NCBI GenBank assembly: GCA_964188305.1
Contig: OZ076885.1
Direction: 5' to 3' (one strand)
DNA from: Podarcis bocagei
Lineage: Eukaryota
Length of the DNA stretch: 64,000 nt
Shown: in pieces, positions 1 to 64,000 of the stretch
Layout of the letters: each line of letters starts with the position of its first letter
How positions within the stretch are numbered: position 1 is the first letter of the stretch
The notes under the pieces: model-generated
What the model saw: the letters and a program-made list of their open reading frames with translations, nothing else
Told to the model about the DNA's origin: nothing
Databases searched by the model: none
Position numbers and translations under genes: made by a program

Positions 1-1121
1 ACGCTTCGCTCCCGCCCGCCAGCATTTTAAGATCACCCGGGGCAGCAGAGACTTCTCGCCCAAAGCAAGGGGAGCTCTCCGAAGGGCTCCCCGTGCTTCG
101 GGCGACAGGCTGCCGCCCCAAGCCTCGCGCACCCGGCAGGACCTCCTGCTGGGCGCGCGAGGCTTGCAGACACTCGCCCAAAGCAAGGGGAGCTCTCCGA
201 AGGGCTCCCCGTACTTCGGGTGACAGGCTGCCGCCCCAAGCCTCGCGCACCCGGCGGGACCTCCTGCCGGGCGCGCGAGGCTTGCAGACACTCGCCCAAA
301 GCAAGGGGAGCTCTCCGAAGGGCTCCCCGTACTTCGGGTGACAGGCTGCCGCCCCAAGCCTCGCGCACCCGGCGGGACCTCCTGCCGGGCGCGCGAGGCT
401 TGCAGACACTCGCCCAAAGCAAGGGGAGCTCTCCGAAGGGCTCCCCGTGCTTCGGGTGACAGGCTGCCACCCCAAGCCTCGCGCACCCGGCGGGACCTCC
501 TGCCGGGCACGCGAGGCTTGCAGACACTCGCCCAAAGCAAGGGGAGCTCTCCGAAGGGCTCCCCGTGCTTCGGGTGACAGGCTGCCGCCCCAAGCCTCGC
601 GCACCCGGCGGGACCTCCTGCCGGGCGCGCGAAGCTTGCAGACACTCGCCCAAAGATTTTAAAATGCTGGGGGTCGGGAGCGAAGCGTTCGCTGCCGACC
701 CCCAGCATTTTAAGATCGCCCGGGACAGCAGAGACTTCTCTGCTGTCCCGGGGAGATTTTAAAATGCTGGGGGTCGGCAGCGAACGCTTCGCTCCCGCCC
801 GCCAGCATTTTAAGATCGCCCGGGGCAGCGGAGAAGTCTCCGCTGTCCCGGGAAGGCAGGCGGGGGGGAGCAAAGACTTTTGCCCCCCGCCGGCCTTCAG
901 AAGAGGTCCAGGACCTCTTCTGAAGGCCGGCTGTGGGCGAAAGTCTTTGCTCCCGACCGCCAGCAATTTAAAACAGGTCCCCAGGGATTTCCCTATGGGC
1001 TTTCGTCTTGCGAAGCAAGCCCATAGGGAAATTCGTCTTGCGAAGCGCCTCCAAAACAGAAAACCCTTTCGTCTTGCAGGTTTTCCGTCTTGCGAGGCAT
1101 TCGTCTTGTGGGGTACCACTG
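1..1121. mobile_element. Non-autonomous Tc1/mariner (Tigger-like) DNA transposon, left end outside the window, with internal tandem and palindromic repeats
   Basis: Right terminus ...CGTCTTGTGGGGTACCACTG (to 1121) matches the CAGTGGTACC-type TIR of the MITEs at 1223 and 34366. Subterminal TTCGTCTTGCGA-like repeats at ~1002-1110. Lies in a GTF2H1 intron. Confidence 0.65.
56..655. repeat. GC-rich 118-bp minisatellite, ~5 copies, each with two internal hairpins
   Basis: Unit CTCGCCCAAAGCAAGGGGAGCTCTCCGAAGGGCTCCCC...GCTTGCAGACA recurs at 56, 174, 292, 410 and 528, with a partial copy at 646. Confidence 0.95.
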
Positions 1122-1222
1122 TGTATAAAAAAACCAAATGCAGGAGAACACTTGAGGAAGGGGAGAGAATAGAAAGCAGAGGTAAATGGGGAGAGAATGT
1201 GCGATTATTTCAGCTGTATATA

Positions 1223-1442
1223 CAGTGGTACCTTGGGATTCTGGAGCGCCGTTCACATCCTGAATAGAACGTAAGACGTGACTGCGCATACGCGGGTCGC
1301 ATTTTGCCGCTTCTGTGCATGCACGTGATGTCATTTTGAGCGTCTGCACATGCACGAGCGGCGAAACCCGAAAGTAACGAGCTCAACGGAGCGCAACCCG
1401 AAAGCGCTCAACCTGAAGCACATTCAACCCGAGGTATGACTG
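1223..1442. mobile_element. mariner/Tigger-like MITE
   Basis: Imperfect TIRs CAGTGGTACCTTGGG / CCCGAGGTATGACTG, flanked by TA on both sides (1221-1222, 1443-1444). Confidence 0.75.
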
Positions 1443-2478
1443 TACTTAGTTACAGTCTGGCATGGAACCCTGTTAAGCTATCAGTTTTTGCAAGTGGTTC
1501 TTCCATGTGAATGCTTCCCAACCAGCAACAGTTCTTGCATGTTCACTACAGCCCTCCACTGTAAGTCTACAGAGTTGTAACATGTAAGGTATTAAATCAC
1601 TTCTAGGATAAACTCAGGACTCCGTTGGAGAGGATTAAACATGGGACATCCACAGAAAATATATATGGGTGGATTCAACTTGGTTGTTTCATGCATGGAA
1701 CAAGGTTTGCTTGTGAAATGGGACTTTGCCCCCACCCCATACACTTCCTAAATCGACTCTGGAGGGTTGGCGGCAAAGTCCTATTGCATGAGTGGCCTTG
1801 TTCTCCATGCACATACCCCACTTACCACTATGCTGAATTCCACTCTCTGTTCAGAAGGCCTTTGGAGTACACTTAGTGTTGTTTCATTCACTCAAATAAT
1901 CAATACTGTATTGGGATATATGAAGAAGACAGTTTTGAGTTTAAAGGAACCAGGCCATTTTGATACATGATTGCATAACCTAACTGCCTTAGCACATTAA
2001 CCGCTCAATTATGAAACAGCATAGTGCTTTGCTCGTTCATTTTGCTATTTTTTTGAGCTCTCCGTCTGCACACCTTGCAGTTGAGCAGCAGGAAGTGAAA
2101 ACGTGCCTCTTCTTGTACTGCACTTTCAGACATTAGATGTGAACAGATTGTTCTTGCTGTTGGTTTGGTGTTTTTTCTCCCTTATTCTGACAGCCAGCTT
2201 GATTTTTCTGCTTCTGCTATTAGGCTTAACTATGTACTGTACTGTAAAGCACTGTAAAGAATGATTATGGCTGAGTTATATAAATATAATAAATATCCAC
2301 TTGGGATATAACAAGAATTGTCATTCTTAATATAACACCAAATAATAATTGTATTTTAGAACAAAATTAATATGGCATATAACTATATGGTTAAGCCCAT
2401 ATGACTCAAACAATATCCATAGGTTTTGAGGAGTTCTTTTATTATGGTGTCTGACCTTTATTTTGCCTCTTTTTCAAG

Positions 2479-2569
2479 GTTATCTCAAGTGGTGCTGCAA
2501 GTAGTACAATCGCAGCTCTGTCACCTGGAGGAGCACTTATGCAGGGTGGAACACAGCAAGCCATAAATC
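2479..2569 (+). CDS. GTF2H1: TFIIH p62 subunit, internal coding exon ([30 protein letters not shown])
   Basis: AG/GT boundaries; translation matches the vertebrate GTF2H1 C-terminal region; phase is consistent with the next exon. Confidence 0.95.
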
Positions 2570-2929
2570 GTAAGTATTTTATGTCTTCGTCACTCATGCC
2601 TTATCAAATGTGTGAAATGCTCATGTAAGCATTATAGGACAATTCTTTTAGCTAAGGTGAAGAGATTGAAAATATCTGACTAGTTGTACAACCCTGGCTG
2701 TGGCAAGAGTTCTTTTTCCACCCAACTCAGGCCAGTTGAATAGTTTTCAGTGAGGGACAGTGGACCTGCTGAAAACGTTTGCTGACCCCTGGCCTAGTCC
2801 TTAACTGTGTGGGATCCTCTAATGATGCTAATATCAAAAACACAATTTTCTTCCCACTGCCAACTATCAGAGTTTGTGAGCCGAGGTGATAGTATAAATG
2901 TGACTTGCCCTCATTGTTTTTGACTGCAG

Positions 2930-3045
2930 AGATGGTGCCAAATGATGTTCAGGCTGAGCTGAAACACTTGTATGTGGCACTAGGAGAGCTGTTACGACAT
3001 TTTTGGTCCTGCTTTCCGGTTAACACACCATTCCTAGAAGAGAAG
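2930..3045 (+). CDS. GTF2H1: GTF2H1 coding exon ([39 protein letters not shown])
   Basis: tgcag| acceptor, |gtagg donor; recognisable p62 sequence. Confidence 0.96.
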
Positions 3046-3889
3046 GTAGGAAGGATCTATAGAAGGGCTTGGCTTATCCCTATTATTATTGATATGCAGC
3101 AGTCTGTTCTGTAATGAAATGTGCATGCTGAGATGTGTTGATATGAAAGCTTTCTATAATGAATGGCCTGCTGCATGCAACAATTCTGTCCCAGATGAAC
3201 AGCAGTGTGTGGAATGTCAGTTCGCTATTGGAGCAAATGTAGTACCAGCTGACCTTGCTACCTAATCCAGTGGTTTTTTCAAATAATTTCGAAAGAGATG
3301 ATTTTTGTCTTCAGGGACTTTAAAAGAAACTTTGAAAATTAATAAGTGCAGGAACGAAAGTTTTGCGCTGCATATGTGTTCTGTATTTTAATCAGCCATA
3401 CTATAGAAAGTTTAAAGTATAACAACTTTAAAGAAACTTCCACATGCTAAAACAAGTGTGTAGTCTGTTTTCCCATTCAATCAGAAGTTTTAGGGTTCTA
3501 TTTAAATGTGTCTCTGCTAACACACGGTTTTTTTATCCAGTGGAAGATTCTATAAATGGAAAGTGTGAGGTGGAAGTAATTTTCACAGATATTTTCCCCC
3601 TTCCATCTGTCTGACCTACACGTGACCTCCCCCCATCTGTTTCAGAGTTGGGGGCCCTTTTTTGGAATAGTGTAGCATGTAGCATAGGGAGCTGCAAAAG
3701 AACCCCCCCCCTCCATTTCCCCACTTGCAGAATGCTCCAATGGATTAGAGTTATTTCAGCAGCGGAGCACAATTGGATACAAGCATTAGGGTGAAATCCA
3801 ACAGTGGAAATCTACCAGTGGAACTGATAAGTTTGAAAAAGCAAAATAGCTTCCTTTAAATGTTTGTTCTCTGATATTTTCTCTTTCAG

Positions 3890-3982
3890 GTTGTGAAAAT
3901 GAGGAGTAATCTGGAAAGATTTCAAGTCACTAAACTGTGTCCATTCCAAGACAAAATTCGAAGACAGTATTTAAGCATAAAT
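3890..3982 (+). CDS. GTF2H1: GTF2H1 coding exon ([31 protein letters not shown])
   Basis: ctctttcag| acceptor, |gtaag donor; in-frame p62 sequence. Confidence 0.96.
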
Positions 3983-4785
3983 GTAAGAGGGAAAAGCAAC
4001 CTACGAATATGAAATATAAGGGTAGCATAATGCATTGTTCATATAAATTGCTGATTGCTAGAAAGAATGGCAAAATTGATTTGCCTTATATGAAACAGGT
4101 ACCGTTAACTTCAGAAATAAGGAGGCTTTCAGTTTTTTCTAGAGTGGCCAGTGAACACCGTGAAAGTATTTCCTGTAACCCAGCCCCCTTTCTTCTTAAA
4201 TGTCAACTTCAAAAATGACCACTATACCCACCTGTTCCTCCCATGTTGTAAAATGGACAGCATCTCAATCAACTCTTTAACAGCAGGGACTTCACATTAA
4301 CTGAAGGCACCTTGTGGTCACTATCCTGCTTCAGAGCTTTATCATGATCATGACTCAAGTGCCCAAACTCTTATTTTCCTATGGGTGGTCTTACTGAATC
4401 CATTGCCACGACCTGTGTAAGATAAGGCTAAAGGTGCTTTTTTGTGAGTTATTTAAACTTCCCTTCAAGTTGCTAGCTATATATTGCCAGTATGTACTAT
4501 TGTGCAATAGAGGACCAGTAAAAAAAAGTTCTGACTCATGAAATGAAGTCGTCTTGTTCACTGATCTGTGTGTGATTCTCCTTTTTTTTCACTCAGAGGA
4601 GATGAATACTTGGTGTTCTATACAACTCAGTTCTCCTCAGAGTAGACTTAATCAAAATTAACAGTCCAGACTTAAGTCACTTTCATTAACTTCATTGGTT
4701 CCACTCTTAATAGGACTAACATTGATTGTAGCCCTTGGCTTAGTAATATTTTTGTACTAATTTTTGCAAACCTTGTTTTTTTCAG

Positions 4786-4872
4786 CTGATAAATCACATA
4801 GAAGAAATGTTGCAAACAGCCTACAATAAATTCCACACATGGCAGTCTCGGCGTATGTTGAAGAAAACGTGA
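4786..4872 (+). CDS. GTF2H1: GTF2H1 last coding exon ([28 protein letters not shown])
   Basis: tttttcag| acceptor; TGA at 4870-4872; matches the p62 C-terminus; AATAAA at 5178-5183 and 5204-5209. Confidence 0.96.
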
Positions 4873-7800
4873 AGACCCAGTGATGCCAGATTTTTTGAGT
4901 GGGAAGCATTTGCAATAGCTGTAGGAATGCAGCTACCCAGTGGGGTATATCTTACAGACAATGCTGGAAAGTCAGCATCATACGGACTCCTGAAAACGAT
5001 GCTAACTGAACTTGCACACTTTCTGGAAAGAAACAAGAGGTCAAACTTGAAAACTAGGAAGTTAAAAGGAACCAAACCAGAAGAGCTAAGTGGCAAATAT
5101 CTATATAAATGTAAAGACACTGTTTACTGCAGTTACTCAGGAACTGCTTTTGATTTTCATAAAGAGCTGCTTTCAGAAATAAAAACTTTAAAAAGGGTGT
5201 ATTAATAAATCCAAGATTGTTTGTCTAGTTTTTTAAAAGTGTATGGTACAGGGTAGAACCTAAACAGTTATTTCTTCACTGTATCCTGGCATTATATTGA
5301 ATTCTGTTTGTATTTCTAGAAACAGGTTTAACATTTTAAATATTATTGAGAGACTTTTTTGCCTCAAATTCCTAAGCAGCTTAGATGCTAAAATAAAAAA
5401 GTTTTCGTTTTTTTGCCATGTTTTGCTACAAATCAACAGCCAATGCACTGATGAAGTTTGGTGTTTAAAGGAGGTACCTTTGGCAGAAAGAGTGCAAAGT
5501 TTTATGCAGGATTTTTACCAGCCATCGTTTACATGTTTTCTTTTTACCGCTAGAGTGTGCTGCTGCAGTTTTTTAAAGTCTGACTTTTGTTTGGAGGTGA
5601 AACAAAATCATTTTTAAAGTGAGTTTAAGAAGCTTACAGAAGTAATAACTTTTTATACTATTGAGGAAAAAAACAATCTTACATGTGCTTTTTTCAGTTC
5701 TCTCCTGATGACTGTTAGCGCTGTATCTGGCGACTAGATAATCATTGAAGAGTGAAAATACGATATCTTTAGCTATATGTGGAATCTGTTCCATATTATG
5801 GTCCAAACAGGAAGCATTTCACTCTTACCTAAGATGTACCTGCCATGTATTAAATACTTGACTTATAAAAACAAAAAGTAAACTTGTTTTATATAGTCCA
5901 TGGAGTCAGACTCCTTATATTTTGTTGTCTTAATGTCTTCCTCATTAGAAGTCTATTCTAGGACCAAGCAAATGGCTTTATGGCTTTGATTATGTGTGTG
6001 ATGAGATCTATTGAGATATTTTAGAAACCAGTGGTTTATGACCCCATAAACCATTATTTTTTAGTGGCAACTGTTGGAATTCATTGGTAAGTTAGAAACT
6101 TTATCCTATTTTCAGAACTGTTCATGCCCAGAAAGAATTATTAGTATTACTGATTTACAGTGTATTGGCATGAAGGATCGCTTCCCACCTTGAGCCAGGT
6201 CTATGAACTAGCAGTTTGAGAACCACAAGAATTTCTCCTCATGCAAGAGTATGTGCTTCTTTACATGCTCACACAGTGTTCTCCGGTGAATTGATATTCT
6301 GCAACAACCCAAACTTGATAAGCAGACCACTGTATCTATACTGAAATACTATGAAGTAGATGTAAGGCATTCTCCTTAAACTTGCCACTGCTTGCCTTTT
6401 CAGAGGGGCTGCATGTTATGTGTTGCAAAATGATTCTGCTTCTAAACGAAAAGGGGCTTTCTCTTTGATCGGACGCGGCGAAATGTGAAAAGCTGGAATT
6501 AATCATGAATAATAAAAGCTGTTGCTGCTGTGGTAATGTCAACTTACTGAAACATGGCTCTGGTAATACGTCAGTGTCTTTTGGGTGAGCCCCTCAAGCA
6601 AGCGTAATTCTGATGACTTTGTCGGCAGTGTACCAATGACACATACATATCTTCAAGTATCATCTGTGCAACAAAGAGCGTACTACAGGTGCCAGGCTGA
6701 AACAGCTTTTTGCATTGAGAAATGCTTTGGTCAGGCTCAAGTGCAGGATTCATGTGCACACATTCTACTTGATCCTGTTGCTGTGAAGGTATACATTTGC
6801 ACTGATATTTCTGAGCAATAATTAGCTGATACAGACCATAAAGGTGGGCTTCATCAAAACTTATTCAGGCAGATAACCAGATTGATGGTCATTTAACAAA
6901 ATATTTTTTCTGTCTTCTCTTCCTGGAATTTTAAAATTTCCATAGTTATGTCAGGCTTTGGGACAAAAAAGTCTGTAATTGCAGAAATATCCCCAAATAG
7001 AGATTTTAAACACCGTGAATGGTTTTTTCAATTCTTTGACTTGAGAAGTACCATGAGACTCTCCTACCAGAAGATGGCAATAGCACTATCATGCCTACAT
7101 CATGCCTACTTTCCTTACATAGCTCTTTTGTGCTCGTGCTGTTTGACCTTTGTTGATTCCAGTACTACTTAAGCATGGTCCAAAACAGATGAGTGGCATT
7201 AACTGTGAATTGATGTTTTGCTACCATGCAGTTATTGGAATCTGAAGATAGAACTTGTATTTAATGGAAACTCATGCAACTTGTATCACTGGCATTGATC
7301 CAAAATTGTAGAATAAATCTGAATTCTGTAGTCAAGTGGTTTTTCTATGCTTTAGGGTGTCTATCTTGTGACTTCTCTCAAATCAAGAGGAAATATCAAC
7401 TCGAGAATCTGATAATCATGCTTGTGTAACTGAGTATTTTAAAGGTTCCTTTGTTTTTGACACGCTGAACTGTAATTCATTTCAACATTTTACTTGCAAA
7501 TATTCTAGGCTGCTGCGGCTGTCCTTCAGTTGAAAGGAAAATATCCTTTCTATCTTTTAAATGGGAGCCTCAGCTGTGTGTCCAACTGCTGCTCAGGCAT
7601 TGCATGTTGGGTAATGGCACACATGCACATCAATGCTCACCCAACCACACAGTCTGCACATTCAGCAAGAGGTCTAGGAGATCAAAGAAGAGCAGAGAGT
7701 ACAGCTGTAGGAGGCTCTGGTTAGGCACACAAAGAACATTTTCAAGTGATGAATATAATGAAACAATTGAACAAATATTTTGTTTAAAAAACCATTTACA

Positions 7801-7972
7801 TTTTTACTTGCAAAAAATAGAATACCATACATTTTAATCAAATAATTTTTGAAAAGAAATGCAAAAGTGTGCGTGCAGCTCATAATGTCATTAAAATGTG
7901 ATGATTATGTATTTCCTAAATATAAGGAGTTCCATAAGTTTATTTTTTCCTGGGCTTTATTAATCTAATCCA

Positions 7973-8165
7973 GAGCCAGAGTGTGGGGTAGTGGTTAGAG
8001 CCCTGGAATAGGACATGGAAGACTAGCATTCAAATCCCCACTTGGCCATGGAACTCAGTGGATGACCTCAAGCCGGTAACTGCCTCTCAACATAACCTAC
8101 CTCGCAGACTTGTGGGGACTAAGTGAGGAGAAAGATAACCATGTTATGCCACCTTGTGCTCCTTG
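7973..8165 (+). mobile_element. Diverged tRNA-derived CORE/MIR-like SINE (Squam3-like)
   Basis: A-box-like GTGGGGTAGTGG, B-box-like CATTCAAATCCC, followed by a MIR-like core; related to the copy at 24590-24820. Confidence 0.55.
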
Positions 8166-8467
8166 GATGTAGTCAATCTGCCCCAGAGGGTTGATGGAAC
8201 CCTCAGGTTTGGGGAGGGGAAGTTGCATTGCACATAATGAAACCTTGCCCCAATTTTCTACTTTTGTGACTCAGGAGTTAAATTCTTCCTCCACTTGTAA
8301 GCTGATTGTGTGTTGTCCAGTCTACCACTATAGGGCTTAGGCTAGGAGTTCCTGCCCCACTTCATCACATCCTATGTTTGTTATTTGGGAAAAACAAATC
8401 AACGAGATCAGTGGCAAAGAGAAATTGCCTCTTTCCATGTTATGCAGTGCCTGTGGTTCAGTATAGT

Positions 8468-8809
8468 AAAAGGTAAAGGGACCCCTGATCATTAGGTCCA
8501 GTCGTGACCGACACTGGGGTTACAGCACTCATCTTGCTTTATTGGCCAAGGGAGCCGGCGTACAGCTTCCGGGCCATGTGGCCAGCATGAGTAAGCCACT
8601 TCTGGCGAACCAGAGCAGCGCACAGAAACGCCGTTTACCTTCCTGCCGGAGCAGTACCTGTTTATCTACTTGCACGTTGACGTGCTTTCGAACTGCTAGG
8701 AGCAGGGACCAAGCAACGGGAGCTCACCCTGTCGCGGGGATTTGAACCACCGACCTTCTGATCGGCAAGTCCTAGGCTCTGTGGTTTAACCCACAGCACC
8801 ACCCATACC
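8468..8809 (-). mobile_element. Sauria/Squam1-type SINE, full length
   Basis: (ACCTTT)n tail on the minus strand at the left end, tRNA-like head at the right end; closely similar to the copy at 63361-63710. Confidence 0.85.
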
Positions 8810-9758
8810 TCTAGTATGGGTGCTGTAATGGGGATCTACATTCCATGAGAAAAGGCCTAGGTTTATGCAGGATCGGACTGGCCTTGACATGTACTGGATT
8901 ATCCTCTGGGGCAGGAAGTTGGTTCCTACTGATGTTAATTAGGCAATAAGAGAAACGCAGTGGGCCTTAAAAGGTGGAGAATGCCTTACTGTGTTTGCAT
9001 AATCTGCCACATACTTGTGTCCAACCCCATCCTAGGTGGCAAATGGCCCATTAGAAGAGATTAGTGTCAAAGTTCAGCCCCTTAAATTGCCTAACAATAC
9101 CTGAATATTTGAGGCTTTGTTCATCCTGGTTCCCTGTTTCATTCTTAACTAAAGTGGAAAAACGAATTAGATGGCGACATTGCTAGCATTGGCACACACC
9201 AATTCTGGTCTCAGTGGGGCTGTGTTGCCTTTTGTTTTTCTGGGCTCTTGGTTGGTAAGCTGGCCTCAAAATCCAAGGAGAAAACTACCCTTTTGCAAAC
9301 TGGATTTTTATGGCTAGGAAGCCCAATGAATCATGCAAGAGAGATGACAATTTTACTTTTGACTTCTACCCAGCCCCAAACTTCCATGTAAAACTACTCA
9401 GTAAGCCTGTTGATCTGCTCCCCTTTCTTTCTCAGCCGCTCTGCACTGAGGCTGCTTCTGTAGTGGCTCCAGGAGTCTGAATAGTGTTTTTCTTTTCAGA
9501 GCAGTCTGGGTAATTCTGTAGCACAATTTGCTCCCTTGATTAATGTTATTACCAGGTCCTCCCTCTGGCAGAGAGACCACTTCACCTTAAGCAAACATTG
9601 TTAACAAGCCATTTACTCTGAGTCAGATACAATGAGGCAATTGAAACAAAGCAACAGTATGTCTGAGCTGAACTGTACAACCTTTCAACCTTCTGCTTAG
9701 TGAGTATACATTTTGCCACTGAGCTGCTACAACCCCTCTCCCTAATACAGTACTGTAC

Positions 9759-9893
9759 AGGCATCCCCAAGCTCGGCCCTCCAGATGTTTTGGGACTACA
9801 ATTCCCATCATCCCTGACCACTGGTCCTGTGAGCTAGGGATGATGGGAGTTGTAGTCCCAAAACATATAGAGGGTCGAGTTTGGGGGTGCCTG
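9759..9893. mobile_element. Palindromic short MITE (hAT-like)
   Basis: CAGGCATCCCCAA...TTGGGGGTGCCTG termini with internal inverted GGACTACAATTCCCATCATCCCT / AGGGATGATGGGAGTTGTAGTCC. Confidence 0.75.
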
Positions 9894-12283
9894 CCCTAAT
9901 ATATTCTTCGTTTGCCTCTGGCTTAAGCATCATGCACAGTGCAGCAGAAATAGTACATTCTGAGATTGCTGAAGCAATGAGCACCTTTAGATTCTCTACC
10001 TCATCACAGAGAATTGTAGAATTTGTAGAGCTGGAAGGGACCAGAAGGGTTATCTAGTCCAACCCCCTGCACTGCAGGAAGATTTCCCCAGCATGGGTTA
10101 GTAGAGTTTCATGCTCTACTAACCGAGCTATTCCAGCTGTCATAAAAAAGAGCAGTGGCAGATTGAGCAGTTATAACAGCAGTGTTGGTTGCCTTTGAAG
10201 AGTTTGACTAGTTAATCTGAAATCTGATGAAGCGAGCTCTGTGCCTTACCCAAAGCTGAATATAACATCCTGGTTATCTACCTGGGTGAACACATCTGGC
10301 ACATCCAGCAAAACAGACTGTCCTCTTTGCCATCTGTGGCTGTCATCTAAGGCAACCATCCTGGTCTCTTCTGTCTCCCCTCACTCCTTTGGATGCTTAG
10401 TTAATGGGTGCTGCTAAATTCCTATATGAAATGCAATAAAGGAAAGTTGAAAGTTGCTAGCTGGACTATACTGGAGAAATGTAAAATACATATTACTTTT
10501 TTAAACATTAATCTGAGTTAGCACAGGCAGTGGGAAGCTTCTCCTAAACTAGGCTGCCTGGTTCCCATGCCAATGTCCGAGTCCTAGTTCTCATAGAGAT
10601 GGTAATCCTGTGTTCCCTAGGCTGTGCATGACTGAATGAGCCTCCATGCAAAAAGAAATTTACATAACATCCTGAAGGCTATGCTAGAACCTTTCTCTCT
10701 GGCATCATTTAATAAAGTTGGCAGCAGCTAGCTGTCCATTTGGACCGTTGACTGTAATAGTAATTAGTTCTCTCTCTCCCCACCCCCAAGTCTTTGTTAT
10801 TTTTAATCAAAGATGAAATGTGGGCTTGTTACACATAGAACCATTAGTAAAGTCACTGGACCTACCAAAATTGCTCATTAGCAACAATTAATATTTTGTT
10901 TATAAGCAGCCAGCCCTGGAAGGAAGCAGTCTGAGCATTTCCCTAATTGAAGAAGTTACACTGCAGAACAGTTTAAGATGATTTTTAAGATTTTGCTGAC
11001 AATGGGGGTATGGTGATGTTCTGGGTAAGGCCAGTGTTCCTGCTCCCTCTTTGTGTTCAGTGTACACAGGGAGGGAAACACTGAAAAGGATAAACGAGTT
11101 AGGGAACTTGTTTCTACACCCCATCACTTGCAGATCCTAAAATGCCTGCATTGTTCTGACAGGTCCGTAATTTAACTTAGCACAAGTCAGTCTGAGAGAT
11201 ATGTTGGAAAAGTTTGTACCTATGCGTCAAAGAGAGAATTTCACTGTGAGCTTGCAAGCTGGCCTTTGGCAAGAAGTCCTAAACAATTTAAGTGGATAAT
11301 TGGATGAAAAGGCCATCAAACAAGTGCAATCGCTGGAACCTGTTACATGAGTTACTTTCCTAGTAAAGTTACACATCACACAGTTGCAAAGCCAGCCATT
11401 TCTAGATCTGCACATGTAAATTTCCCTTTCTCCTGTGAGAACTAGGGAGCTGGAGGAAGCCTTATAGGCCATCTATCTTGTTGCAGTATATCTAGAGATC
11501 GAGGGAGGGAGGGAGATGCATTCTGGTTTGGACATTTTTCTGGGATAAAGGAGGCAGACATTATTTCTATTTGACCAGCGTATTAAATCTATTGCTATAC
11601 TTTGTCAAGATCATGACTTAGTAGTACTTTCACTATTATAATAAAACCCTGTTGATTCTTCATTGGATTTTATTTTCTGGCATGAAATGGTTTTTTGCTA
11701 TGACCATTTGGTTTTAACATATATTTTAAAAACCGAAACGCCTGACTGTCAAGGCTGTAAGAGGTTCACTTTGCTGGCAGGATGCCAGCAAGTTTCTAAA
11801 TAATGCATGTGTTTCAACTGCATCAGTGATGTAACTATATTTGCCATGCAGTACAAAACAAGCCAGGCTCATGTGCTCTGCTCTGCAGCCACAGCCAGAA
11901 AGTGCTCTCAACTCTGAATGAACCAGTACAGGTACCTGGAGGCAAGGCAAAAGCAAACAACAATTGTGTCAGGCTGTAGTCCCATGTATGCTTACTTGGA
12001 GGTAAATCTCACTGAAGTCAGCTTGTCTTACTTCTTACACACAACTGAACTGCATGATCCACAACCAAAGCAGCAGGTAAATATTTCTTCAGAACCCTGG
12101 GGCAGTGTTTTAAAAAAAAAAAAAAATTCCAGGGCCTAGTCTTCAGAGACACACTGCCTCTAACACTGGAGATAAAACATAGCCGCTGTGGCTAGCAGTC
12201 ACTGATAGCCCTATCATCCAATATTTTATCTCATCCTTGGAAAGCTATCCAGATTGGTGGCCATCACTTTCCTTTGTCTATCT

Positions 12284-12419
12284 CAATGTTTCCCAAACTT
12301 GGGTCCCCAGCTGTTTTTGAACTACAATTCCCATCATCCCTGACCACTGGTCCTGCTAGCTAGGGATGGTGGGAGTTGTAGTCCAAAAACAGCTGGGGAC
12401 CCAAGTTTGGGAAACACTG
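12284..12419. mobile_element. Palindromic short MITE, same family as 9759
   Basis: TGTTTCCCAAACTTGGGTCCCCAGCTGTTTT ... AAAACAGCTGGGGACCCAAGTTTGGGAAACA inverted arms. Confidence 0.75.
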
Positions 12420-12695
12420 GCCGAATCTTCCAACATTCAGCATCAATGGATGGCTTTGGATTCCAGTATTATGAGAGGAAGGAAAACTGCTTGTCCACCT
12501 TCCTCACACTATGATAAATTTCTATTGGAGCTTCTAAAAGGAGGCTTTTCATTATTTGGTCTGGATGTGACCACTATTTTTACACAAATTTAGCACTTTC
12601 TCCCCCTTCATTTTGCCCTAACTTTCCAGCTCCTGCCAACATAGTGCTCCTTTTGTGAAACTGAGTACACATAATATTGTTAGCCAAGTGGAATA

Positions 12696-12820
12696 AAGGG
12701 TAAGGTAAAGGTAAAGAACCCCTGGATGGTTAAGTCCAGTCAAAGGCAACTATGGGGTGTGGTGCTCATCTTGCTTTTCAGGCCAAGGGAGCTGGCGTTT
12801 GTCCACAGACAGCTTTCTGG
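12696..12820 (-). mobile_element. Sauria SINE 3' fragment
   Basis: AAGGTAAAGGTAAAG tail plus sequence homologous to 8468-8570. Confidence 0.6.
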
Positions 12821-13812
12821 ATGCTCCCTTGCCCTGAAAATGCTGAAAAGCAAATTTAGCAGACTGAAATTTTTTTTTTAAACCTGCCCCTTACAATTGT
12901 TAATTTTATGTGTATACTGTCTCTGTGTGTATGTGGCTAGATGCTGTTGCTAAGACCTCTAAATTCCTATCACAATGCATAATATATCTTGTCTGTCTGT
13001 GTCTGTTTGTTTGTTTCACTCTGAATAAGGGATGTGTCCCAAATCGTAACTCATATCTAGTTCATGTCAATACTGAAGCAGAGATGGCAGCATGACAAAC
13101 AGAAATGCGATTGCTCCCAGGGACGTGGATGTTAGCAGCAACCTTGAATAACCTGCATGCAGATTTTCAGTTCCAACGAGATTCTGGACCCATCCTAAGC
13201 ATTAAAGGCTCTGTGCCAGAATCCAGCCAACAACCCTAATAACCTTACCATATAATTCTCTCTCTCTTTCACTGAAGAAGCAGCAAAGGAGATGGACAGA
13301 TTCACTGGATAGGGTGGGGGAGGCAATGATGCAAAGCTGTTTGCAATAATATTAAAACATCCTCTTCTCTCTTTTTTAAAAGAAGTAGGTTTTTGTGCCA
13401 TTTGCTGCTAAGCCCTCAGGAACGCAGAAGTAAATCCCATTGTTCAAATATATGTGTACACGACTGCAACATTATTGCTCCGGCAGAGGAAGTAGCCACA
13501 AAAGACCCTCCATGTAAGTTAAAACCCCAGAGCTTTTTATACTGGGGGCAGAGAAAGAGCCTTACATGACCTTCCAAAAATCTATTTTGGGAAACTCATA
13601 TATGCCCAATATCCCTTACAGAGGTTACAAGCCAGATGAAATGTCCTCAAGCAAGCTTACTGAGAATGCTGCTGAAAAGTATTTTTCAAAGTAGGGGAAA
13701 TGGTTGAAAGGATATGAAGAAATAGAAAAGGAGCGTGCAGCAGTTGCCTGCCCCACCTCTCTCACACACACTGCCAGTCTGTCTGAGTATGAATGGAACA
13801 AAGCCTCTAGTG

Positions 13813-13951
13813 AAAGGCTTCCTCAAACTCTGCTCTCCAGATGTTTTTGGCCTACAACTCCCATGATCCCTAGCTAGTAGGACCAGTGGTCAGGGATGAT
13901 GGGAATTGTAGTCTCAAAAAACATCTTGAGGGCCGAGGTTGAGGAAGCCTG
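13813..13951. mobile_element. Palindromic hAT-type MITE with 8-bp TSD
   Basis: TSD CTCTAGTG at 13805-13812 and 13952-13959; TIR AGGCTTCCTCAA / TTGAGGAAGCCT. Confidence 0.85.
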
Positions 13952-15405
13952 CTCTAGTGTTATGGTGCTGAGGCCCAGATGGGGCAGCCTGTCTGGCTAA
14001 GGAGAATATAGACCTGCTATTGTGATAAGTTCCATCCTTCTAGTGGTAAAGTTAAGGCCTATCTCATCCTGAAGCAAAATCAGATTGTAGAAGCTTTCCC
14101 CACACCCTCTGCACTCTGCAAGAAGTCCACCATTAAAAAATATCTGTACCAGGAAAAAATACAAACTAATCTGGAGTGCAAACAGTGGAGTAGGTGCAAT
14201 AAAATGCAATAAAGATCAGCAGATCAGCAGCACACAGAATAGTAGATTCCAATAAGTGTAGGGCATCCACTGATCACGCTGAGATCACAACTTAACATAC
14301 GTTTACGCCTGCAATTAGTACCAACTGCACAGCAAATGAGATAGTTTTCAACAGGGACATTCAATAAACCTATTGGCCCCAGAGGATGAGAAATATTAAA
14401 TATGTAAAATCTGCTTTACCAGTGTCTGCTTGTGTAATAACATGCTTCCAAAATTATTATTTAAAGGGTTCTTTTTAATTATAGCTCTACCAGCAGTTCT
14501 CAATCTACCCACCCTGCTCACCATTAAATTCATGTTTTTTTAAAAAAACAGGTGGAAATATGTAATTTTTATTCCAATAAGTAATGCTGTTAGATACTGT
14601 TACTATTGTTTCCTTCAATAGCCTAGTCTACTGTCTGTAAATATTCAAACCGGAGTGATATTTAACCATTAATAAACTTTATAACTTCCTCCTATGGATT
14701 TCACTTCATGTTGTATTCTAGAGTCATGCATGTGTAGGAATTATATTTTATATCATTCAAAGTATCTTTTGGGAGTGGAGTCTAGACTGTAAATCACTGC
14801 AGCAATTGGTGATGTTAGCAAAACTCAACCTGCTGATGATATTCATCCCATATGATAAGTGGTCAGATGTTACATAATAGGGTTATTTTCCCCATTGTTT
14901 ACATTTTGTTCTCCATGTCTGCAAGTTGAAGGGGTGTTCTGATTGTGATATCCTTAAGCACATGAGGAGTTAGTGCCAATCATCCAACTCAGTGGAATGT
15001 TCCTCTAAATAAACATAGTCTTAGGATCCAGCTGCACACATTTATGTTAACTTGACAGCCCAATCCTGTGCATGCTTTCTTGAAAGTAAATTTGTTCAGT
15101 GGGGATTACCTGCCAATAAGTGTCTTGTTTACAGGATGGCAACTTGGGGTAAAAGGACATCTTTTTGGGGTATGCTCAGTGCTGGTTGCCCCTTTTATTT
15201 TACTTTTAAAATGTATTTTTATTAAAGATTTCTTGGTTTACAAAAGTATGTGCAATGTCTCTTTTTCAAGTTACGTTTTCTGCAGATCAGTTTCATTTGT
15301 TGTGAGACATTAGCGTTACATTAGGAATAAAAGAGGGAAAGAGGTGGAGGGGGGAATGGTAAGTAGGGGTGGGGTCGGGTAGCAATGCTTCTATTCTCCT
15401 TAGTG

Positions 15406-15627
15406 CAGGGGTACCCAAACGTTTTTCAGGGCCAGATTTGATGAAGTGAACATGTGTGAGAGCCGACCAAAGTTGTTGAACTTTTTATTGAGATTGAAGT
15501 TGTTGAGCTTTTTTTACAATTTTACCCCATGACATATACTGCCACGGGGGCCACGGGGGCCGGATTAAATCAACCAGCAGGCTGGATTAGCCCCCCCCCC
15601 AAAAAAAACGGGCTTTGGACATGCCTG
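15406..15627. mobile_element. hAT-type MITE with 8-bp TSD
   Basis: TSD CCTTAGTG at 15398-15405 and 15628-15635; termini CAGGGGTACCCAAA / TTTGGACATGCCTG. Confidence 0.85.
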
Positions 15628-16949
15628 CCTTAGTGTATGTGTGGGGTTTTGTGTCAGCATCGTTGCTATTTTTTATTTTGAGGGTTAAAGTAGCTGATCA
15701 GCAGCTGTTGCTGGGGAGGAGAGATGATCAAACAGTGCATTGTAACCTGCCCTGTAGCAGCTGAGGCTGGAAAAGGGAGAAGAGACCCAGGAATAAGCCT
15801 TCCTGGAAACATTATCTACAGCATCATTGCTCTGAAATCTGCTGCTTAGCGTGGAGACGGTGAACAGAGAACAGGAGAAACAGTACAGTAGGTAGTCATT
15901 CTCATTCATTCTCTCTCTCTCTCTCTCTCACTCACACACACACCCTTTATCTCTGGGTGATAAAGAGCTGGTAATGGAAAAATAGCCAATTATTCAGTCT
16001 TTCTCTCTGGGTGGGGAATTGGAGCTCTAGTTCTCTGTGCTAGATTACTCAGGCAGAGGTGGTGGCTTACTCCTAATGGGCAGTGACTACAACTCAGTAG
16101 CAGAGCGCCACAGTCAGGAGGTCTCAGGTTCAATTCCCAGCAGGGCTGGAAAAGCCTGTGGTCAGTCTTTAACAACACTGGGCTAGGGACATAAAGAACA
16201 AGTGTCTTATATGATTGCTCTCCAAGCCCTACCTGGAGATGCTCAGAACTGAACCTAGGACCTTTTGCCTGCAAAACAGATGCTTTGCTGCCCAGCCAGG
16301 ATACTGATGGCTAGAGAGGCTGATCTTCTGACTCAGTCTGTGAGCTGCCTACAGTCACTGGCCACCTGCTTCCTTGCTTGGCTCTGCTGGGCCTCCTCCT
16401 CCCTCTGTACTGTCTGCATGAGCAGGAAGTGCCTGCAGAGGGAGAGGGCATCTCAGAAATGAGCAGCAGCAACCATCACTTGCTCAAAACTTTCTGCAGA
16501 GGGAGAGCTGAAGGTGAGCAACCATGCCTTCTCCTCATTCTCTCTCTCTGTGGGAGGATTGGGAGCCTCCACCACTGTGCCAACAGAGAGACAACTCAGA
16601 CCAGGAAGTGGCAGGATGCTCCTATGCTCTTGCTCACTCTTTGCTGCACTGCCCAGCGAGAGGAGGAAAGTGACGGTGGGCAGAGGCCGTTGCTTATGTT
16701 TTCTCTGTGGGCAGCAGCACCACCAGCCCAGTGCTGAGACGCCCAGAGGAACAATAACCAATAGCTTTGCTGCTGGATTGCCTCTCCACACCAGCAATGC
16801 TAGTCGACTGGCTGCTTTTCCTACAAAAACTAAAAAGTGGCACCCATGTAGTGAATTGACCCCAGTGGCTCCGCAACACTGGTTCTCCGGCCTTGTGCCG
16901 CAGGGCATCGGGCTGATGGTTTTGCAGGCCCCTTCAGAGTGCGCTCTCG

Positions 16950-18760
16950 CAGCCTTTCTGAGAACTGGGTGCCCTCCAGCCTGTTTGGGGCTGCGACCCG
17001 CATCCGCTCCGGCCACCACGACGCCGGGTTTTTCCTTCCTCCGTCGGATCTCCCGGCCTCTGACCTGACCGGGAGGAAGCGAGTAGGGACGCCACGTGCT
17101 TCGATCCCCAGGGAGCCTTACTCTTCGCGCCTGTGCGCTGCGGAGTGACTGCGCCGGCCTGAGTCAGAACCGCGCCGCCGCTGCCGAAGCCCGGCTCCCC
17201 TCGACGTGTGGGCCGGCACGTCCCGCGGTGGCCAACCCCGCCAGACAAGCGGCGGCGACCGCCCCCTCCGACGTCACGCGCGGGATTCCTACTTAAGCGC
17301 CCGCCGCCTCCCCCTGCCTCGCGGTACTGCAGCGGCAATCGGAGGGCCCGGTCATTGCGCGCACGCTTTGCCTGACTTACCCAGGTAAGGAAGCGCTCGT
17401 GGGAACGAGGCGGGCTGGGCGAGGCGTGCAAAGAGCCCCGCGCCACCTTTTCCCACTTGCACACTCGGGGTAAAGCAAGCCGTCCAAAGAGGACTTTCCC
17501 CTGCTGGATGGATAGAAGGAGATCCTCCAAAGCGGAGCTAAGAGACCGGGCGTTTGGCGCGCAAGGAAGGAGAGGCAGAGTCGGTAGGAGGGCAACCCTG
17601 TAGGTCGGGGTAAGGCAACTCCGGACGTTGTGGGACCACATCTCCCAGCATCCCTGGCTTTTGGCCATGCCAGCTTGGGCTGATGCGAGAGTTGGGCGTC
17701 TGGAGGGCACCACGTTGGCTACCCGTGAGAAGGTGTGAGAGGAGGAAATTGGAATCTCTCCCCGCTTCCCCCGTGTCCCTCTGAAATGGTTTTGTAGGAA
17801 GTGCCCGGGGTGGGGAGAGAAGCAGGCTGTTGTGGTCCTTTTTTTGGCCCACTGGTCATTATGTAACGCGAGGGGTGGAGGGAGGCGGCTGCAGAAAGGG
17901 ATGCTCTGTACAGGTCAGAGAGTCCACTTTGGAGCGGAAAACGCCGAGCCCTGGACCCTCAATAAATTCGAGCTGTTTTAGGTATGGAATTTTTAAATGG
18001 ATTTCCAATGCCCCGAGGCTTTGGGTGTGTTGGGGTGGAGAGATGACTGTGCTGGTGAGGAGAGCGGAGTTACTTTGCGAGGACCTGTGGACGCGTCGTA
18101 TTTCCTTGCCGCCTCCGCCCTCGGTGCTGCAATATCCGCTACAGAGAGGAGGGAAAACGTGGTTTCCGAAAACGGCTGGGTCATCGCACTGCCCGGAGGA
18201 AATTAAAAAAGGGAGGGGGATGTCCGGGGAAGGTTGCGCTTTGGGGCCACTAGAACTTCTAAGTCACTAGTCCATGGTGAGGTTTGCAGCTCAAGCGCAG
18301 CAGAGTTATTGCTCAGGCTGTTGTACCTTCTTAGCTCCTTTATTTCCTCCCGGGAGCGGGACTAGCACCGCCCTATCAAACCCCAGGCGAAGATCGCGGT
18401 GGTATTCTGTCTCTGACGCAAGTAGTTCTCGTGCCTTTGAGCCAGGATTCCTCCTTGCCTTTTATCGCTGGCAACTAAATCAACCTGACTGCATTCGGCT
18501 TGCACGGAGGAGGAGGAGGAAGTGTGGACGGTTCTCTCCATTCCCCGCCTGCATCGCCCCCCTGCCCGACTATTGAATATCTTGCACCGGGAAAACTGGT
18601 CAGCACTGGAATCGGTGCCTCACACGGCCCGCTTCCCGGAAATGTAATTGGGAGGGTTATAAAGTGGTAGTTCATCTCGGCAGTAGCTGGATGCGATCGC
18701 GCTTGCAGTAGGTGATCCCCTTAGGAAGATAGTGACGCTTATGTAGGGGGGGGAGGGGGA
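16950..18760 (+). promoter_or_regulatory. LDHA: LDHA CpG-island promoter with E-box, AP-1, HRE pair, CRE and TATA-like element, extending into intron 1
   Basis: CACGTG 17093-17098; TGAGTCA 17160-17166; ACGTG 17204-17208 with inverted GCACGT 17216-17221; CGACGTCA 17269-17276; ACTTAAG 17291-17297; high CpG density. Confidence 0.85.
17320..17384 (+). other. LDHA: LDHA non-coding exon 1 (start approximate)
   Basis: Follows the TATA-like ACTTAAG and ends at a strong donor CAG|GTAAGG (17384/17385); vertebrate LDHA has an untranslated first exon. Confidence 0.7.
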
Positions 18761-21700
18761 GGAAGGTAGATCTGGATCTGCTGATCTCTGACGGATCTGC
18801 GTTAGATCGCCGAGGGTTTCAGGCTGCCCTAACAAAATGCTTCTCCCCACTTAAAATAGACAGCTTAGGGGTTTTTTTCCCGGGTGTGTGTGTGTGTGCT
18901 AAGCAGGAGAGAACTCCTGAGTTCAAGTACTCTGAGAGTTCAGTTTTGGTTCAGAAAACCAAATTCTAGACACCTTGTGTTTTTTTTAATTATAACTTGT
19001 TCGTGCATGGGCTTTGGCTGATTATATTTTGGTATTTTGTGTGTGTGTGTGTGTTAAGTATATCCGCTAAGCCTGAAATCTGTCTACCTCCCAAGGCTTA
19101 ATACCCTTCCTGGTTAACAGAATTGCTACCTAGTTTAAGGGATGCCGGAAGAATCCCAGAGAAGATAACTTGTGTTAGTGAATCACTTCACTCTTCAGTG
19201 AGAATAGGTGGAGCCAGGCATTGTGTTGTGGGGAAAATGCCCTTTCCCTCAATTTGTTGTGACTTCCCAGATTCTTGCGGATTTATTCAGGGTAATTCTT
19301 AGGACTGTGCAGGAATGCAAACTATAGGGCCCAAACTACATATGCTCAAGTGGGCCACATGCAAAGTGGAATGCAGCTTTTGCCAGATGTTCAGCAAGCA
19401 TACTTGTGCCTCCTCCTTGCAATGGAAATAGGTTAAAATGAGATGCAAGGTCAGCCAATTAGCTTCATTAGAGAGCTGAGATCTGAGCCCTGGTCAAAGC
19501 CTAGCACTCTTGGCTGCACAACAGGGCTGGTCCTGTACATGGCTATGACTGTGTGCAGTTAGTTCCAGGCAGGGAGCTGGCAGAAGAACTTAATGTCTAC
19601 AGACCTAGCAGTTGGGGCTAAATTAGGCTTGAATGTGGAGTGGCTCAATTCACACAGGAAGTTGATGTAGTTGCTCCAACACACAAACCAAATGGCTTAT
19701 GTAACACAAGTGTGCATTTACCACACTGTTACTGAAAATGCATTTGGCAGCATTGTGATGATGGCACCAAGTTGTGAATTTATTCTCTATACACACACAC
19801 AGACACACACACACACACCCAGCTCATGTGGACGCACATGGTTCAGTGCATTCTCAATGTAAAGTTTGATTTTGTACTGGTACCAGGTTCTAATAATATT
19901 CTGCTTTTTGTCCTGTGTTTGATCACAGGAACATGATTTACCATATTTCCCCTTCCTTCTTCCAACATACTGAATTTTTTTAATCTAGGTGCATGATAAC
20001 CCCCCCCCCGTGCTTTCCTAGCATCACACATGCAGATTCCCTTTGACTTCAGCTTCATCAGATGCCAGAGCCCTTTCATGTCAAAATGTGCCCTTGTGAC
20101 TGTGGCCCCTACAGGGCAGTGGAATCAGGTTTCCATTTTGCTCGTTGAACTAGACATGCAAAATATGCAGGACACATTTTTGCCTATAGAGATGTGTCTT
20201 TCAATTTCAGGAAAGGTATCTGATACTGTAAAATTGCTGATCAGATGAAAAAAATTACATTTTCATTGAACGATTTGGAGCTTAATGTGCATAATGCATA
20301 TGAATCTTGCCTGTGCCTCACTCTGAACTGCACTGTTAATTCACACAATTATTGGTAACTATAATAAGCAGCTGTTTTTAGTCTATGGGAAGGTTGCAAG
20401 ATCATTCACTTGGCTACTGCTTCAGAAGTTGTGGTTTGGTTTTGTTGCAAAACTCTGCACATTGTCTCCAAATACTTACTGATCGCTCAATGTCTCCAAA
20501 TACTTACTGATCACCAAATTGGAGTGCTGATGATCACGGTGGAGAGAGAGAGTGCTTGCCTTGATTTGCTCTTTAACCACCAAGTGAACAGCTGCATATA
20601 GTAGCAACAAAAAGACCTACAGTAACTCTGATTCAATATATTCAGTAGGGATGCTCAGTATTTCCACATTTGCAGTAGCATCATTGCTGCAAAGAGCAGA
20701 GTGCTTCATACCAGATGACACTGAAGTGATGCACCCAGGAGAGATCAGACTTTTTGGTTTTTCCCTTTCAGTTGCTCTCTATGGGGCAGCTTTGAATGCA
20801 GTAATTGTCATAATTTTGGACTACAGGTGTATGGCTGACTATCCCATGAGCTTTGGAAGCCCATCTTTTAATGACTGTGTCATCCTAGCACCTTGCTGTC
20901 AGTGTTCCAGAATCTACATTCCACATTCTTCTCTCAAACTCTGCCCACCAATATATCCCTTCAATGTGCCCTCCCTCCTCAGTCCTGTTGGGCATCCTTC
21001 CTCCTCTTCAGCAGCCTTCTCCCACCAAGCAGGTGTGCCTTTATGCCACTACATTACACACTTGCTTGCGCCATACTCCCTCCCCCAGTTTGGTTCACCA
21101 ACTTTAAATTGAGATAGCAATGGCTTGTTGCTGATTTTGATTCAGAACTGCCTGACACTCTTAATTCCAAAGTTTAACATCATGAAATGCCCCTTCATTC
21201 CAGCAACACTGACCACTAATCTGCTATATTGACCCCTTTATTTTCACTTTTGTGCTCTTGCATTGGCAGGCATGCACCCCTACCCCTTGTTGGTACTACC
21301 CAAGTTTTTTATATTCCTGACTTGCTTCTAGCTTCTAGCTCTGGACTCTGGCCCAATGTGATATCCAGAATCAACCTTTGTCCTCCTGGGGATTTTCACC
21401 TGCCATGCTGCCAGTTTTCAGTTCAAGCCTCATTGTCTCTTGCCACCTACACCATTTCCAGAGTTGTTGTGGCCCCAACATCAGAGTTTGGAACATCAGA
21501 GTATGGCATAATATTTCCTGATTTTTATATGCTGCCTAATATTTTATGGTTTTTATATGCTGTTCTCTCCCAAGACAGCTTTTAACATTAAACAAAGCAA
21601 AACATAACATACATCTTTAAGAAATAAAATAAAAACTTTAAGACAACCATATAGAACACAGAGCAAAGTGTTTCACTACTTCCGAGTGAGTCAGTCAGTC

Positions 21701-22261
21701 AGTCAGTCGCATCTTTTAGTTCTCAATCACATCCTGGGTAGACTTTGTGCCTGAAAGCATACTGATCAAACAGACAAGATGTTTTGTTGCACAATGCACT
21801 GAGCTTGCAAGATCCTTTGATAAGATACTGTGTGGTTTTGTGTTGACTGTGTACATTAGCATTCCACTTCTTCAAAACCTCTGTCTCTTACCTGCAATGA
21901 TCTTGCCAAATTTTCTAATGTGTATTTGGGGGGGAAATGATACATATGTGCCAACAGTGGGTTGGATCCACACCCAAATTAGTCAATTGAACTTTGATCC
22001 CATGTAAATCAATGGGCAATTTACTCATGACTTTGTTCCCATTGTGAAAACAGAAGAATCTGCTAAAATTCAAATACTGCAATAACAATTAAAGCAAAAT
22101 CAAGGTTCTTGCAAATTTGCAGAGTAAACTCTGGTGTGTGTATCTTAGTGATGGGATCCATCTTTGAAATGGACCGTGTTAACTTATCATCACAGCGCAA
22201 TTCAACAAGTGATGAAAATGAGTTGATTGTATTCTTATGTTTACTCCCACAGAGCTACAAG

Positions 22262-22387
22262 ATGTCTCTCAAGGAAAAGCTGATTGAAAATGTTCACAAA
22301 GAAGAACACCCTCATGCCCACAACAAGATCACTGTGGTTGGGGTTGGTGCAGTTGGCATGGCTTGTGCCATAAGCATTTTGATGAAG
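22262..22387 (+). CDS. LDHA: L-lactate dehydrogenase A, first coding exon ([42 protein letters not shown])
   Basis: ATG at 22262 after the cccacag acceptor; Rossmann GxGxxG motif; donor AAG|GTAGG; 126 nt. Confidence 0.97.
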
Positions 22388-22838
22388 GTAGGTAAAATCT
22401 GTGTTTCGTGTGGTCTTGCCTTTTTGTTTAACAATATTTTTATCTATTTATTTGCATTGCTGTGTTTTGAGGTTTTTTGTTGTTGTTCTTAACTGAATTT
22501 AATGTTAGCATTTTGTGCTACTTTGTAAGAAAAGTAATGAACACAATAATGCTAAATTTGTGTATTGCTATGTCTTTCTGTAAAAATAAAATGTTCTATA
22601 AAGCACAGGTAGACGTGTTTTTATAGACAGTCAAGTATGTTTCCATAAACTCAGTTTGTGAATACAAATCCTAACAGTGCAGCCTATGCATACCTATTCA
22701 GAAATAAGTCCATTGGCTTCAACGGGACATACTCCAAGATCAGTGTATTTACGATTGCACTGCACACCTCAGATCTGTTCAGAATATCAGCATTAGTTTA
22801 CTGTAACCATGTGCTTAATTCATTTTGATCCTCCAGAC

Positions 22839-23098
22839 CAGGGGTCGGCAACGTGTGGCCCACAAACACTGTTTTACCGGCCCACGAGCTACCCCCGAAC
22901 CTAGCCACCCTCTTGGTGAATCCCCCGTGTGCTAAACTGTGGGGACTTGCTGAGCGGCGGCGGAAATTGCGTCTGCAGGTGCGATTTTCGGTGTCTGGAC
23001 ATGCACAGACACAATTTGTTGTGCTGTGCCAGTCCAGCCCACGGATGATCTCTGTGGGAGTGATCTGGCCCATGGCTGGTAAACCTTGCCAACCCCTG
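22839..23098. mobile_element. hAT-type MITE with 8-bp TSD
   Basis: TIR CAGGGGTCGGCAA / TTGCCAACCCCTG; TSD CTCCAGAC at 22831-22838 and 23099-23106. Confidence 0.9.
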
Positions 23099-23338
23099 CT
23101 CCAGACCAAACACTCCCCACAGCCATGTATAGTGGTTTATCAGGAGCTCTACAAAGCTCCCTAGTTTAGCTGTCTGCTGGGGACTGTTTATTTTTATTAT
23201 TATCAAGGCCTTGGCAGGGCCTGGTGGGCTGCAATTTGTCTTGGTGTATGTCTGCTTGTGCAGGCCTTCCCAGAACCACAAAATTCAGGTCTCTAAAAAA
23301 GCCAGTGGGTTGATCTATCTGTTCTTGGCTTTTTGTAG

Positions 23339-23458
<120 letters not shown>

Positions 23459-24492
23459 TAGTATTTCCCTGTCCTCTATGTACAGACCATCTATTTCAGA
23501 TGCTACATAGCAAGGCAACATCCAGTAGTTTCTCTGGGAGGGAAGCCTCTGTGCCTCTGGAAGTAGAGGTGACTTCTCTTGCCTCAGGCAAGACCAAAGT
23601 TGTGGAATGTCAATCTTTAAAGAGTTTTCACTATGGCAATGATGACTTGAAGGCAGCTGGGTTAACCAGCAGCTGACCTGCACAGATTTATACAGACAAC
23701 ATTGGAGAGTTGGTGTTGTGGATAAAGGCTGTTTCGTGTGGTTTAAGTTGCATTACTTTGAAAAGCAGCATGGTCTGATAAAGTTAGCAATGAGCATCAA
23801 ACTTATGATACCACAAGGATAGAAAAGGCTATTTATATTAACCAGGAATTTGGTCATCACTGTTTCCTTCTGCTGGCTGAGGTTGCCTGCTCTTCTGTCC
23901 ATTTCCCTCCCTACAAATGCTCACCCTTTGACAGGTCTGCTTGGCAGAGCTTAGAACAAATATAAGGGAAGCCTGTTTTTGCTTCTTTTGGTGCAGCAAA
24001 TACTATCAATAGGGGAGTGTTGAGAGAATTGGATTATGGGTGCAGTCCTAAGATTCCTGGGAGGATGTCTTGGGGCCACAGAATAGGCAAGATCTACCCA
24101 TCTGACACCAGAGACTCAGAATCCCAACAGTTGAGAGGTGTAGGTGGTTTTGGAGCATGCCTCCTCACTGCTGCAAGTATCTCCTAAGCCTAGGTAGGGT
24201 CCCAGAGGAGGCCCCTGGAAGCAGCTAGGATGCAGAATTCTCCTGGCCCTGCAAAGTGGGCAAAAAATTAGTCACACTCTTAAGCAGTCTGTTACTTCCA
24301 GTGTGAGTGATAACATTAAAGCAGACACATTTAAAGCCGAAAAAGGATCCTGAGCCTGGCAGGGCTTTGGATAAAGTGCCTTCAGTATAGCACTGTTAAT
24401 GAATTTACACTGGGTTTATTATATTTTTAGGTTTGAACATATCAATGTTATGAGACAAGCAACAAATGAATTTTGACAAATATGCTGATAAC

Positions 24493-24511
24493 TAACAACA
24501 ACAACAACAAC

Positions 24512-24540
<29 letters not shown>
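24493..24540. repeat. (AAC)n-(AC)n microsatellite
   Basis: Directly visible. Confidence 0.9.
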
Positions 24541-24542
<2 letters not shown>

Positions 24543-24589
24543 GCAATAACAACTGGGTGTCCCTTTTTGTTGAGTTTGGATGAAGAGTT

Positions 24590-24820
24590 TGGATTTGATA
24601 TCCCGCTTTATCACTACCCGAAGGAGTCTCAAAGCGGCTAACATTCTCCTTTCCCTTCCTCCCCCACAACAAACACTCTGTGAGGTGAGTGGGGCTGAGA
24701 GACTTCAAAGAAGTGTGACTAGCCCAAGGTCACCCAGCAGCTGCATGTGGAGGAGCGGGGAATCGAACCCGGTTCACCAGATTACAAGTCCACCGCTCTT
24801 AACCACTACACCACACTGGC
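24590..24820 (-). mobile_element. tRNA-derived CORE/MIR-like SINE (Squam3-like)
   Basis: Minus-strand head GCCAGTGTGGTGTAGTGGTTAAGAGCGG (A box), GGTTCGATTCCC (B box), MIR-like core, short repeated tail. Confidence 0.75.
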
Positions 24821-25987
24821 TCACTCCTCACTCCTAGTCTAAAACAAAGTATTGCAAGATTCCAAGCCAGTTCTTGCATGCTGTGGCCATTGCTTATAGT
24901 AGTATGTGGGGTTGTTAGACTCAGCCAGGCTGGAATTTCTCAGATGTTGTTTGTATGATAAATGAATAGCCTGATTCCTCTGGTAGTGCTGGCTCGGGGT
25001 CAATAAGGCTTCTCAGGCCAGGAAGAGATGAGAGGTGTAGAGAAGGGCATGTGAATTGACTTCCCTTAGTCTTTTTACACTCCTTTAGAAAGTCATCATC
25101 TAGAGATGATGCCTGAACAAAAAACCCTGGGAACAGGCTTTTCAGCCTTGGGAAGGTCTATGACAGAGCAAGTTGAACAACTGGCTGTAGTGTAAGAGAC
25201 CAGATACCAAATAAATTGAATCCTTGTCAATCAAAAGCACAAAGCAGTGGAGCTACAGTGTAGAGAAGTGTATTGTTGCTTTGCTAAAACTGCTGCTCTA
25301 AAACTGGCAGACAAGAGCTCTTCTTTGCTTCATTTCCCGACCACAGTCCTTTCCTGACCACAGTCCTTCGATAAAATTTTAAATAGCACTTAATGGATTG
25401 GCAAAGGGCATTTTTTTCCTGCTCCCAGTGGTCAAATTGGAGAGCTTAGTCATGGTTTCCCCTTCCATTCTCTTTTCAGAGCAATACCATCTGAAAACAG
25501 TAGCTCCAGAAGGGGCCTGGGCTTTGCAGAAAAGTGGCTTGATTTTTTGTCTTATGTTTCGAAACAGGATCTAATTGAAAGCAAAATTACATACATATAA
25601 AACATTTAATCCTTTTTAAGGGAGAAGTAGCAGTAGAATTATGATGGCAATAAGGGGTGTCTGAAGCCATAGCAGCTGCTCTTACATCCAGATGAACAAA
25701 GGTGATTTAGTACAAGCAGCTATTTTACTGTTAGTTTCCAAAACACTCTAAGCTAACACTTGGAAGAACACAGCCGGTTTCTTACAGAGCAATCATTAGG
25801 ACTTCAGGTTCTCTGAAGCACAAATTCCCTTTATTCAGCTCATAAATCTGCCTCAAAGGTGTCCTTCTGCTCCTGTGGGACCAATTATTCCTCTCTTCCA
25901 GTCATGCTTTGTGCATTCAATTTGTCTGGAATTGTAACATGCATTATGAAATTTATTTTGAACAAACAAATGTGTTTATTTTTGCAG

Positions 25988-26161
25988 ACTATGCTGTGAC
26001 TGCACACTCCAAGCTGGTCATCATCACTGCTGGAGCCCGCCAGCAAGAAGGCGAGTCTCGCCTTAACTTGGTTCAGCGCAACGTGAACATCTTCAAATTC
26101 ATCATTCCCAGCATTGTCAAGTACAGCCCTGACTGCAAGCTGCTTGTTGTTTCAAATCCAG
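25988..26161 (+). CDS. LDHA: LDHA coding exon with substrate loop (..[33 protein letters not shown])
   Basis: AG/GT boundaries, 174 nt. Confidence 0.97.
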
Positions 26162-27834
26162 GTTGGTTGTGTCCTATTCTTAACTGCTTATGGACCATAA
26201 TTCACCCTCCAGTCCTTTGAAAGGAGAAATTGCTTGCTTCCAAGAAGGAAATCGGGGAATCCTGAAAGCATTCCAAGTTTTCCCTTGGCCATGAAAAGGA
26301 AAATATCTATTCCACCAGGACATCATGGTTTAACACTTAAGTTTCAATTCTGAAGTGGGACCTGCAACTAAATACCGTCCTATGGAGTGCTCCTGCTCAG
26401 GGTTCCATTCAGCCATGCCCTTTCCCAGAACACTCCATTCTCTTACCTCTTTCCATGTCCCCACTGTATCTACTCAGCAGCCAATCATCATTCCATGCCC
26501 ACTGATGATGCTGTCTTTCATTGGGCTGTTACAGGTCACATCCTTCCTTTTCTAAAGATTTCATGGACTTCTGGGTTCCATAAACTTGCTCATAACTCCT
26601 TTTAGAGTGTGGGTGGTGCTGTTTTGGCTATATAAGGATCTTCATTTGAAGAACGATTTTGCTATCTAGTATCTATGATGATTGGAACTATGGTGGTGAC
26701 AATCGTGGCTAGAGTCTGTTAAGGGATCACATCATTCCACTGTCTCATGGGAAATACAGCAGTACTTCCATGTTTGACTGTTAGGGTGCAGTCTACAGGA
26801 AACGCCTAACTTTTCCCCATGTAAAACGAGGTGCTGTGCCTAGTACCTAGCTGATAGCTCATTTACACTATTACTCTCTGTGACAACACACTTGCACACT
26901 CTTCTCTGATCTATTTACACAGTGGCTGCATTCAGATGCCCTGGTAAATCATGGTGGATGGACCATAGCTCAGTGTTGAAGTGTGTGTTCCTAAAATAGG
27001 AAAGTCGAAGGTTCAAACCCTGACATCTCCAGATAGAACCAAGAAAGATTCCTTGGCAATGCCAAGCTGGATGGACTATGGCCACAACTCTGTAAGGCAG
27101 CTCTTGAATTCCTATGAGCCCTGGGGTCATGTTCTCACACCCAGCCCTTGTGGCTATGAGGTTGGAAGCTTTCTTTTTGATGGGTTCAGAAGAACAAATA
27201 AACTGTAGTTAATAAGGAAGTGAAAGCTTCAAAACTCGTCCTCAGGGCTGGAGAAGATGGGAACAGGTGCAAGCCCAAGGCTCTCCTAGTCTTGTTTTGA
27301 CCCCAGTAAGCCATAGCTTACCATGATGTCTGGATGCAGGAGTTCAGGAAGTTAAACTAGAGACTTTGGCAAAAGGAAAGAGCTTTGGTTGCTCTGCTGG
27401 GTAAGAGCTTGGGGAGGTGTTGGGATACTTGCAAGATGCTATGTCCTGCTTCAGTCATGCCTGCATGCCCTGGTCCCAAGTGAGATATCGCTCCCTGCGT
27501 CCTCTGTAAGACACAGATAATTCTGGATCGGTGCTGTTAACTCACAGGGGACATCTACTAGGAAAGTCAGAACCATAGTACAGAACCATCACTCTTGCCT
27601 GAGCACCTCATATTAAAATGAGAAGATTGTAAAGAAGCTCCTCAATATTCCCTCTGCCCTTTAACTGCTGCCTGGAGCCAGGATGGTTTTGGCATTTCAT
27701 CATTAAGGTAGCCTTGTGTAGAACAGATGAAATTAAACAGCCTCTCTTTGTGGAGAAGGATTGCAGATTCCCAGTGCTCTTGAAGCTTGTCTGTCTTTAA
27801 TAGTGCATATGACAATCACTTTCTAACCAGATGA

Positions 27835-28116
<282 letters not shown>

Positions 28117-28180
28117 TGATGGTAACGGTACCTGGTGAAAAGGAGAGCAGCAGAGCATTTCCCAGATCTACCTCTTGAAT

Positions 28181-28390
28181 GTAGAATCGTAGAGTTAGAA
28201 GGAACCTTTGAGTAATTTAGGCTAGTCCCCTGCTTAATGCTGGATCCTCCAATGCAGGGTGCATGTACAGCATCCCTGATAAAGAACCATCCATTGTCTA
28301 CTTAAATGCCTGCAATGAAGGAGAGCCCATCGCCTCCAAAGGCAGTGTTCCATTGCTGAGGAATTCTTATCATTAGGAAGCATCTCCTAA
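28181..28390 (-). mobile_element. Diverged CR1 LINE 3' fragment
   Basis: TAGAATCGTAGAGTTAGAAGG tail and similarity to the reverse complement of 47400-47610. Confidence 0.5.
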
Positions 28391-29596
28391 CACTGGGTTA
28401 GGTAAAATAGTTTTCTCCGGACGTTGCTGAACTACAGCTCTTATCATTGACCATGATGGGCTGATGGGGAGTTGGAATCCAACAAATGACAGCTTTTTGG
28501 AAATTTGAAGACTGCTATAGAATCGTTGACCACATCAGACTTAGGTGCTGCTGGGCAAACCCACAGAGAGGTTTCCATACTCTTCCCTCTGTATGGAAGT
28601 TAGGAATATAATCTAGCTGTCCCTACTGCATGAAGTAACACTAGATGGTCTATATTTGACTTGAGCAGCTCTGTTGCAAAAGGTCAGCTTTGTAATCCAA
28701 GTAGGCCAAACCCTACCAGGCTAAATTCTACCCTTTACTCCTAACTGGGGAGTTCACAGTAAATCCTTTTCATGTCAGAGACCCTTGCATGCTGGTGTTC
28801 AGTAAAGCAGTTACAAGTTACTTGTCTTGGCCCCTCTGTCATCCTATATTTGGGAGTTGTGTGATCTCATACAGCCCTGCACCAATACTGCCACTAGAAT
28901 TCTGCTTTGATGCATAAACTCAGATTCTACTCTACTACTCCTCTATCCCGTCTCACAGCAGTGAATATAAGCACAATCCCCTGTTCTGGGGTTTCTCTCC
29001 CTCTCTGACACCCCAAGCCAATTGGTGGTGGGGAGGTAGAGGGGAAAGCCACAGTGCGCTAGCACAAGTCCTTGCACGAGCTTCCATTAGCAGGCTTCAT
29101 TACTTGAATCTGGCCCTCAGCTGTGTACTTGGCTGCTTGCTTGCCTTAGGTGAGCAGCTGCTGCCGCCACACTCATCCTTGAATGACAGATTATATGCAG
29201 TGTATGGTTGCCAAGCCCTGTGTGTGTGGTCACAGCACTTTTGCAGTCTTTCTTCTGCCCCAAGGGCTATGGACCATTTTAGGAAGATGTGTGTGCATAG
29301 CCACAGCAGGATGAAAACCCACCCTTTTCCCTGGGTTTATGAGTTAAAAGGAACAGGTCAGTGGCTAATCCAGCATGGATGAGCACAAGGATCCATCTCC
29401 ACTGCCTGTTAGCCAAAGTTTAAGGGGAAGGTATGTGTGCGTAGCAAGATTCTTAGTAATTATAAAACTGTACTTGGTACATCATGCTACATTAACTGCC
29501 CAGCTCAGATCTGTTCGAAACACTTGTGAATCTTACTTTCTGTGAAGTTGGAAAACATTCTAGATTGCTCAGAAAAATCTCCTGCATTTTATTCAG

Positions 29597-29714
29597 TGCC
29601 TGTCTGGAGTGGCGTGAATGTTGCTGGCGTCTCTTTGAAAACTTTGCATCCAGACATGGGGTCTGATAGTGACAAGGAGAACTGGAAAGAAGTCCACAAG
29701 CATGTAGTAGAAAG
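29597..29714 (+). CDS. LDHA: LDHA coding exon ([40 protein letters not shown])
   Basis: AG/GT boundaries, 118 nt. Confidence 0.97.
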
Positions 29715-30672
29715 GTAATCTTTGTCTCGTCTCTGTGTGAGAGAGGAAATGGGGTTCCACTGAGCTTCCAGAAATTGCCTGTGTCTCATTTTCAAGGATG
29801 CCACAGCCTACATTGCTTCAACGAGGTCCCCTGATCCTTAACAGAGCATTTTTGCCCCATGACATGCACTTAACTTTGGACCAAACCCCTTCGTTTTCCC
29901 ACAATATAATCTCCAATTGTCCAGTTTTTAAGAAATATTGATTTAGAGTGCTGTTTACAGTGTTCAGATTACTGGAGAGTGCTTTTCCAGTGTTGGAAAC
30001 CACTGTTTAGCAGTTAATTTCCCTTTGTTGATAGATACTATATAGCAATCACTATATTCTGCACTGTGGAATTTGAATGTGTTTTGAAAGCAAAATAAAG
30101 TAAATTCTGCATACATTTCACATTCCTGAAGGACTGATCCATTTACAAACTGCCCTGGTTTACGTAACATGATGGGTAATAGCATTAATGTTTAACTACC
30201 ATTACATGTGAATTAGCAGCTTGTTAGTGTAGGCGTTCAGAAATCCAGATTGCTTCACCCTCATTCTTGCTTGCGCTACATGCAACAACCACAAGCTGTG
30301 GCTGCTTGTGCCATATAATCTGAACCCTGGTTTTAATCTTTCTAAACAAACCATTGTCTAACTTTGCTCAGACAACCTGAGAAGCCAAGGCTGGTAGTTT
30401 CTCTTTTCGCCCCCACCCCTAAATGGTGTGGCTAGGAAAGGAGAAGGGACACTGCAAGGACTTTGAGCATGCTGCTCATTTGTATTTAATGTTTAAATAT
30501 TAACTATGGCTTGACAAAATATGCAAGCAAAGCTACTCCATGCAGGCACCAGCATCTCTACAGGGAAAGGCTAGTAGCTTGCTTGTAAAAATAATAAATT
30601 AATAGTTCTAATGCCTGCAACAGATGCCATTTGGAGATAGAGGATAAGTAGCCTCAGATGGACTTCACCTGA

Positions 30673-30954
<282 letters not shown>

Positions 30955-31134
30955 TAGTCAAGCTAACAGAGGCAGTAGCTGCCAAAGCAAGTAAATGAGT
31001 TTGCTTTAAATAAGGAACAGATCTCCCTGCAAGGATGGCACTTTCTCCCCCTTCCCACTAATGGGGAAAGCATTTATTACATGCAAATCAACACATTATT
31101 TAATTGGCTTCTTTCTTTTTACTGTTCTTTCTAG

Positions 31135-31299
31135 GGCATGCATGGAATTAAAGATGACGTCTTCCTTAGTGTTCCTTGTGTCCTGGGCTACTCAGGAATT
31201 ACCGATGTGGTGAAAATGACCCTGAAGAGCGAAGAGGAAGACAAGTTGAGGAAGAGTGCAGATACACTCTGGGGGATCCAGAAGGAACTTCAGTTTTAA
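31135..31299 (+). CDS. LDHA: LDHA last coding exon ([18 protein letters not shown]...[11 protein letters not shown])
   Basis: ctag| acceptor, TAA at 31297-31299. The seven exons sum to 999 nt (332 aa + stop). The C-terminal KELQF is LDH-A type. Confidence 0.97.
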
Positions 31300-31869
31300 G
31301 CCTGATGTCCTATCACTTCACCGCTTAACTAGTGTTTAATGGGTCTTAGTGGATTGTCTTGTTGCACTTTTCAGATAGATCAACTCCCTTTACGATGTGT
31401 GTCAACTACCAACACAATGCAGAGCTAAATTTGCTCCTGTTTACCACAACCCCGGTCTGTGGCCAGAACTGGAAGAACCTAGTCTCTCTTGTTAAGTGGT
31501 GTAAAAGTAGATCCAGCATGCTCTGAAACAACACTGCCAAATGGAAGCTTCCTGCCTTTCCTCAGCTAAACTTTAGTCACTCAGAAGAGAAGAGCTCAAT
31601 TGGTCTTCCAAAAGCTGTAGAAAACCAAAGAATATTTTGTGATCAAAAAGGATTGGCAGATTCACTGACCAATATTCTGTTTAACAGATGACTTAAATCT
31701 CCAGTATTGAGCAGTTCTAAATGTCCTTTTTCCTTAGTCTTTGTGCATACTTTTCAAGAGAACTACGTGTACTCTAGAGGAGTGTCTTAAATGTTATGTA
31801 AAAAAACCTCTGTATGCAACAATTACAACTGATGCAATTGTCTAACTGTAGTACCAGCCCAAGCAACAA

Positions 31870-31875
31870 AATAAA
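31870..31875 (+). terminator. LDHA: Probable LDHA polyadenylation signal
   Basis: AATAAA ~570 nt after the stop, followed by a T/GT-rich tract. Confidence 0.65.
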
Positions 31876-32662
31876 CAGTTAACTGCTACTTCTCTGGGTC
31901 TATATGGTTGGCCGTAAACGTGACTAATCTTCAATCTCCAGGTTTTGTACAGCAGTTAATAGACACACGCACCCTTTATTGCCATGTAAGACAGGGTGGG
32001 CAGAGAACAGATAAGGATTAATGACTCCCTCCCGCATACAGCTAAAATGAAAGTCAGAGGGTGCAGGTTAATCAACAGTGCATTATTGTAATGGTCCCCA
32101 AGACTAAATCTGATCAAATGGACAATGTGCCCTATAACTGACTAAACTAGCAATGTTATTGTGAATAGGGGGGCTGATAACTGATCTGCAATTCTAAGCA
32201 TACATTGAACAAAATGGGCCTTATTTCTTCTGTACAAGTATGCAGAGGATGAGACTAGAAAACACACATTTTATCCCAACCTGCTACTAACTTCTACGCT
32301 TTTATTATAAATTAATCTTGAAAGTACACGTATGAAGTTTCCAGCTACATTCTACATTAGACAAACTTGAGGCTACAGCAGTGGCATTCGTTACACAAAT
32401 GTCTGTAGCACCCCCAAAAAAGTGTTAACACAACAAATTTTATTTAGCCATCAGCCCACAAATGCAAAAGGTTTACAGAGAATAGAAAGTGCATTAATAA
32501 AGCTAGTCCTTACCAAAGAAAAAAAAGAAAATATATTATCCATTCAAAATATTTTACAAGTTGAATGATGTAATAACTTATTCTGGCCACTTACTGATTA
32601 AAAGGAAAAAATAAATGAGGATATGACCACTTGGACTACACCACTCTTCCCTAAGCCATGGG

Positions 32663-32752
32663 TCAGTAGAGATCACTGAGACCTGCCGTTTTTCTTGCTT
32701 TCTGCATAAGTGCCCGCAGCTGAAACTGCTTGCGAGACAAGAGGCGGACATG
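32663..32752 (-). CDS. TSG101: TSG101 exon 10 (HVRLLSRKQFQLRALMQKARKTAGLSDLY*)
   Basis: ttttcag acceptor, TGA stop, steadiness-box C-terminus; minus-strand AATAAA at 32439-32444, 32301-32306 and 31975-31980. Confidence 0.97.
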   Translation of the reverse strand, partial: HVRLLSRKQFQLRALMQKARKTAGLSDLY

Positions 32753-33017
32753 CTGAAAAGAAAAAACAGGCCAGGGTAAATCATCTGAGCACGATCTATA
32801 ACATTTTAATTTGATCAACTTCAATAGGGTATCTTCATTACTGATAAATGAATATTTAGCTCCAGATTTTGAATTTAAAGACAACTTGAAAAGTAAGATA
32901 CCATTTTGACTGGCATTTTGTCTTCGGCTGTATGTCCCAATAATTTCAATGATGCAAATTTTGACATTTTTAGATTCTTATAAATTAATTTTGTGTAATG
33001 GTGCATGTAACATATAC

Positions 33018-33152
33018 CAGTGTTTCTGAAACTTGGGGCCCCAGCTGTTGTTGGACTACAACTCCCATAATCCCTGACAACTGGTACTGCTAGCTAGGGA
33101 TGATGGGAATTGTAGTCCAACAACAGCTGAAGACCAAAGCTTCAGAAACAGG
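33018..33152. mobile_element. Palindromic short MITE, same family as 9759 and 12284
   Basis: TGTTTCTGAA...CAGCTGTTGTTGGACTACAA / TTGTAGTCCAACAACAGCTG...TTCAGAAACA inverted arms. Confidence 0.75.
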
Positions 33153-33621
33153 TTACTAGACACATGCAGTAACCCGCACAATAACTTGAATCAGCCAAAA
33201 TGGGAAAAGGTAAAGAGGGCATTTGGTTGGCCATACAGCTACAAGCACGTCCTCAAGACCCAAAAGCTGAAACTGATCCCACAAAACCTGACCAGACAGT
33301 GCATTAAATGCCTCACTCAGACCTGTTACAAGAAGAATATATACACAGTGGTCCAACTCATCATGGGAAGACAAGTTATTCTGTACTACAGGCTTATAGT
33401 TTCCTGGCTGTCAGGTGTGTAAGGCTCTAAGCTACAGCTTTGCTGATGTGTGAGACAGATAACAACAGTCACACTCTGGTACCATCCAGTGCACTTGAAA
33501 GCCCTCCCTTCTTCCCTACATTTGAAGAAGCATTAGAGTTAAGAACTAGGAACACAACTACTGGTTTCAGTGGAGCAGAAAAACTACATGAACGTACCTT
33601 TGAATATTTACTCAAACTTAC

Positions 33622-33861
33622 CTTTAGAAAGATATCAAGATCAATAACTCCACGTCTCAATGCTTCACCCAGGTAAAAGATGGTATCTTCAATGGCATTT
33701 TCCTCAGCATACAAGTTCAGAATTTGTTTGTAAAGTGGCGCTGTAGGAACAATAACTTCGTCTATGTCATTATTTTCTGACTGACTCTCCATTTTTTCCA
33801 AGGCAGAACTCAGCTCTTCGTCTTTCTTTTTCAGGAGGTCAATGTTCTTGTCAACTTCAGC
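33622..33861 (-). CDS. TSG101: TSG101 exon 9 (AEVDKNIDLLKKKDEELSSALEKMESQSENNDIDEVIVPTAPLYKQ...DLDIFLK)
   Basis: AG/GT boundaries, 240 nt, internal PTAP motif. Confidence 0.97.
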
Positions 33862-34365
33862 CTAAAATTAAAAAAAATTATAGGTTTGTTTTAAGATGCC
33901 TTGATACCTATTTAACCAACACCCTAAATTTCCTTTTAAAGTCCATGGGAGTCCCAGGTATCACAGGAAAGAGGTTTCCCTCCTGCCCTCAAACATCTAT
34001 TGCATGTGAAGAAATTACCCCCACGCTGCTCTGAGAGCAATAATGGCAAAAAAGGTGCCTGCCTGGGGAAACTTGGGATCCACTGAATCCCAAACTCTCC
34101 TGTTCCCATAACATACCTCTGGAACGGGGTGGGGAGGGAGTACATGGTCCTGAAGCTGGTGTACTCAGTTTCCCATCCTTTGGGTACTAGACGGGAAAAC
34201 GTGGTGGTAGGCAGAGTGGGCAAAGGACAGGGTAGTTGCAAAAGGAAAAAGCCAGGATGGGTGCTACAACACCACCTTCTGCCCTGCCAGCATAAGGCCG
34301 GCAGGACTTTGGGTGTGGCAGTTTCTTTGCCTCAGTAGGATTGCTCCGTAACACTTTTAAGAGTA

Positions 34366-34591
34366 CAGTGGTACCTCGGGTTAAGTACTTAATTCGTTCC
34401 GGAGGTCCGTTCTTAACTTGAAACTGTTCTTAACCTGAAGCACCACTTTAGCTAATGGGGCCTACTGCTGCCGCCGCGCCGCCGGAGCACGATTTCTGTT
34501 CTCATCCTGAAGCAAAGTTCTTAACCTGAAGCATTATTTCTGGGTTAGCGGAGTCTGTAACCTGAAGCATATGTAACCCGAGGTACCACTG
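34366..34591. mobile_element. mariner/Tigger-like MITE
   Basis: Perfect TIR CAGTGGTACCTCGGGTTA / TAACCCGAGGTACCACTG with TA TSD (34364-34365, 34592-34593). Confidence 0.9.
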
Positions 34592-34986
34592 TATTTATGT
34601 ACGAGAACAGCATTTAACTGCTTATTTGGATGTTCCCAAAATTTCACCATTCCTGTGCTATTGACCTTGTAAATAACCATATACACAGGACAAATAATTG
34701 TAATTGCAGTTTTAAGACCACTATCCTCACTTGCAAATAATGAATCAGTGGTGAGGAATAGATGGCTAAAAAGAAAAGGGCTAAATTTTTCATTTCCTAT
34801 AACTGCCTTACCTACCACACAATGGATGCGGAGAGCTACAGGCAACAGAATCTACTGCAAGGAAGGAAATGTTCCAGCTGCTTTGAGCAACCAAAAAGGC
34901 TTCGTTGTTGTTTGAAAAGACATGGGAAGTCATGAGCCCAATGCTTTTAATTGCTTAAAAGGAAAAAGGCCTTTTCGTTTGCTTAC

Positions 34987-35189
34987 CACTTCCTGGTCTA
35001 GGCGAGTTACCATCTCTTCAAGCTTTTGGTGACCTTTTTTCAAGTCTTCCTCTGTGCGCTTCAAGGCATTGAGCTCTGCCTGGGCACGGTCCATTTCTTC
35101 TTTCATTCTCCATCTCAGCTTATCACTGACTGCTGAAATAAGCGAAGCTCGAATGGTATCTTCGCTAATGGTGCCATCTCTGCTGGGAC
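34987..35189 (-). CDS. TSG101: TSG101 exon 8, coiled coil (GPSRDGTISEDTIRASLISAVSDKLRWRMKEEMDRAQAEL...LDQEV)
   Basis: AG/GT boundaries, 203 nt, phase-1 acceptor. Confidence 0.97.
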
Positions 35190-37063
35190 CTGTACAATAA
35201 GATTCAGTCACAGAATCAACCCCTTCTACTTCTAAGGAGATTTGTAGGTCATGACAATCTGTTTGCAAAGGTATTTGAGGCTAAAAAAAATTAGAGTATG
35301 TTAAAACAGATTAATTTTCAGACATAACATTCCAAAAGGTGTACCCATGAACTTCTAAGTTGCTTAATAATCTATTGTACTTTCCCAACTTAAGGAGGTT
35401 CTGCCCATCTTCTCACAGAGTGCAACTGTGAACTTGAACCAGCAAATATTTTAAAAGCAACCATAGAGCTTTCAAGTGTTAGCTAACTAACACATTAGCT
35501 AATTATCACAATGAAAAAACATCGTCCTTGAACACAGGTTTAGCTCTCAGCCACTCAAACTTTACTTTGGAACACCCCCAAATTCAAAATGTTTTAATGA
35601 AAACACAGAATGCTTCTGTCAGATTACTAGCTCTGGTTATTGTTTGAGGAGCACTGAGTTGAGCTACAAACAATGAAACACTAGTTTATTTTTTATACAA
35701 ATATTTCTTTTGCTTTTGCATCAACCATCATATAAAATATCTAGTCATTTTTTATCACCAAGTTCACATGAAACCTCAAATGTTTGCCATGCACAAGATG
35801 GTCTTTCCTTATTAAAACCTTTCCTTCCAAACACTCACATCCACGAATTCACATTGCACATTCAAATCTACAAGTTTTTCACTTGTCTCCTCACAGACAA
35901 CACTGTCTGAAAGTTTCCTTACATTGAGGACTTGAAATTTTATAAAAAATGCCCTGTCTTAATCACTACCGTTACTAATCTACAAATATATTTTAAGAAA
36001 GTATTCAATAAACTGTGTAGGTTTCCAAACATCAAAATTATATCAAACCTAGCAAGAATTAGCAACAGCACTCTAGTATAAAAATTGTATTTTACCTTAA
36101 CACACCAACTCAAAGAGCCCCACAGGTTTCATATGCAGCTTGAATTTGCCGCCATCCATGTGTTCTCTTAACATTAAAACTCTTCTTCTTACAGTCTCTT
36201 TCACAATTATCAGTCCATTCTTTTTGCTTTTGAGGTGTTCCCACTGCCCCAAATAGCACTTAGTATGTAGAAAGTGTGGTATGGGTCCATCCCAGCAGTT
36301 TCCTGACCAGCCCACCTGCAGCAATTTTGTCCACTCAGCAAAAGTAAGCAAAGTACGGAAAACATCTGTTCATGCTGTCGTTTCTGAATCCGCTGTCTTG
36401 CTGCTGCTTCATTCACTCTGGTGGGATCTTCACGCCAAAACAACTTTATGGAATCACAGTCTCTGATTGGAACTTCCGACTCCAGACTTGGGATTTCACT
36501 TTATGAGGATACATTGTTGATTCATTTTCAGTATTTCATTCTTCCTGCTGTCATTTTCTTTTCGTTAAATGGATATAAGCTTCTTATCTTCAGAATAAAA
36601 TTAATGACGGATGAGTATCCCCATTTCATTTCTTCAATGCGTTTAAAGTCCAATTACCAATTTCAGTGAACACCAGATGATTTTTATTTGTTCTCATTTC
36701 CATTCTTGTCTTGGGTTCATGTCCAACAAAGTTCAAAGTCTGACGCTAATGTCCATTATGTTGATCATTGCTCCCTAAAGTCTTTCTGCTCTTCTCTTGA
36801 GTATGAATAGGCGTGGTATCATATGTAAGGAACACTGAAAACTGGTGTCAGATAAAGAAACTCTTCTGCATAACAAATGTTGAGCAATTTAAACCAAAAA
36901 TTATTTGAACACAAAACATTATTACAGCTCAGGGTTCTGCACATTGCTGATTCTAAACATTTGCGTATCATCTGAGTTCCCCCCATGAAGCTTTTATCCC
37001 AAAAACAAAACAAAAAACCTCTCCAAACATTGGCATTATTAATTTTCTATTATATTAAAAGTA

Positions 37064-37093
37064 TAATAATAATAATAATAAATAATAATAATA

Positions 37094-37143
<50 letters not shown>
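37064..37143. repeat. (AAT)n microsatellite
   Basis: Directly visible. Confidence 0.95.
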
Positions 37144-37144
<1 letters not shown>

Positions 37145-40100
37145 GATTTTAATAAGACATTCTTATGGGACAAGGGCCCCAAAACATCCTGGAAAATCTC
37201 CAAATACCAACACCTCCAAAAATGCCTCCCACTTTTACATAATTACTGGTATGTAATTTTTAACAGTTTCAACTTGAATTATATGCATATTTCTGAAGAA
37301 TGAACAGGCATACAGACAGTTACGCTGATACATGCTGCTAGATGTATACAATTTGTAAGGCGAGCTCAAATAAAGGCATCAAAACTCATGTTAACAAATT
37401 CCCGCAGGTTCCAAAATGACAGCTAAGAAATAAGCAAAGGCCAGAGCCAACATCCTTAGAATTGTTGTTGCGTTGCTTTTAAAACAAGCCATATTCTCAT
37501 TAAATATAAAAGTTGTTGTTAAAACATTTATTCAAATGCAAGAAAACGAGTATAATTCAGGCTAAAACAGAGATGGAAGCCAGGATATTGTTTGATATTC
37601 TTTCAGCTTTAGAGGGGCACCATGGAATGTGTTGTGTCATCAAGTGCTGTCCCAACTACTGAAAAGACCCAAGGCAAAACAGTATGTAGTAGACGTTCTA
37701 TAATATAATCTCAGGTGATTTGAGTGAACTGCAAACATTCAGACGTTTTAACTAGCCAAATATAGGAGTGTAACTTAAGTGATCTAAGCAAATATGTTTA
37801 TGTACATCAAAAGATTTAACCCTCTAATCCCTCTCAACTGATTTAAGAATTCATCAAAGTTTGCCTTTAAGAGATTAAGACCAGACTAGCTGCTATGTGG
37901 TTGGACAAATGAAAACAAGTATTCTGGCAGACTTAAGGTAGGTTTGAAGTGATGTCAGCATGTGATTATCTGCATTGCCAAATTCCAAGGGCTACTTTTG
38001 GTTGAATTTGAAGTACCGTGTCAAATCACTAAAGAGGTTCTCTTAAGTGTCTTCCCCATTCACCCTGTGTTGCATATTCCTGTACCTGAAGACAGCTGCA
38101 CGCAAGAGTTTACTGCAAAAATTGGTCCTAAATTGCAACATGTTGCATCGTTTTCTTCTGAATGATCTAGAGAACAGTTTCAACAAAACAAATGAAGGTT
38201 CTGTTCTGAAACTATCCATTTCTGTGTTTTCCATACCAAGTTTTATCTTCTTCTACTACTGTCTAGACTTGTTCTGTTTAAAACGAATTATTCAGAGTAA
38301 GAAAATCATGAAGGCAGTTTCAAAAAGTAACTTAACCTTATTTTGCTAATCCCCTGCTTCAGAAACTGTATTAAAATTGGGCAACAGCAAAATAAGAAAA
38401 ATACCTCAAAAAAGAAAAACCTGAACAAAAACGAACAAACCACTTGGCTCAACTCAGTAAGCTGTGCTAAAGAGGAAGGTAAACACTGTTCAAAGCAACT
38501 ATGGGTGATATCAAATGTTACTCATTCAGAAGTAGACCCATTTAGATCAATGGACTTAAGCCCACTTATTTCAGTCGGTCTACTCAATGCTAATTTAGGA
38601 TTATCAGCCTATATGGTCATCCAGAAAATGATATTGAAAAAACCAGCAAAACAAAGTCCTATTCAAGTGCTAGACCCACATTTCCATCTCTCTCTGCCCC
38701 AGGTTTCTTTCCACCATAAGCATATATCATATAAATATATCTTAAAACCAGTTACAACTTCTTGGTCAAAGCTGTTTATTTATGAAGCTTTTGTCTAGAG
38801 CTTAAATAAAGTCAGAGAAATAAGTCTGCATGTACAAATATATGGTTTTAGATGTACAGAGAACAAGACAGGCTACCACCATATACCAATTTATACCAGG
38901 AGCACTAGATTTGAAGAGCACCTTCAAGAACATGAACCCTTAACATTTTCAATCACTTCCATAATTAGCCACCCTTAGAGAAGAGTTCCTGGCATGCAGT
39001 CATACGTCCAAGGGAAAACTCAGACATTTAACCTTTGCTATACAGAGTCTAGTTTCAGAACTGACCTTATGGTACTGACCTTACAGTACTGCAGACTAGC
39101 AGTTGACTCAGACAGAAAAGAAACAGCCAAATATCAACTTGGCACTGGAAGAAACTGATGTTTAATTTAATTTAATAATGATGACTATATATTACCACCA
39201 GCAGGACAATGTGAAATGTAGCATAAACAAAGTAATAATGGTGTATTCCTCAATTATTAACTAGAAAAGAATTTTAATTATCTTTTCAGTTGACTTTTCA
39301 GGAGGGGTATGATGTCAAACAAAATATTAACACTGAAAGATGGAAGTGCAAGATTAAACAGACTAAATTGCTTTAGCTGTATCAGAACTGCCAGAGTAGA
39401 CAGTCCATTTTAAAGGATTAATACATTGTGGAAGTCCATCAGCTGGGGGCCCAATAACCAGTTTGAATGACTTCCAGAAAATACTGCCTTACTAGGCCTC
39501 TGTTTAGTTGAACTTCAGGTAAGACATTTCTTCAGATAAGGTGGTAACCTCCACCCCCACCCCACAAATTAAGTACCTTAAGATTAACACCGCCATAAAC
39601 CCTTAAAATGCAGCTTATATTCTTGAGCAAAAAAAACCCCATTCTCTGAGAATAAAAATTGAAGGGAAAGAACATTGATATCAGCCTGGGCTCAATCTTC
39701 ACTGAACCTTTTACCAGGCAATGCCAGGAATTTAACCTGACACATCTTCAGCAGACAAAATATCTGCTCATTGAGCTATGGTCTCTTCTTTCTCAGACCC
39801 TGCTTCTAGTGGCACAACATCCAAGGTTGGAGAGCCCTCCATAATGGCCCCCATGAGCTGCAAGGAATTTCCAGCAGAAGGAAATTCCACCTCTTGCCCA
39901 GTGGAAATGCTTTTCACTTGTGCATTGGGATCCTGCTCCATGATAACATAAGTGAACTCTGAACACCTGGATGTTAATATATTTACGGAAAGAAATCTTA
40001 GAAGAATGAACCCTGATATCCATCTCTACTAGTCTTTTTAGGGGATTCCATTCTAATTATATAACTGCTACTTACCCCCCCAAAGCTTAATTAAGTCTGC

Positions 40101-42794
40101 AAATCAAAGAGACCCTGTGGAAGATGTTGCTCTGCTCACTGCTATATTCCAGTTCCCCAAGAAACTGGAGTATTCCAAAAAGGACAAAGATTTCTGAAAG
40201 GCCACCTTGTTCGTACAGATGTGCGAGCAAGGGAGACGCTGTGAGCTAACATGAAAATAGAAAAGCAAACTTAATATTTGTTGTTCATTCATAAACATGC
40301 AACATACTTGAAATACTATATACCAACCATAAGTAAACCATATATAGTACTTTAACAGCCCCAACAAAATGAATACCATGGATCCAAAAAGCAACACTTT
40401 TCCCTTGCATTCTCCCAAAAAACCACCCTTGAGAGTAGAGCGAACCTCAAGAACAGTATGAGATGGGTGGTGAGGAAATGCAGTTGAAGGGGGAGATCGG
40501 TAAGCTGCCTTGTGCAAGTAGAAGTCCTTTCAACTTATGTAAGACCAAGTCTGGATCCAAAGCTTTACTTTTATCTCATGCAGATAATGGTAGTAACAGC
40601 TCTTGACAGTTTTGTTTTAATAAAATTATGAGTAGTAGTAGCTTACTTAAACACACTATTTTTATACAACCTAAATATAGCTGAGGAAAGTATCACCATT
40701 TCTGGGATGTTTTGACTGTGGGCTGAATCAAGAAGTGTTTCAACAAGTACAAACAGCAACCCTAAGAACATCTTTCCTCAATCGTCTTTATAAAAAAAAT
40801 TCACATCATTCAGTACTAAGTGTTCACTAACAAAGAATGTAAGGACTAAGAAATAAATACTAGTATTTTATTGTTAGAACACAAATCTCCAAGTTATACA
40901 AATTAGATGGATCAAACAGCATTGCCCAACATCAAAAAGGTAGAAAAGATAGGCCCAGATCCATATTGGAACTTAACGTCCCTACTACAAGCAAGTATTC
41001 AAAATGAAGGCCATAGTCAGTTGTAAGCGCCTGCCATGTCCTTAAGGGAACGAGCTGGACTGCACTATAAACATGTAGAATTCTGCTCCTGTCCCTCCCA
41101 AAGGCTATATAGTTCTCCCCCAATCTAGTGGGAAATTTCCAGAGTGGTATGCAAAGAGAGGTTATGTAAAAAAATATAAATGTAATCCAAGCATTCATCT
41201 TAAACTGAAGTAAAGTTCAATTCTAGTCTGCTACATTCTATTCCTGTTGCCCTTGCATTCCAGAATCACATTTGTGCTGAATTTTAGCTTCCAACATCAA
41301 CCTACAAGATTGATATCATATTTGGAAGTACTGACCATTTAAAACCACAATACCAACGAATCCAGAATTCGTCTGGATATTGACCTGATTTCAGAGAAGC
41401 TGGGAAGGTGAATAAGCCACTGAAGTTAAGCTCTCTCTTGTTTGTGAAAGGCACATTACAGCATAAAAGCAATTTACATAAAATGTGCTACCGAAACACT
41501 GAAGAATATTGTCTCATGTGGCTTCATTCACAACCAACTCTCCTTAAGAATAATCAAGTTCACGGCAGGGTGCTTTTTTTAAAATAAAAAGCATGTTTCC
41601 CTGTAATTTGTTTCCTAGTAATTACTAACAGTGATTGTGAAAAATGGCCGTTCTATTAGATTATATTTTAAAAGCAAATTCGGATGCAGGCGATCTGCCT
41701 TTTTTCCAGGAAAGGTGACACAGTAATGCCAAAGCAAAACATGGCAAAACTGTCATACAGTCACTGTCAGACAGTTCAACAAGCTTCAAGGTAACCAGAA
41801 TATGTACCTTCACACAGTTTTAACAAGTGCCATAATAGCTCTGGGCAGTCATGAACTTTTGCAATGAATGTCTTGCAGAATAACATTTAAAACTTTCAGT
41901 GTCTAAAACTTATATAGGATTTTGGATGTGAAATTCCTGGTTGAATAAGCCATGAAGGAGCATCTGGTGTTTATGCTGGTTTTAGTACTTTGAGCCTAGG
42001 CTCTTTAACTCAGTTTCCCATTATGTCTGAAATTGGGAGCACTGGTTTAAAGTTGATTTACTAACCAGCATCTGAAATCTGATTAGCAAACTTGTATTAA
42101 GCCTCAATTCCCCATTTCAGAGGAAAGTGTGACTTAAAAGCAGCTTGGGCTGAACCTGGCACACATGGGGAGGCAGGAATAAGCTTGATGCTTATTCTTG
42201 CTTAATGAACTATGGTTTATTAAGAATTTTACCTCTGAGCCTGCCATATGTTAACACTCATAACTAGAGTAACATGTGAGTCCATGTATAATGAAGCCCT
42301 AATGCTTCAGTTTGTTTTCCTGCTCTAGTCAGACTCACCTTTTCCAAAGTTACATATTTTTTATGATGTTTTTTCTGATCTACCCACATAAAATAGCTTT
42401 GTAAGCTATTACTGCACCCATATTTTAGGTAGCTATCACTCATGCTATTCACTGAGCATTTTTTGGATGGGAATATCAATCAGGGAAACTAAACTGCTTG
42501 GCAGTGTCTCTAAGCACACTGTAGAAGCAAACTGAATTCAGTGGGGTGGGGAAGTAAACAGAATTTAAAAAAAACAGTTAAATATATCGGCAAATGTCTT
42601 ACTGCAAGTGGTTGCAGAACAATGCCACTAGCAATTACATTACTAAATTAATACCCACCACCATATTAACAGTGCAATTCTGCTGCCTGAAAATTCAAAT
42701 TACCACCGTTCACAACCTTCTAATAATCTCTGTCTGTAGAGACCTTCCATACTTGCTTAAACTGAAATCTATTATTCCTTCTCCAAAGAAAAAG

Positions 42795-43375
42795 TTAGAT
42801 CAAAGTTTCCAAAACACTTAATAAATCCAGGTTGAAGACATCTGTGCCACTTTCAGACAAGAGAACACCATCTAGATGGAACAATCCTGGAGGCTCTGGG
42901 ACAAGTGAATCGTGTTTGATTATAATCCCTCCAATACGTTCCATAAAACTGCTGATTTCCCGATTTACTCTCTTCCTGCTTTTCTCCATAAATTCATGGG
43001 ACATATCTTGGCTCCATGCTTTGCGGGGTACAATATTAGACCAGACAAGGATGCTGTTCTTGAATGTTATCTTAATATGTATTATATCTTTCTTCATTTG
43101 TCTTATGAGATCATAATCTGCGTATGTCCCAAGGTCATTTCCTCCTAGATGGACCACCAATATATCAGGATCTGTTAGACGCCGCCGCGTGTGCAATAGG
43201 CTGGGTATCAACTGATCCCATGTCATGCCACTCTTTCCTAGCCAATGTAGTTTGGCATCCTCCAGTCGAATGCCCAACTGTGGGCCAAAGCTTCTTTCAA
43301 GTGCTCTTTTTTCTGCCCAGAAAACGTAAGAATGACCACATATCCATACCTGTTTCTGCTTTCTTCTGCCATCTG
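42795..43375 (-). CDS. SGNH/GDSL-hydrolase-fold coding exon (Ngaro/DIRS retrotransposon hydrolase-like) nested in TSG101 intron 7; putative alternative terminal exon
   Basis: Uninterrupted frame with block I VWICGHSY, block II WLGKSG, block III PDILVVHLGGND and block V DGVLLSESG. Preceded by branch point TTAAT, a pyrimidine tract and a TAGCAG acceptor in phase 1. TAA at 42797-42795; minus-strand AATAAA at 42216-42221. Confidence 0.8.
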
Positions 43376-45434
43376 CTATTAAGAGAACAAACATACATTA
43401 ATGCTTCATAAATTTTGTGGCCCAAGCACCTCCTGAAAACTTTATTCAGTGTTGTCTGAATTATTCCATGTAAAAATCAAAACATGAGACACCTCTATCT
43501 TAAATTACATGGCATAATAATCCATAAAGTCAACTCTTTATTTGAAGATTGGTGTGTAAAGTTTACAGGTAAAAATGCCTGTATGCAAGTTATAAGATCA
43601 ATGGAAAGGAATGCATGCTCATGTACCCTTTTGATCAATCTTACAAGAGCAACTGAAAATATCTTTTCTAAATAAAGTTGCTAACAATCCATTTAGATCT
43701 TGATAAAGTATATAGGTTTGATAGATGTGCTCTACTCAGAATGAAGTTCTTCCAGATTTTTTTCCAAAATTAACAAAAGGTCAGGAGCAGAAGTCCATAC
43801 CTTTCAAGCAGACCAAGCAGAAGAGAAAGCTTCGGTTCTTAAGAAAGCCCAGGGAGTAGAGTTATACTTCTCTATTAAATCTTATGTAGAAATTTATGTA
43901 ACCATTTCCACGCTTTGCCTGACAGGATTAATTTTTGTTGCCATATTACATCTCCATTTCTAAAAATTCATTTTCTAAACAAAATGCTAGAAAGCTTGCA
44001 CTAGGGATAGATTTTTTATTACTGCCCTGAAAGAAGAGTAATTTGATCTCTTCTAAACAATGTAGACCTCCAGTATTAAACTACAGAAAATTATCAGTTT
44101 TACATTTTCCCTGCAATTTTCAACTTGGTTTTGTTTATGAAGTCTTTTCCTGACATGCAATCCAGTCAATTTTATAATTGTAAAAATGGTTTTATTGTTT
44201 TTAGAGTTTGCATCTTTTGTATTTGATCTTATTGTACATAGCTTCAATAGCATATGGCTCTGAAGCAGTCCATAGACCTGTAAAATAACGATAATAGTAA
44301 TAGCTCAACAAAAGTGATGATAATTTTTGGAGTTCAAATATATTCTATGTGACATTGGACAAGAAAACAGTGGATGATGATGTGGCCAGGGATCTTGCAG
44401 TCTTTGTGCTAAATAAGAATGTGCTTTCTAAATTATACTCTTTTGAGGGTTTTCAAGTTTTTGCTTATCACTAGAGGGAACAATACTTTCAGATTCTTAG
44501 GACTTCTCTCCTAAACAGGTTTGGTAGTTCTGGGCTAAGTAGGAACACAGGTGAGCAAGCATTTCAGCACCCAAGAATTACGCTGAATGTGAAACAGAAG
44601 AAAGCTGTTGATTGGCACCTTTAGCTTACAGATCAACAAACTTCACAAGATGAAAATCTGGTGATGGTAGCTGGGCTACGTCATGAACGGCAGTTCTACA
44701 CTTGCATCACACACACAAAAGTGAAAAAAAATTGCAGTTTGGGAGTGTACTGGAAAACACGATGGAGTCAAGGATAGCTTGGTTTGCTTCCAGTTAAGCA
44801 CGGAACTCAACTGTATTTTCAGTGCTACTCGACAGCAATCAAGGCTTCTTCACATCATCCTTAGGTACTGTTCTCCATCCTTGGCTGACATAGCAAAAGG
44901 CTTGTAAATAGGCTGTAGTACTGCATCTTGGACTGCAGTTACTCCACACTGGCCTCTTCATTCTTGTGCCCAAATGATGCTGCTGTTCAAGTTCCTGCTA
45001 CATTCAGTGGTGTGATCAAATGAAACCCACCCCTTTCTCATCATTGAAAAGTTCATAACTACAAGATCATTCCCCCAGTCAATAAGAACATAATAAATAT
45101 GTAGGCTTAAAAAAAAAAAGCCTTCGGGCTTTAATTTATCTTGGACCTGCAAACATAATATTTTCAAACACATGTGAACTTCATTACATAAAACAGTTCA
45201 ATAAAAATGAAGTCTGTTGAACAGTGAAAACAGTTAATGATTGTTCCATAAATCAAACAATGGAGAAAAAAAATGAACATCTAGCATGGTTAAAGTGTAA
45301 TGTAACTGATGTTTTTGCCACGAGGCACTTAATGTCCATCTCAGAAATAGGTGTATTTGGATTTGCTTTATGCTGTATATTTAGAATGAGCAATCTCATT
45401 ACATTCGGAAAAAGACACTTTCAAAGCTACTCAC

Positions 45435-45532
45435 CCACAGTAGTTACAGGAGGCTGAGAAGGGTAGTGTTGTGTGCTAGTTGTTGGTGGAAATGATCCGC
45501 TAGGGGGAGGGTAAGGATAGCTTGGGTAACCA
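45435..45532 (-). CDS. TSG101: TSG101 exon 7, proline-rich (SGYPSYPYPPPSGSFPPTTSTQHYPSQPPVTTV)
   Basis: AG acceptor, phase-1 donor GTG G|GTGAGT, 98 nt. Confidence 0.93.
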
Positions 45533-46981
45533 CTTTAAAGGGGAGGGGGAGAAAGACACAGTGTTATGCATTCTTTAGTTAATATTTCCATTCATAAGCA
45601 ATTTTTTAAATACATTTAAACAATTTATAATAGACAAACAGAATTTAAAAAAGAGCCACTGATGCAGATATAAATGGTCAGAGTAATATTCAAGACCATG
45701 AGAAATTTGTTGTCATCCATAGGTTTCAGAGGTATCGATGTTTTAATCAATGTTATTCAAATATGTATAAATAAATTTCAAGTTCCCTGATCAAAGTTTC
45801 TTCACATTTGTGGATTAAAGCTGAAGATAGGTAGAGGCACTCAGTCTAATTATTCATGGTTCATTCTATGTTAGCAGTTAACAGGTTTGTACTTTGTTGC
45901 ATTATTTTCATTTGAAAAGGTCTATGTTGCCTTGGTGGTTTCATTTACAGAGGGGAGATTGAGCAGGCTTCTGCAACTGCCAGAGCATGTACACATTTTA
46001 GAGTTTCTGCATGCTACATTACTTTCCTCAAAAGTTAGTGCCCTCTATTTCCAGTCAGTTGGTGCCATGCACTCCATTTTCAGAATAAGTTATAAAATCC
46101 ATATAGTGATGGCAGAACTAATAAGCAATCAATAGTAGGAAACTAGAAACAATAATACCACAGGATATGAAAAAAGGAGATACAATACAGTACATGTGTG
46201 GGATTTCTACACTCAGAACTGTGTCTATTGTGAACAAGCCTTACTGTTTAATTCATTGTACTAACACTAGCCAACAACTAAAGGGAGAAAACGAGCCGAT
46301 GTGTAGAAATAAAGCAGTCCTCAGCCCTCTTCTGTCTCCATACATTGAAAGAACATGTGCATTTTATCAAGGTTGGTGTTAGATTTTAGTAGACTCTCAG
46401 ATTGGGCCTCTCTCAGTTCCCCTGCCCAACAACGTGTCTTCCCTTGGGCACTCTGCCCACCAATTCTGCTGTCACCAGTCATTTCTCACTCCCTCTGGTT
46501 GTGCTTATCCAGCAGATGGCAGCGGTGTTTTTGATGGAAAACAGGCTACTACTCAGCTCTGATCTTCAGCAGCAGATGGTTGCCATCTCAGAGACCCCAA
46601 ATGCAATGCCTGTTTGTGAGCACTGCATTTTGGGGGCCCTGAGATGGTGGCCACCCACCACGGACTGGAGTTTGAGTGGTAGCTTGGTTCCCATATGAAA
46701 ATGGCACCTGCTGGTGGAGGGTAGTGATCGGTGCATTGGATAGAGACCCCAACGGTGGTGGAAATGCCAGGCAGGGTGTCAATGCGGGTGATAGCAAGAC
46801 TGGCATCAGCTCCAATGGGGCCCTGCCAAAACACGTGGGCTGCAGCAGTTGCTTCAGTACGTTGGGTTCTAATCCTGGGTCTGTTTTGGAGTTGCTCCAC
46901 CACCACTGCCCACACTGTCTATTGCTGGCTCCACCCTCAGACTTATACGTATTGGGCAGAAAGTCTGAAGGGGAAATTTAC

Positions 46982-47615
46982 ACACGAGCCAACAGTGTGA
47001 CGCAGCAGCTAAAAAAGCCAATGCAATTCTGGGCTGCATCAATAGGAGTATAGCATCTAGATCAAGGGAAGTAATAGTGCCACTGTATTCTGCTCTGGTC
47101 AGACCTCACCTGGAGTACTGTGTCCAGTTCTGGGCACCACAGTTCAAGAAGGACACTGACAAACTGGAACGTGTCCAGAGGAGGGCAACCAAAATGCTCA
47201 AAGGCCTGGAAACGATGCCTTATGAGGAACGGCTAAGGGAGCTGGGCATGTTTAGCCTGGAGAAGAGGAGGTTAAGGGGTGATATGCTAGCCATGTTCAA
47301 ATATATAAAAGGATGTCACATAGAGGAGGGAGAAAGGTTGTTTTCTGCTGCTCCGGAGAAGTGGACACGGAGCAATGGATCCAAACTACAAGAAAGAAGA
47401 TTCCACCTAAACATTAGGAAGAACTTCCTGACAGTAAGAGCTGTTCGACAGTGGAATTTGCTGCCAAGGAGTGTGGTGGAGTCTCCTTCTTTGGAGGTCT
47501 TTAAGCAGAGGCTTGACAACCATATGTCAGGAGTGCTCTGATGGTGCTTCCTGCTTGGCAGGGGGTTGGACTCGATGGCCCTTGTGGTCTATTCCAACTC
47601 TATGATTTTCTGATT
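46982..47615 (+). mobile_element. CR1 LINE 3' end (5'-truncated), RT C-terminal region
   Basis: ORF 47077-47541 [20 protein letters not shown]...[10 protein letters not shown]...[12 protein letters not shown] is the canonical CR1 ORF2 C-terminus; tail TTCCAACTCTATGATTTTCTGATTCTA. Confidence 0.93.
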
Positions 47616-48247
47616 CTACGTTCAGCAGAAGGTACACAGGCTCTTCCATGTAAGTAGGAGTTCTGTGGATGTGTGGATGCAAATTTTGTGGAGGAGCCTG
47701 TGTGCATTAAGCTGAACTTACACATTCTCCCAACAGATCTTCTGCCCAATGCACAAAGGTCTGGGGGATGAGCTGGAGGGAACAGAGACATCAGAGACAG
47801 AAAAAAAATGCATAGCTTTGCACCCCCCTACATGTGTTCTTTGAACATGGACATGGGAAGCCTAGGTTTTTTATATATAAAAGGGCTCTCATCAGGAGAG
47901 GATGCAGCCAAATAATGTTAAGAATGCAGGAAGCAAGCTGAAAAATCTAATAAAAAGGCAAGAAGTATACTTCATTTTAGAAGTATAGGTTTACAATGAC
48001 ACCAATTTTGCTCACTATACACTTAATCATTGCTTTACTCAAATGAAGGGGCCTTAAATGCAACCAGGGTTTTTGATGACTGTATTTAAATAACAACATA
48101 TAAAAGACCCTGACTCAACACCCAGACAAAACTGAACTCAAGATGAATGGAATACAAATCTAATGCTTTTAAAGTCCATCACTCTCAATTTCAGAAATGG
48201 GCACAACATCACATTGTCCAATATTGACAGTGTAGTCTATAGCTTAC

Positions 48248-48314
48248 CTTGGGTTAGGTGGTGGTCCAGGAGGGAAATGAGGCATTCCACTTGGCATTCC
48301 TGGCATATAGGAAG
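48248..48314 (-). CDS. TSG101: TSG101 exon 6 (SSYMPGMPSGMPHFPPGPPPNP)
   Basis: gcacag acceptor, AG|GTAAGC donor, 67 nt. Confidence 0.93.
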
Positions 48315-50766
48315 CTGTGCACAACAACAATTTCAAACATTTTAACAATTTAGGATAGTGTTGTTCAATTATATAAAATTATCTTTACAAATAAGTAGTT
48401 AAAAATTAACTGGGTTGCCTCTACTCAAGGTAGATCCACCAAATGAATGGAAATAATGAACTTAGGTCTATTTCTTTCAATGGGTTAAGTAGAACTTAGT
48501 TGAATATATTGCACTAGGTTAGATCCAGACTTCCTGTGAGCAGAAACCTTCTGGGAGGAAAGGAAGATGCAATGGTTACCTATTTCTTCCTGCTATTTCT
48601 GACCCCTGAAAGTTGTTCTGGAGGACAGGGGGAGGGGGGTATTCTATGGAAGACCATGGAAGTTGGTGCTGAGACAAGAGGCAATAATCACTTTCCCAAG
48701 TCTCCACTGAACCTCAGTCCCTTTTTGGAACAGAAGCAGCTGTTCTATTAATAGAATGGCAACTACTGATGCAGCCCATTTGTAATTTCTACAGTTGTAA
48801 AAGTAATTTTTTAATAGTCCACATGAAGCAAATGCAAAAGGAAAGGAAAGAAAAAAGAAGTCTTCTTGACCCCTGCCCCACCTTCAGAATAAGCAAACAG
48901 CAGCCCAGGAAACCATTCCTGTTCCTAGTCTTCCCTGTTGTGCTTGCACTTATTATGCATTTCAGTTACTTTACTCTTGCTGCACAAGCCAATTCAGAGT
49001 GTTCATTCATCCCATTTTTTCCTTACACGTATTCAAATCCATAGGTGGAGTTCAACATCACATTATTTCAATTTTTCCCTTGGTGCAAGTGTTTTTGCTT
49101 GCTTGACAGAACAGTCTCCCCTCTTCTCCTCCTGCAGTCTGGGGTTTTTTCCTCCCAAAGCAGATAGTGTGGGGAGACCCCGCCGTGCTACTGCGAGCCC
49201 TTCCACTGGCTCCTGCTAGTACAATTGTTTAGTACTTTAATTGAATCCAGTCCTATATAACCAGGGAGTCCTTACAAACAAGCCATTATTAAAATGGAGC
49301 AATTAATCTAATAATAAAGATTAAAATGTTCATACTAAGAGCTGGATCTATAGAGTTGTTTCCAGAATTGTGAGGGGAAAGGTCCACTTTCCCCCTCCTC
49401 CCCACTGCAGCTCACTACGCCCCTTCCAAAAATCACCTGAAATGTGAGGGAGTTTCTGGAGTGGTCCAAGATGGGACACGAGGGAGAAATCAATGAATTA
49501 GATGTGATGTGTGCCTTGCATTCATTAAGTATAAGTAACACATCCCACACTCCAATTTAAGACAATTGAGACTGCACTTTGGGGCTTTCTCCATTATGTT
49601 ATATCTCTCACTGCACCAACTCTACATGCAGTGCAATGAAGAGTTCTGGAGAACCTGAAAACTTGCTCACCATTAATATTACATTTCCAAGGGTCCTAAT
49701 GAAGCTATTTCCCAACTGTGGTTTTGCACCCCCACACCCCCACTGAAGACAAGGACAGCTACCTATGATTTTTAAAGTGATGGTGTCAAAGCATTAGTGT
49801 TACTTTCAAGCTGGCAATATATAGCTTTACTAGTTCTGAAGTCAAACTCCTGGCTATTCTATATTTGGCTGACACCTACTGGCAGAGATGATATTCTCTG
49901 GTGGTAAAAAGAAAGAAAGCTTTTTGCAATGCTAAAATGGCAGAAGAGAAAGCAAATTTAACTTTCCTTGAGTGCTCAGCATTGGTACATCTAACAATGA
50001 CAGGTTTTTGTTCTATAAAATGAATTTTCCTACAATAATCCCTGTTTTCAAACTGGTATAAGTATACATTTCAAATCAATGCCCTACACATCTTATAAAA
50101 TAGCACAGTAAATTCTTGCAAAATAATTAACAGTTGTAGGAACATCTTTTTCTCAGAAGTTGAGAGCAATGGAACATAAAAGTGTCATTATTAGATACCC
50201 AAAAATTAGATAGCAAAGTGAGTTTTTAATTTGATTTGCAATTAAAAGAAAATTAGTATAAAGGATGCCAATATAACTCTGCTAGCATTATAAAATAAAT
50301 AAGTTTCAAAAACAATGACATATGAAGATAAAGGTACTGATAATGGCAAAATATTAGCATAAATAATGTTTGAAAATAGATCAATGATCAAATGAATTGT
50401 AGCAACGTTGTTGAGTTTGTAGTGTGGGTGCTAAAAAACTGAACATCTTTCATGGAAATTTATTTATAATCAAAACAGTTATTAGATAGCATGCTCAAAA
50501 TATCTAGCCTAATTTTCTGCATTTAAGTAAACCAAACTCTGAGCTGCTGGTAGCTGGAAAAGATTATAAAGAATGAATATTGGCTATATAACTTGTGCTC
50601 TGGACTGGGCAATTGGCAGCAGGGATACTTTATATTTTAACCAACAACATAATCACATATTTAGAAACTGATACTACAATAACTAGATCCTTTCAACAAT
50701 ACACCGTGCCATTATTCTACTTGTTTTCATTGCAATTTGCAAGTATATGGGGTACAAGGTACTTAC

Positions 50767-50893
50767 AGTTTGGTGGTCCTGTTGCCTGGTAAGGTGGGTA
50801 GGCTGCTGAAATGGTAGGCCGAGAGAAGACTGGAGGTTCTTCTCCAAACACCACAATCATCACTTGAATCAAGCCAATCAAATCTGATTGTGG
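50767..50893 (-). CDS. TSG101: TSG101 exon 5 (PQSDLIGLIQVMIVVFGEEPPVFSRPTISAAYPPYQATGPPN)
   Basis: AG/GT boundaries, 127 nt; end of the UEV domain and the GPPxxxY motif region. Confidence 0.96.
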
Positions 50894-51380
50894 CTAAGGG
50901 GAAAGCATATAAAAATCTCTTTGCTTTTTTAATCCCACAAAGATTAATAATGACAATGCATCCATCACCTTGTCAGTTATAGGTGGTCATTTGGTTACTC
51001 TATTTGTAGGTTTTGGTCAAGTATGTTCCAATTCAGGTGCAATCACTATCTGATAAAAATTAAAGTGTAGCATATCACTGAGAAAGTACTGATGAGAATA
51101 TGAACCCTAAGCCCGTATTAATTATCGGCAGCAATTATTTTATGGCAGGCCACATTTCGATTGCAGGTCTCATGAATGGAGATTAAATATGACAAAAGCA
51201 GTAACACAATTAGTACTGTGTAAGAGTGCTAAGGTTTTACTCAACAGAGACCCCAGTTTCCCAATGTCACATCTTTCTACTCTAACAAATGACCAAAGGA
51301 GAAAGCAGAATATTAAAACTGCTACTTAAATGGTGAAGTAATTTAGGGCTAATGGTTAAGAATTTTATAATTGTACTTAC

Positions 51381-51544
51381 ATGTTTCCATTCATGTAGAT
51401 ATGGAAGGTATATCTTGCCATTTGCATCCACGTGCTTCCCAGTTTTAATTGTCATTGAACTAGTTGGCTTAACAAAACAGATTGGTGGATTGTATGGATA
51501 TGTATCCAACAGCCACAGACATATTGGGATATTGTATGTGTTAC
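51381..51544 (-). CDS. TSG101: TSG101 exon 4, UEV core ([28 protein letters not shown]...YLHEWKH)
   Basis: AG/GT boundaries, 164 nt. Confidence 0.97.
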
Positions 51545-51972
51545 CTGAAGAAGTTATTTAAAAAAAAAGATGAATGCATTATTATTTTCTCCTTCTGACA
51601 ATATATTTTAATGCTTTTAAATAGGAATGATTACAAATGCTGCCCTTGTAGTGATGGAAGGCCTTCTAATCTCCACTAACAGAAGCAGGCTGCCCTCCAG
51701 TCCACTGTTCTGGAAGTCTCCTTGAGCCCCTCTCCCAGGGTACATGCAGTGAGGGGAAAATTCCACTGCACACATTGTGCTAATGAAAAAACTTTGTTGG
51801 ACACTGCACAAAGAATAGGAAAATCTCCTGTATGTGGCAACACAAAACAGTTGTACAAAGGTCCAAAACTAAGAACAAAGCATTCAGAACAAGTTAGTGA
51901 CCAAGCTGATCAAAGTAAATGATGTAAGCTTTCAAGTAATGTACTGGCAATCTACCCAAGACAGATACATAC

Positions 51973-52038
51973 CTTTGTAATTTACAGGAATGGTTCCTGT
52001 GAGGCTCATCAGTTCTCTTGATGAACCATCATTAAAAA
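51973..52038 (-). CDS. TSG101: TSG101 exon 3 (VFNDGSSRELMSLTGTIPVNYK)
   Basis: AG/GT boundaries, 66 nt. Confidence 0.96.
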
Positions 52039-52494
52039 CTGAAAAGCAAAAAAAAGCATTATGCAACCTGTTCATTTGATAGTCAGATAACAAAAGCTGC
52101 GTGCATGCTTGACAAAATAGATATATAATCTCAGAGACTACTTTTCTTCAAACACTTCTCTATATACAAGCAAGCATCTTCTAGGAAAATGAACTAATAA
52201 CACCACACAATAAGAAATGGCAAGCAAATTATTGTGTGACACAGGCAGATCTGCTCCATACAATTCTAGCATCTATGAAAAATAAAACTGCCATAAAATT
52301 GCTATTGTAGTTGTCAGCCTTCAAAGCAAAGCCTAAATATGAGCAATACTATTTCCAAGTCAAGTGGGCGGTGGCTGTGGTACTCCAGACATTGCTGGAC
52401 TACAATCCCATCACCCCTGATCATTGGCTTTGGGGAAAAAGGTTTCCCTATTACCATTTTGCCAAAAAGCATGTCTCAAATAATTAGCACAGTA

Positions 52495-52625
52495 CAGGGG
52501 TGACTAACCTTTGGTCCTCCATATCTTGCTTAACTATAATTCAAATCTTTTCTGACTATTGTGTTTGCTAGCTAAGGCTGACTGTAGTCTAACAAGATCT
52601 GGGGAACACCAGGTTAGCTACCCTG
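52495..52625. mobile_element. Diverged palindromic MITE
   Basis: CAGGGGTGACTAACCT / AGGTTAGCTACCCTG termini; interior related to the 9759 family. Confidence 0.5.
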
Positions 52626-52758
52626 GTCGAATAAGCTACCTTATTTCTTCTTTGTCATAAAATTTCTTACACAAAATATGATATACTGATAGGAAACTGA
52701 CATAGGCTAGCTAACAAAAATACTGCACAAAAAAGAAAAACATAACATAAAAACTCAC

Positions 52759-52843
52759 CATATCCATCCATTACAGGCTTGAGGTCTTTGTACTGGGTAA
52801 TAACACTGACAGTTTCCTGAACAGTCAAGTCTCTGTACTTGTA
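52759..52843 (-). CDS. TSG101: TSG101 exon 2 (YKYRDLTVQETVSVITQYKDLKPVMDGY)
   Basis: AG/GT boundaries, 85 nt. Confidence 0.96.
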
Positions 52844-55111
52844 CTAGGGGGAAATAGATTTTTGAAAATCTTAAAAGCTCCATGAAAGACAACTTCCACT
52901 GAAAACATTTAGACTTCCTTCAACACAACTATAGTGACTAGAGAACAAGATCTGCAGTCTTCCACAGCAGGTAAGATACTATAACTACTTTTTTATATAG
53001 AACCACTTTGCTGAATTACTGCCAGAGATTATAGAGTAAACTTGACCTGCCAGAATCAAGTATAAGTGGTATGTCATGATGCAAAGTGAATCAAACTCAA
53101 TTCTACAATTAGGATGCTCAAGTGAAATGAGACTGTCCACAATCCAACATGTTTTTTGTCTTGTGGTAAGCTGACGCAGTTCTACTAACAAAATGAATAC
53201 ACTTATGAATTAATGTAGACCACTGAACAGATTTTTAAAACTGTTGATGGCAATGAAATAAGTAGAGGATTGTATCTCTATGACAGAGGCACATATTTAG
53301 TCCAACATCTCTGCAAAAACCATCTTTCTCTACCTCAGCCATCCACACACAGTGCCAACTGATCCAGAACACTCTCACGTCCCACACTAATCTCTGTAGC
53401 CGCCCACTCTCCACTGGACCGCAAGAAAACTGATTCCTTCAAGCTCCTCTTTCAAGTCCACTATCAACTCTGCTCACCTACTTGAGCAATCCCAGTTCAC
53501 AACTTCTTGTTCTTAAGGTCTCCTTGTATGGGAAATGCAACCAGAAGACAAAAATGTATCAAGGAGTTAGTGATCTGTTCCTTCCCCCTCCCTGGCTCTT
53601 GTTAAGTTTTTTGATGGTGTGAGACCGGTCTTTAATGGCCTGAAAAAGTTGGGAGGAGGTGAAGCCCTACACACAGCAGCCTTCATCAGTTGGAAGGACA
53701 GTGCTGGGAACCTTATTTGACATTGGACATTGTTTTGAGAAGGTGAAGCACTGGGTGGGGGTGGCTAATGGATGATCTGCACATAGCCAGTCTGGCAAGC
53801 CACACCTGCTATCTATAGTTTGGGCAGAGTTTCTTTGAAGCTCCTGATCGGCTGCAGGGCTGTGCAAAGTGAGGCTACCTGGGGGAGTCGCTTTGCCACT
53901 TCTTAAGGGCTTCTAAATGGCAGATTGAAGTGCTTGCTTGGTATATATACATTGCTTGCTGTTTGAGAATAAAATCTGTAATCTTCCCATTCACTTGTGT
54001 TTTTTGTATTGCTTCTGAATCTCATTTTAAAAGAACCACCTTGCCTTTGGTTGTAAGACCAACAGCAGTCAACTTCTGTGGCCTCATTGCTCAAAAAGCA
54101 GTACCAGAGTTTGCACTGCCGCCGACACCTGCCTTTATGCATTATAATACAGATTTAGCCTGTGATCTGTGACCATGGCCAAGCAAAATCAGCTGTGCAG
54201 AGCCAGCTCAGCTAGCAATGTACTAGTGACTTTGTACCTTTAAGGCAGTCACCAACATTCACGTCCAATTAATTACCAATATATTTATCTGAAGATAATG
54301 AGTTATGCAGCCACAAAGAGAATAATGCAACAATTAATATTTTAAGAATTATGAATAGTATCCATGTTCTACACCACACTAGCTCAACATTTAGAATGCT
54401 CTTGAACAAGTTCAAATATTCAATCCTATGGTTTATCACTAATTTGATAAAACCAGTCTAAAAAAGGGAGGAATTCAGTGTCACACTAGAACAAACATTC
54501 CATCAGTGCAAGCATTTCTACAGAACAATCTACCCCCCCACTGTTCTGGGGGTTCTCATAACCCCCAAGCAGGATAGGAGAGAGAAAGTCCCATTGCACT
54601 AGTGGAAGCCCTTGTGCTAGCTCCCGCTAATGCACCCACTTAGTTGAATCTGGCCCAAAATAGCATAGTGCTAGCTAAGAAGCAAAGATATGCAAATTTC
54701 TACTCATAATCTTTAACAACAAAAAGCTGACAAAATACTGTCCCCACCCTCAGTTAGAAATGTATGTTGAAGGTTAAAATCACAGGTGTCTAATCAGGCA
54801 ATGATGCATTCTTACATTCTACTTCCTCCTCTTCATTCAACTTGTTACAAAGTAATAAGGTGGTTTTGCAACTTACTTGCCAATTAAGTATAGAATGGAT
54901 CAGAAAATGACTCAGGGGAGAATATGCACATTAAACCTGCTGACTACTTAAACTAGCTTCATCCAACTAAAGGATCAGCTGGATGAGTAAAACTGCTGTC
55001 CTACACACATTTACTTGGGAGTAAGTCCCACTGAACTCAACTGAACATGAGATGTAAGGCTGCAAATTTAAGCACGCTTACAGCTCAATTCCTATACGTT
55101 TACTCAGAAGT

Positions 55112-55355
55112 CAAAACCAGGCAGATAGCCTTCTCAGTGGTGGTGCCCGCCCTGTGGAACGCCCTCCCATCAGATGTCAAGGAAATAAACAACTATCTGA
55201 TTGTTAGAAGACATCTGAAGGCAGCCCTGTGTAAGGAAACTTTTAATGTCTGATGTTTTACTCTGTTTAATATTCTGTTGGGAGCTGCCCAGAGCGGCTG
55301 GGGAAAACCAGTCAGATGGGCGGGATATAAATAATAAATAATAGTAATAATAATT
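55112..55355 (+). mobile_element. L2-type LINE 3' end
   Basis: Encodes AFSVVVPALWNALP..VK...RRHLK, typical of the L2 ORF2 C-terminus, then a 3' UTR and an (AAT)n-like tail. Confidence 0.75.
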
Positions 55356-56559
55356 ACTACTACTGAATTCAATGAAGCTTACTCACATATAAGAATCAAG
55401 ATTAGATTAAAATTAAATGGCACTATTTAGGTTATTCTGTAAGTACTATGCATAACAAAGGAATAAGAGTTTGTTTTTTCAATAAACTTAAGTCCACTGT
55501 AGCACAGCAAGTAAAAATACAGTACAAACAGCTTCATTTATTAACAATTTAACAACAAACCTACACTGAACTTTGCAATTCAACTGAACTTTGGTTTGAT
55601 ACTGATACCAGTTTGGCATTCTCATCCAGGTTTTATCATGAATCTAGTCACCTTTCATCAATGTTCAGAGCCTTTATGTTCTGCGGATTTCAGCAGAAGA
55701 ATAAAGAACATTAACAACCTTCTCCAAATGAAATTCCCAGCACAAAAATGTTGCTTATACAAGGAATTAGTGAACTAAGCTGCTGGGTGGCATCCTTTTC
55801 TTTGTAATTGACAGACACGTATTCCTATAATCTAGTAAATTTAACCCTATAGTAAATTTCTTACTTTTGAGTGTTTTAAAATTAAATGTTTTAACACTAT
55901 CCAAGTACCTTAGAGTCACTAAAGCTCCCAAGTAAACTGTACCCAGCTGCTGCTGACAGAAGGCACACTAGGTCAAGTTGTGTTAATTCACAATTTGGGC
56001 CCAAAGTACCTTTATACTCAAGGTACTTTGAGTATACTTTTGATCACTGAGATTCTCTGATGGTAACTAACCAACTCCTTCACCAACCTGAATGATCTCT
56101 GCTCACTTGCTGAGTTACATACTTATTTTAAAAATGTAGTACAGTAGTAGAAATAGTAATAATAATAAAACCAAATTTGTGTTTATTTAGACTTTAAAAA
56201 CTCCTAAACTACTTGCTTACTAGTTTCCATGATCCCTTTAGCTACTAAAAGCTTAGTCGTACCCTTGTTCCTCATTTCAGAACGGAATTTAGCTTTAAAT
56301 AGGCCACAAAGGGCAGCAAATGATTCCGGAAACCCACAAAAACAAAACACCCAACTGAAAACTTGGGAGAGATCGCAACACGCCCATTATTTTCCTGTTA
56401 ATAACTAGGGAGGCCTCAAAGAGTTAGCAAAAGGCGTTGGGCGCTAAGGGTGATCCCTTTTTGGACTCGACAGACCAGGGACTATTTCGGCCTGGTCTTT
56501 CCCTTTGCGGACTCTCAGGAGGATCATTCTCGCGACCCACGAAATTAGAGACCCTTCCC

Positions 56560-57110
56560 ATTCCTGCTGCCAGAAAGCCGGCCTCGTTTATTCGTGTCTC
56601 GCTAGGATATTTTTGTGGGGGCCCCCCCAGGCAGCAGGAAGAAGGGAAAGATAATGACTCTGGAGCACGTTTCGCTCGGGAAGCGGCGTGAGGTGAGGGG
56701 AGAGGGGCGGCATGGAGGCCCCGCCGGGTGGGCGAGCGCGGAGGAAGCCCCGAGGCTGTTCCCCCGGCAGAAGCCCGCTGGGAGGGGCTCCCCGGCCGGC
56801 CTCGCCGTTACCTTGCCAAGCATCTTCTTCAGCTGGCTCTCCGACACGGCCATGGCGGCGGCGGCGGCAGCGGGCCCTGCCGGCCGCCGGTGGTCGTCGT
56901 TCCGCGCCCCTCCTGCCGCTCCTCCGACTCCCCGCGCGAACGAGGAAACCTGCCCCGGCCTCCCTTCCGGTGCTTCCTTTCCACCCGTTTCCGCTCGCCG
57001 GCGCGACGTCACTTCCGGCGGCCAGGTGCCGCATGCGCGTGAGCGTACACTGCGGTCACTGACGAGCCCATAGAGATAGTAACGTGGAGAGGGTCACGCA
57101 GGCGCCGCCT
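56560..57110 (-). promoter_or_regulatory. TSG101: TSG101 CpG-island promoter with overlapping ETS-CRE motif and NRF1-like site
   Basis: Minus-strand CCGGAAGTGACGTCG at 57018-57004; GCATGCGC at 57031-57038; CpG-rich. Confidence 0.8.
56812..56853 (-). CDS. TSG101: TSG101 exon 1 CDS (MAVSESQLKKMLGK)
   Basis: Strong Kozak GCCGCCGCCATGG, donor AAG|GTAAC. The ten exons sum to 1182 nt (393 aa + stop). Confidence 0.97.
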
Positions 57111-59690
57111 AGTTTTTCTTTATTCCCATATGGAATCTCAGTTCTATAAAAGCACTGAAAGTGAATGGAGCATAAAATGTAACCATTCGGTTGAGCGCTG
57201 GGTTGGGATGGCGGGGGGGGGAGTAATTTAATTAGACTTTCACCTTTTCCTTTTTCTTTTTTTCTGCACAACTGGGAGCGTTTTGTCTATATGCTTTGCT
57301 TTGTGCAGAGAGAGAAGGAAGTACCGTATTTTTCCGTGTATAACACGCCCCCTATTTTGTAGGATTTCACTCCTACAAAATGTATAGATTGGAGACAAAA
57401 CTAAATGGTACCCAGGAATCTTGGCTACAGTCACTGAAATTGTCAGTGTTATTTTAAAAAGCCTACGTACAATGGAAAGGATTGTGTATAGATGGAATAG
57501 ATTAATGCATAAAATATAGAGAGGTTATTTAATGGTTTGAAGGATTTGAATGTGCATGCATTCTGTAAACTACTTTATTCTGAAGTGGTGTACAACAGGG
57601 TCAAACAATAAAATAGTTCACAAAATACATGCACGTTAATATACATCAAAGCATTAAATAAAATTGTCTGTAAAATCACCATCAACCATGGAGCCAAAAT
57701 TCCTGGACAGCTTTTAAAATTTAGATTTGGAGACCTTTTGGTAACAACCAACAAATTAATAAATAATAATTTAAGTTTTGCTGTCATGATTCAAGATACT
57801 ATTTTGTATCAGCTAGATAGTGCACCACACCAACTCATGAATTCCTCATCTGACCTACCAATAGATGTGCTTCATATATTAGTATATATTAGCAAATTTT
57901 GTCATTAATCAGTTGCATTTATGTACTGCTAAATATTTAAAAAACCTCTAAGCCATGTATGGACTAACCCCCACACCCATAATATATTGTTAAAGCATTA
58001 GCACATAAACACAACCGAAAACCAATAAAACAGTAATAAAAAAACACATCGAGCTTTTAAAAGTTAATAAACGTTTTATTAACATTACACATCACAGTAT
58101 TTTTTCCATATAGCACTTGCTTAAATATATAATGCAAAGAAAAAGGCAAAAATTCATTGCAATCATACCTGAGTACAAAATCTACATATACTATCATTAA
58201 ACTGTTTAGTCTATATATTTGGTAGTGCTTAAAGCTTGTTGCAGTGTTACAACTGATGACACCAAACATACTAAGCCTTATCAGTGCATAACATTGAGCA
58301 GTGCATTCATTCAGTTTTTCTTCCCATCCTGTCCTAAGGACTCAGGCCAAGTCACAATTATTTTAACAAAAGACCAAAGAAAAGCAGATTACTTCATTAG
58401 ATAGAAATAAAAATTACTCCACCTCCTCTTTACCCTAAGTTCATAAATCACCATTTAGATCCTGGGAATAGTATTGGCTAACACTATCCAATAACTATTT
58501 TCTCATCTATTATATTTTAAGGCATGGTAGAGTGGAAAGGGAGAAGAATCAGCTTTTTAAAAATATCATATTCTGAATAAAGGAAGCATTTCATTTAAAC
58601 CATGGTGACTAGCTGTGCCTTACTGTATTCTGTAATGTCCTCCCCATATAAAGTGCCTATATAATTCAATTTACAGAATCCAGTAGGCCCTCCCAAGTGA
58701 GCCAAAAGCACTAATGTGTGCACATGGGAAACAAAACATTTCCTGCTCCACCTGGCTGCTTCATTCACAAGCTGCACTGGAGGGTACTCCAACATTCAGA
58801 GTGGCTTTTCAGGGGCTAGGAGAACCTGCAGCAGGAAGGAGGATGTGAACACACAGAACCTCAAGCCTCTTGGATTTTGGCCAAAGTGCCTTTAAGAAGA
58901 CCATACAACTATGCACATTTTATATACTGCAGCAATGTAACAGCGCTGGGTTCTTTTTTATATCTCCCCACCCCCATCTATATCTAAGTCTTTGGGTGAT
59001 TCATACAAAAAGTTCAGAAAAATACTTTCCAACTCATTAAGGCTAAGCAAATAGAATTCATCTGCAATGCCCAAAATTTCAGCTTCAGATGAATTACTGC
59101 AATGATTTGCTGGTGGAAACATTCTGTTATAAATTGTCTGAATCATTGGCTGAAACATGGACCCTTAATTTTAGGCAATACCTTGCTGCCAGGCCATCTG
59201 TGTTTAGACTTTAGCAATGTGTAATATATATACAAGACTGGTTCCCTATAGTAAATACAATAGTCACTCTGATTGAAAAGATACCTCTTGTCAGCAAATT
59301 TATAGCAACTTTGAAAAGGAAGTGGGCTTGTGGTGATTATAGTGTTGGGCATTCAATATAGGAAAAAGAAGAGATACCGTTTTTTCTTATTAATACAGCT
59401 AGTAATTAAACAACCAAGAGTACAAAATCCAGCAAAAAGGCAACCCATGATCTAGAAAGTTTGGAAAATTACGTTTCATGTTACATATTTCCACCCTATT
59501 TTGCCTAATCATTTTTATTATAAGAGTGTCATTGACAGATGGTCTTTAGCATGCCCTATAATAAAATATACACCAAATTTAGCAAAGCTTTAACATTGTG
59601 AGGTATTCTTTTTTTAGCAGCCACCTAGGCAATAGTGTCTTTTCTGCAACTCTCAAATATCTTAGAGACCAAGTTATGCCTAGCTGGTAT

Positions 59691-59855
59691 TCAGAGTTTC
59701 AGCTGCTGTTGAAGATCATGAATTGAGGCAGCCGTGGACTGAAGCTCCTGTACCACAGTACCTTTATCCAGCAGTTTGATGACTTCAGTCACTCCACTGA
59801 TTCCAAGCACACAAGGCACACTTAAAAATACTTCAGAATTTATATTGTAACATCC
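59691..59855 (-). CDS. UEVLD: UEVLD last coding exon ([27 protein letters not shown]...IHDLQQQLKL*)
   Basis: tctag acceptor, TGA at 59693-59691; LDH-like C-terminal exon of 165 nt; located upstream of TSG101 as in other vertebrates. Confidence 0.93.
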   Translation of the reverse strand, partial: GCYNINSEVFLSVPCVLGISGVTEVIKLLDKGTVVQELQSTAASIHDLQQQLKL

Positions 59856-59961
59856 CTAGAAAAGGCAAAACATAGTATTGGGTATATTAGAATTCCTGGG
59901 ACCCACAGGTTAATGTTTCCTCTATTCTAAAAAAGCAAAATCAGATCAGCCCTGTGTTTAC

Positions 59962-60085
59962 CTTCACCATCGTTGATATGGAATGTACTTTCCTTTTATC
60001 ATTCAATATACTGTCTGCCAGATCAGCTATTGACAGACCAACAGACCAGGATTTTTGGCCTCTTCCTTTCAGAACTTCCATGGCT
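59962..60085 (-). CDS. UEVLD: UEVLD coding exon ([42 protein letters not shown])
   Basis: AG/GT boundaries, 124 nt. Confidence 0.93.
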
Positions 60086-60976
60086 CTATATAAAAGCAAA
60101 AGAATCAGGATTTACAATGCACTTTTTTTAGCAAGCAATATGCCCTCTTTATAATCTCCATACGTCACACTTGTATATCAACAAGCGTGGTACACATTTT
60201 TGTAGTGGCCTTGTTCACATGTTGTGCTAGCAAAACTGTCTAAATGTGAACAAGCAAGCGTGAGGGTACTTGCAGTAAGAAAATGCAGTTGCTTTGCTCC
60301 TCCCATGGTTGTCCTCCTTCCACACTAGCTATGCCATGCAAAACCATGGTTTGTTTGGCTTCGTGCTGCATTTGAACCCAGACTCATGGTTTGTCTGCCT
60401 CAGACAAAACACAAATGATAAGCCAAGAACAAACCATCAGAATGCATGTGATGGCTTTCGACCAATCAAAAGGTTACAGCAAAATGGTTACGTATAGATT
60501 ACATTTTCATGGCAACAGGTCTCGAGCCAAGCAGACGCTAACTACATTATTTGTTGCTAATTTTATGACTAGCAGCAAAGCATGTGTAAGGAATTTTCCA
60601 CCCTTGTGTCTGCCCCCTCCCAACATCCATAGTCATTACTTCAAGGTTTATGAGGTGTTAGCTGTCTAGAGTGGGCTACTTTCTTAGGTACAAGACCCTG
60701 AGTAAAGTATACGTATTTTAAGAATAGCACTGCTGACAGATAAGACTTCAACTAGAATTTGAGGCCTTTTATACGTAGCCTGATCAAAACGTGTTCAAGT
60801 AAAAATGGGGTTTAATAGGTACGTAATGAAGGTTTCCCTTTCATATCATGTTACTAGGGTGTAAATTAAAATTCAGAATTAGGCTGCACTCCTATATCAA
60901 TTTATATTGGAATAAGGCCCAGTTAACTCAGTGGGACTTACTTCTGATTGTGCTGCCACATGTCTAAGTGTTTTAC

Positions 60977-61064
60977 CTGTTAGCTAAGAGATGCTGGGCA
61001 TTTTGATTTGCTATATCTTCATCCTGATGACTTGTCACTGAATTAGAAGCACTCCATGCTGCCA
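60977..61064 (-). CDS. UEVLD: UEVLD coding exon (VAAWSASNSVTSHQDEDIANQNAQHLLANR)
   Basis: attcag acceptor, AG|GTAAAA donor, 88 nt; phases 1 and 2 join the flanking exons in frame. Confidence 0.85.
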
Positions 61065-61532
61065 CTGAATAGGATAAAATTACAATCAATGTTGTTTTTA
61101 AACATTTGCATTTTTATCTCAGGAATAATTTCTCTGTAGAGTGTGTGCTTTCCATTTTGCTTTTAAAGAGACCAGTTGTAGGAATTCTATTCAGAGGAGT
61201 ATATAACTCACAGATGTGCAGAAAACACAGAATACGCAATAACCCGTCAGACAAAGAAACTGCATGAGAAGTCAGTGACAAAGCAACCACCACCGCAATG
61301 TAGTGTTAGCATAAAATATAGAATTGGAGAAGCTGTCTCTGGAACAGAACCACAAACTTCTTGTCATGGCTATCCATTAAATAAATAACAGTAATTTAAA
61401 CTGAAATATCTCCATATACAGCACTTCTATTAAAAAATAATCACAATGTTTTCTGAAATTATCTCCTGATATAAAGTACACATGTGGTACCCTAAACTGC
61501 ATAGTAAGCTAAGTAGTAAGTCATCATTTTAC

Positions 61533-61706
61533 CTTTGTTTTCCCCTTGTTCACCAATAATCCAATTATCTTTGCCTCTGATTTGAGCTTTTAATAGGTTT
61601 GCAATAATGTATTGGAATCTTGCAGAGTCTAGATTACAACCAATCCCGATAACCCGACTTTTAGGAAATCCACTCATCTTCCATGATACATAGGTCATTA
61701 TTTCCA
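61533..61706 (-). CDS. UEVLD: UEVLD coding exon ([33 protein letters not shown]...[10 protein letters not shown])
   Basis: AG/GT boundaries, 174 nt; LDH-like, with GEQGE in place of GEHGD. Confidence 0.94.
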
Positions 61707-62289
61707 CTGTACATTTGACAAAAACACATTGAAAAGGGCAAATTAATTTGTATTCAGGTCAAAAAGACATAAAGGTTTCCAATCAAGTTATCATTCATCT
61801 CTTTGGCAGTGGGGTTGATTGGATATCAGTAAATTATTCGTTTTAAAAACAACAGCAACATCTCCAACAAATATCATGAAGGATGTTTTAGTAAATTTGT
61901 AATCTTAACCCCACTTTACTGGAAGTAAGCCCATTTAATATAACAGTACTTATTTCTGAGGAGACATGGTTTTGACTGTGCATTATTTTGCACACCTTAA
62001 ATATAATTAAATATATCACTAAACTTGGTTAACACAATCACACTCTACAACATTTGGTTCTGGTAGAGTGAATTTCTGCTGGTTATTATTCGTTTCCAAC
62101 AAAACATGATGAGAAGCTTTGATCCTTCAGAATCACTTGTTTCTGCACCGGCACCTCTCAGAATTTATGTCCCAAGAAGCATGACCTACTGATTTTGTGA
62201 GACTTTTCCTGGTGCTTTGGGGTTAAGTAATGAGATTAACCATGCCGCATTGAAACATGCTTGTATACAAATATTTGCAATCATAAAAC

Positions 62290-62520
62290 CATAGAACTGT
62301 AGAGTTGGAAGTGACCCTGAGGGTCATCTAGTCAATAACCCCCCTGCATATCTCAACTAAATCATACATTACAGGTGGCCACCCAACCTCTGCTTAAAAA
62401 CCTCCAAGGAAGGAGAGTCCACCACCTCTCATAGGAGTGTGTTCCACTGTCAGACAGCATTTACTGTCATAAAGGTCTTCCTGATGTTCAGTCGGAATCT
62501 CCTTTCTTGAAACTTGAATC
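62290..62520 (-). mobile_element. CR1 LINE 3' fragment
   Basis: CATAGAACTGTAGAGTTGGAAG tail; body is similar to the reverse complement of 47380-47610. Confidence 0.75.
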
Positions 62521-62785
62521 ATGGAAGTACTAGTTTTCCTGTTACTCACTTCTCTAAAGAAAAATGTCAAAAGACTTATTCCATATGTGTGTCAAGATAT
62601 ACACAACACACAAAAGGAAACTTTCTGGCCTAGTTTTCTACATTGTCCCAATACTTGACCACAAGATAGCAAACAGAGAACACCCTGAAGCCTCTGTAAA
62701 GAAATAGGTTTATTAAGTATGAGAAATTACAAAGCACGTTATATCCAGGGAGCAATAAATCATAAAAAGGTAAGTGCTGCCATAC

Positions 62786-62956
62786 CTGGTTGAGAAGCCA
62801 CAAGCAGTACACTTTGTTGGCTATAATGTGCTACTGAAGGAATGATGCCTCTGAACAGTTCAACATTGCTCTGTACAACATCCAGATAGGACTGAGCGTT
62901 GCCTAAAGAATTCACTGTTAGCACCACCAGCTTTGAGCCTGCTGAGGCGGAAAAAT
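62786..62956 (-). CDS. UEVLD: UEVLD coding exon ([40 protein letters not shown]...VASQP)
   Basis: AG/GT boundaries, 171 nt; the upstream exons (UEV domain) lie outside the window. Confidence 0.93.
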
Positions 62957-63130
62957 CTAAGAACACAAAGAAAGAATTTCTGCACACGTCAAGGCGAGAG
63001 TATAAGACCTATTTCATTATTATTTTTTAAGTTCATGAACTGGACAGGTAAACTTTTGTTTTATCTAAAGATACAGAGTCGTATCCAATGCTGTGCATGT
63101 GGAGTTCAACTTGTGCAATGGGGCTCCCCC

Positions 63131-63206
63131 TTTCCTTTCCTTTCCTTTCCTTTCCTTTCCTTTCCTTTCCTCTCCTCTCCTCTCCTCTCCTCTCCTCTCC
63201 TCTCCT
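63131..63206. repeat. (TTTCC)n-(TCTCC)n polypyrimidine microsatellite
   Basis: Directly visible. Confidence 0.95.
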
Positions 63207-63360
63207 CACACGCCCTCAGAATCTGCTCCAAAGGTTCCTCCGACCCAGAGGATGCAAGAGGTGCTGCAGAGGAGAAGACAGGAAAGTTCTAGTGTGCAAG
63301 CAGAAGTCTGCTGTGTTAGCAGAACAGAAGTGTTGGATACGACCCGTACGAGTGTAAAAG

Positions 63361-63710
63361 TAAAGGTAAAGGGACCCCTGACCATTAGGTCCAGTTGTGG
63401 CTGACTCTGGGGTTGCAGCACTCAACTCACTTTATTGGCCGAGGGAGCCGGCGTACAGCATCCGGGTCATGTGGCCAGCATGACAAAGCCGCTTCTGGGG
63501 ACCAGAGCAGCGCACGGAAATGCCATTTACCTTCCTGCCGGAGCAGTACCTATTTATCTACTTGCACTTTGACGTGCTTTCAAACTGCTAGGTTGGCAGG
63601 AGCAGGGACCGAGCAACGGGAGCTCACCCCATCGTGGGGATTCGAACTGCCGACCTTCTGATCGGCAAGTCCTAGGCTCTGTGGTTTAACCCACAGCGCC
63701 ACCCGCGTCC
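63361..63710 (-). mobile_element. Sauria/Squam1-type SINE, full length with TSD
   Basis: Minus-strand A box TGGCGCTGTGG, B box GTTCGAATCC, (ACCTTT)n tail; TSD TAC(G/A)AGTGTAAAAG at 63347-63360 and 63712-63725. Confidence 0.9.
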
Positions 63711-64000
63711 ATACAAGTGTAAAAGGAGTCGCTAATTAAGCACTGTGCCACAACTTTCTCAGGCATATAGTGTGTGTATACACACACACACGCGCCTATA
63801 TATACACACACATGTATATCTCCTGCCTTTCATCGTGGAACCCATCTGTACACATGGTCTCCCCATCCAGGCTCTGGCTACACTCAAACTTCCTTAGCTT
63901 CATCACATGGGGCCTTCATGTGCTTTCAGACATTATTGCTACGAGTGAAATGTTCTTGGCAACGATTCCAAGAATTACTTAGAAAGTTCATTTGAAGTAT

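Follow-up and report, generated by a model that had tools for sequence, protein, structure and literature searches.

An alternative 3'-terminal exon of TSG101 in the lizard Podarcis bocagei with a probably retroelement-derived and non-catalytic SGNH-fold domain

PTAP-dependent budding is inhibited in dominant-negative fashion by truncated N-terminal fragments of TSG101. In ESCRT-I, TSG101 binds VPS28, VPS37 and MVB12/UBAP1 through its coiled-coil stalk and its Vps23 core, or steadiness box. The neighbouring gene, UEVLD, encodes a UEV domain joined to a lactate/malate-dehydrogenase-like domain (PMC12513931). Host-transposase fusions, such as CSB-PGBD3, SETMAR and KRABINER, arise by alternative splicing (bioRxiv 10.1101/2020.05.07.082677). 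In Ngaro-like elements of amphibians, an SGNH ORF follows the tyrosine recombinase (PMC9210276); the ORF1p esterase of ZfL2-1, a CR1/L2-type LINE (PDB 4c1b), binds acidic phospholipids and liposomes (PMC3905857).

Here, an alternative 3'-terminal exon of TSG101 is described in a 64,000-nucleotide stretch of the Podarcis bocagei genome (contig OZ076885.1; hereafter, the window). We consider it likely that this exon gives the lacertid gene an ESCRT-I-independent isoform which ends in a retroelement-derived pseudo-esterase. Like the dominant-negative fragments, the isoform has the UEV and proline-rich region and no ESCRT-I assembly half. However, those fragments are laboratory constructs; the isoform is natural and conserved and has a C-terminal domain that is predicted to be folded. 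As in UEVLD, a UEV is joined to an enzyme fold in place of the ESCRT-I assembly modules, but UEVLD is a separate gene which arose by duplication and fusion, contains another fold and has no mobile-element origin. The arrangement is closest to that of the host-transposase fusions: a mobile ORF lies sense-oriented in a host intron with an acceptor just upstream, and provides an alternative 3' end alongside the parental transcript. The differences are that the TSG101 module is a retroelement accessory SGNH ORF rather than a DNA transposase, and that the exon is far older (amniote-wide) and apparently catalytically disabled.

TSG101 is encoded on the minus strand (Table 1). When splicing is modelled in the window, coding exons 1-7 total 42+85+66+164+127+67+98 = 649 nt. 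Exon 4 matches the TSG101 UEV chains in the PDB at E 7e-37, and exon 7 terminates with GTG G/GTGAGT at 45435, in phase 1. The initial annotation of this DNA is corrected in one respect: intron 7 terminates at the canonical exon 8, which matches TSG101 in PDB 3iv1 (E 3.9e-29). The segment matching Pfam Vps23_core (E 1.9e-17) is bounded by a stop-free stretch and not by exon limits. LDH-like exons are found just upstream of TSG101, on the same strand and within the window.

Table 1. Features of the TSG101 locus in the window, in the order of the minus strand
Feature	Position	Strand	Evidence
TSG101 coding exon 1, ATG at 56853	56812..56853	-	Splice model; N-terminus in stop-free segment
TSG101 exon 2 (UEV)	52759..52843	-	Splice model
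TSG101 exon 3 (UEV)	51973..52038	-	Splice model
TSG101 exon 4 (UEV core)	51381..51544	-	Splice model; PDB match
TSG101 exon 5, UEV end and start of proline-rich region	50767..50893	-	Splice model
TSG101 exon 6 (proline-rich region)	48248..48314	-	Splice model; turtle conservation
TSG101 exon 7 (proline-rich region), phase-1 donor TGG/GTGAGT	45435..45532	-	Splice model; turtle conservation
TSG101 intron 7, host of the alternative terminal exon	35190..45434	-	Exon 7 donor and exon 8 acceptor
3' splice region: branch-point-like TTAAT, AG-free pyrimidine tract, first AG of TAG/CAG	43376..43408	-	Cross-lineage alignment; blastn
Alternative terminal exon, coding part including TAA	42795..43375	-	Frame, homology, dN/dS, splice and structure models
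Putative 3' UTR as far as AATAAA	42216..42794	-	Weak evidence: AATAAA only
Canonical TSG101 exon 8 (coiled-coil stalk), skipped by the isoform	34987..35189	-	PDB match
Stop-free segment with canonical Vps23 core (steadiness box) exon	33472..33861	-	Pfam match

The initial annotation proposed that intron 7 holds, on the TSG101 strand, a stop-free frame of 581 nt preceded by TTAAT, an AG-free pyrimidine tract and a tandem acceptor. All of these elements are present. The stop-free frame spans 43397-42798 and is followed by TAA (42797-42795); no stop-free stretch on the minus strand between 30 and 64 kb is longer. TTAAT occupies 43401-43397; from there to the tandem TAG/CAG (43378-43373) the tract is pyrimidine-rich and contains no AG. 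Use of the second acceptor places the exon start at 43372. That both acceptors fit the phase of the exon 7 donor is confirmed by the splice model and by annotated isoform pairs; the model also reproduces the proposed product, as exons 1-7 plus 581 nt give 1230 nt, or 409 aa and a stop. The exon encodes a 193-residue alternative C-terminus, the first codon of which spans the junction; a basic linker is followed by the SGNH-fold domain. The AATAAA noted earlier on the minus strand is found at 42221-42216 and is the sole AATAAA or ATTAAA within 1.5 kb past the stop. Both the position and the sequence of the poly(A) signal and putative 3' UTR vary between lineages.

The exon was initially regarded as hidden. 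It is not, because many reptile, marsupial and a few other mammal annotations include it. RefSeq, Ensembl and other pipelines annotate chimeras of 406-409 aa as TSG101 isoform X1 or X2, and do so within the same genus: for the 409 aa derived from the window, identity is 99.3% with RefSeq isoform X1 of Podarcis raffonei (3 mismatches, 0 gaps) and 98.8% with the isoform of P. lilfordi. The annotated models and the exon in the window are the same object; the exon junction and the 408/409-aa length pair match and there is no structural difference. Examples are XP_042302597.1 (Sceloporus), XP_015744717.1 (Python), XP_019407292.1 (Crocodylus), XP_072475760.1 (Notamacropus), XP_023593445.1 (Trichechus) and the models of P. 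raffonei, P. lilfordi and P. muralis. Distribution is wider than squamates. Chimeras are annotated in at least 20 squamates, about 20 turtle species, Crocodylus and Alligator and, among mammals, in the echidna Tachyglossus, seven marsupials, two Trichechus species (manatees) and Tenrec. Full-text literature searches that paired TSG101 with SGNH, GDSL or esterase returned no relevant paper; the exon is already in annotations, and we found no paper describing a TSG101-SGNH isoform.

In many species the isoforms form pairs one residue apart, as the tandem acceptor predicts. The alternative-terminal-exon model is upheld by independent pipelines, which give the same protein and the one-residue-shorter variant in dozens of amniotes; all chimeric isoforms in the databases are computed gene models. 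The N part (215-216 aa) of the chimera is identical to that of the canonical isoform in five species. In the chimeric models, Pfam finds only UEV, joined in some species by Lipase_GDSL_2. The TSG101 loci of one bird, the rat and one frog show no trace of the exon; it is dispensable in birds and at least in rodents. The bird and rodent losses and the retroelement origin described below were unforeseen in the initial annotation.

The orthologous position is established at the locus itself in a turtle and is read from gene models in the remaining lineages. In Carettochelys, the orthologue sits in a gene with UEV and Vps23_core and shares its strand; it is bracketed by the exon 7 match and an intron block farther downstream. 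The exon has 78% DNA identity to its syntenic turtle counterpart; TSG101 exons 6 and 7 are also conserved with turtle. The exon ORF matches public proteins at E ~1e-100. Amino-acid identity of the exon between mammals and lizards is 68-82%; when squamates are compared with echidna, identity is 74-77% in the SGNH part, 81-86% in the N part and 93-94% in the canonical C part. Across species, exon dN/dS is 0.16-0.35 (10 pairs), that is, not near 1, which indicates purifying selection. The protein matches, the turtle identity and the dN/dS values rule out a chance ORF.

Lizard, snake, crocodilian and turtle differ hardly at all in the 3' splice region, and the acceptor in the turtle RefSeq model is that of the lizard. 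Conservation ends ~33 nt upstream of the exon (the blastn block against turtle ends at 43408), so there is no conserved promoter-like block. This bears on whether the frame is an independent nested gene, with its own promoter in intron 7 and a free-standing SGNH protein as product (199-aa ORF, ATG at 43394 to TAA at 42795); under this reading, the TSG101 chimeras are gene models that join too much. An ATG and six-codon leader are indeed common to the squamate copies, and RefSeq treats the exon as a separate gene in two turtles (LOC142014737 in Carettochelys and LOC123368998 in Mauremys mutica). The exon also carries unspliced flanks in Logan: 5/5 contigs with the exon hold it with intron flanks only and no exon 7 junction, and are unspliced or genomic. 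We nevertheless judge a nested gene quite unlikely. Turtle and crocodilian lack the lizard's in-frame ATG or have it in another frame, yet the splice-acceptor motif does not vary; nothing in the lizard corresponds to the first exon of the turtle LOC model. The phase match to exon 7 is found in all lineages, and the identical junction comes from independent pipelines.

Among Logan-derived ORFs, canonical TSG101 transcripts were found and no chimera. This result, and the loss of the exon without replacement in bird and rat, would suit a non-productive regulatory exon, in which the intronic exon and its poly(A) site mainly serve to cut canonical TSG101 output and the protein is functionless; intronic polyadenylation exons are common regulators. 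Such a role by itself is very improbable. Six or more major lineages have kept the 193-codon frame open for >300 My, and selection on RNA signals alone is insufficient given the low dN/dS and the mammal-lizard identity.

The nearest outgroup of the exon is a multi-copy vertebrate family. The exon has 1720 representative homologues, many of them multi-copy within single genomes; one 90% cluster contains eight Rhinatrema proteins spread over several chromosomes. Amphibian, fish and gecko homologues are multi-copy and retroelement-borne. At one caecilian locus, the SGNH ORF (14369-14962) is the last ORF, downstream of an RVT_1 ORF, and direct repeats of 170 nt (8205-8374 and 15699-15868) flank both. 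This SGNH ORF has 43% identity to the exon (E 3e-49). The ORFs between the RT and SGNH ORFs have no Pfam match even at E<=5, tyrosine recombinase included, so assignment to Ngaro rests on layout and literature. By this kinship, the SGNH domain of the exon appears to be ancient and retrotransposon-derived, with a Ngaro-like source suggested by layout. It is homologous in sequence to the Ngaro-like SGNH ORF, but the TSG101 exon is single-copy, syntenic and host-selected, and has no catalytic His. The mobile character of its relatives could be taken to favour a recent transposon insertion or an intronic pseudogene. However, no other retroelement ORF of the caecilian locus matches the window, and the exon is 68-98% identical to TSG101 copies but only 38-45% identical to mobile copies; this pattern, turtle synteny and dN/dS refute recent insertion, pseudogene and chance ORF alike, and leave them practically no probability.

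The initial annotation had predicted UEV, a proline-rich region and an SGNH-hydrolase fold, and this architecture is borne out by annotations and by structure prediction. The AF2 model of the exon-encoded domain (pLDDT 95.8, pTM 0.92) has a three-layer alpha/beta/alpha SGNH fold. Foldseek returns 164 PDB matches at E<=1e-3; the best 50 of the 164 are almost all SGNH/GDSL enzymes, with TM ~0.7. Matches at probability 1.00 include GDSL lipases, PAF-AH Ib alpha, TesA, sialate O-acetylesterases and the ZfL2-1 ORF1p esterase. Pfam Lipase_GDSL_2 scores 22.7 bits (E 1.5e-4), below its gathering cut-off of 32.9. PAF acetylhydrolase Ib alpha and bacterial GDSL/TesA esterases rank among the top structural matches (TM ~0.7, probability 1.00) and have blocks I-III in common with the domain, but identity is only 13-20% and the domain lacks the catalytic His. 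The ZfL2-1 esterase is likewise a retroelement SGNH fold (Foldseek E 6e-7), but superposition is poor (TM 0.47-0.56) and sequence similarity is undetectable; unlike the probable TSG101 pseudo-esterase, it is an active enzyme.

Active sites were compared by aligning 18 orthologues of the TSG101 clade with 54 other homologues as outgroup. In the TSG101 clade, GHS (with the nucleophile Ser), the oxyanion G and GGND (with the oxyanion Asn) of blocks I-III are invariant (18/18). The block V catalytic His (DxxH) is replaced by Leu in 18/18 and the catalytic Asp column is D12/N6; among the other homologues, 51/54 retain the His and 54/54 the Asp. A separate alignment has the motif (D/N)GVLLS in 21/21 orthologues. 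The general-base His is lost in every lineage aligned, so the SGNH domain most likely acts as a non-catalytic binding module. The lipase/esterase-type fold proposed earlier thus stands, but the enzyme is probably inactive; the domain is a superfamily member by fold, falls outside the catalytically competent enzymes and is most likely a pseudo-esterase. Ester hydrolysis through a substitute base is unlikely. Such a rewired enzyme is entertained because Ser, Gly and Asn are retained and a clade-specific His (position 166, fixed in 18/18; Arg in 40/54 relatives) lies five residues before the lost one; His14, which adjoins the nucleophile Ser, is also invariant. If active, the isoform would deliver enzyme activity to ubiquitinated or PTAP-bearing cargo. 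Against this, loss of the canonical His and free use of D or N at the triad Asp form a pattern typical of relaxed constraint on catalysis.

The likely history is as follows. Early in amniote history or before, a retroelement SGNH-hydrolase ORF would have been placed sense-oriented in TSG101 intron 7; a 3' splice site matching the phase of exon 7 would have been gained there or have come with the ORF. Splicing of exon 7 to the alternative exon, followed by intronic polyadenylation, would then yield in this species a 408/409-aa protein made up of the UEV, the proline-rich region, a short basic linker and the SGNH-fold domain. The coiled-coil stalk and Vps23 core are encoded by the skipped exon 8 and later exons; as these are absent, the isoform presumably cannot assemble into ESCRT-I. 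It would recognise ubiquitin and P(T/S)AP motifs as a free protein, independent of ESCRT-I. The initial annotation suggested an antiviral decoy or a lipid adaptor. The idea of a membrane adaptor draws on the binding of acidic phospholipids and liposomes by the ZfL2-1 esterase domain; the pseudo-esterase would position the isoform, for example on acidic membranes. Alternatively, the isoform may compete with ESCRT-I-bound TSG101 for common ligands. The likeliest role is that of a UEV adaptor or competitor which would operate independently of ESCRT-I.

The host gene is TSG101, as matches to the UEV, coiled-coil and Vps23_core domains make clear; the last of these lies in an exon 3' of exon 8 (Pfam, E 2e-17). 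Its coding exons were placed by a splice model built from GT/AG sites in the window, with an annotated lizard protein as guide. Canonical exon 8 sets the end of intron 7, and the alternative terminal exon (the SGNH exon) lies inside this intron. Its frame is the longest stop-free run on the minus strand in the 30-64 kb part of the window; the ORF listing gives 199 aa from an ATG at 43394. The branch-point-like TTAAT is ~22 nt 5' of the acceptor, and AG is absent from there to the TAG/CAG tandem acceptor. Exon 7 ends in a phase 1 donor (GTG G/GTGAGT). Exons 1-7 total 649 nt, also ending in phase 1, and joined to the SGNH exon they give a CDS of 1230 nt, or 409 aa. The initial annotation had given the same frame, acceptors, exon 7 donor and product length, and the window sequence and splice model agree with every one of these numbers. 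A single canonical poly(A) hexamer, AATAAA, is found within 1.5 kb past the stop; the distance from stop to poly(A) signal ranges from 64 to 1038 nt depending on lineage and is uninformative as a conservation test. An Rfam scan of the window returned no family.

Features of the TSG101 region and its neighbours in the window
Feature	Coordinates	Strand	Basis or remark
118-nt tandem repeat	55-655		GC-rich; 5.1 copies, 97% matches
Degenerate array	654-852		48-100-nt period
Lactate dehydrogenase gene exons	25846-30954	plus	Ldh_1_N E 1.8e-19; Ldh_1_C weak
Canonical TSG101 exon 8	35189-34987	minus	PDB 3iv1 TSG101 coiled coil, E 4e-29
Putative conserved non-coding element	38918-39069	minus	in TSG101 intron 7
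AATAAA	42221-42216	minus	
TAA stop	42797-42795	minus	closes open frame
Codon of His 166	42880-42882	minus	
SGNH exon	43375-42795	minus	2 kb inside intron 7
Open frame	43397-42798	minus	ORF listing
TAG/CAG tandem acceptor	43378-43373	minus	
Branch-point-like TTAAT	43401-43397	minus	
TSG101 intron 7	45434-35190	minus	
TSG101 coding exon 7	45532-45435	minus	splice model
TSG101 coding exon 6	48314-48248	minus	splice model
TSG101 coding exon 5	50893-50767	minus	splice model
TSG101 coding exon 4	51544-51381	minus	splice model; PDB UEV chains, E 7e-37
TSG101 coding exon 3	52038-51973	minus	splice model
TSG101 coding exon 2	52843-52759	minus	splice model
TSG101 coding exon 1	56853-56812	minus	splice model
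LDH-like coding pieces	59694-61758	minus	just upstream of TSG101

The exon was initially considered hidden. This does not hold: it is present in the public TSG101 isoform X1 and X2 models of many amniotes. A HMMER scan of 1.84 billion representatives with the SGNH ORF returned 1720 homologues. Among them is a 409-aa protein, matched at residues 214-409; its cluster entry identifies it as the Sceloporus "tumor susceptibility gene 101 protein isoform X1". This cluster holds 409-aa X1 and 408-aa X2 models, and includes Python, Elgaria, Pogona, Sphaerodactylus, Rhineura, Heteronotia, Candoia and Euleptes. A second search, in which the C-terminal part alone was scored, found the chimeric isoform in further squamates (Anolis, Varanus, Naja, Crotalus, three Podarcis species, Lacerta and Zootoca), about 20 species of turtle, crocodilians (Crocodylus and Alligator), a monotreme (echidna), seven marsupials and, among the afrotherians, two manatees and a tenrec. 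Aligned with the Podarcis raffonei X1 model, the joined 409-aa protein of the window has 99.3% identity and no gaps, which points to a Podarcis-like lacertid as its source. X1 and X2 differ by exactly the residue predicted from the tandem acceptor. In five species, the N part (215-216 aa) of the chimeric model is the same as that of the canonical one; the two then continue for 192/193 and 177 residues, respectively. Annotation is inconsistent across species; the SGNH exon is annotated as a separate gene of 220-230 aa in Carettochelys (10001-10113 of the TSG101 locus, L001) and in Mauremys mutica (LOC123368998), and lies within TSG101 isoform X1/X2 in other turtles. Full-text literature on TSG101 or UEV with SGNH, GDSL, esterase or alternative terminal exon yielded no paper on the isoform, and the mobile-element domain-capture papers examined do not mention it. 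The chimeric isoform is already known to databases, as an object in public annotation, and is undescribed in the searchable literature. Reasoning from the sequence had predicted the SGNH exon exactly, though it was already publicly annotated.

The Carettochelys orthologue lies within a gene with UEV and Vps23_core, on the same strand. L001 and the window share four blastn blocks: exon 6, exon 7, the SGNH exon and a non-coding stretch. The SGNH exon is the strongest (78% over 621 nt). The non-coding block (~150 nt) matches L001:16704-16855 at 70% and includes invariant patches, one with a TAATTA-like core; it lacks a long open frame, gives no Rfam match and looks like a conserved non-coding element.

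In codon alignments of the window, a turtle, a crocodilian, an elapid and another squamate, dN/dS is 0.16-0.35 and dS is 0.36-0.98. A purely regulatory, non-productive exon is very unlikely. A chance ORF or a young insertion has a negligible probability; both are rejected, as is a pseudogene. The branch point, pyrimidine tract and tandem acceptor are almost unchanged in all five copies, and similarity declines ~33 nt 5' of this splice region. A 2-nt difference puts the lizard ATG out of frame in turtle and crocodilian. The separate RefSeq gene model in turtle uses the same acceptor, and its first exon has no lizard counterpart. For these reasons an exon fed by the upstream donor is favoured over one with its own start, and an independent gene nested in intron 7 is rated quite unlikely. 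The alignments fit a real, selected coding exon that is spliced from upstream. Logan contigs (L002-L005, L008 and L009) carry the SGNH exon with intron-like flanks only and give no junction evidence either way; canonical TSG101 transcripts did appear in Logan, and no chimeric ORF was seen there.

In the SGNH ORF, the Pfam family Lipase_GDSL_2 scores below threshold (22.7 bits versus a cut-off of 32.9). The fold is shown by prediction and Foldseek, because a sequence search against PDB gave chance matches only (E 0.11 and 1). An AlphaFold2 model of the SGNH domain, made with a 72-sequence alignment, has a pLDDT of 95.8 and a pTM of 0.92. Foldseek matches it to SGNH/GDSL enzymes at a TM of about 0.7 (bacterial GDSL lipases, PAF-AH Ib alpha, TesA and sialate O-acetylesterases) and, more weakly, to the ZfL2-1 LINE ORF1p esterase (TM 0.47-0.56).

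Active-site columns were counted in 18 aligned orthologues of the SGNH exon (the TSG101 clade) and in 54 relatives outside it. The nucleophile Ser is found in 18/18 and 52/54, respectively, and the oxyanion Gly and Asn are kept in 18/18 and in 51-53 of 54. The block-V His, present in 51/54 of the other homologues, is Leu in all 18 members of the clade; the triad Asp, which is invariant outside (54/54), is Asp in 12 of them and Asn in six. Since the His is replaced throughout and the Asp is variable, the domain is probably a pseudo-esterase, and would have been one since before the lineages split. A rewired esterase that is still active is unlikely in the face of these two changes; what speaks for it is a His fixed at position 166 of the clade (18/18; Arg in 40/54 of the others), five residues N-terminal to the catalytic His that was lost. 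His 166 may stand in for the catalytic base or serve a new binding function. Between squamates and the monotreme, identity is 74-77% in the SGNH part, 81-86% in the common N part and 93-94% in the canonical C part.

The closest kin outside the TSG101 clade are 38-45% identical. These uncharacterised proteins occur in amphibians, lungfish, fish and lizards and are frequently multi-copy per genome, and gene models fuse them to unrelated domains. At a retroelement locus of the caecilian Rhinatrema bivittatum (L007), the homologous ORF (14369-14962) comes last, 3' of an RVT_1-bearing ORF. The element is ~7.6 kb long and lies between 170-nt direct repeats (8205-8374 and 15699-15868; 98% identical). 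Its SGNH ORF alone matches the window (43%, E 3e-49); the other ORFs leave no remnant. In amphibian Ngaro-like retrotransposons, an SGNH ORF follows the tyrosine recombinase (PMC9210276). The layout of the caecilian element resembles a Ngaro-like one; a search for a tyrosine recombinase in it gave no Pfam match even at E<=5. Three fish models of 1300-1960 aa (P0027, P0031 and P0034) have cold-shock (CSD/CSDE1-type) domains and a C-terminal SGNH domain. Two gecko models, P0017 (Sphaerodactylus, 3112 aa) and P0019 (Paroedura, 2677 aa), have 4-7 tandem SGNH domains. These fish and gecko models may be real genes or chained repeats. A Pfam scan of such large homologues for retroelement domains found cold-shock and SGNH domains only, and so gave no help in typing the element.

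When the TSG101 loci of Parus major, Rattus norvegicus and Ascaphus truei were searched for remnants of the SGNH exon, all tblastn matches were at E>0.1, and single-sequence nhmmer gave none at E<=10. Among the best 120 of 593 UEV-region matches, Vps23_core is not swapped for SGNH in any TSG101 model of a bird, boreoeutherian, amphibian or fish. With one frog as the non-amniote outgroup, these comparisons are most simply read as a capture on the amniote stem lineage, after which birds and at least some placentals lost the exon.

In CSB-PGBD3, SETMAR and similar host-transposase fusions, the mobile-element ORF is intronic, has a splice acceptor immediately upstream and coexists with the parental transcript (bioRxiv 10.1101/2020.05.07.082677). 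The TSG101 SGNH exon follows the same mechanistic pattern; however, the captured piece appears to be a retroelement accessory ORF, and the capture far older. A second, independent joining of UEV to an enzyme fold may be present in the window as a UEVLD-like gene (PMC12513931). One of the LDH-like coding pieces just upstream of TSG101 shares 52% identity with the window's plus-strand LDH exon; Pfam alone gives these short pieces no score. They fit the UEVLD gene, a natural fusion of UEV with a dehydrogenase fold. The lactate dehydrogenase gene itself is convergent with the TSG101 3' end. Near the start of the window is a tandem repeat with a period of 118 nt, followed by a degenerate array.

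Use of the intronic terminal exon would give a protein with UEV, the proline-rich region, a basic linker and the pseudo-SGNH domain, and without stalk or Vps23 core. By what is established for ESCRT-I, this protein would be unable to enter the heterotetramer and would retain the ubiquitin and P(T/S)AP pockets. The pseudo-esterase would act as a binding module. Membrane placement of the free UEV module is the preferred guess, because the sole biochemically studied retroelement SGNH domain binds acidic phospholipids and liposomes (PMC3905857); it would result in competition with ESCRT-I-bound TSG101. In a bolder reading, the isoform, amniote-wide and >300 My old, would naturally antagonise or re-route ubiquitin- and P(T/S)AP-dependent sorting, independently of ESCRT-I. 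It might, for example, be a built-in brake on TSG101-recruiting elements and viruses, in which a domesticated retroelement pseudo-esterase supplies inherited membrane or ligand targeting. Its lack in the human, mouse, chicken and frog models would explain why it has gone unstudied. This proposal is speculative and, taken as a whole, has a small chance of being right.

TSG101, which many enveloped viruses recruit, forms the entry point of ESCRT-I. To our knowledge, nearly all work on it concerns human, mouse or yeast, none of which has the SGNH exon. A second, strongly conserved TSG101 C-terminus, predicted to be unable to build ESCRT-I, occurs in most non-avian reptiles, monotremes, marsupials and afrotherians; it appears to end instead in an SGNH fold of retroelement origin whose active site is disabled. 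Its interest lies in its age, its apparently dead active site, its probable retroelement origin and its absence from every standard model organism. If expressed as annotated, the isoform would be a natural experiment on a free UEV and proline-rich module, lost repeatedly (in birds and at least rodents), and a rare case in which a host exon was captured from a retrotransposon accessory ORF rather than from a transposase, gag or env.

Follow-up and report, generated by a model that had tools for sequence, protein, structure and literature searches.

An SGNH-domain exon of probable Ngaro retrotransposon origin as an alternative last exon of amniote TSG101

Introduction

What is an intact reading frame of the SGNH hydrolase family doing in a stretch of intron-like lizard DNA? 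The frame lies in a 64,000-nucleotide stretch of the Podarcis bocagei genome (contig OZ076885.1 of assembly GCA_964188305.1; hereafter the window), where a sequence-only reading had taken it for a free-standing, domesticated retrotransposon hydrolase. We consider it nearly certain that the frame is instead an alternative last exon spliced to TSG101, and likely that a Ngaro retrotransposon was its source. To the fuller explanation, which adds a decoy or adaptor role for the fusion protein, we give a probability of about one half.

TSG101 is an intensely studied and essential subunit of ESCRT-I. A search of the open literature found no published description of a TSG101-SGNH isoform, though the tables of a large TE-fusion screen could include it; where two TSG101 reviews treat splice variants, those discussed are exon-skipping or deletion forms (PMC7073217, PMC8393842).

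The SGNH reading frame

A stop-free frame of 200 codons occupies positions 42795–43397 on the minus strand, and none of 200 dinucleotide-block shuffles of the surrounding 10.2-kb intron produced a frame of at least 200 codons (longest frame: median 109, maximum 189). Pfam Lipase_GDSL_2 matches it with E 1.5e-4, at 22.7 bits, under the curated cut-off of 32.9. The AlphaFold model of the domain (pLDDT 93) supports the SGNH alpha/beta fold, with a best Z of 19.2 against SGNH structures (rmsd 2.5 Å, 173 residues aligned) and Foldseek TM of 0.70–0.76 against GDSL and PAF-AH structures. Searching PDB sequences with a family profile gave a sole match below E 0.01, the ZfL2-1 esterase 4C1B (E 5.6e-6); the single sequence gave nothing significant there (two matches, E 0.1 and 0.96), and the ESM Atlas returned just generic chordate and mollusc SGNH clusters. 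With its 200 codons, its fold match and all the motifs that had been listed for it, the SGNH ORF is confirmed as real.

Gene structure and transcripts

The ORF sits inside intron 7 of lizard TSG101, on the same strand as the gene and after a NAGNAG acceptor; all features given here are on the minus strand. The coding part of exon 1 is at 56812–56853, with its ATG at 56853. Exons 2 (52759–52843), 3 (51973–52038) and 4 (51381–51544) encode the UEV domain, exon 5 (50767–50893) its end and the start of the proline-rich region, and exons 6 (48248–48314) and 7 (45435–45532) the rest of that region. Exon 7, with read ends at 45433/45535, has a phase-1 donor that joins either exon 8 or position 43375, the start of the SGNH exon, whose coding part (42795–43375; 581 nt including the stop) has a phase-1 acceptor located by junction reads. 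The pyrimidine tract and NAGNAG tandem acceptor are evident in the sequence at 43373–43400. We rejected as a start the ATG at 43394, from which the 199-aa contig predictions P0002–P0005 begin; it falls within the pyrimidine tract that precedes the acceptor and is presumably a gene-calling artefact. The start in the sequence-only reading needs correction, true coding sequence beginning at 43375 and not at 43394–43397. Use of the proximal AG yields ...V-A-D-G (409 aa) and of the distal AG ...V-D-G (408 aa); both forms occur among database isoforms, and the RNA reads show the proximal form only.

Exons 1–7 and the SGNH exon together make an open frame of 409 aa, with three differences from TSG101 isoform X1 of P. 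raffonei in RefSeq. The product (408/409 aa) consists of UEV, proline-rich region and SGNH domain, and has neither coiled coil nor steadiness box; in the annotated fusion P0021 Pfam finds UEV and Lipase_GDSL_2 only. A model of the full-length fusion, built by AlphaFold from a shallow alignment, has a mean pLDDT of 45 and supports no reading of domain packing. The part of TSG101 that forms the ESCRT-I stalk and steadiness box is encoded beyond the stop and UTR of the SGNH exon and is therefore missing from the fusion: exon 8 (coiled coil; 34987–35189, the low end inferred from translation and the start agreeing with loose read ends at exon 7), exon 9 (internal PTAP and steadiness box; 33622–33861) and the coding part of exon 10 (32663–32752).

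The RNA reads are those of a closely related species and not from the P. bocagei genome itself. Reads spanning the GT..AG junction from 45435 to 43375 numbered four in run X23 and six in run X24. In the two bulk RNA runs these are 4/84 (~5%) and 6/56 (~11%) of the exits from exon 7, the other 80 and 50 going to exon 8; in a single-cell run none of 18 exits entered the SGNH exon. The fusion is a minor isoform in the two bulk runs, and the canonical TSG101 isoform is kept. It is these exon 7 splice reads and the in-frame fusion that speak against a free-standing gene. Between 43457 and 40848 minus-strand RNA depth is about 4–19 per bin; it drops to 1.2 and 0 one bin further on and is 0–4 between the SGNH exon and exon 7, giving a 3′ UTR of about 1.9 kb (40850–42794, its 3′ end approximate). 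The depth falls at an AATAAA (40867–40872) that is likely the poly(A) signal of this isoform, poly(A) tails being absent among the listed reads. Of the AT-rich flanks that had been called intron-like, the 5′ side is indeed TSG101 intron 7, while the 3′ side is the exon's own UTR. Five of the six read differences listed in the ORF are non-synonymous (among 40 of 127 difference rows).

Distribution, conservation and age

Annotations that call it simply a 'TSG101 isoform' show this fusion in squamates, turtles, crocodilians, echidna, marsupials, manatee and tenrec, the cluster holding many squamates, six marsupials and two manatees beside its turtle, crocodilian, echidna and tenrec members. Among 25 longer homologues 23 are TSG101-type proteins with the SGNH domain (70–98%), 22 of them with a Pfam UEV. 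A word-based search of annotated proteins gave no bird, boreoeutherian, xenarthran or amphibian match, which is not proof of loss. The age of an amniote-wide fusion is about 300 million years, and the capture likely predates the split of reptiles and mammals, in the stem amniote.

Fusion orthologues outside lacertids are 68–83% identical, and the junction of exon 7 with the SGNH exon is in frame and identical across all lineages that have the fusion. Across 58 distinct orthologue domains there is no internal stop, and identity reaches 95% or more in 102 of the 191 columns. This protein conservation across amniotes supports constraint on the SGNH exon. Such constraint appears uneven, and the lacertid sequences suggest that it is weaker on the SGNH part, which differs within that family at 13–18 of 189 sites, versus 1–2 of 216 in the N-terminal part.

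The exon might serve only as an RNA-level switch, early polyadenylation lowering the amount of full-length TSG101, or might mainly be an independent small gene under its own promoter; in either case the fusion protein would be incidental. The minor level of the isoform would fit this, as would a contig (X1) that passes the acceptor unspliced and two turtle annotations (P0006 and P0080) that place the SGNH exon in a separate gene model. An RNA switch needs no 193 open codons held at such identity over some 300 million years, the junction is in the same frame everywhere, and we consider both very improbable beside a translated alternative exon.

Origin of the exon

The exon DNA is intronless and single-copy, its sole match in the genome being itself. 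Its genomic relatives are 30–37% identical and lie mostly within Ngaro elements carrying gag, RT, YR and SGNH; the ORF of the L037 element, for example, matches with E 1e-33 and 34% identity, and a YR ORF lies at most 1.5 kb from the SGNH domain in 25 of the 29 best non-self relatives. Elements were surveyed in 20 chosen ten-kb stretches out of 150 scored matches. Loci L037 and L044 show the order gag-like, RT, YR, SGNH together with split direct repeats, the arrangement described for Ngaro (PMC9210276). On the element ORFs Pfam put RVT_1 above cut-off in three of four RT ORFs and an integrase-type domain below cut-off in three of four YR ORFs.

Around the TSG101 exon itself no such element was detected. 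Fifteen gag, RT and YR ORF queries from Ngaro copies of this genome found nothing in intron 7 at E<=1, and their best match in the whole window had E 0.036, against 1e-33 for an SGNH control. Direct or inverted repeats of at least 40 nt were absent from 35200–45430; split direct repeats were seen in two of three control element loci. The donor was likely the SGNH gene of a Ngaro retrotransposon, to judge from these sequence relationships. The sequence-only reading was right to assign the frame to the Ngaro SGNH family, to find no element left around it and to see in it an old exaptation and not a recent insertion. We reject a young element fragment: orthology is amniote-wide, the exon is single-copy, and the next genomic relative after the self match is only 37% identical. 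A retrocopy of a cellular SGNH gene is likewise rejected, no close cellular parent having been found; PAFAH1B and IAH1 reach only 13–19% identity in structural matches.

In a tree of 149 of 289 non-selected domains, left after dereplication, and 12 chosen orthologues, the TSG101-SGNH orthologues come out as a single clade with 0.999 support and a long stem, nested among SGNH family domains; support around that stem is 0.78 or lower (0.78, 0.45), with a midpoint root and unnamed neighbours. The highest identities outside the orthologues (41–43%) belong to P0113–P0116, which group with teleost-type host proteins. This, and the arbitrary root, would be compatible with an exon taken from an SGNH gene already domesticated in a cell, such as the teleost cold-shock/SGNH type. 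However, TSG101 and the teleost-type clade (support 1.0) stay apart in the tree, and the lack of introns, the single-copy DNA and the low identity to PAF-AH and IAH1 also disfavor a cellular donor. This origin, like that from a young element fragment, is extremely improbable, and direct capture from Ngaro is preferred.

Catalytic residues

The block I Ser, block II Gly and block III Asn are kept in all 13 aligned orthologue rows, and among 107 orthologue records the Ser motif is found in 104 and GGND, the Asn motif, in all. The block V Asp-x-x-His pair is not intact. In 107/107 records the catalytic His is Leu; the catalytic Asp is Asn in 27/107, and the residue at that place differs even between this genome and the species of the RNA reads. 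Other domains of the family keep the His in 102 of 148 cases. The SGNH domain of the fusion is probably catalytically dead; because the catalytic His is lost, 'hydrolase', which the sequence-only reading had offered as its function, is doubtful and probably wrong.

An altered active site might yet work as an esterase or acyl-binding enzyme that remodels lipids at sites of ubiquitinated cargo. Ser, Gly and Asn are in place, and the His of an FHL motif, two residues before the Asp and found in 107/107 records (FHL was part of the selecting motif), would stand in for the missing one. The universal Leu and the variable Asp weigh against this, as does ZfL2-1, in which H282S ends hydrolysis (PMC3905857), and we regard an active enzyme as improbable. 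The active-site mutants of ZfL2-1 still bind liposomes (PMC3905857), so membrane binding without catalysis has a precedent. Net charge of the orthologue domains averages +7 and goes down to 0; the commonest Ngaro family here is mostly at +8 to +14.

Proposed function

Our preferred account of function, at somewhat less than even odds, is that of a catalytically dead, membrane-binding adaptor or decoy unable to join ESCRT-I. ESCRT-I owes its stalk and headpiece to the coiled coil and steadiness box, the headpiece being formed by the steadiness box (PMC3314968). Lacking exons 8–10, the fusion would not assemble with VPS28 and VPS37; it would also escape the control of protein level exerted through the steadiness box. 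With its UEV intact, the fusion is predicted to remain able to bind ubiquitin and P(S/T)AP motifs (HRS, Tal, MGRN1, viral late domains), and its basic SGNH domain to keep it at acidic membranes, by analogy with the ZfL2-1 mutants. The proposed net effect is that the fusion, under the control of splicing, competes with ESCRT-I recruitment or re-routes it.

A specialised form of this explanation is an antiviral or anti-retroelement decoy, in which the UEV soaks up the P(S/T)AP late domains of enveloped viruses as they bud at membranes, with no hand-over to ESCRT-I. The N-terminal part of TSG101 is dominant-negative on PTAP function, a fragment of it blocking that of Gag (PMC5029901), and truncated ESCRT copies such as retroCHMP3 restrict budding (bioRxiv 10.1101/2020.08.30.273656). 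Fast protein change in lacertids and afrotherians, with apparent lineage losses, would suit a conflict gene; the change could equally be relaxation, though, canonical TSG101 has the same UEV, which is highly conserved (88–96%), and the isoform was at a low level in the RNA runs examined. A dedicated antiviral role seems unlikely.

The Oskar OSK domain binds RNA. The dead SGNH domain might likewise be a protein- or RNA-binding module through which the UEV gains a partner other than the membrane; the setting might be the germ line, or a defence against Ngaro particles. The fold matches include OSK (Z 16.0, rmsd 3.0, 162 aligned), the domain has conserved basic stretches, teleost cold-shock-domain proteins bear the same SGNH family C-terminally, and OSK has been named as a non-catalytic SGNH domain (PMC3905857). 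The Oskar match is, however, no better than those to many enzymes, and the ZfL2-1 esterase, a lipid binder, does not bind oligo-(A) RNA (PMC3905857). We think a module of this kind distinctly unlikely, and return to the membrane-bound decoy or adaptor.

An isoform with a swapped domain, kept for some 300 million years in reptiles, monotremes, marsupials and afrotherians, would offer a natural means of uncoupling the ubiquitin- and PTAP-binding UEV from ESCRT-I. In this exon, as in several other captured copies, the host retained the SGNH fold while the catalytic His was dropped, a pattern that points to a domain useful for binding and not for hydrolysis. The Ngaro SGNH ORF is described as having 'no proven function' (PMC9210276), and the TSG101 exon offers a handle on its role. 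More speculatively, and on balance rather doubtful as a whole, amniotes may have gained a second TSG101: a splice-switched, membrane-anchored UEV decoy. Acting outside ESCRT-I, it would intercept PTAP and ubiquitin signals, among them signals from viruses that are budding; it would have been lost in birds and most placentals including humans, and would belong to a series of independent events in which Ngaro SGNH pseudo-enzymes became C-terminal modules of host proteins.

Comparison with known systems

The SGNH exon is best read as a capture of the LAP2alpha type. In TMPO LAP2alpha and ZNF451-L2a, too, the host C terminus is exchanged for that of one large alternative 3′ exon, which stems from a DIRS-order, tyrosine-recombinase retrotransposon and brings a poly(A) signal of its own (here putative); the original isoform is kept (Abascal et al., 2015, PMC4495291). 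Their donor is described as the gag-like ORF1 of DIRS1 and their age as mammalian or eutherian (PMC4495291), whereas here the likely donor is a Ngaro SGNH ORF and the fusion amniote-wide; TSG101, the host here, is a core subunit of ESCRT-I, and what was captured is a predicted pseudo-enzyme. Abascal et al. do not mention TSG101, SGNH or Ngaro. Lyosin (L1 ORF1-MYL4), NUP42-L1 and USP4-L1 are comparable RefSeq isoforms, in which a first or last coding exon used as an alternative goes back to an old retrotransposon and has been lost in some lineages (Kitao et al., 2025, PMC12129022). They have LINE-1 ORF1p as donor and came from a screen for LINE ORF1p; the four genes listed do not include TSG101, and the ten supplement files contain no TSG101, DIRS, Ngaro or SGNH term.

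The ZfL2-1 ORF1p esterase (4C1B; Schneider et al., 2013, PMC3905857) is likewise an SGNH domain of retrotransposons, and the best PDB sequence match. Its binding of acidic lipids is independent of catalysis, which for the TSG101 exon is predicted by analogy; it is a protein of a CR1/L2-clade element, with Ser-Asp-His intact and activity measured, where the host exon has Leu for His. The SGNH hydrolase of ORF4 in Ngaro-like elements (PMC9210276) is of the same domain family, with the 30–37% identity given above for the copies in this genome; unlike those elements, the TSG101 locus lacks split direct repeats as well as gag, RT and YR, is single-copy, is spliced to a host mRNA and has lost the His. 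Closest to the proposed role are retroCHMP3 (bioRxiv 10.1101/2020.08.30.273656) and the N-terminal TSG101 fragment (Demirov 2002, cited in PMC5029901), both ESCRT subunits without the C-terminal part that connects them to the pathway. The former is an ESCRT-III retrocopy and the latter an artificial construct, while the fusion described here is a natural splice isoform that adds a foreign domain, with a comparable role predicted.

The TSG101 locus and its alternative last exon

The SGNH ORF (42795-43397, -) is real: it is spliced as an alternative last exon of TSG101, ancient and derived from a transposon. TSG101 lies on the minus strand in ten coding exons, from 56853 to 32663, and its intron 7 (45434-35190, -) contains the ORF on the same strand. 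The frame is stop-free over 200 codons, a length that none of 200 shuffles of the intron around it reached, and all the SGNH motifs quoted in the sequence-only reading are present in it. The exon starts at a pyrimidine tract and NAGNAG acceptor in phase 1, matching the exon 7 donor phase. Exons 1-7 plus the SGNH exon form a single 409-aa frame whose one stop is terminal, differing at 3 residues from RefSeq Podarcis raffonei "TSG101 isoform X1".

Elsewhere in the window, LDHA exons found by translation at about 17000-31000 (+; e.g., frames 22067-22492 and 25846-26220) converge on the 3′ end of TSG101, the same synteny as at human 11p15. TSG101 intron 6 holds a CR1-like LINE 3′ fragment (46969-47541, +), whose open 190-codon frame has no Pfam match at cut-off.

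Expression

Four of the 24 listed sequence runs were checked over 40500-45700, the reads being from a close relative rather than from the P. bocagei genome itself. A joint from 45435 to 43375, with GT..AG ends, is crossed by 4 reads of X23 and 6 of X24, both bulk RNA runs. The canonical exon 7-8 splice was counted by loose read ends matching the exon 8 start, because exon 8 lies outside that interval, and has 80 (X23) and 50 (X24) reads, so that the SGNH splice accounts for 4/84 and 6/56 of exon-7 exits; the single-cell run X21 has 0 SGNH-joint reads vs. 18 canonical. Bulk reads are all of one orientation, that of minus-strand RNA under the usual stranded protocol. Their depth is about 7-14 across the coding part of the SGNH exon and 4-19 on down to about 40850, dropping at an AATAAA (40867-40872), and 0-4 between the SGNH exon and exon 7. 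The X1 contig, presumably RNA, continues unspliced for 168 nt beyond the acceptor, without the joint.

Domain, orthologues and constraint

Against Pfam the ORF matches Lipase_GDSL_2 below the cut-off (E 1.5e-4). The structure predicted with an alignment of 35 rows (pLDDT 93) gives 154 Foldseek matches at E<=0.001, and its best structural match to the SGNH fold has Z 19.2 and rmsd 2.5, with 173 aligned.

A search among longer proteins yielded 25 matches, 23 of them TSG101-type with an SGNH domain (70-98% identity), and Pfam UEV was found in 22 of these 23; homologues from three Podarcis species are 97-98% identical. Cluster look-ups place the fusion in squamates (geckos, iguanians, anguimorphs, an amphisbaenian and snakes), in a pleurodire, many cryptodire turtles, alligators and a crocodile, and among mammals in echidna, six marsupials, two manatees and a tenrec. 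Across 15 aligned fusions, the junction (..TT[VI]-A?-D[GAT]RR..) and C-terminal stop line up. None of the 30 matches in a protein search with the manatee SGNH domain is from a bird, boreoeutherian or amphibian; at the level of protein sequence, this suggests that the exon was lost in lineages without a match, such as birds and boreoeutherians.

An 808-aa Alligator sinensis protein named UEVLD (P0041) joins UEV and LDH to the same SGNH domain; it probably results from read-through between the neighbouring UEVLD and TSG101 genes or from a merging of their models.

Compared with P. raffonei, 17 non-lacertid species are 88-96% identical over the UEV, 77-90% over the proline-rich region and 68-83% over the SGNH domain, and 102 of 191 SGNH columns reach at least 95% identity (58 distinct domains). 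Pairs of lacertids show 13-18 differences over 189 SGNH sites and 1-2 over 216 N-terminal sites; the corresponding counts are 23 vs. 8 for manatee and tenrec and 2 vs. 5 for two marsupials. Five of the six listed read differences within the ORF change the residue. The SGNH bias in lacertids and in manatee/tenrec, with the residue-changing reads, counts against uniform constraint. Either relaxation or positive selection could explain the faster change on these data.

Probable origin from a Ngaro element

A genome search for SGNH relatives, in which 150 of 2019 candidates were scored, gave non-self matches of 30-37% identity throughout, and the exon DNA has one match, itself. Of the 29 best non-self loci, 25 have a tyrosine recombinase (YR) ORF within 1.5 kb, and similarity to both reverse transcriptase (RT) and YR occurs in 14 of 20 selected 10-kb stretches. 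Stretch L037 has the ORF order gag-like, RT (RVT_1, E 2e-10), YR, SGNH, with split direct repeats (A1 98-322, B1 7481-7780, A2 7851-8075, B2 8253-8552; 99-100% identity). L044 has the same order and repeats; L047 has no split direct repeats inside the stretch examined. The L037/L044 arrangement is the Ngaro layout as given in PMC9210276.

A tree of 161 domains places the orthologues in a single clade (0.999) with a long stem. They branch roughly by host group and are nested among family members, with support of 0.78 or lower around the stem. RT or YR similarity occurs within the same protein in only 12 of 143 new representatives, as expected if SGNH is normally its own ORF. The Ngaro origin proposed by the sequence-only reading is thus well supported at the level of element type. 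Its other claim, that no parent element surrounds the ORF, also held: neither 15 gag/RT/YR queries nor blastn of 49 genomic loci gave a match in intron 7.

Other SGNH copies and captures

An open Ngaro-type SGNH frame at L031:6616-7227 (contig G000:C2, about 96.666 Mb) has an acceptor-like start, a degenerate active site lacking the His, and no RT/YR within 9.9 kb; it is likely a second domesticated exon of a host gene. Six diverged open frames cluster on contig G000:C9 at 79.11-79.19 Mb (L032:2518-3135, 5251-5871 and 7685-8290; L033:2815-3441 and 8628-9233; L045:6441-7040). Most have changed catalytic residues and match database proteins P0162, P0234, P0153 and P0139 at 59-93%; YR remnants adjoin some, and the cluster is a possible hotspot of SGNH capture. 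On contig G000:C19, dozens of intact Ngaro SGNH copies share a 207-codon frame and near-identical scores, a crowding that suggests a recent burst on a chromosome that is rich in repeats and may be the W.

Five uncharacterised proteins from geckos (P0119, P0120, P0123, P0125, P0126; 1200-3100 aa) carry 2-7 SGNH domains each, form one clade (support 1.0), have the catalytic His in none of those tallied, and are probably an independent squamate domestication. Nine large proteins (P0121, P0131, P0135, P0137, P0141, P0142, P0144, P0145, P0147; two named teleost) combine CSDE1-type cold-shock domains with the same SGNH family. S-G-N-D-H is intact in the C-terminal copy of P0135, P0142 and P0147, and the group may represent an older capture in which the enzyme is still live.

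Catalytic state and proposed function

The orthologues retain the active-site Ser, Gly and Asn; in block V, Leu replaces the His in 107/107 orthologue records and Asn replaces the Asp in 27/107 (isoforms and duplicates counted). The His is retained in 102 of 148 other family domains, tallied element-adjacent copies included. Searched against the PDB, the family profile finds its best match in 4C1B, the esterase of the ZfL2-1 retrotransposon (E 5.6e-6). In that enzyme H282S abolishes hydrolysis, and active-site mutants still bind liposomes via surface charge (PMC3905857). Residual catalysis by the SGNH domain is a rival reading of the orthologues' active site. Orthologue domains have a mean net charge of +7 (range 0 to +11); an Oskar-like RNA/protein-binding role is an alternative to membrane binding.

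Choice of the SGNH exon would end the mRNA ahead of exons 8-10, and the exon might instead act as an RNA-level switch. The encoded fusion protein keeps the UEV, the domain that recognises ubiquitin and P(S/T)AP motifs (PMC7073217, PMC8232796, PMC10159163), and lacks the coiled coil, internal PTAP and steadiness box, the last forming the ESCRT-I headpiece (PMC3314968) and governing TSG101 levels (PMC7073217). It would stand outside ESCRT-I, where the predicted dead esterase would anchor it to acidic membranes, and the anchored UEV would compete for or redirect HRS, Tal/MGRN1, ubiquitinated cargo or viral late domains. An artificial TSG101 N-terminal fragment acts in such a way on HIV-1 Gag (PMC5029901), and retroCHMP3 (bioRxiv 10.1101/2020.08.30.273656) is a natural precedent as a truncated ESCRT inhibitor. 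Antiviral specialisation of the isoform is a rival to this general role.

Comparison with known fusions

Fusion sequences are already in RefSeq under generic isoform names. No published description of a TSG101-SGNH fusion was found in a search reaching neither subscription journals nor bioRxiv supplements, and TSG101 is missing from the Kitao supplements (PMC12129022) and the Abascal text (PMC4495291). The same architecture is found in TMPO LAP2alpha and ZNF451-L2a, whose alternative 3′ exons derive from DIRS1 gag (PMC4495291), and in Lyosin, NUP42-L1 and USP4-L1 (PMC12129022). Relative to these cases the novelty lies in a donor domain of the Ngaro SGNH type, a host that is an ESCRT core subunit, an amniote age for the capture, and a captured domain that is a predicted pseudo-enzyme.
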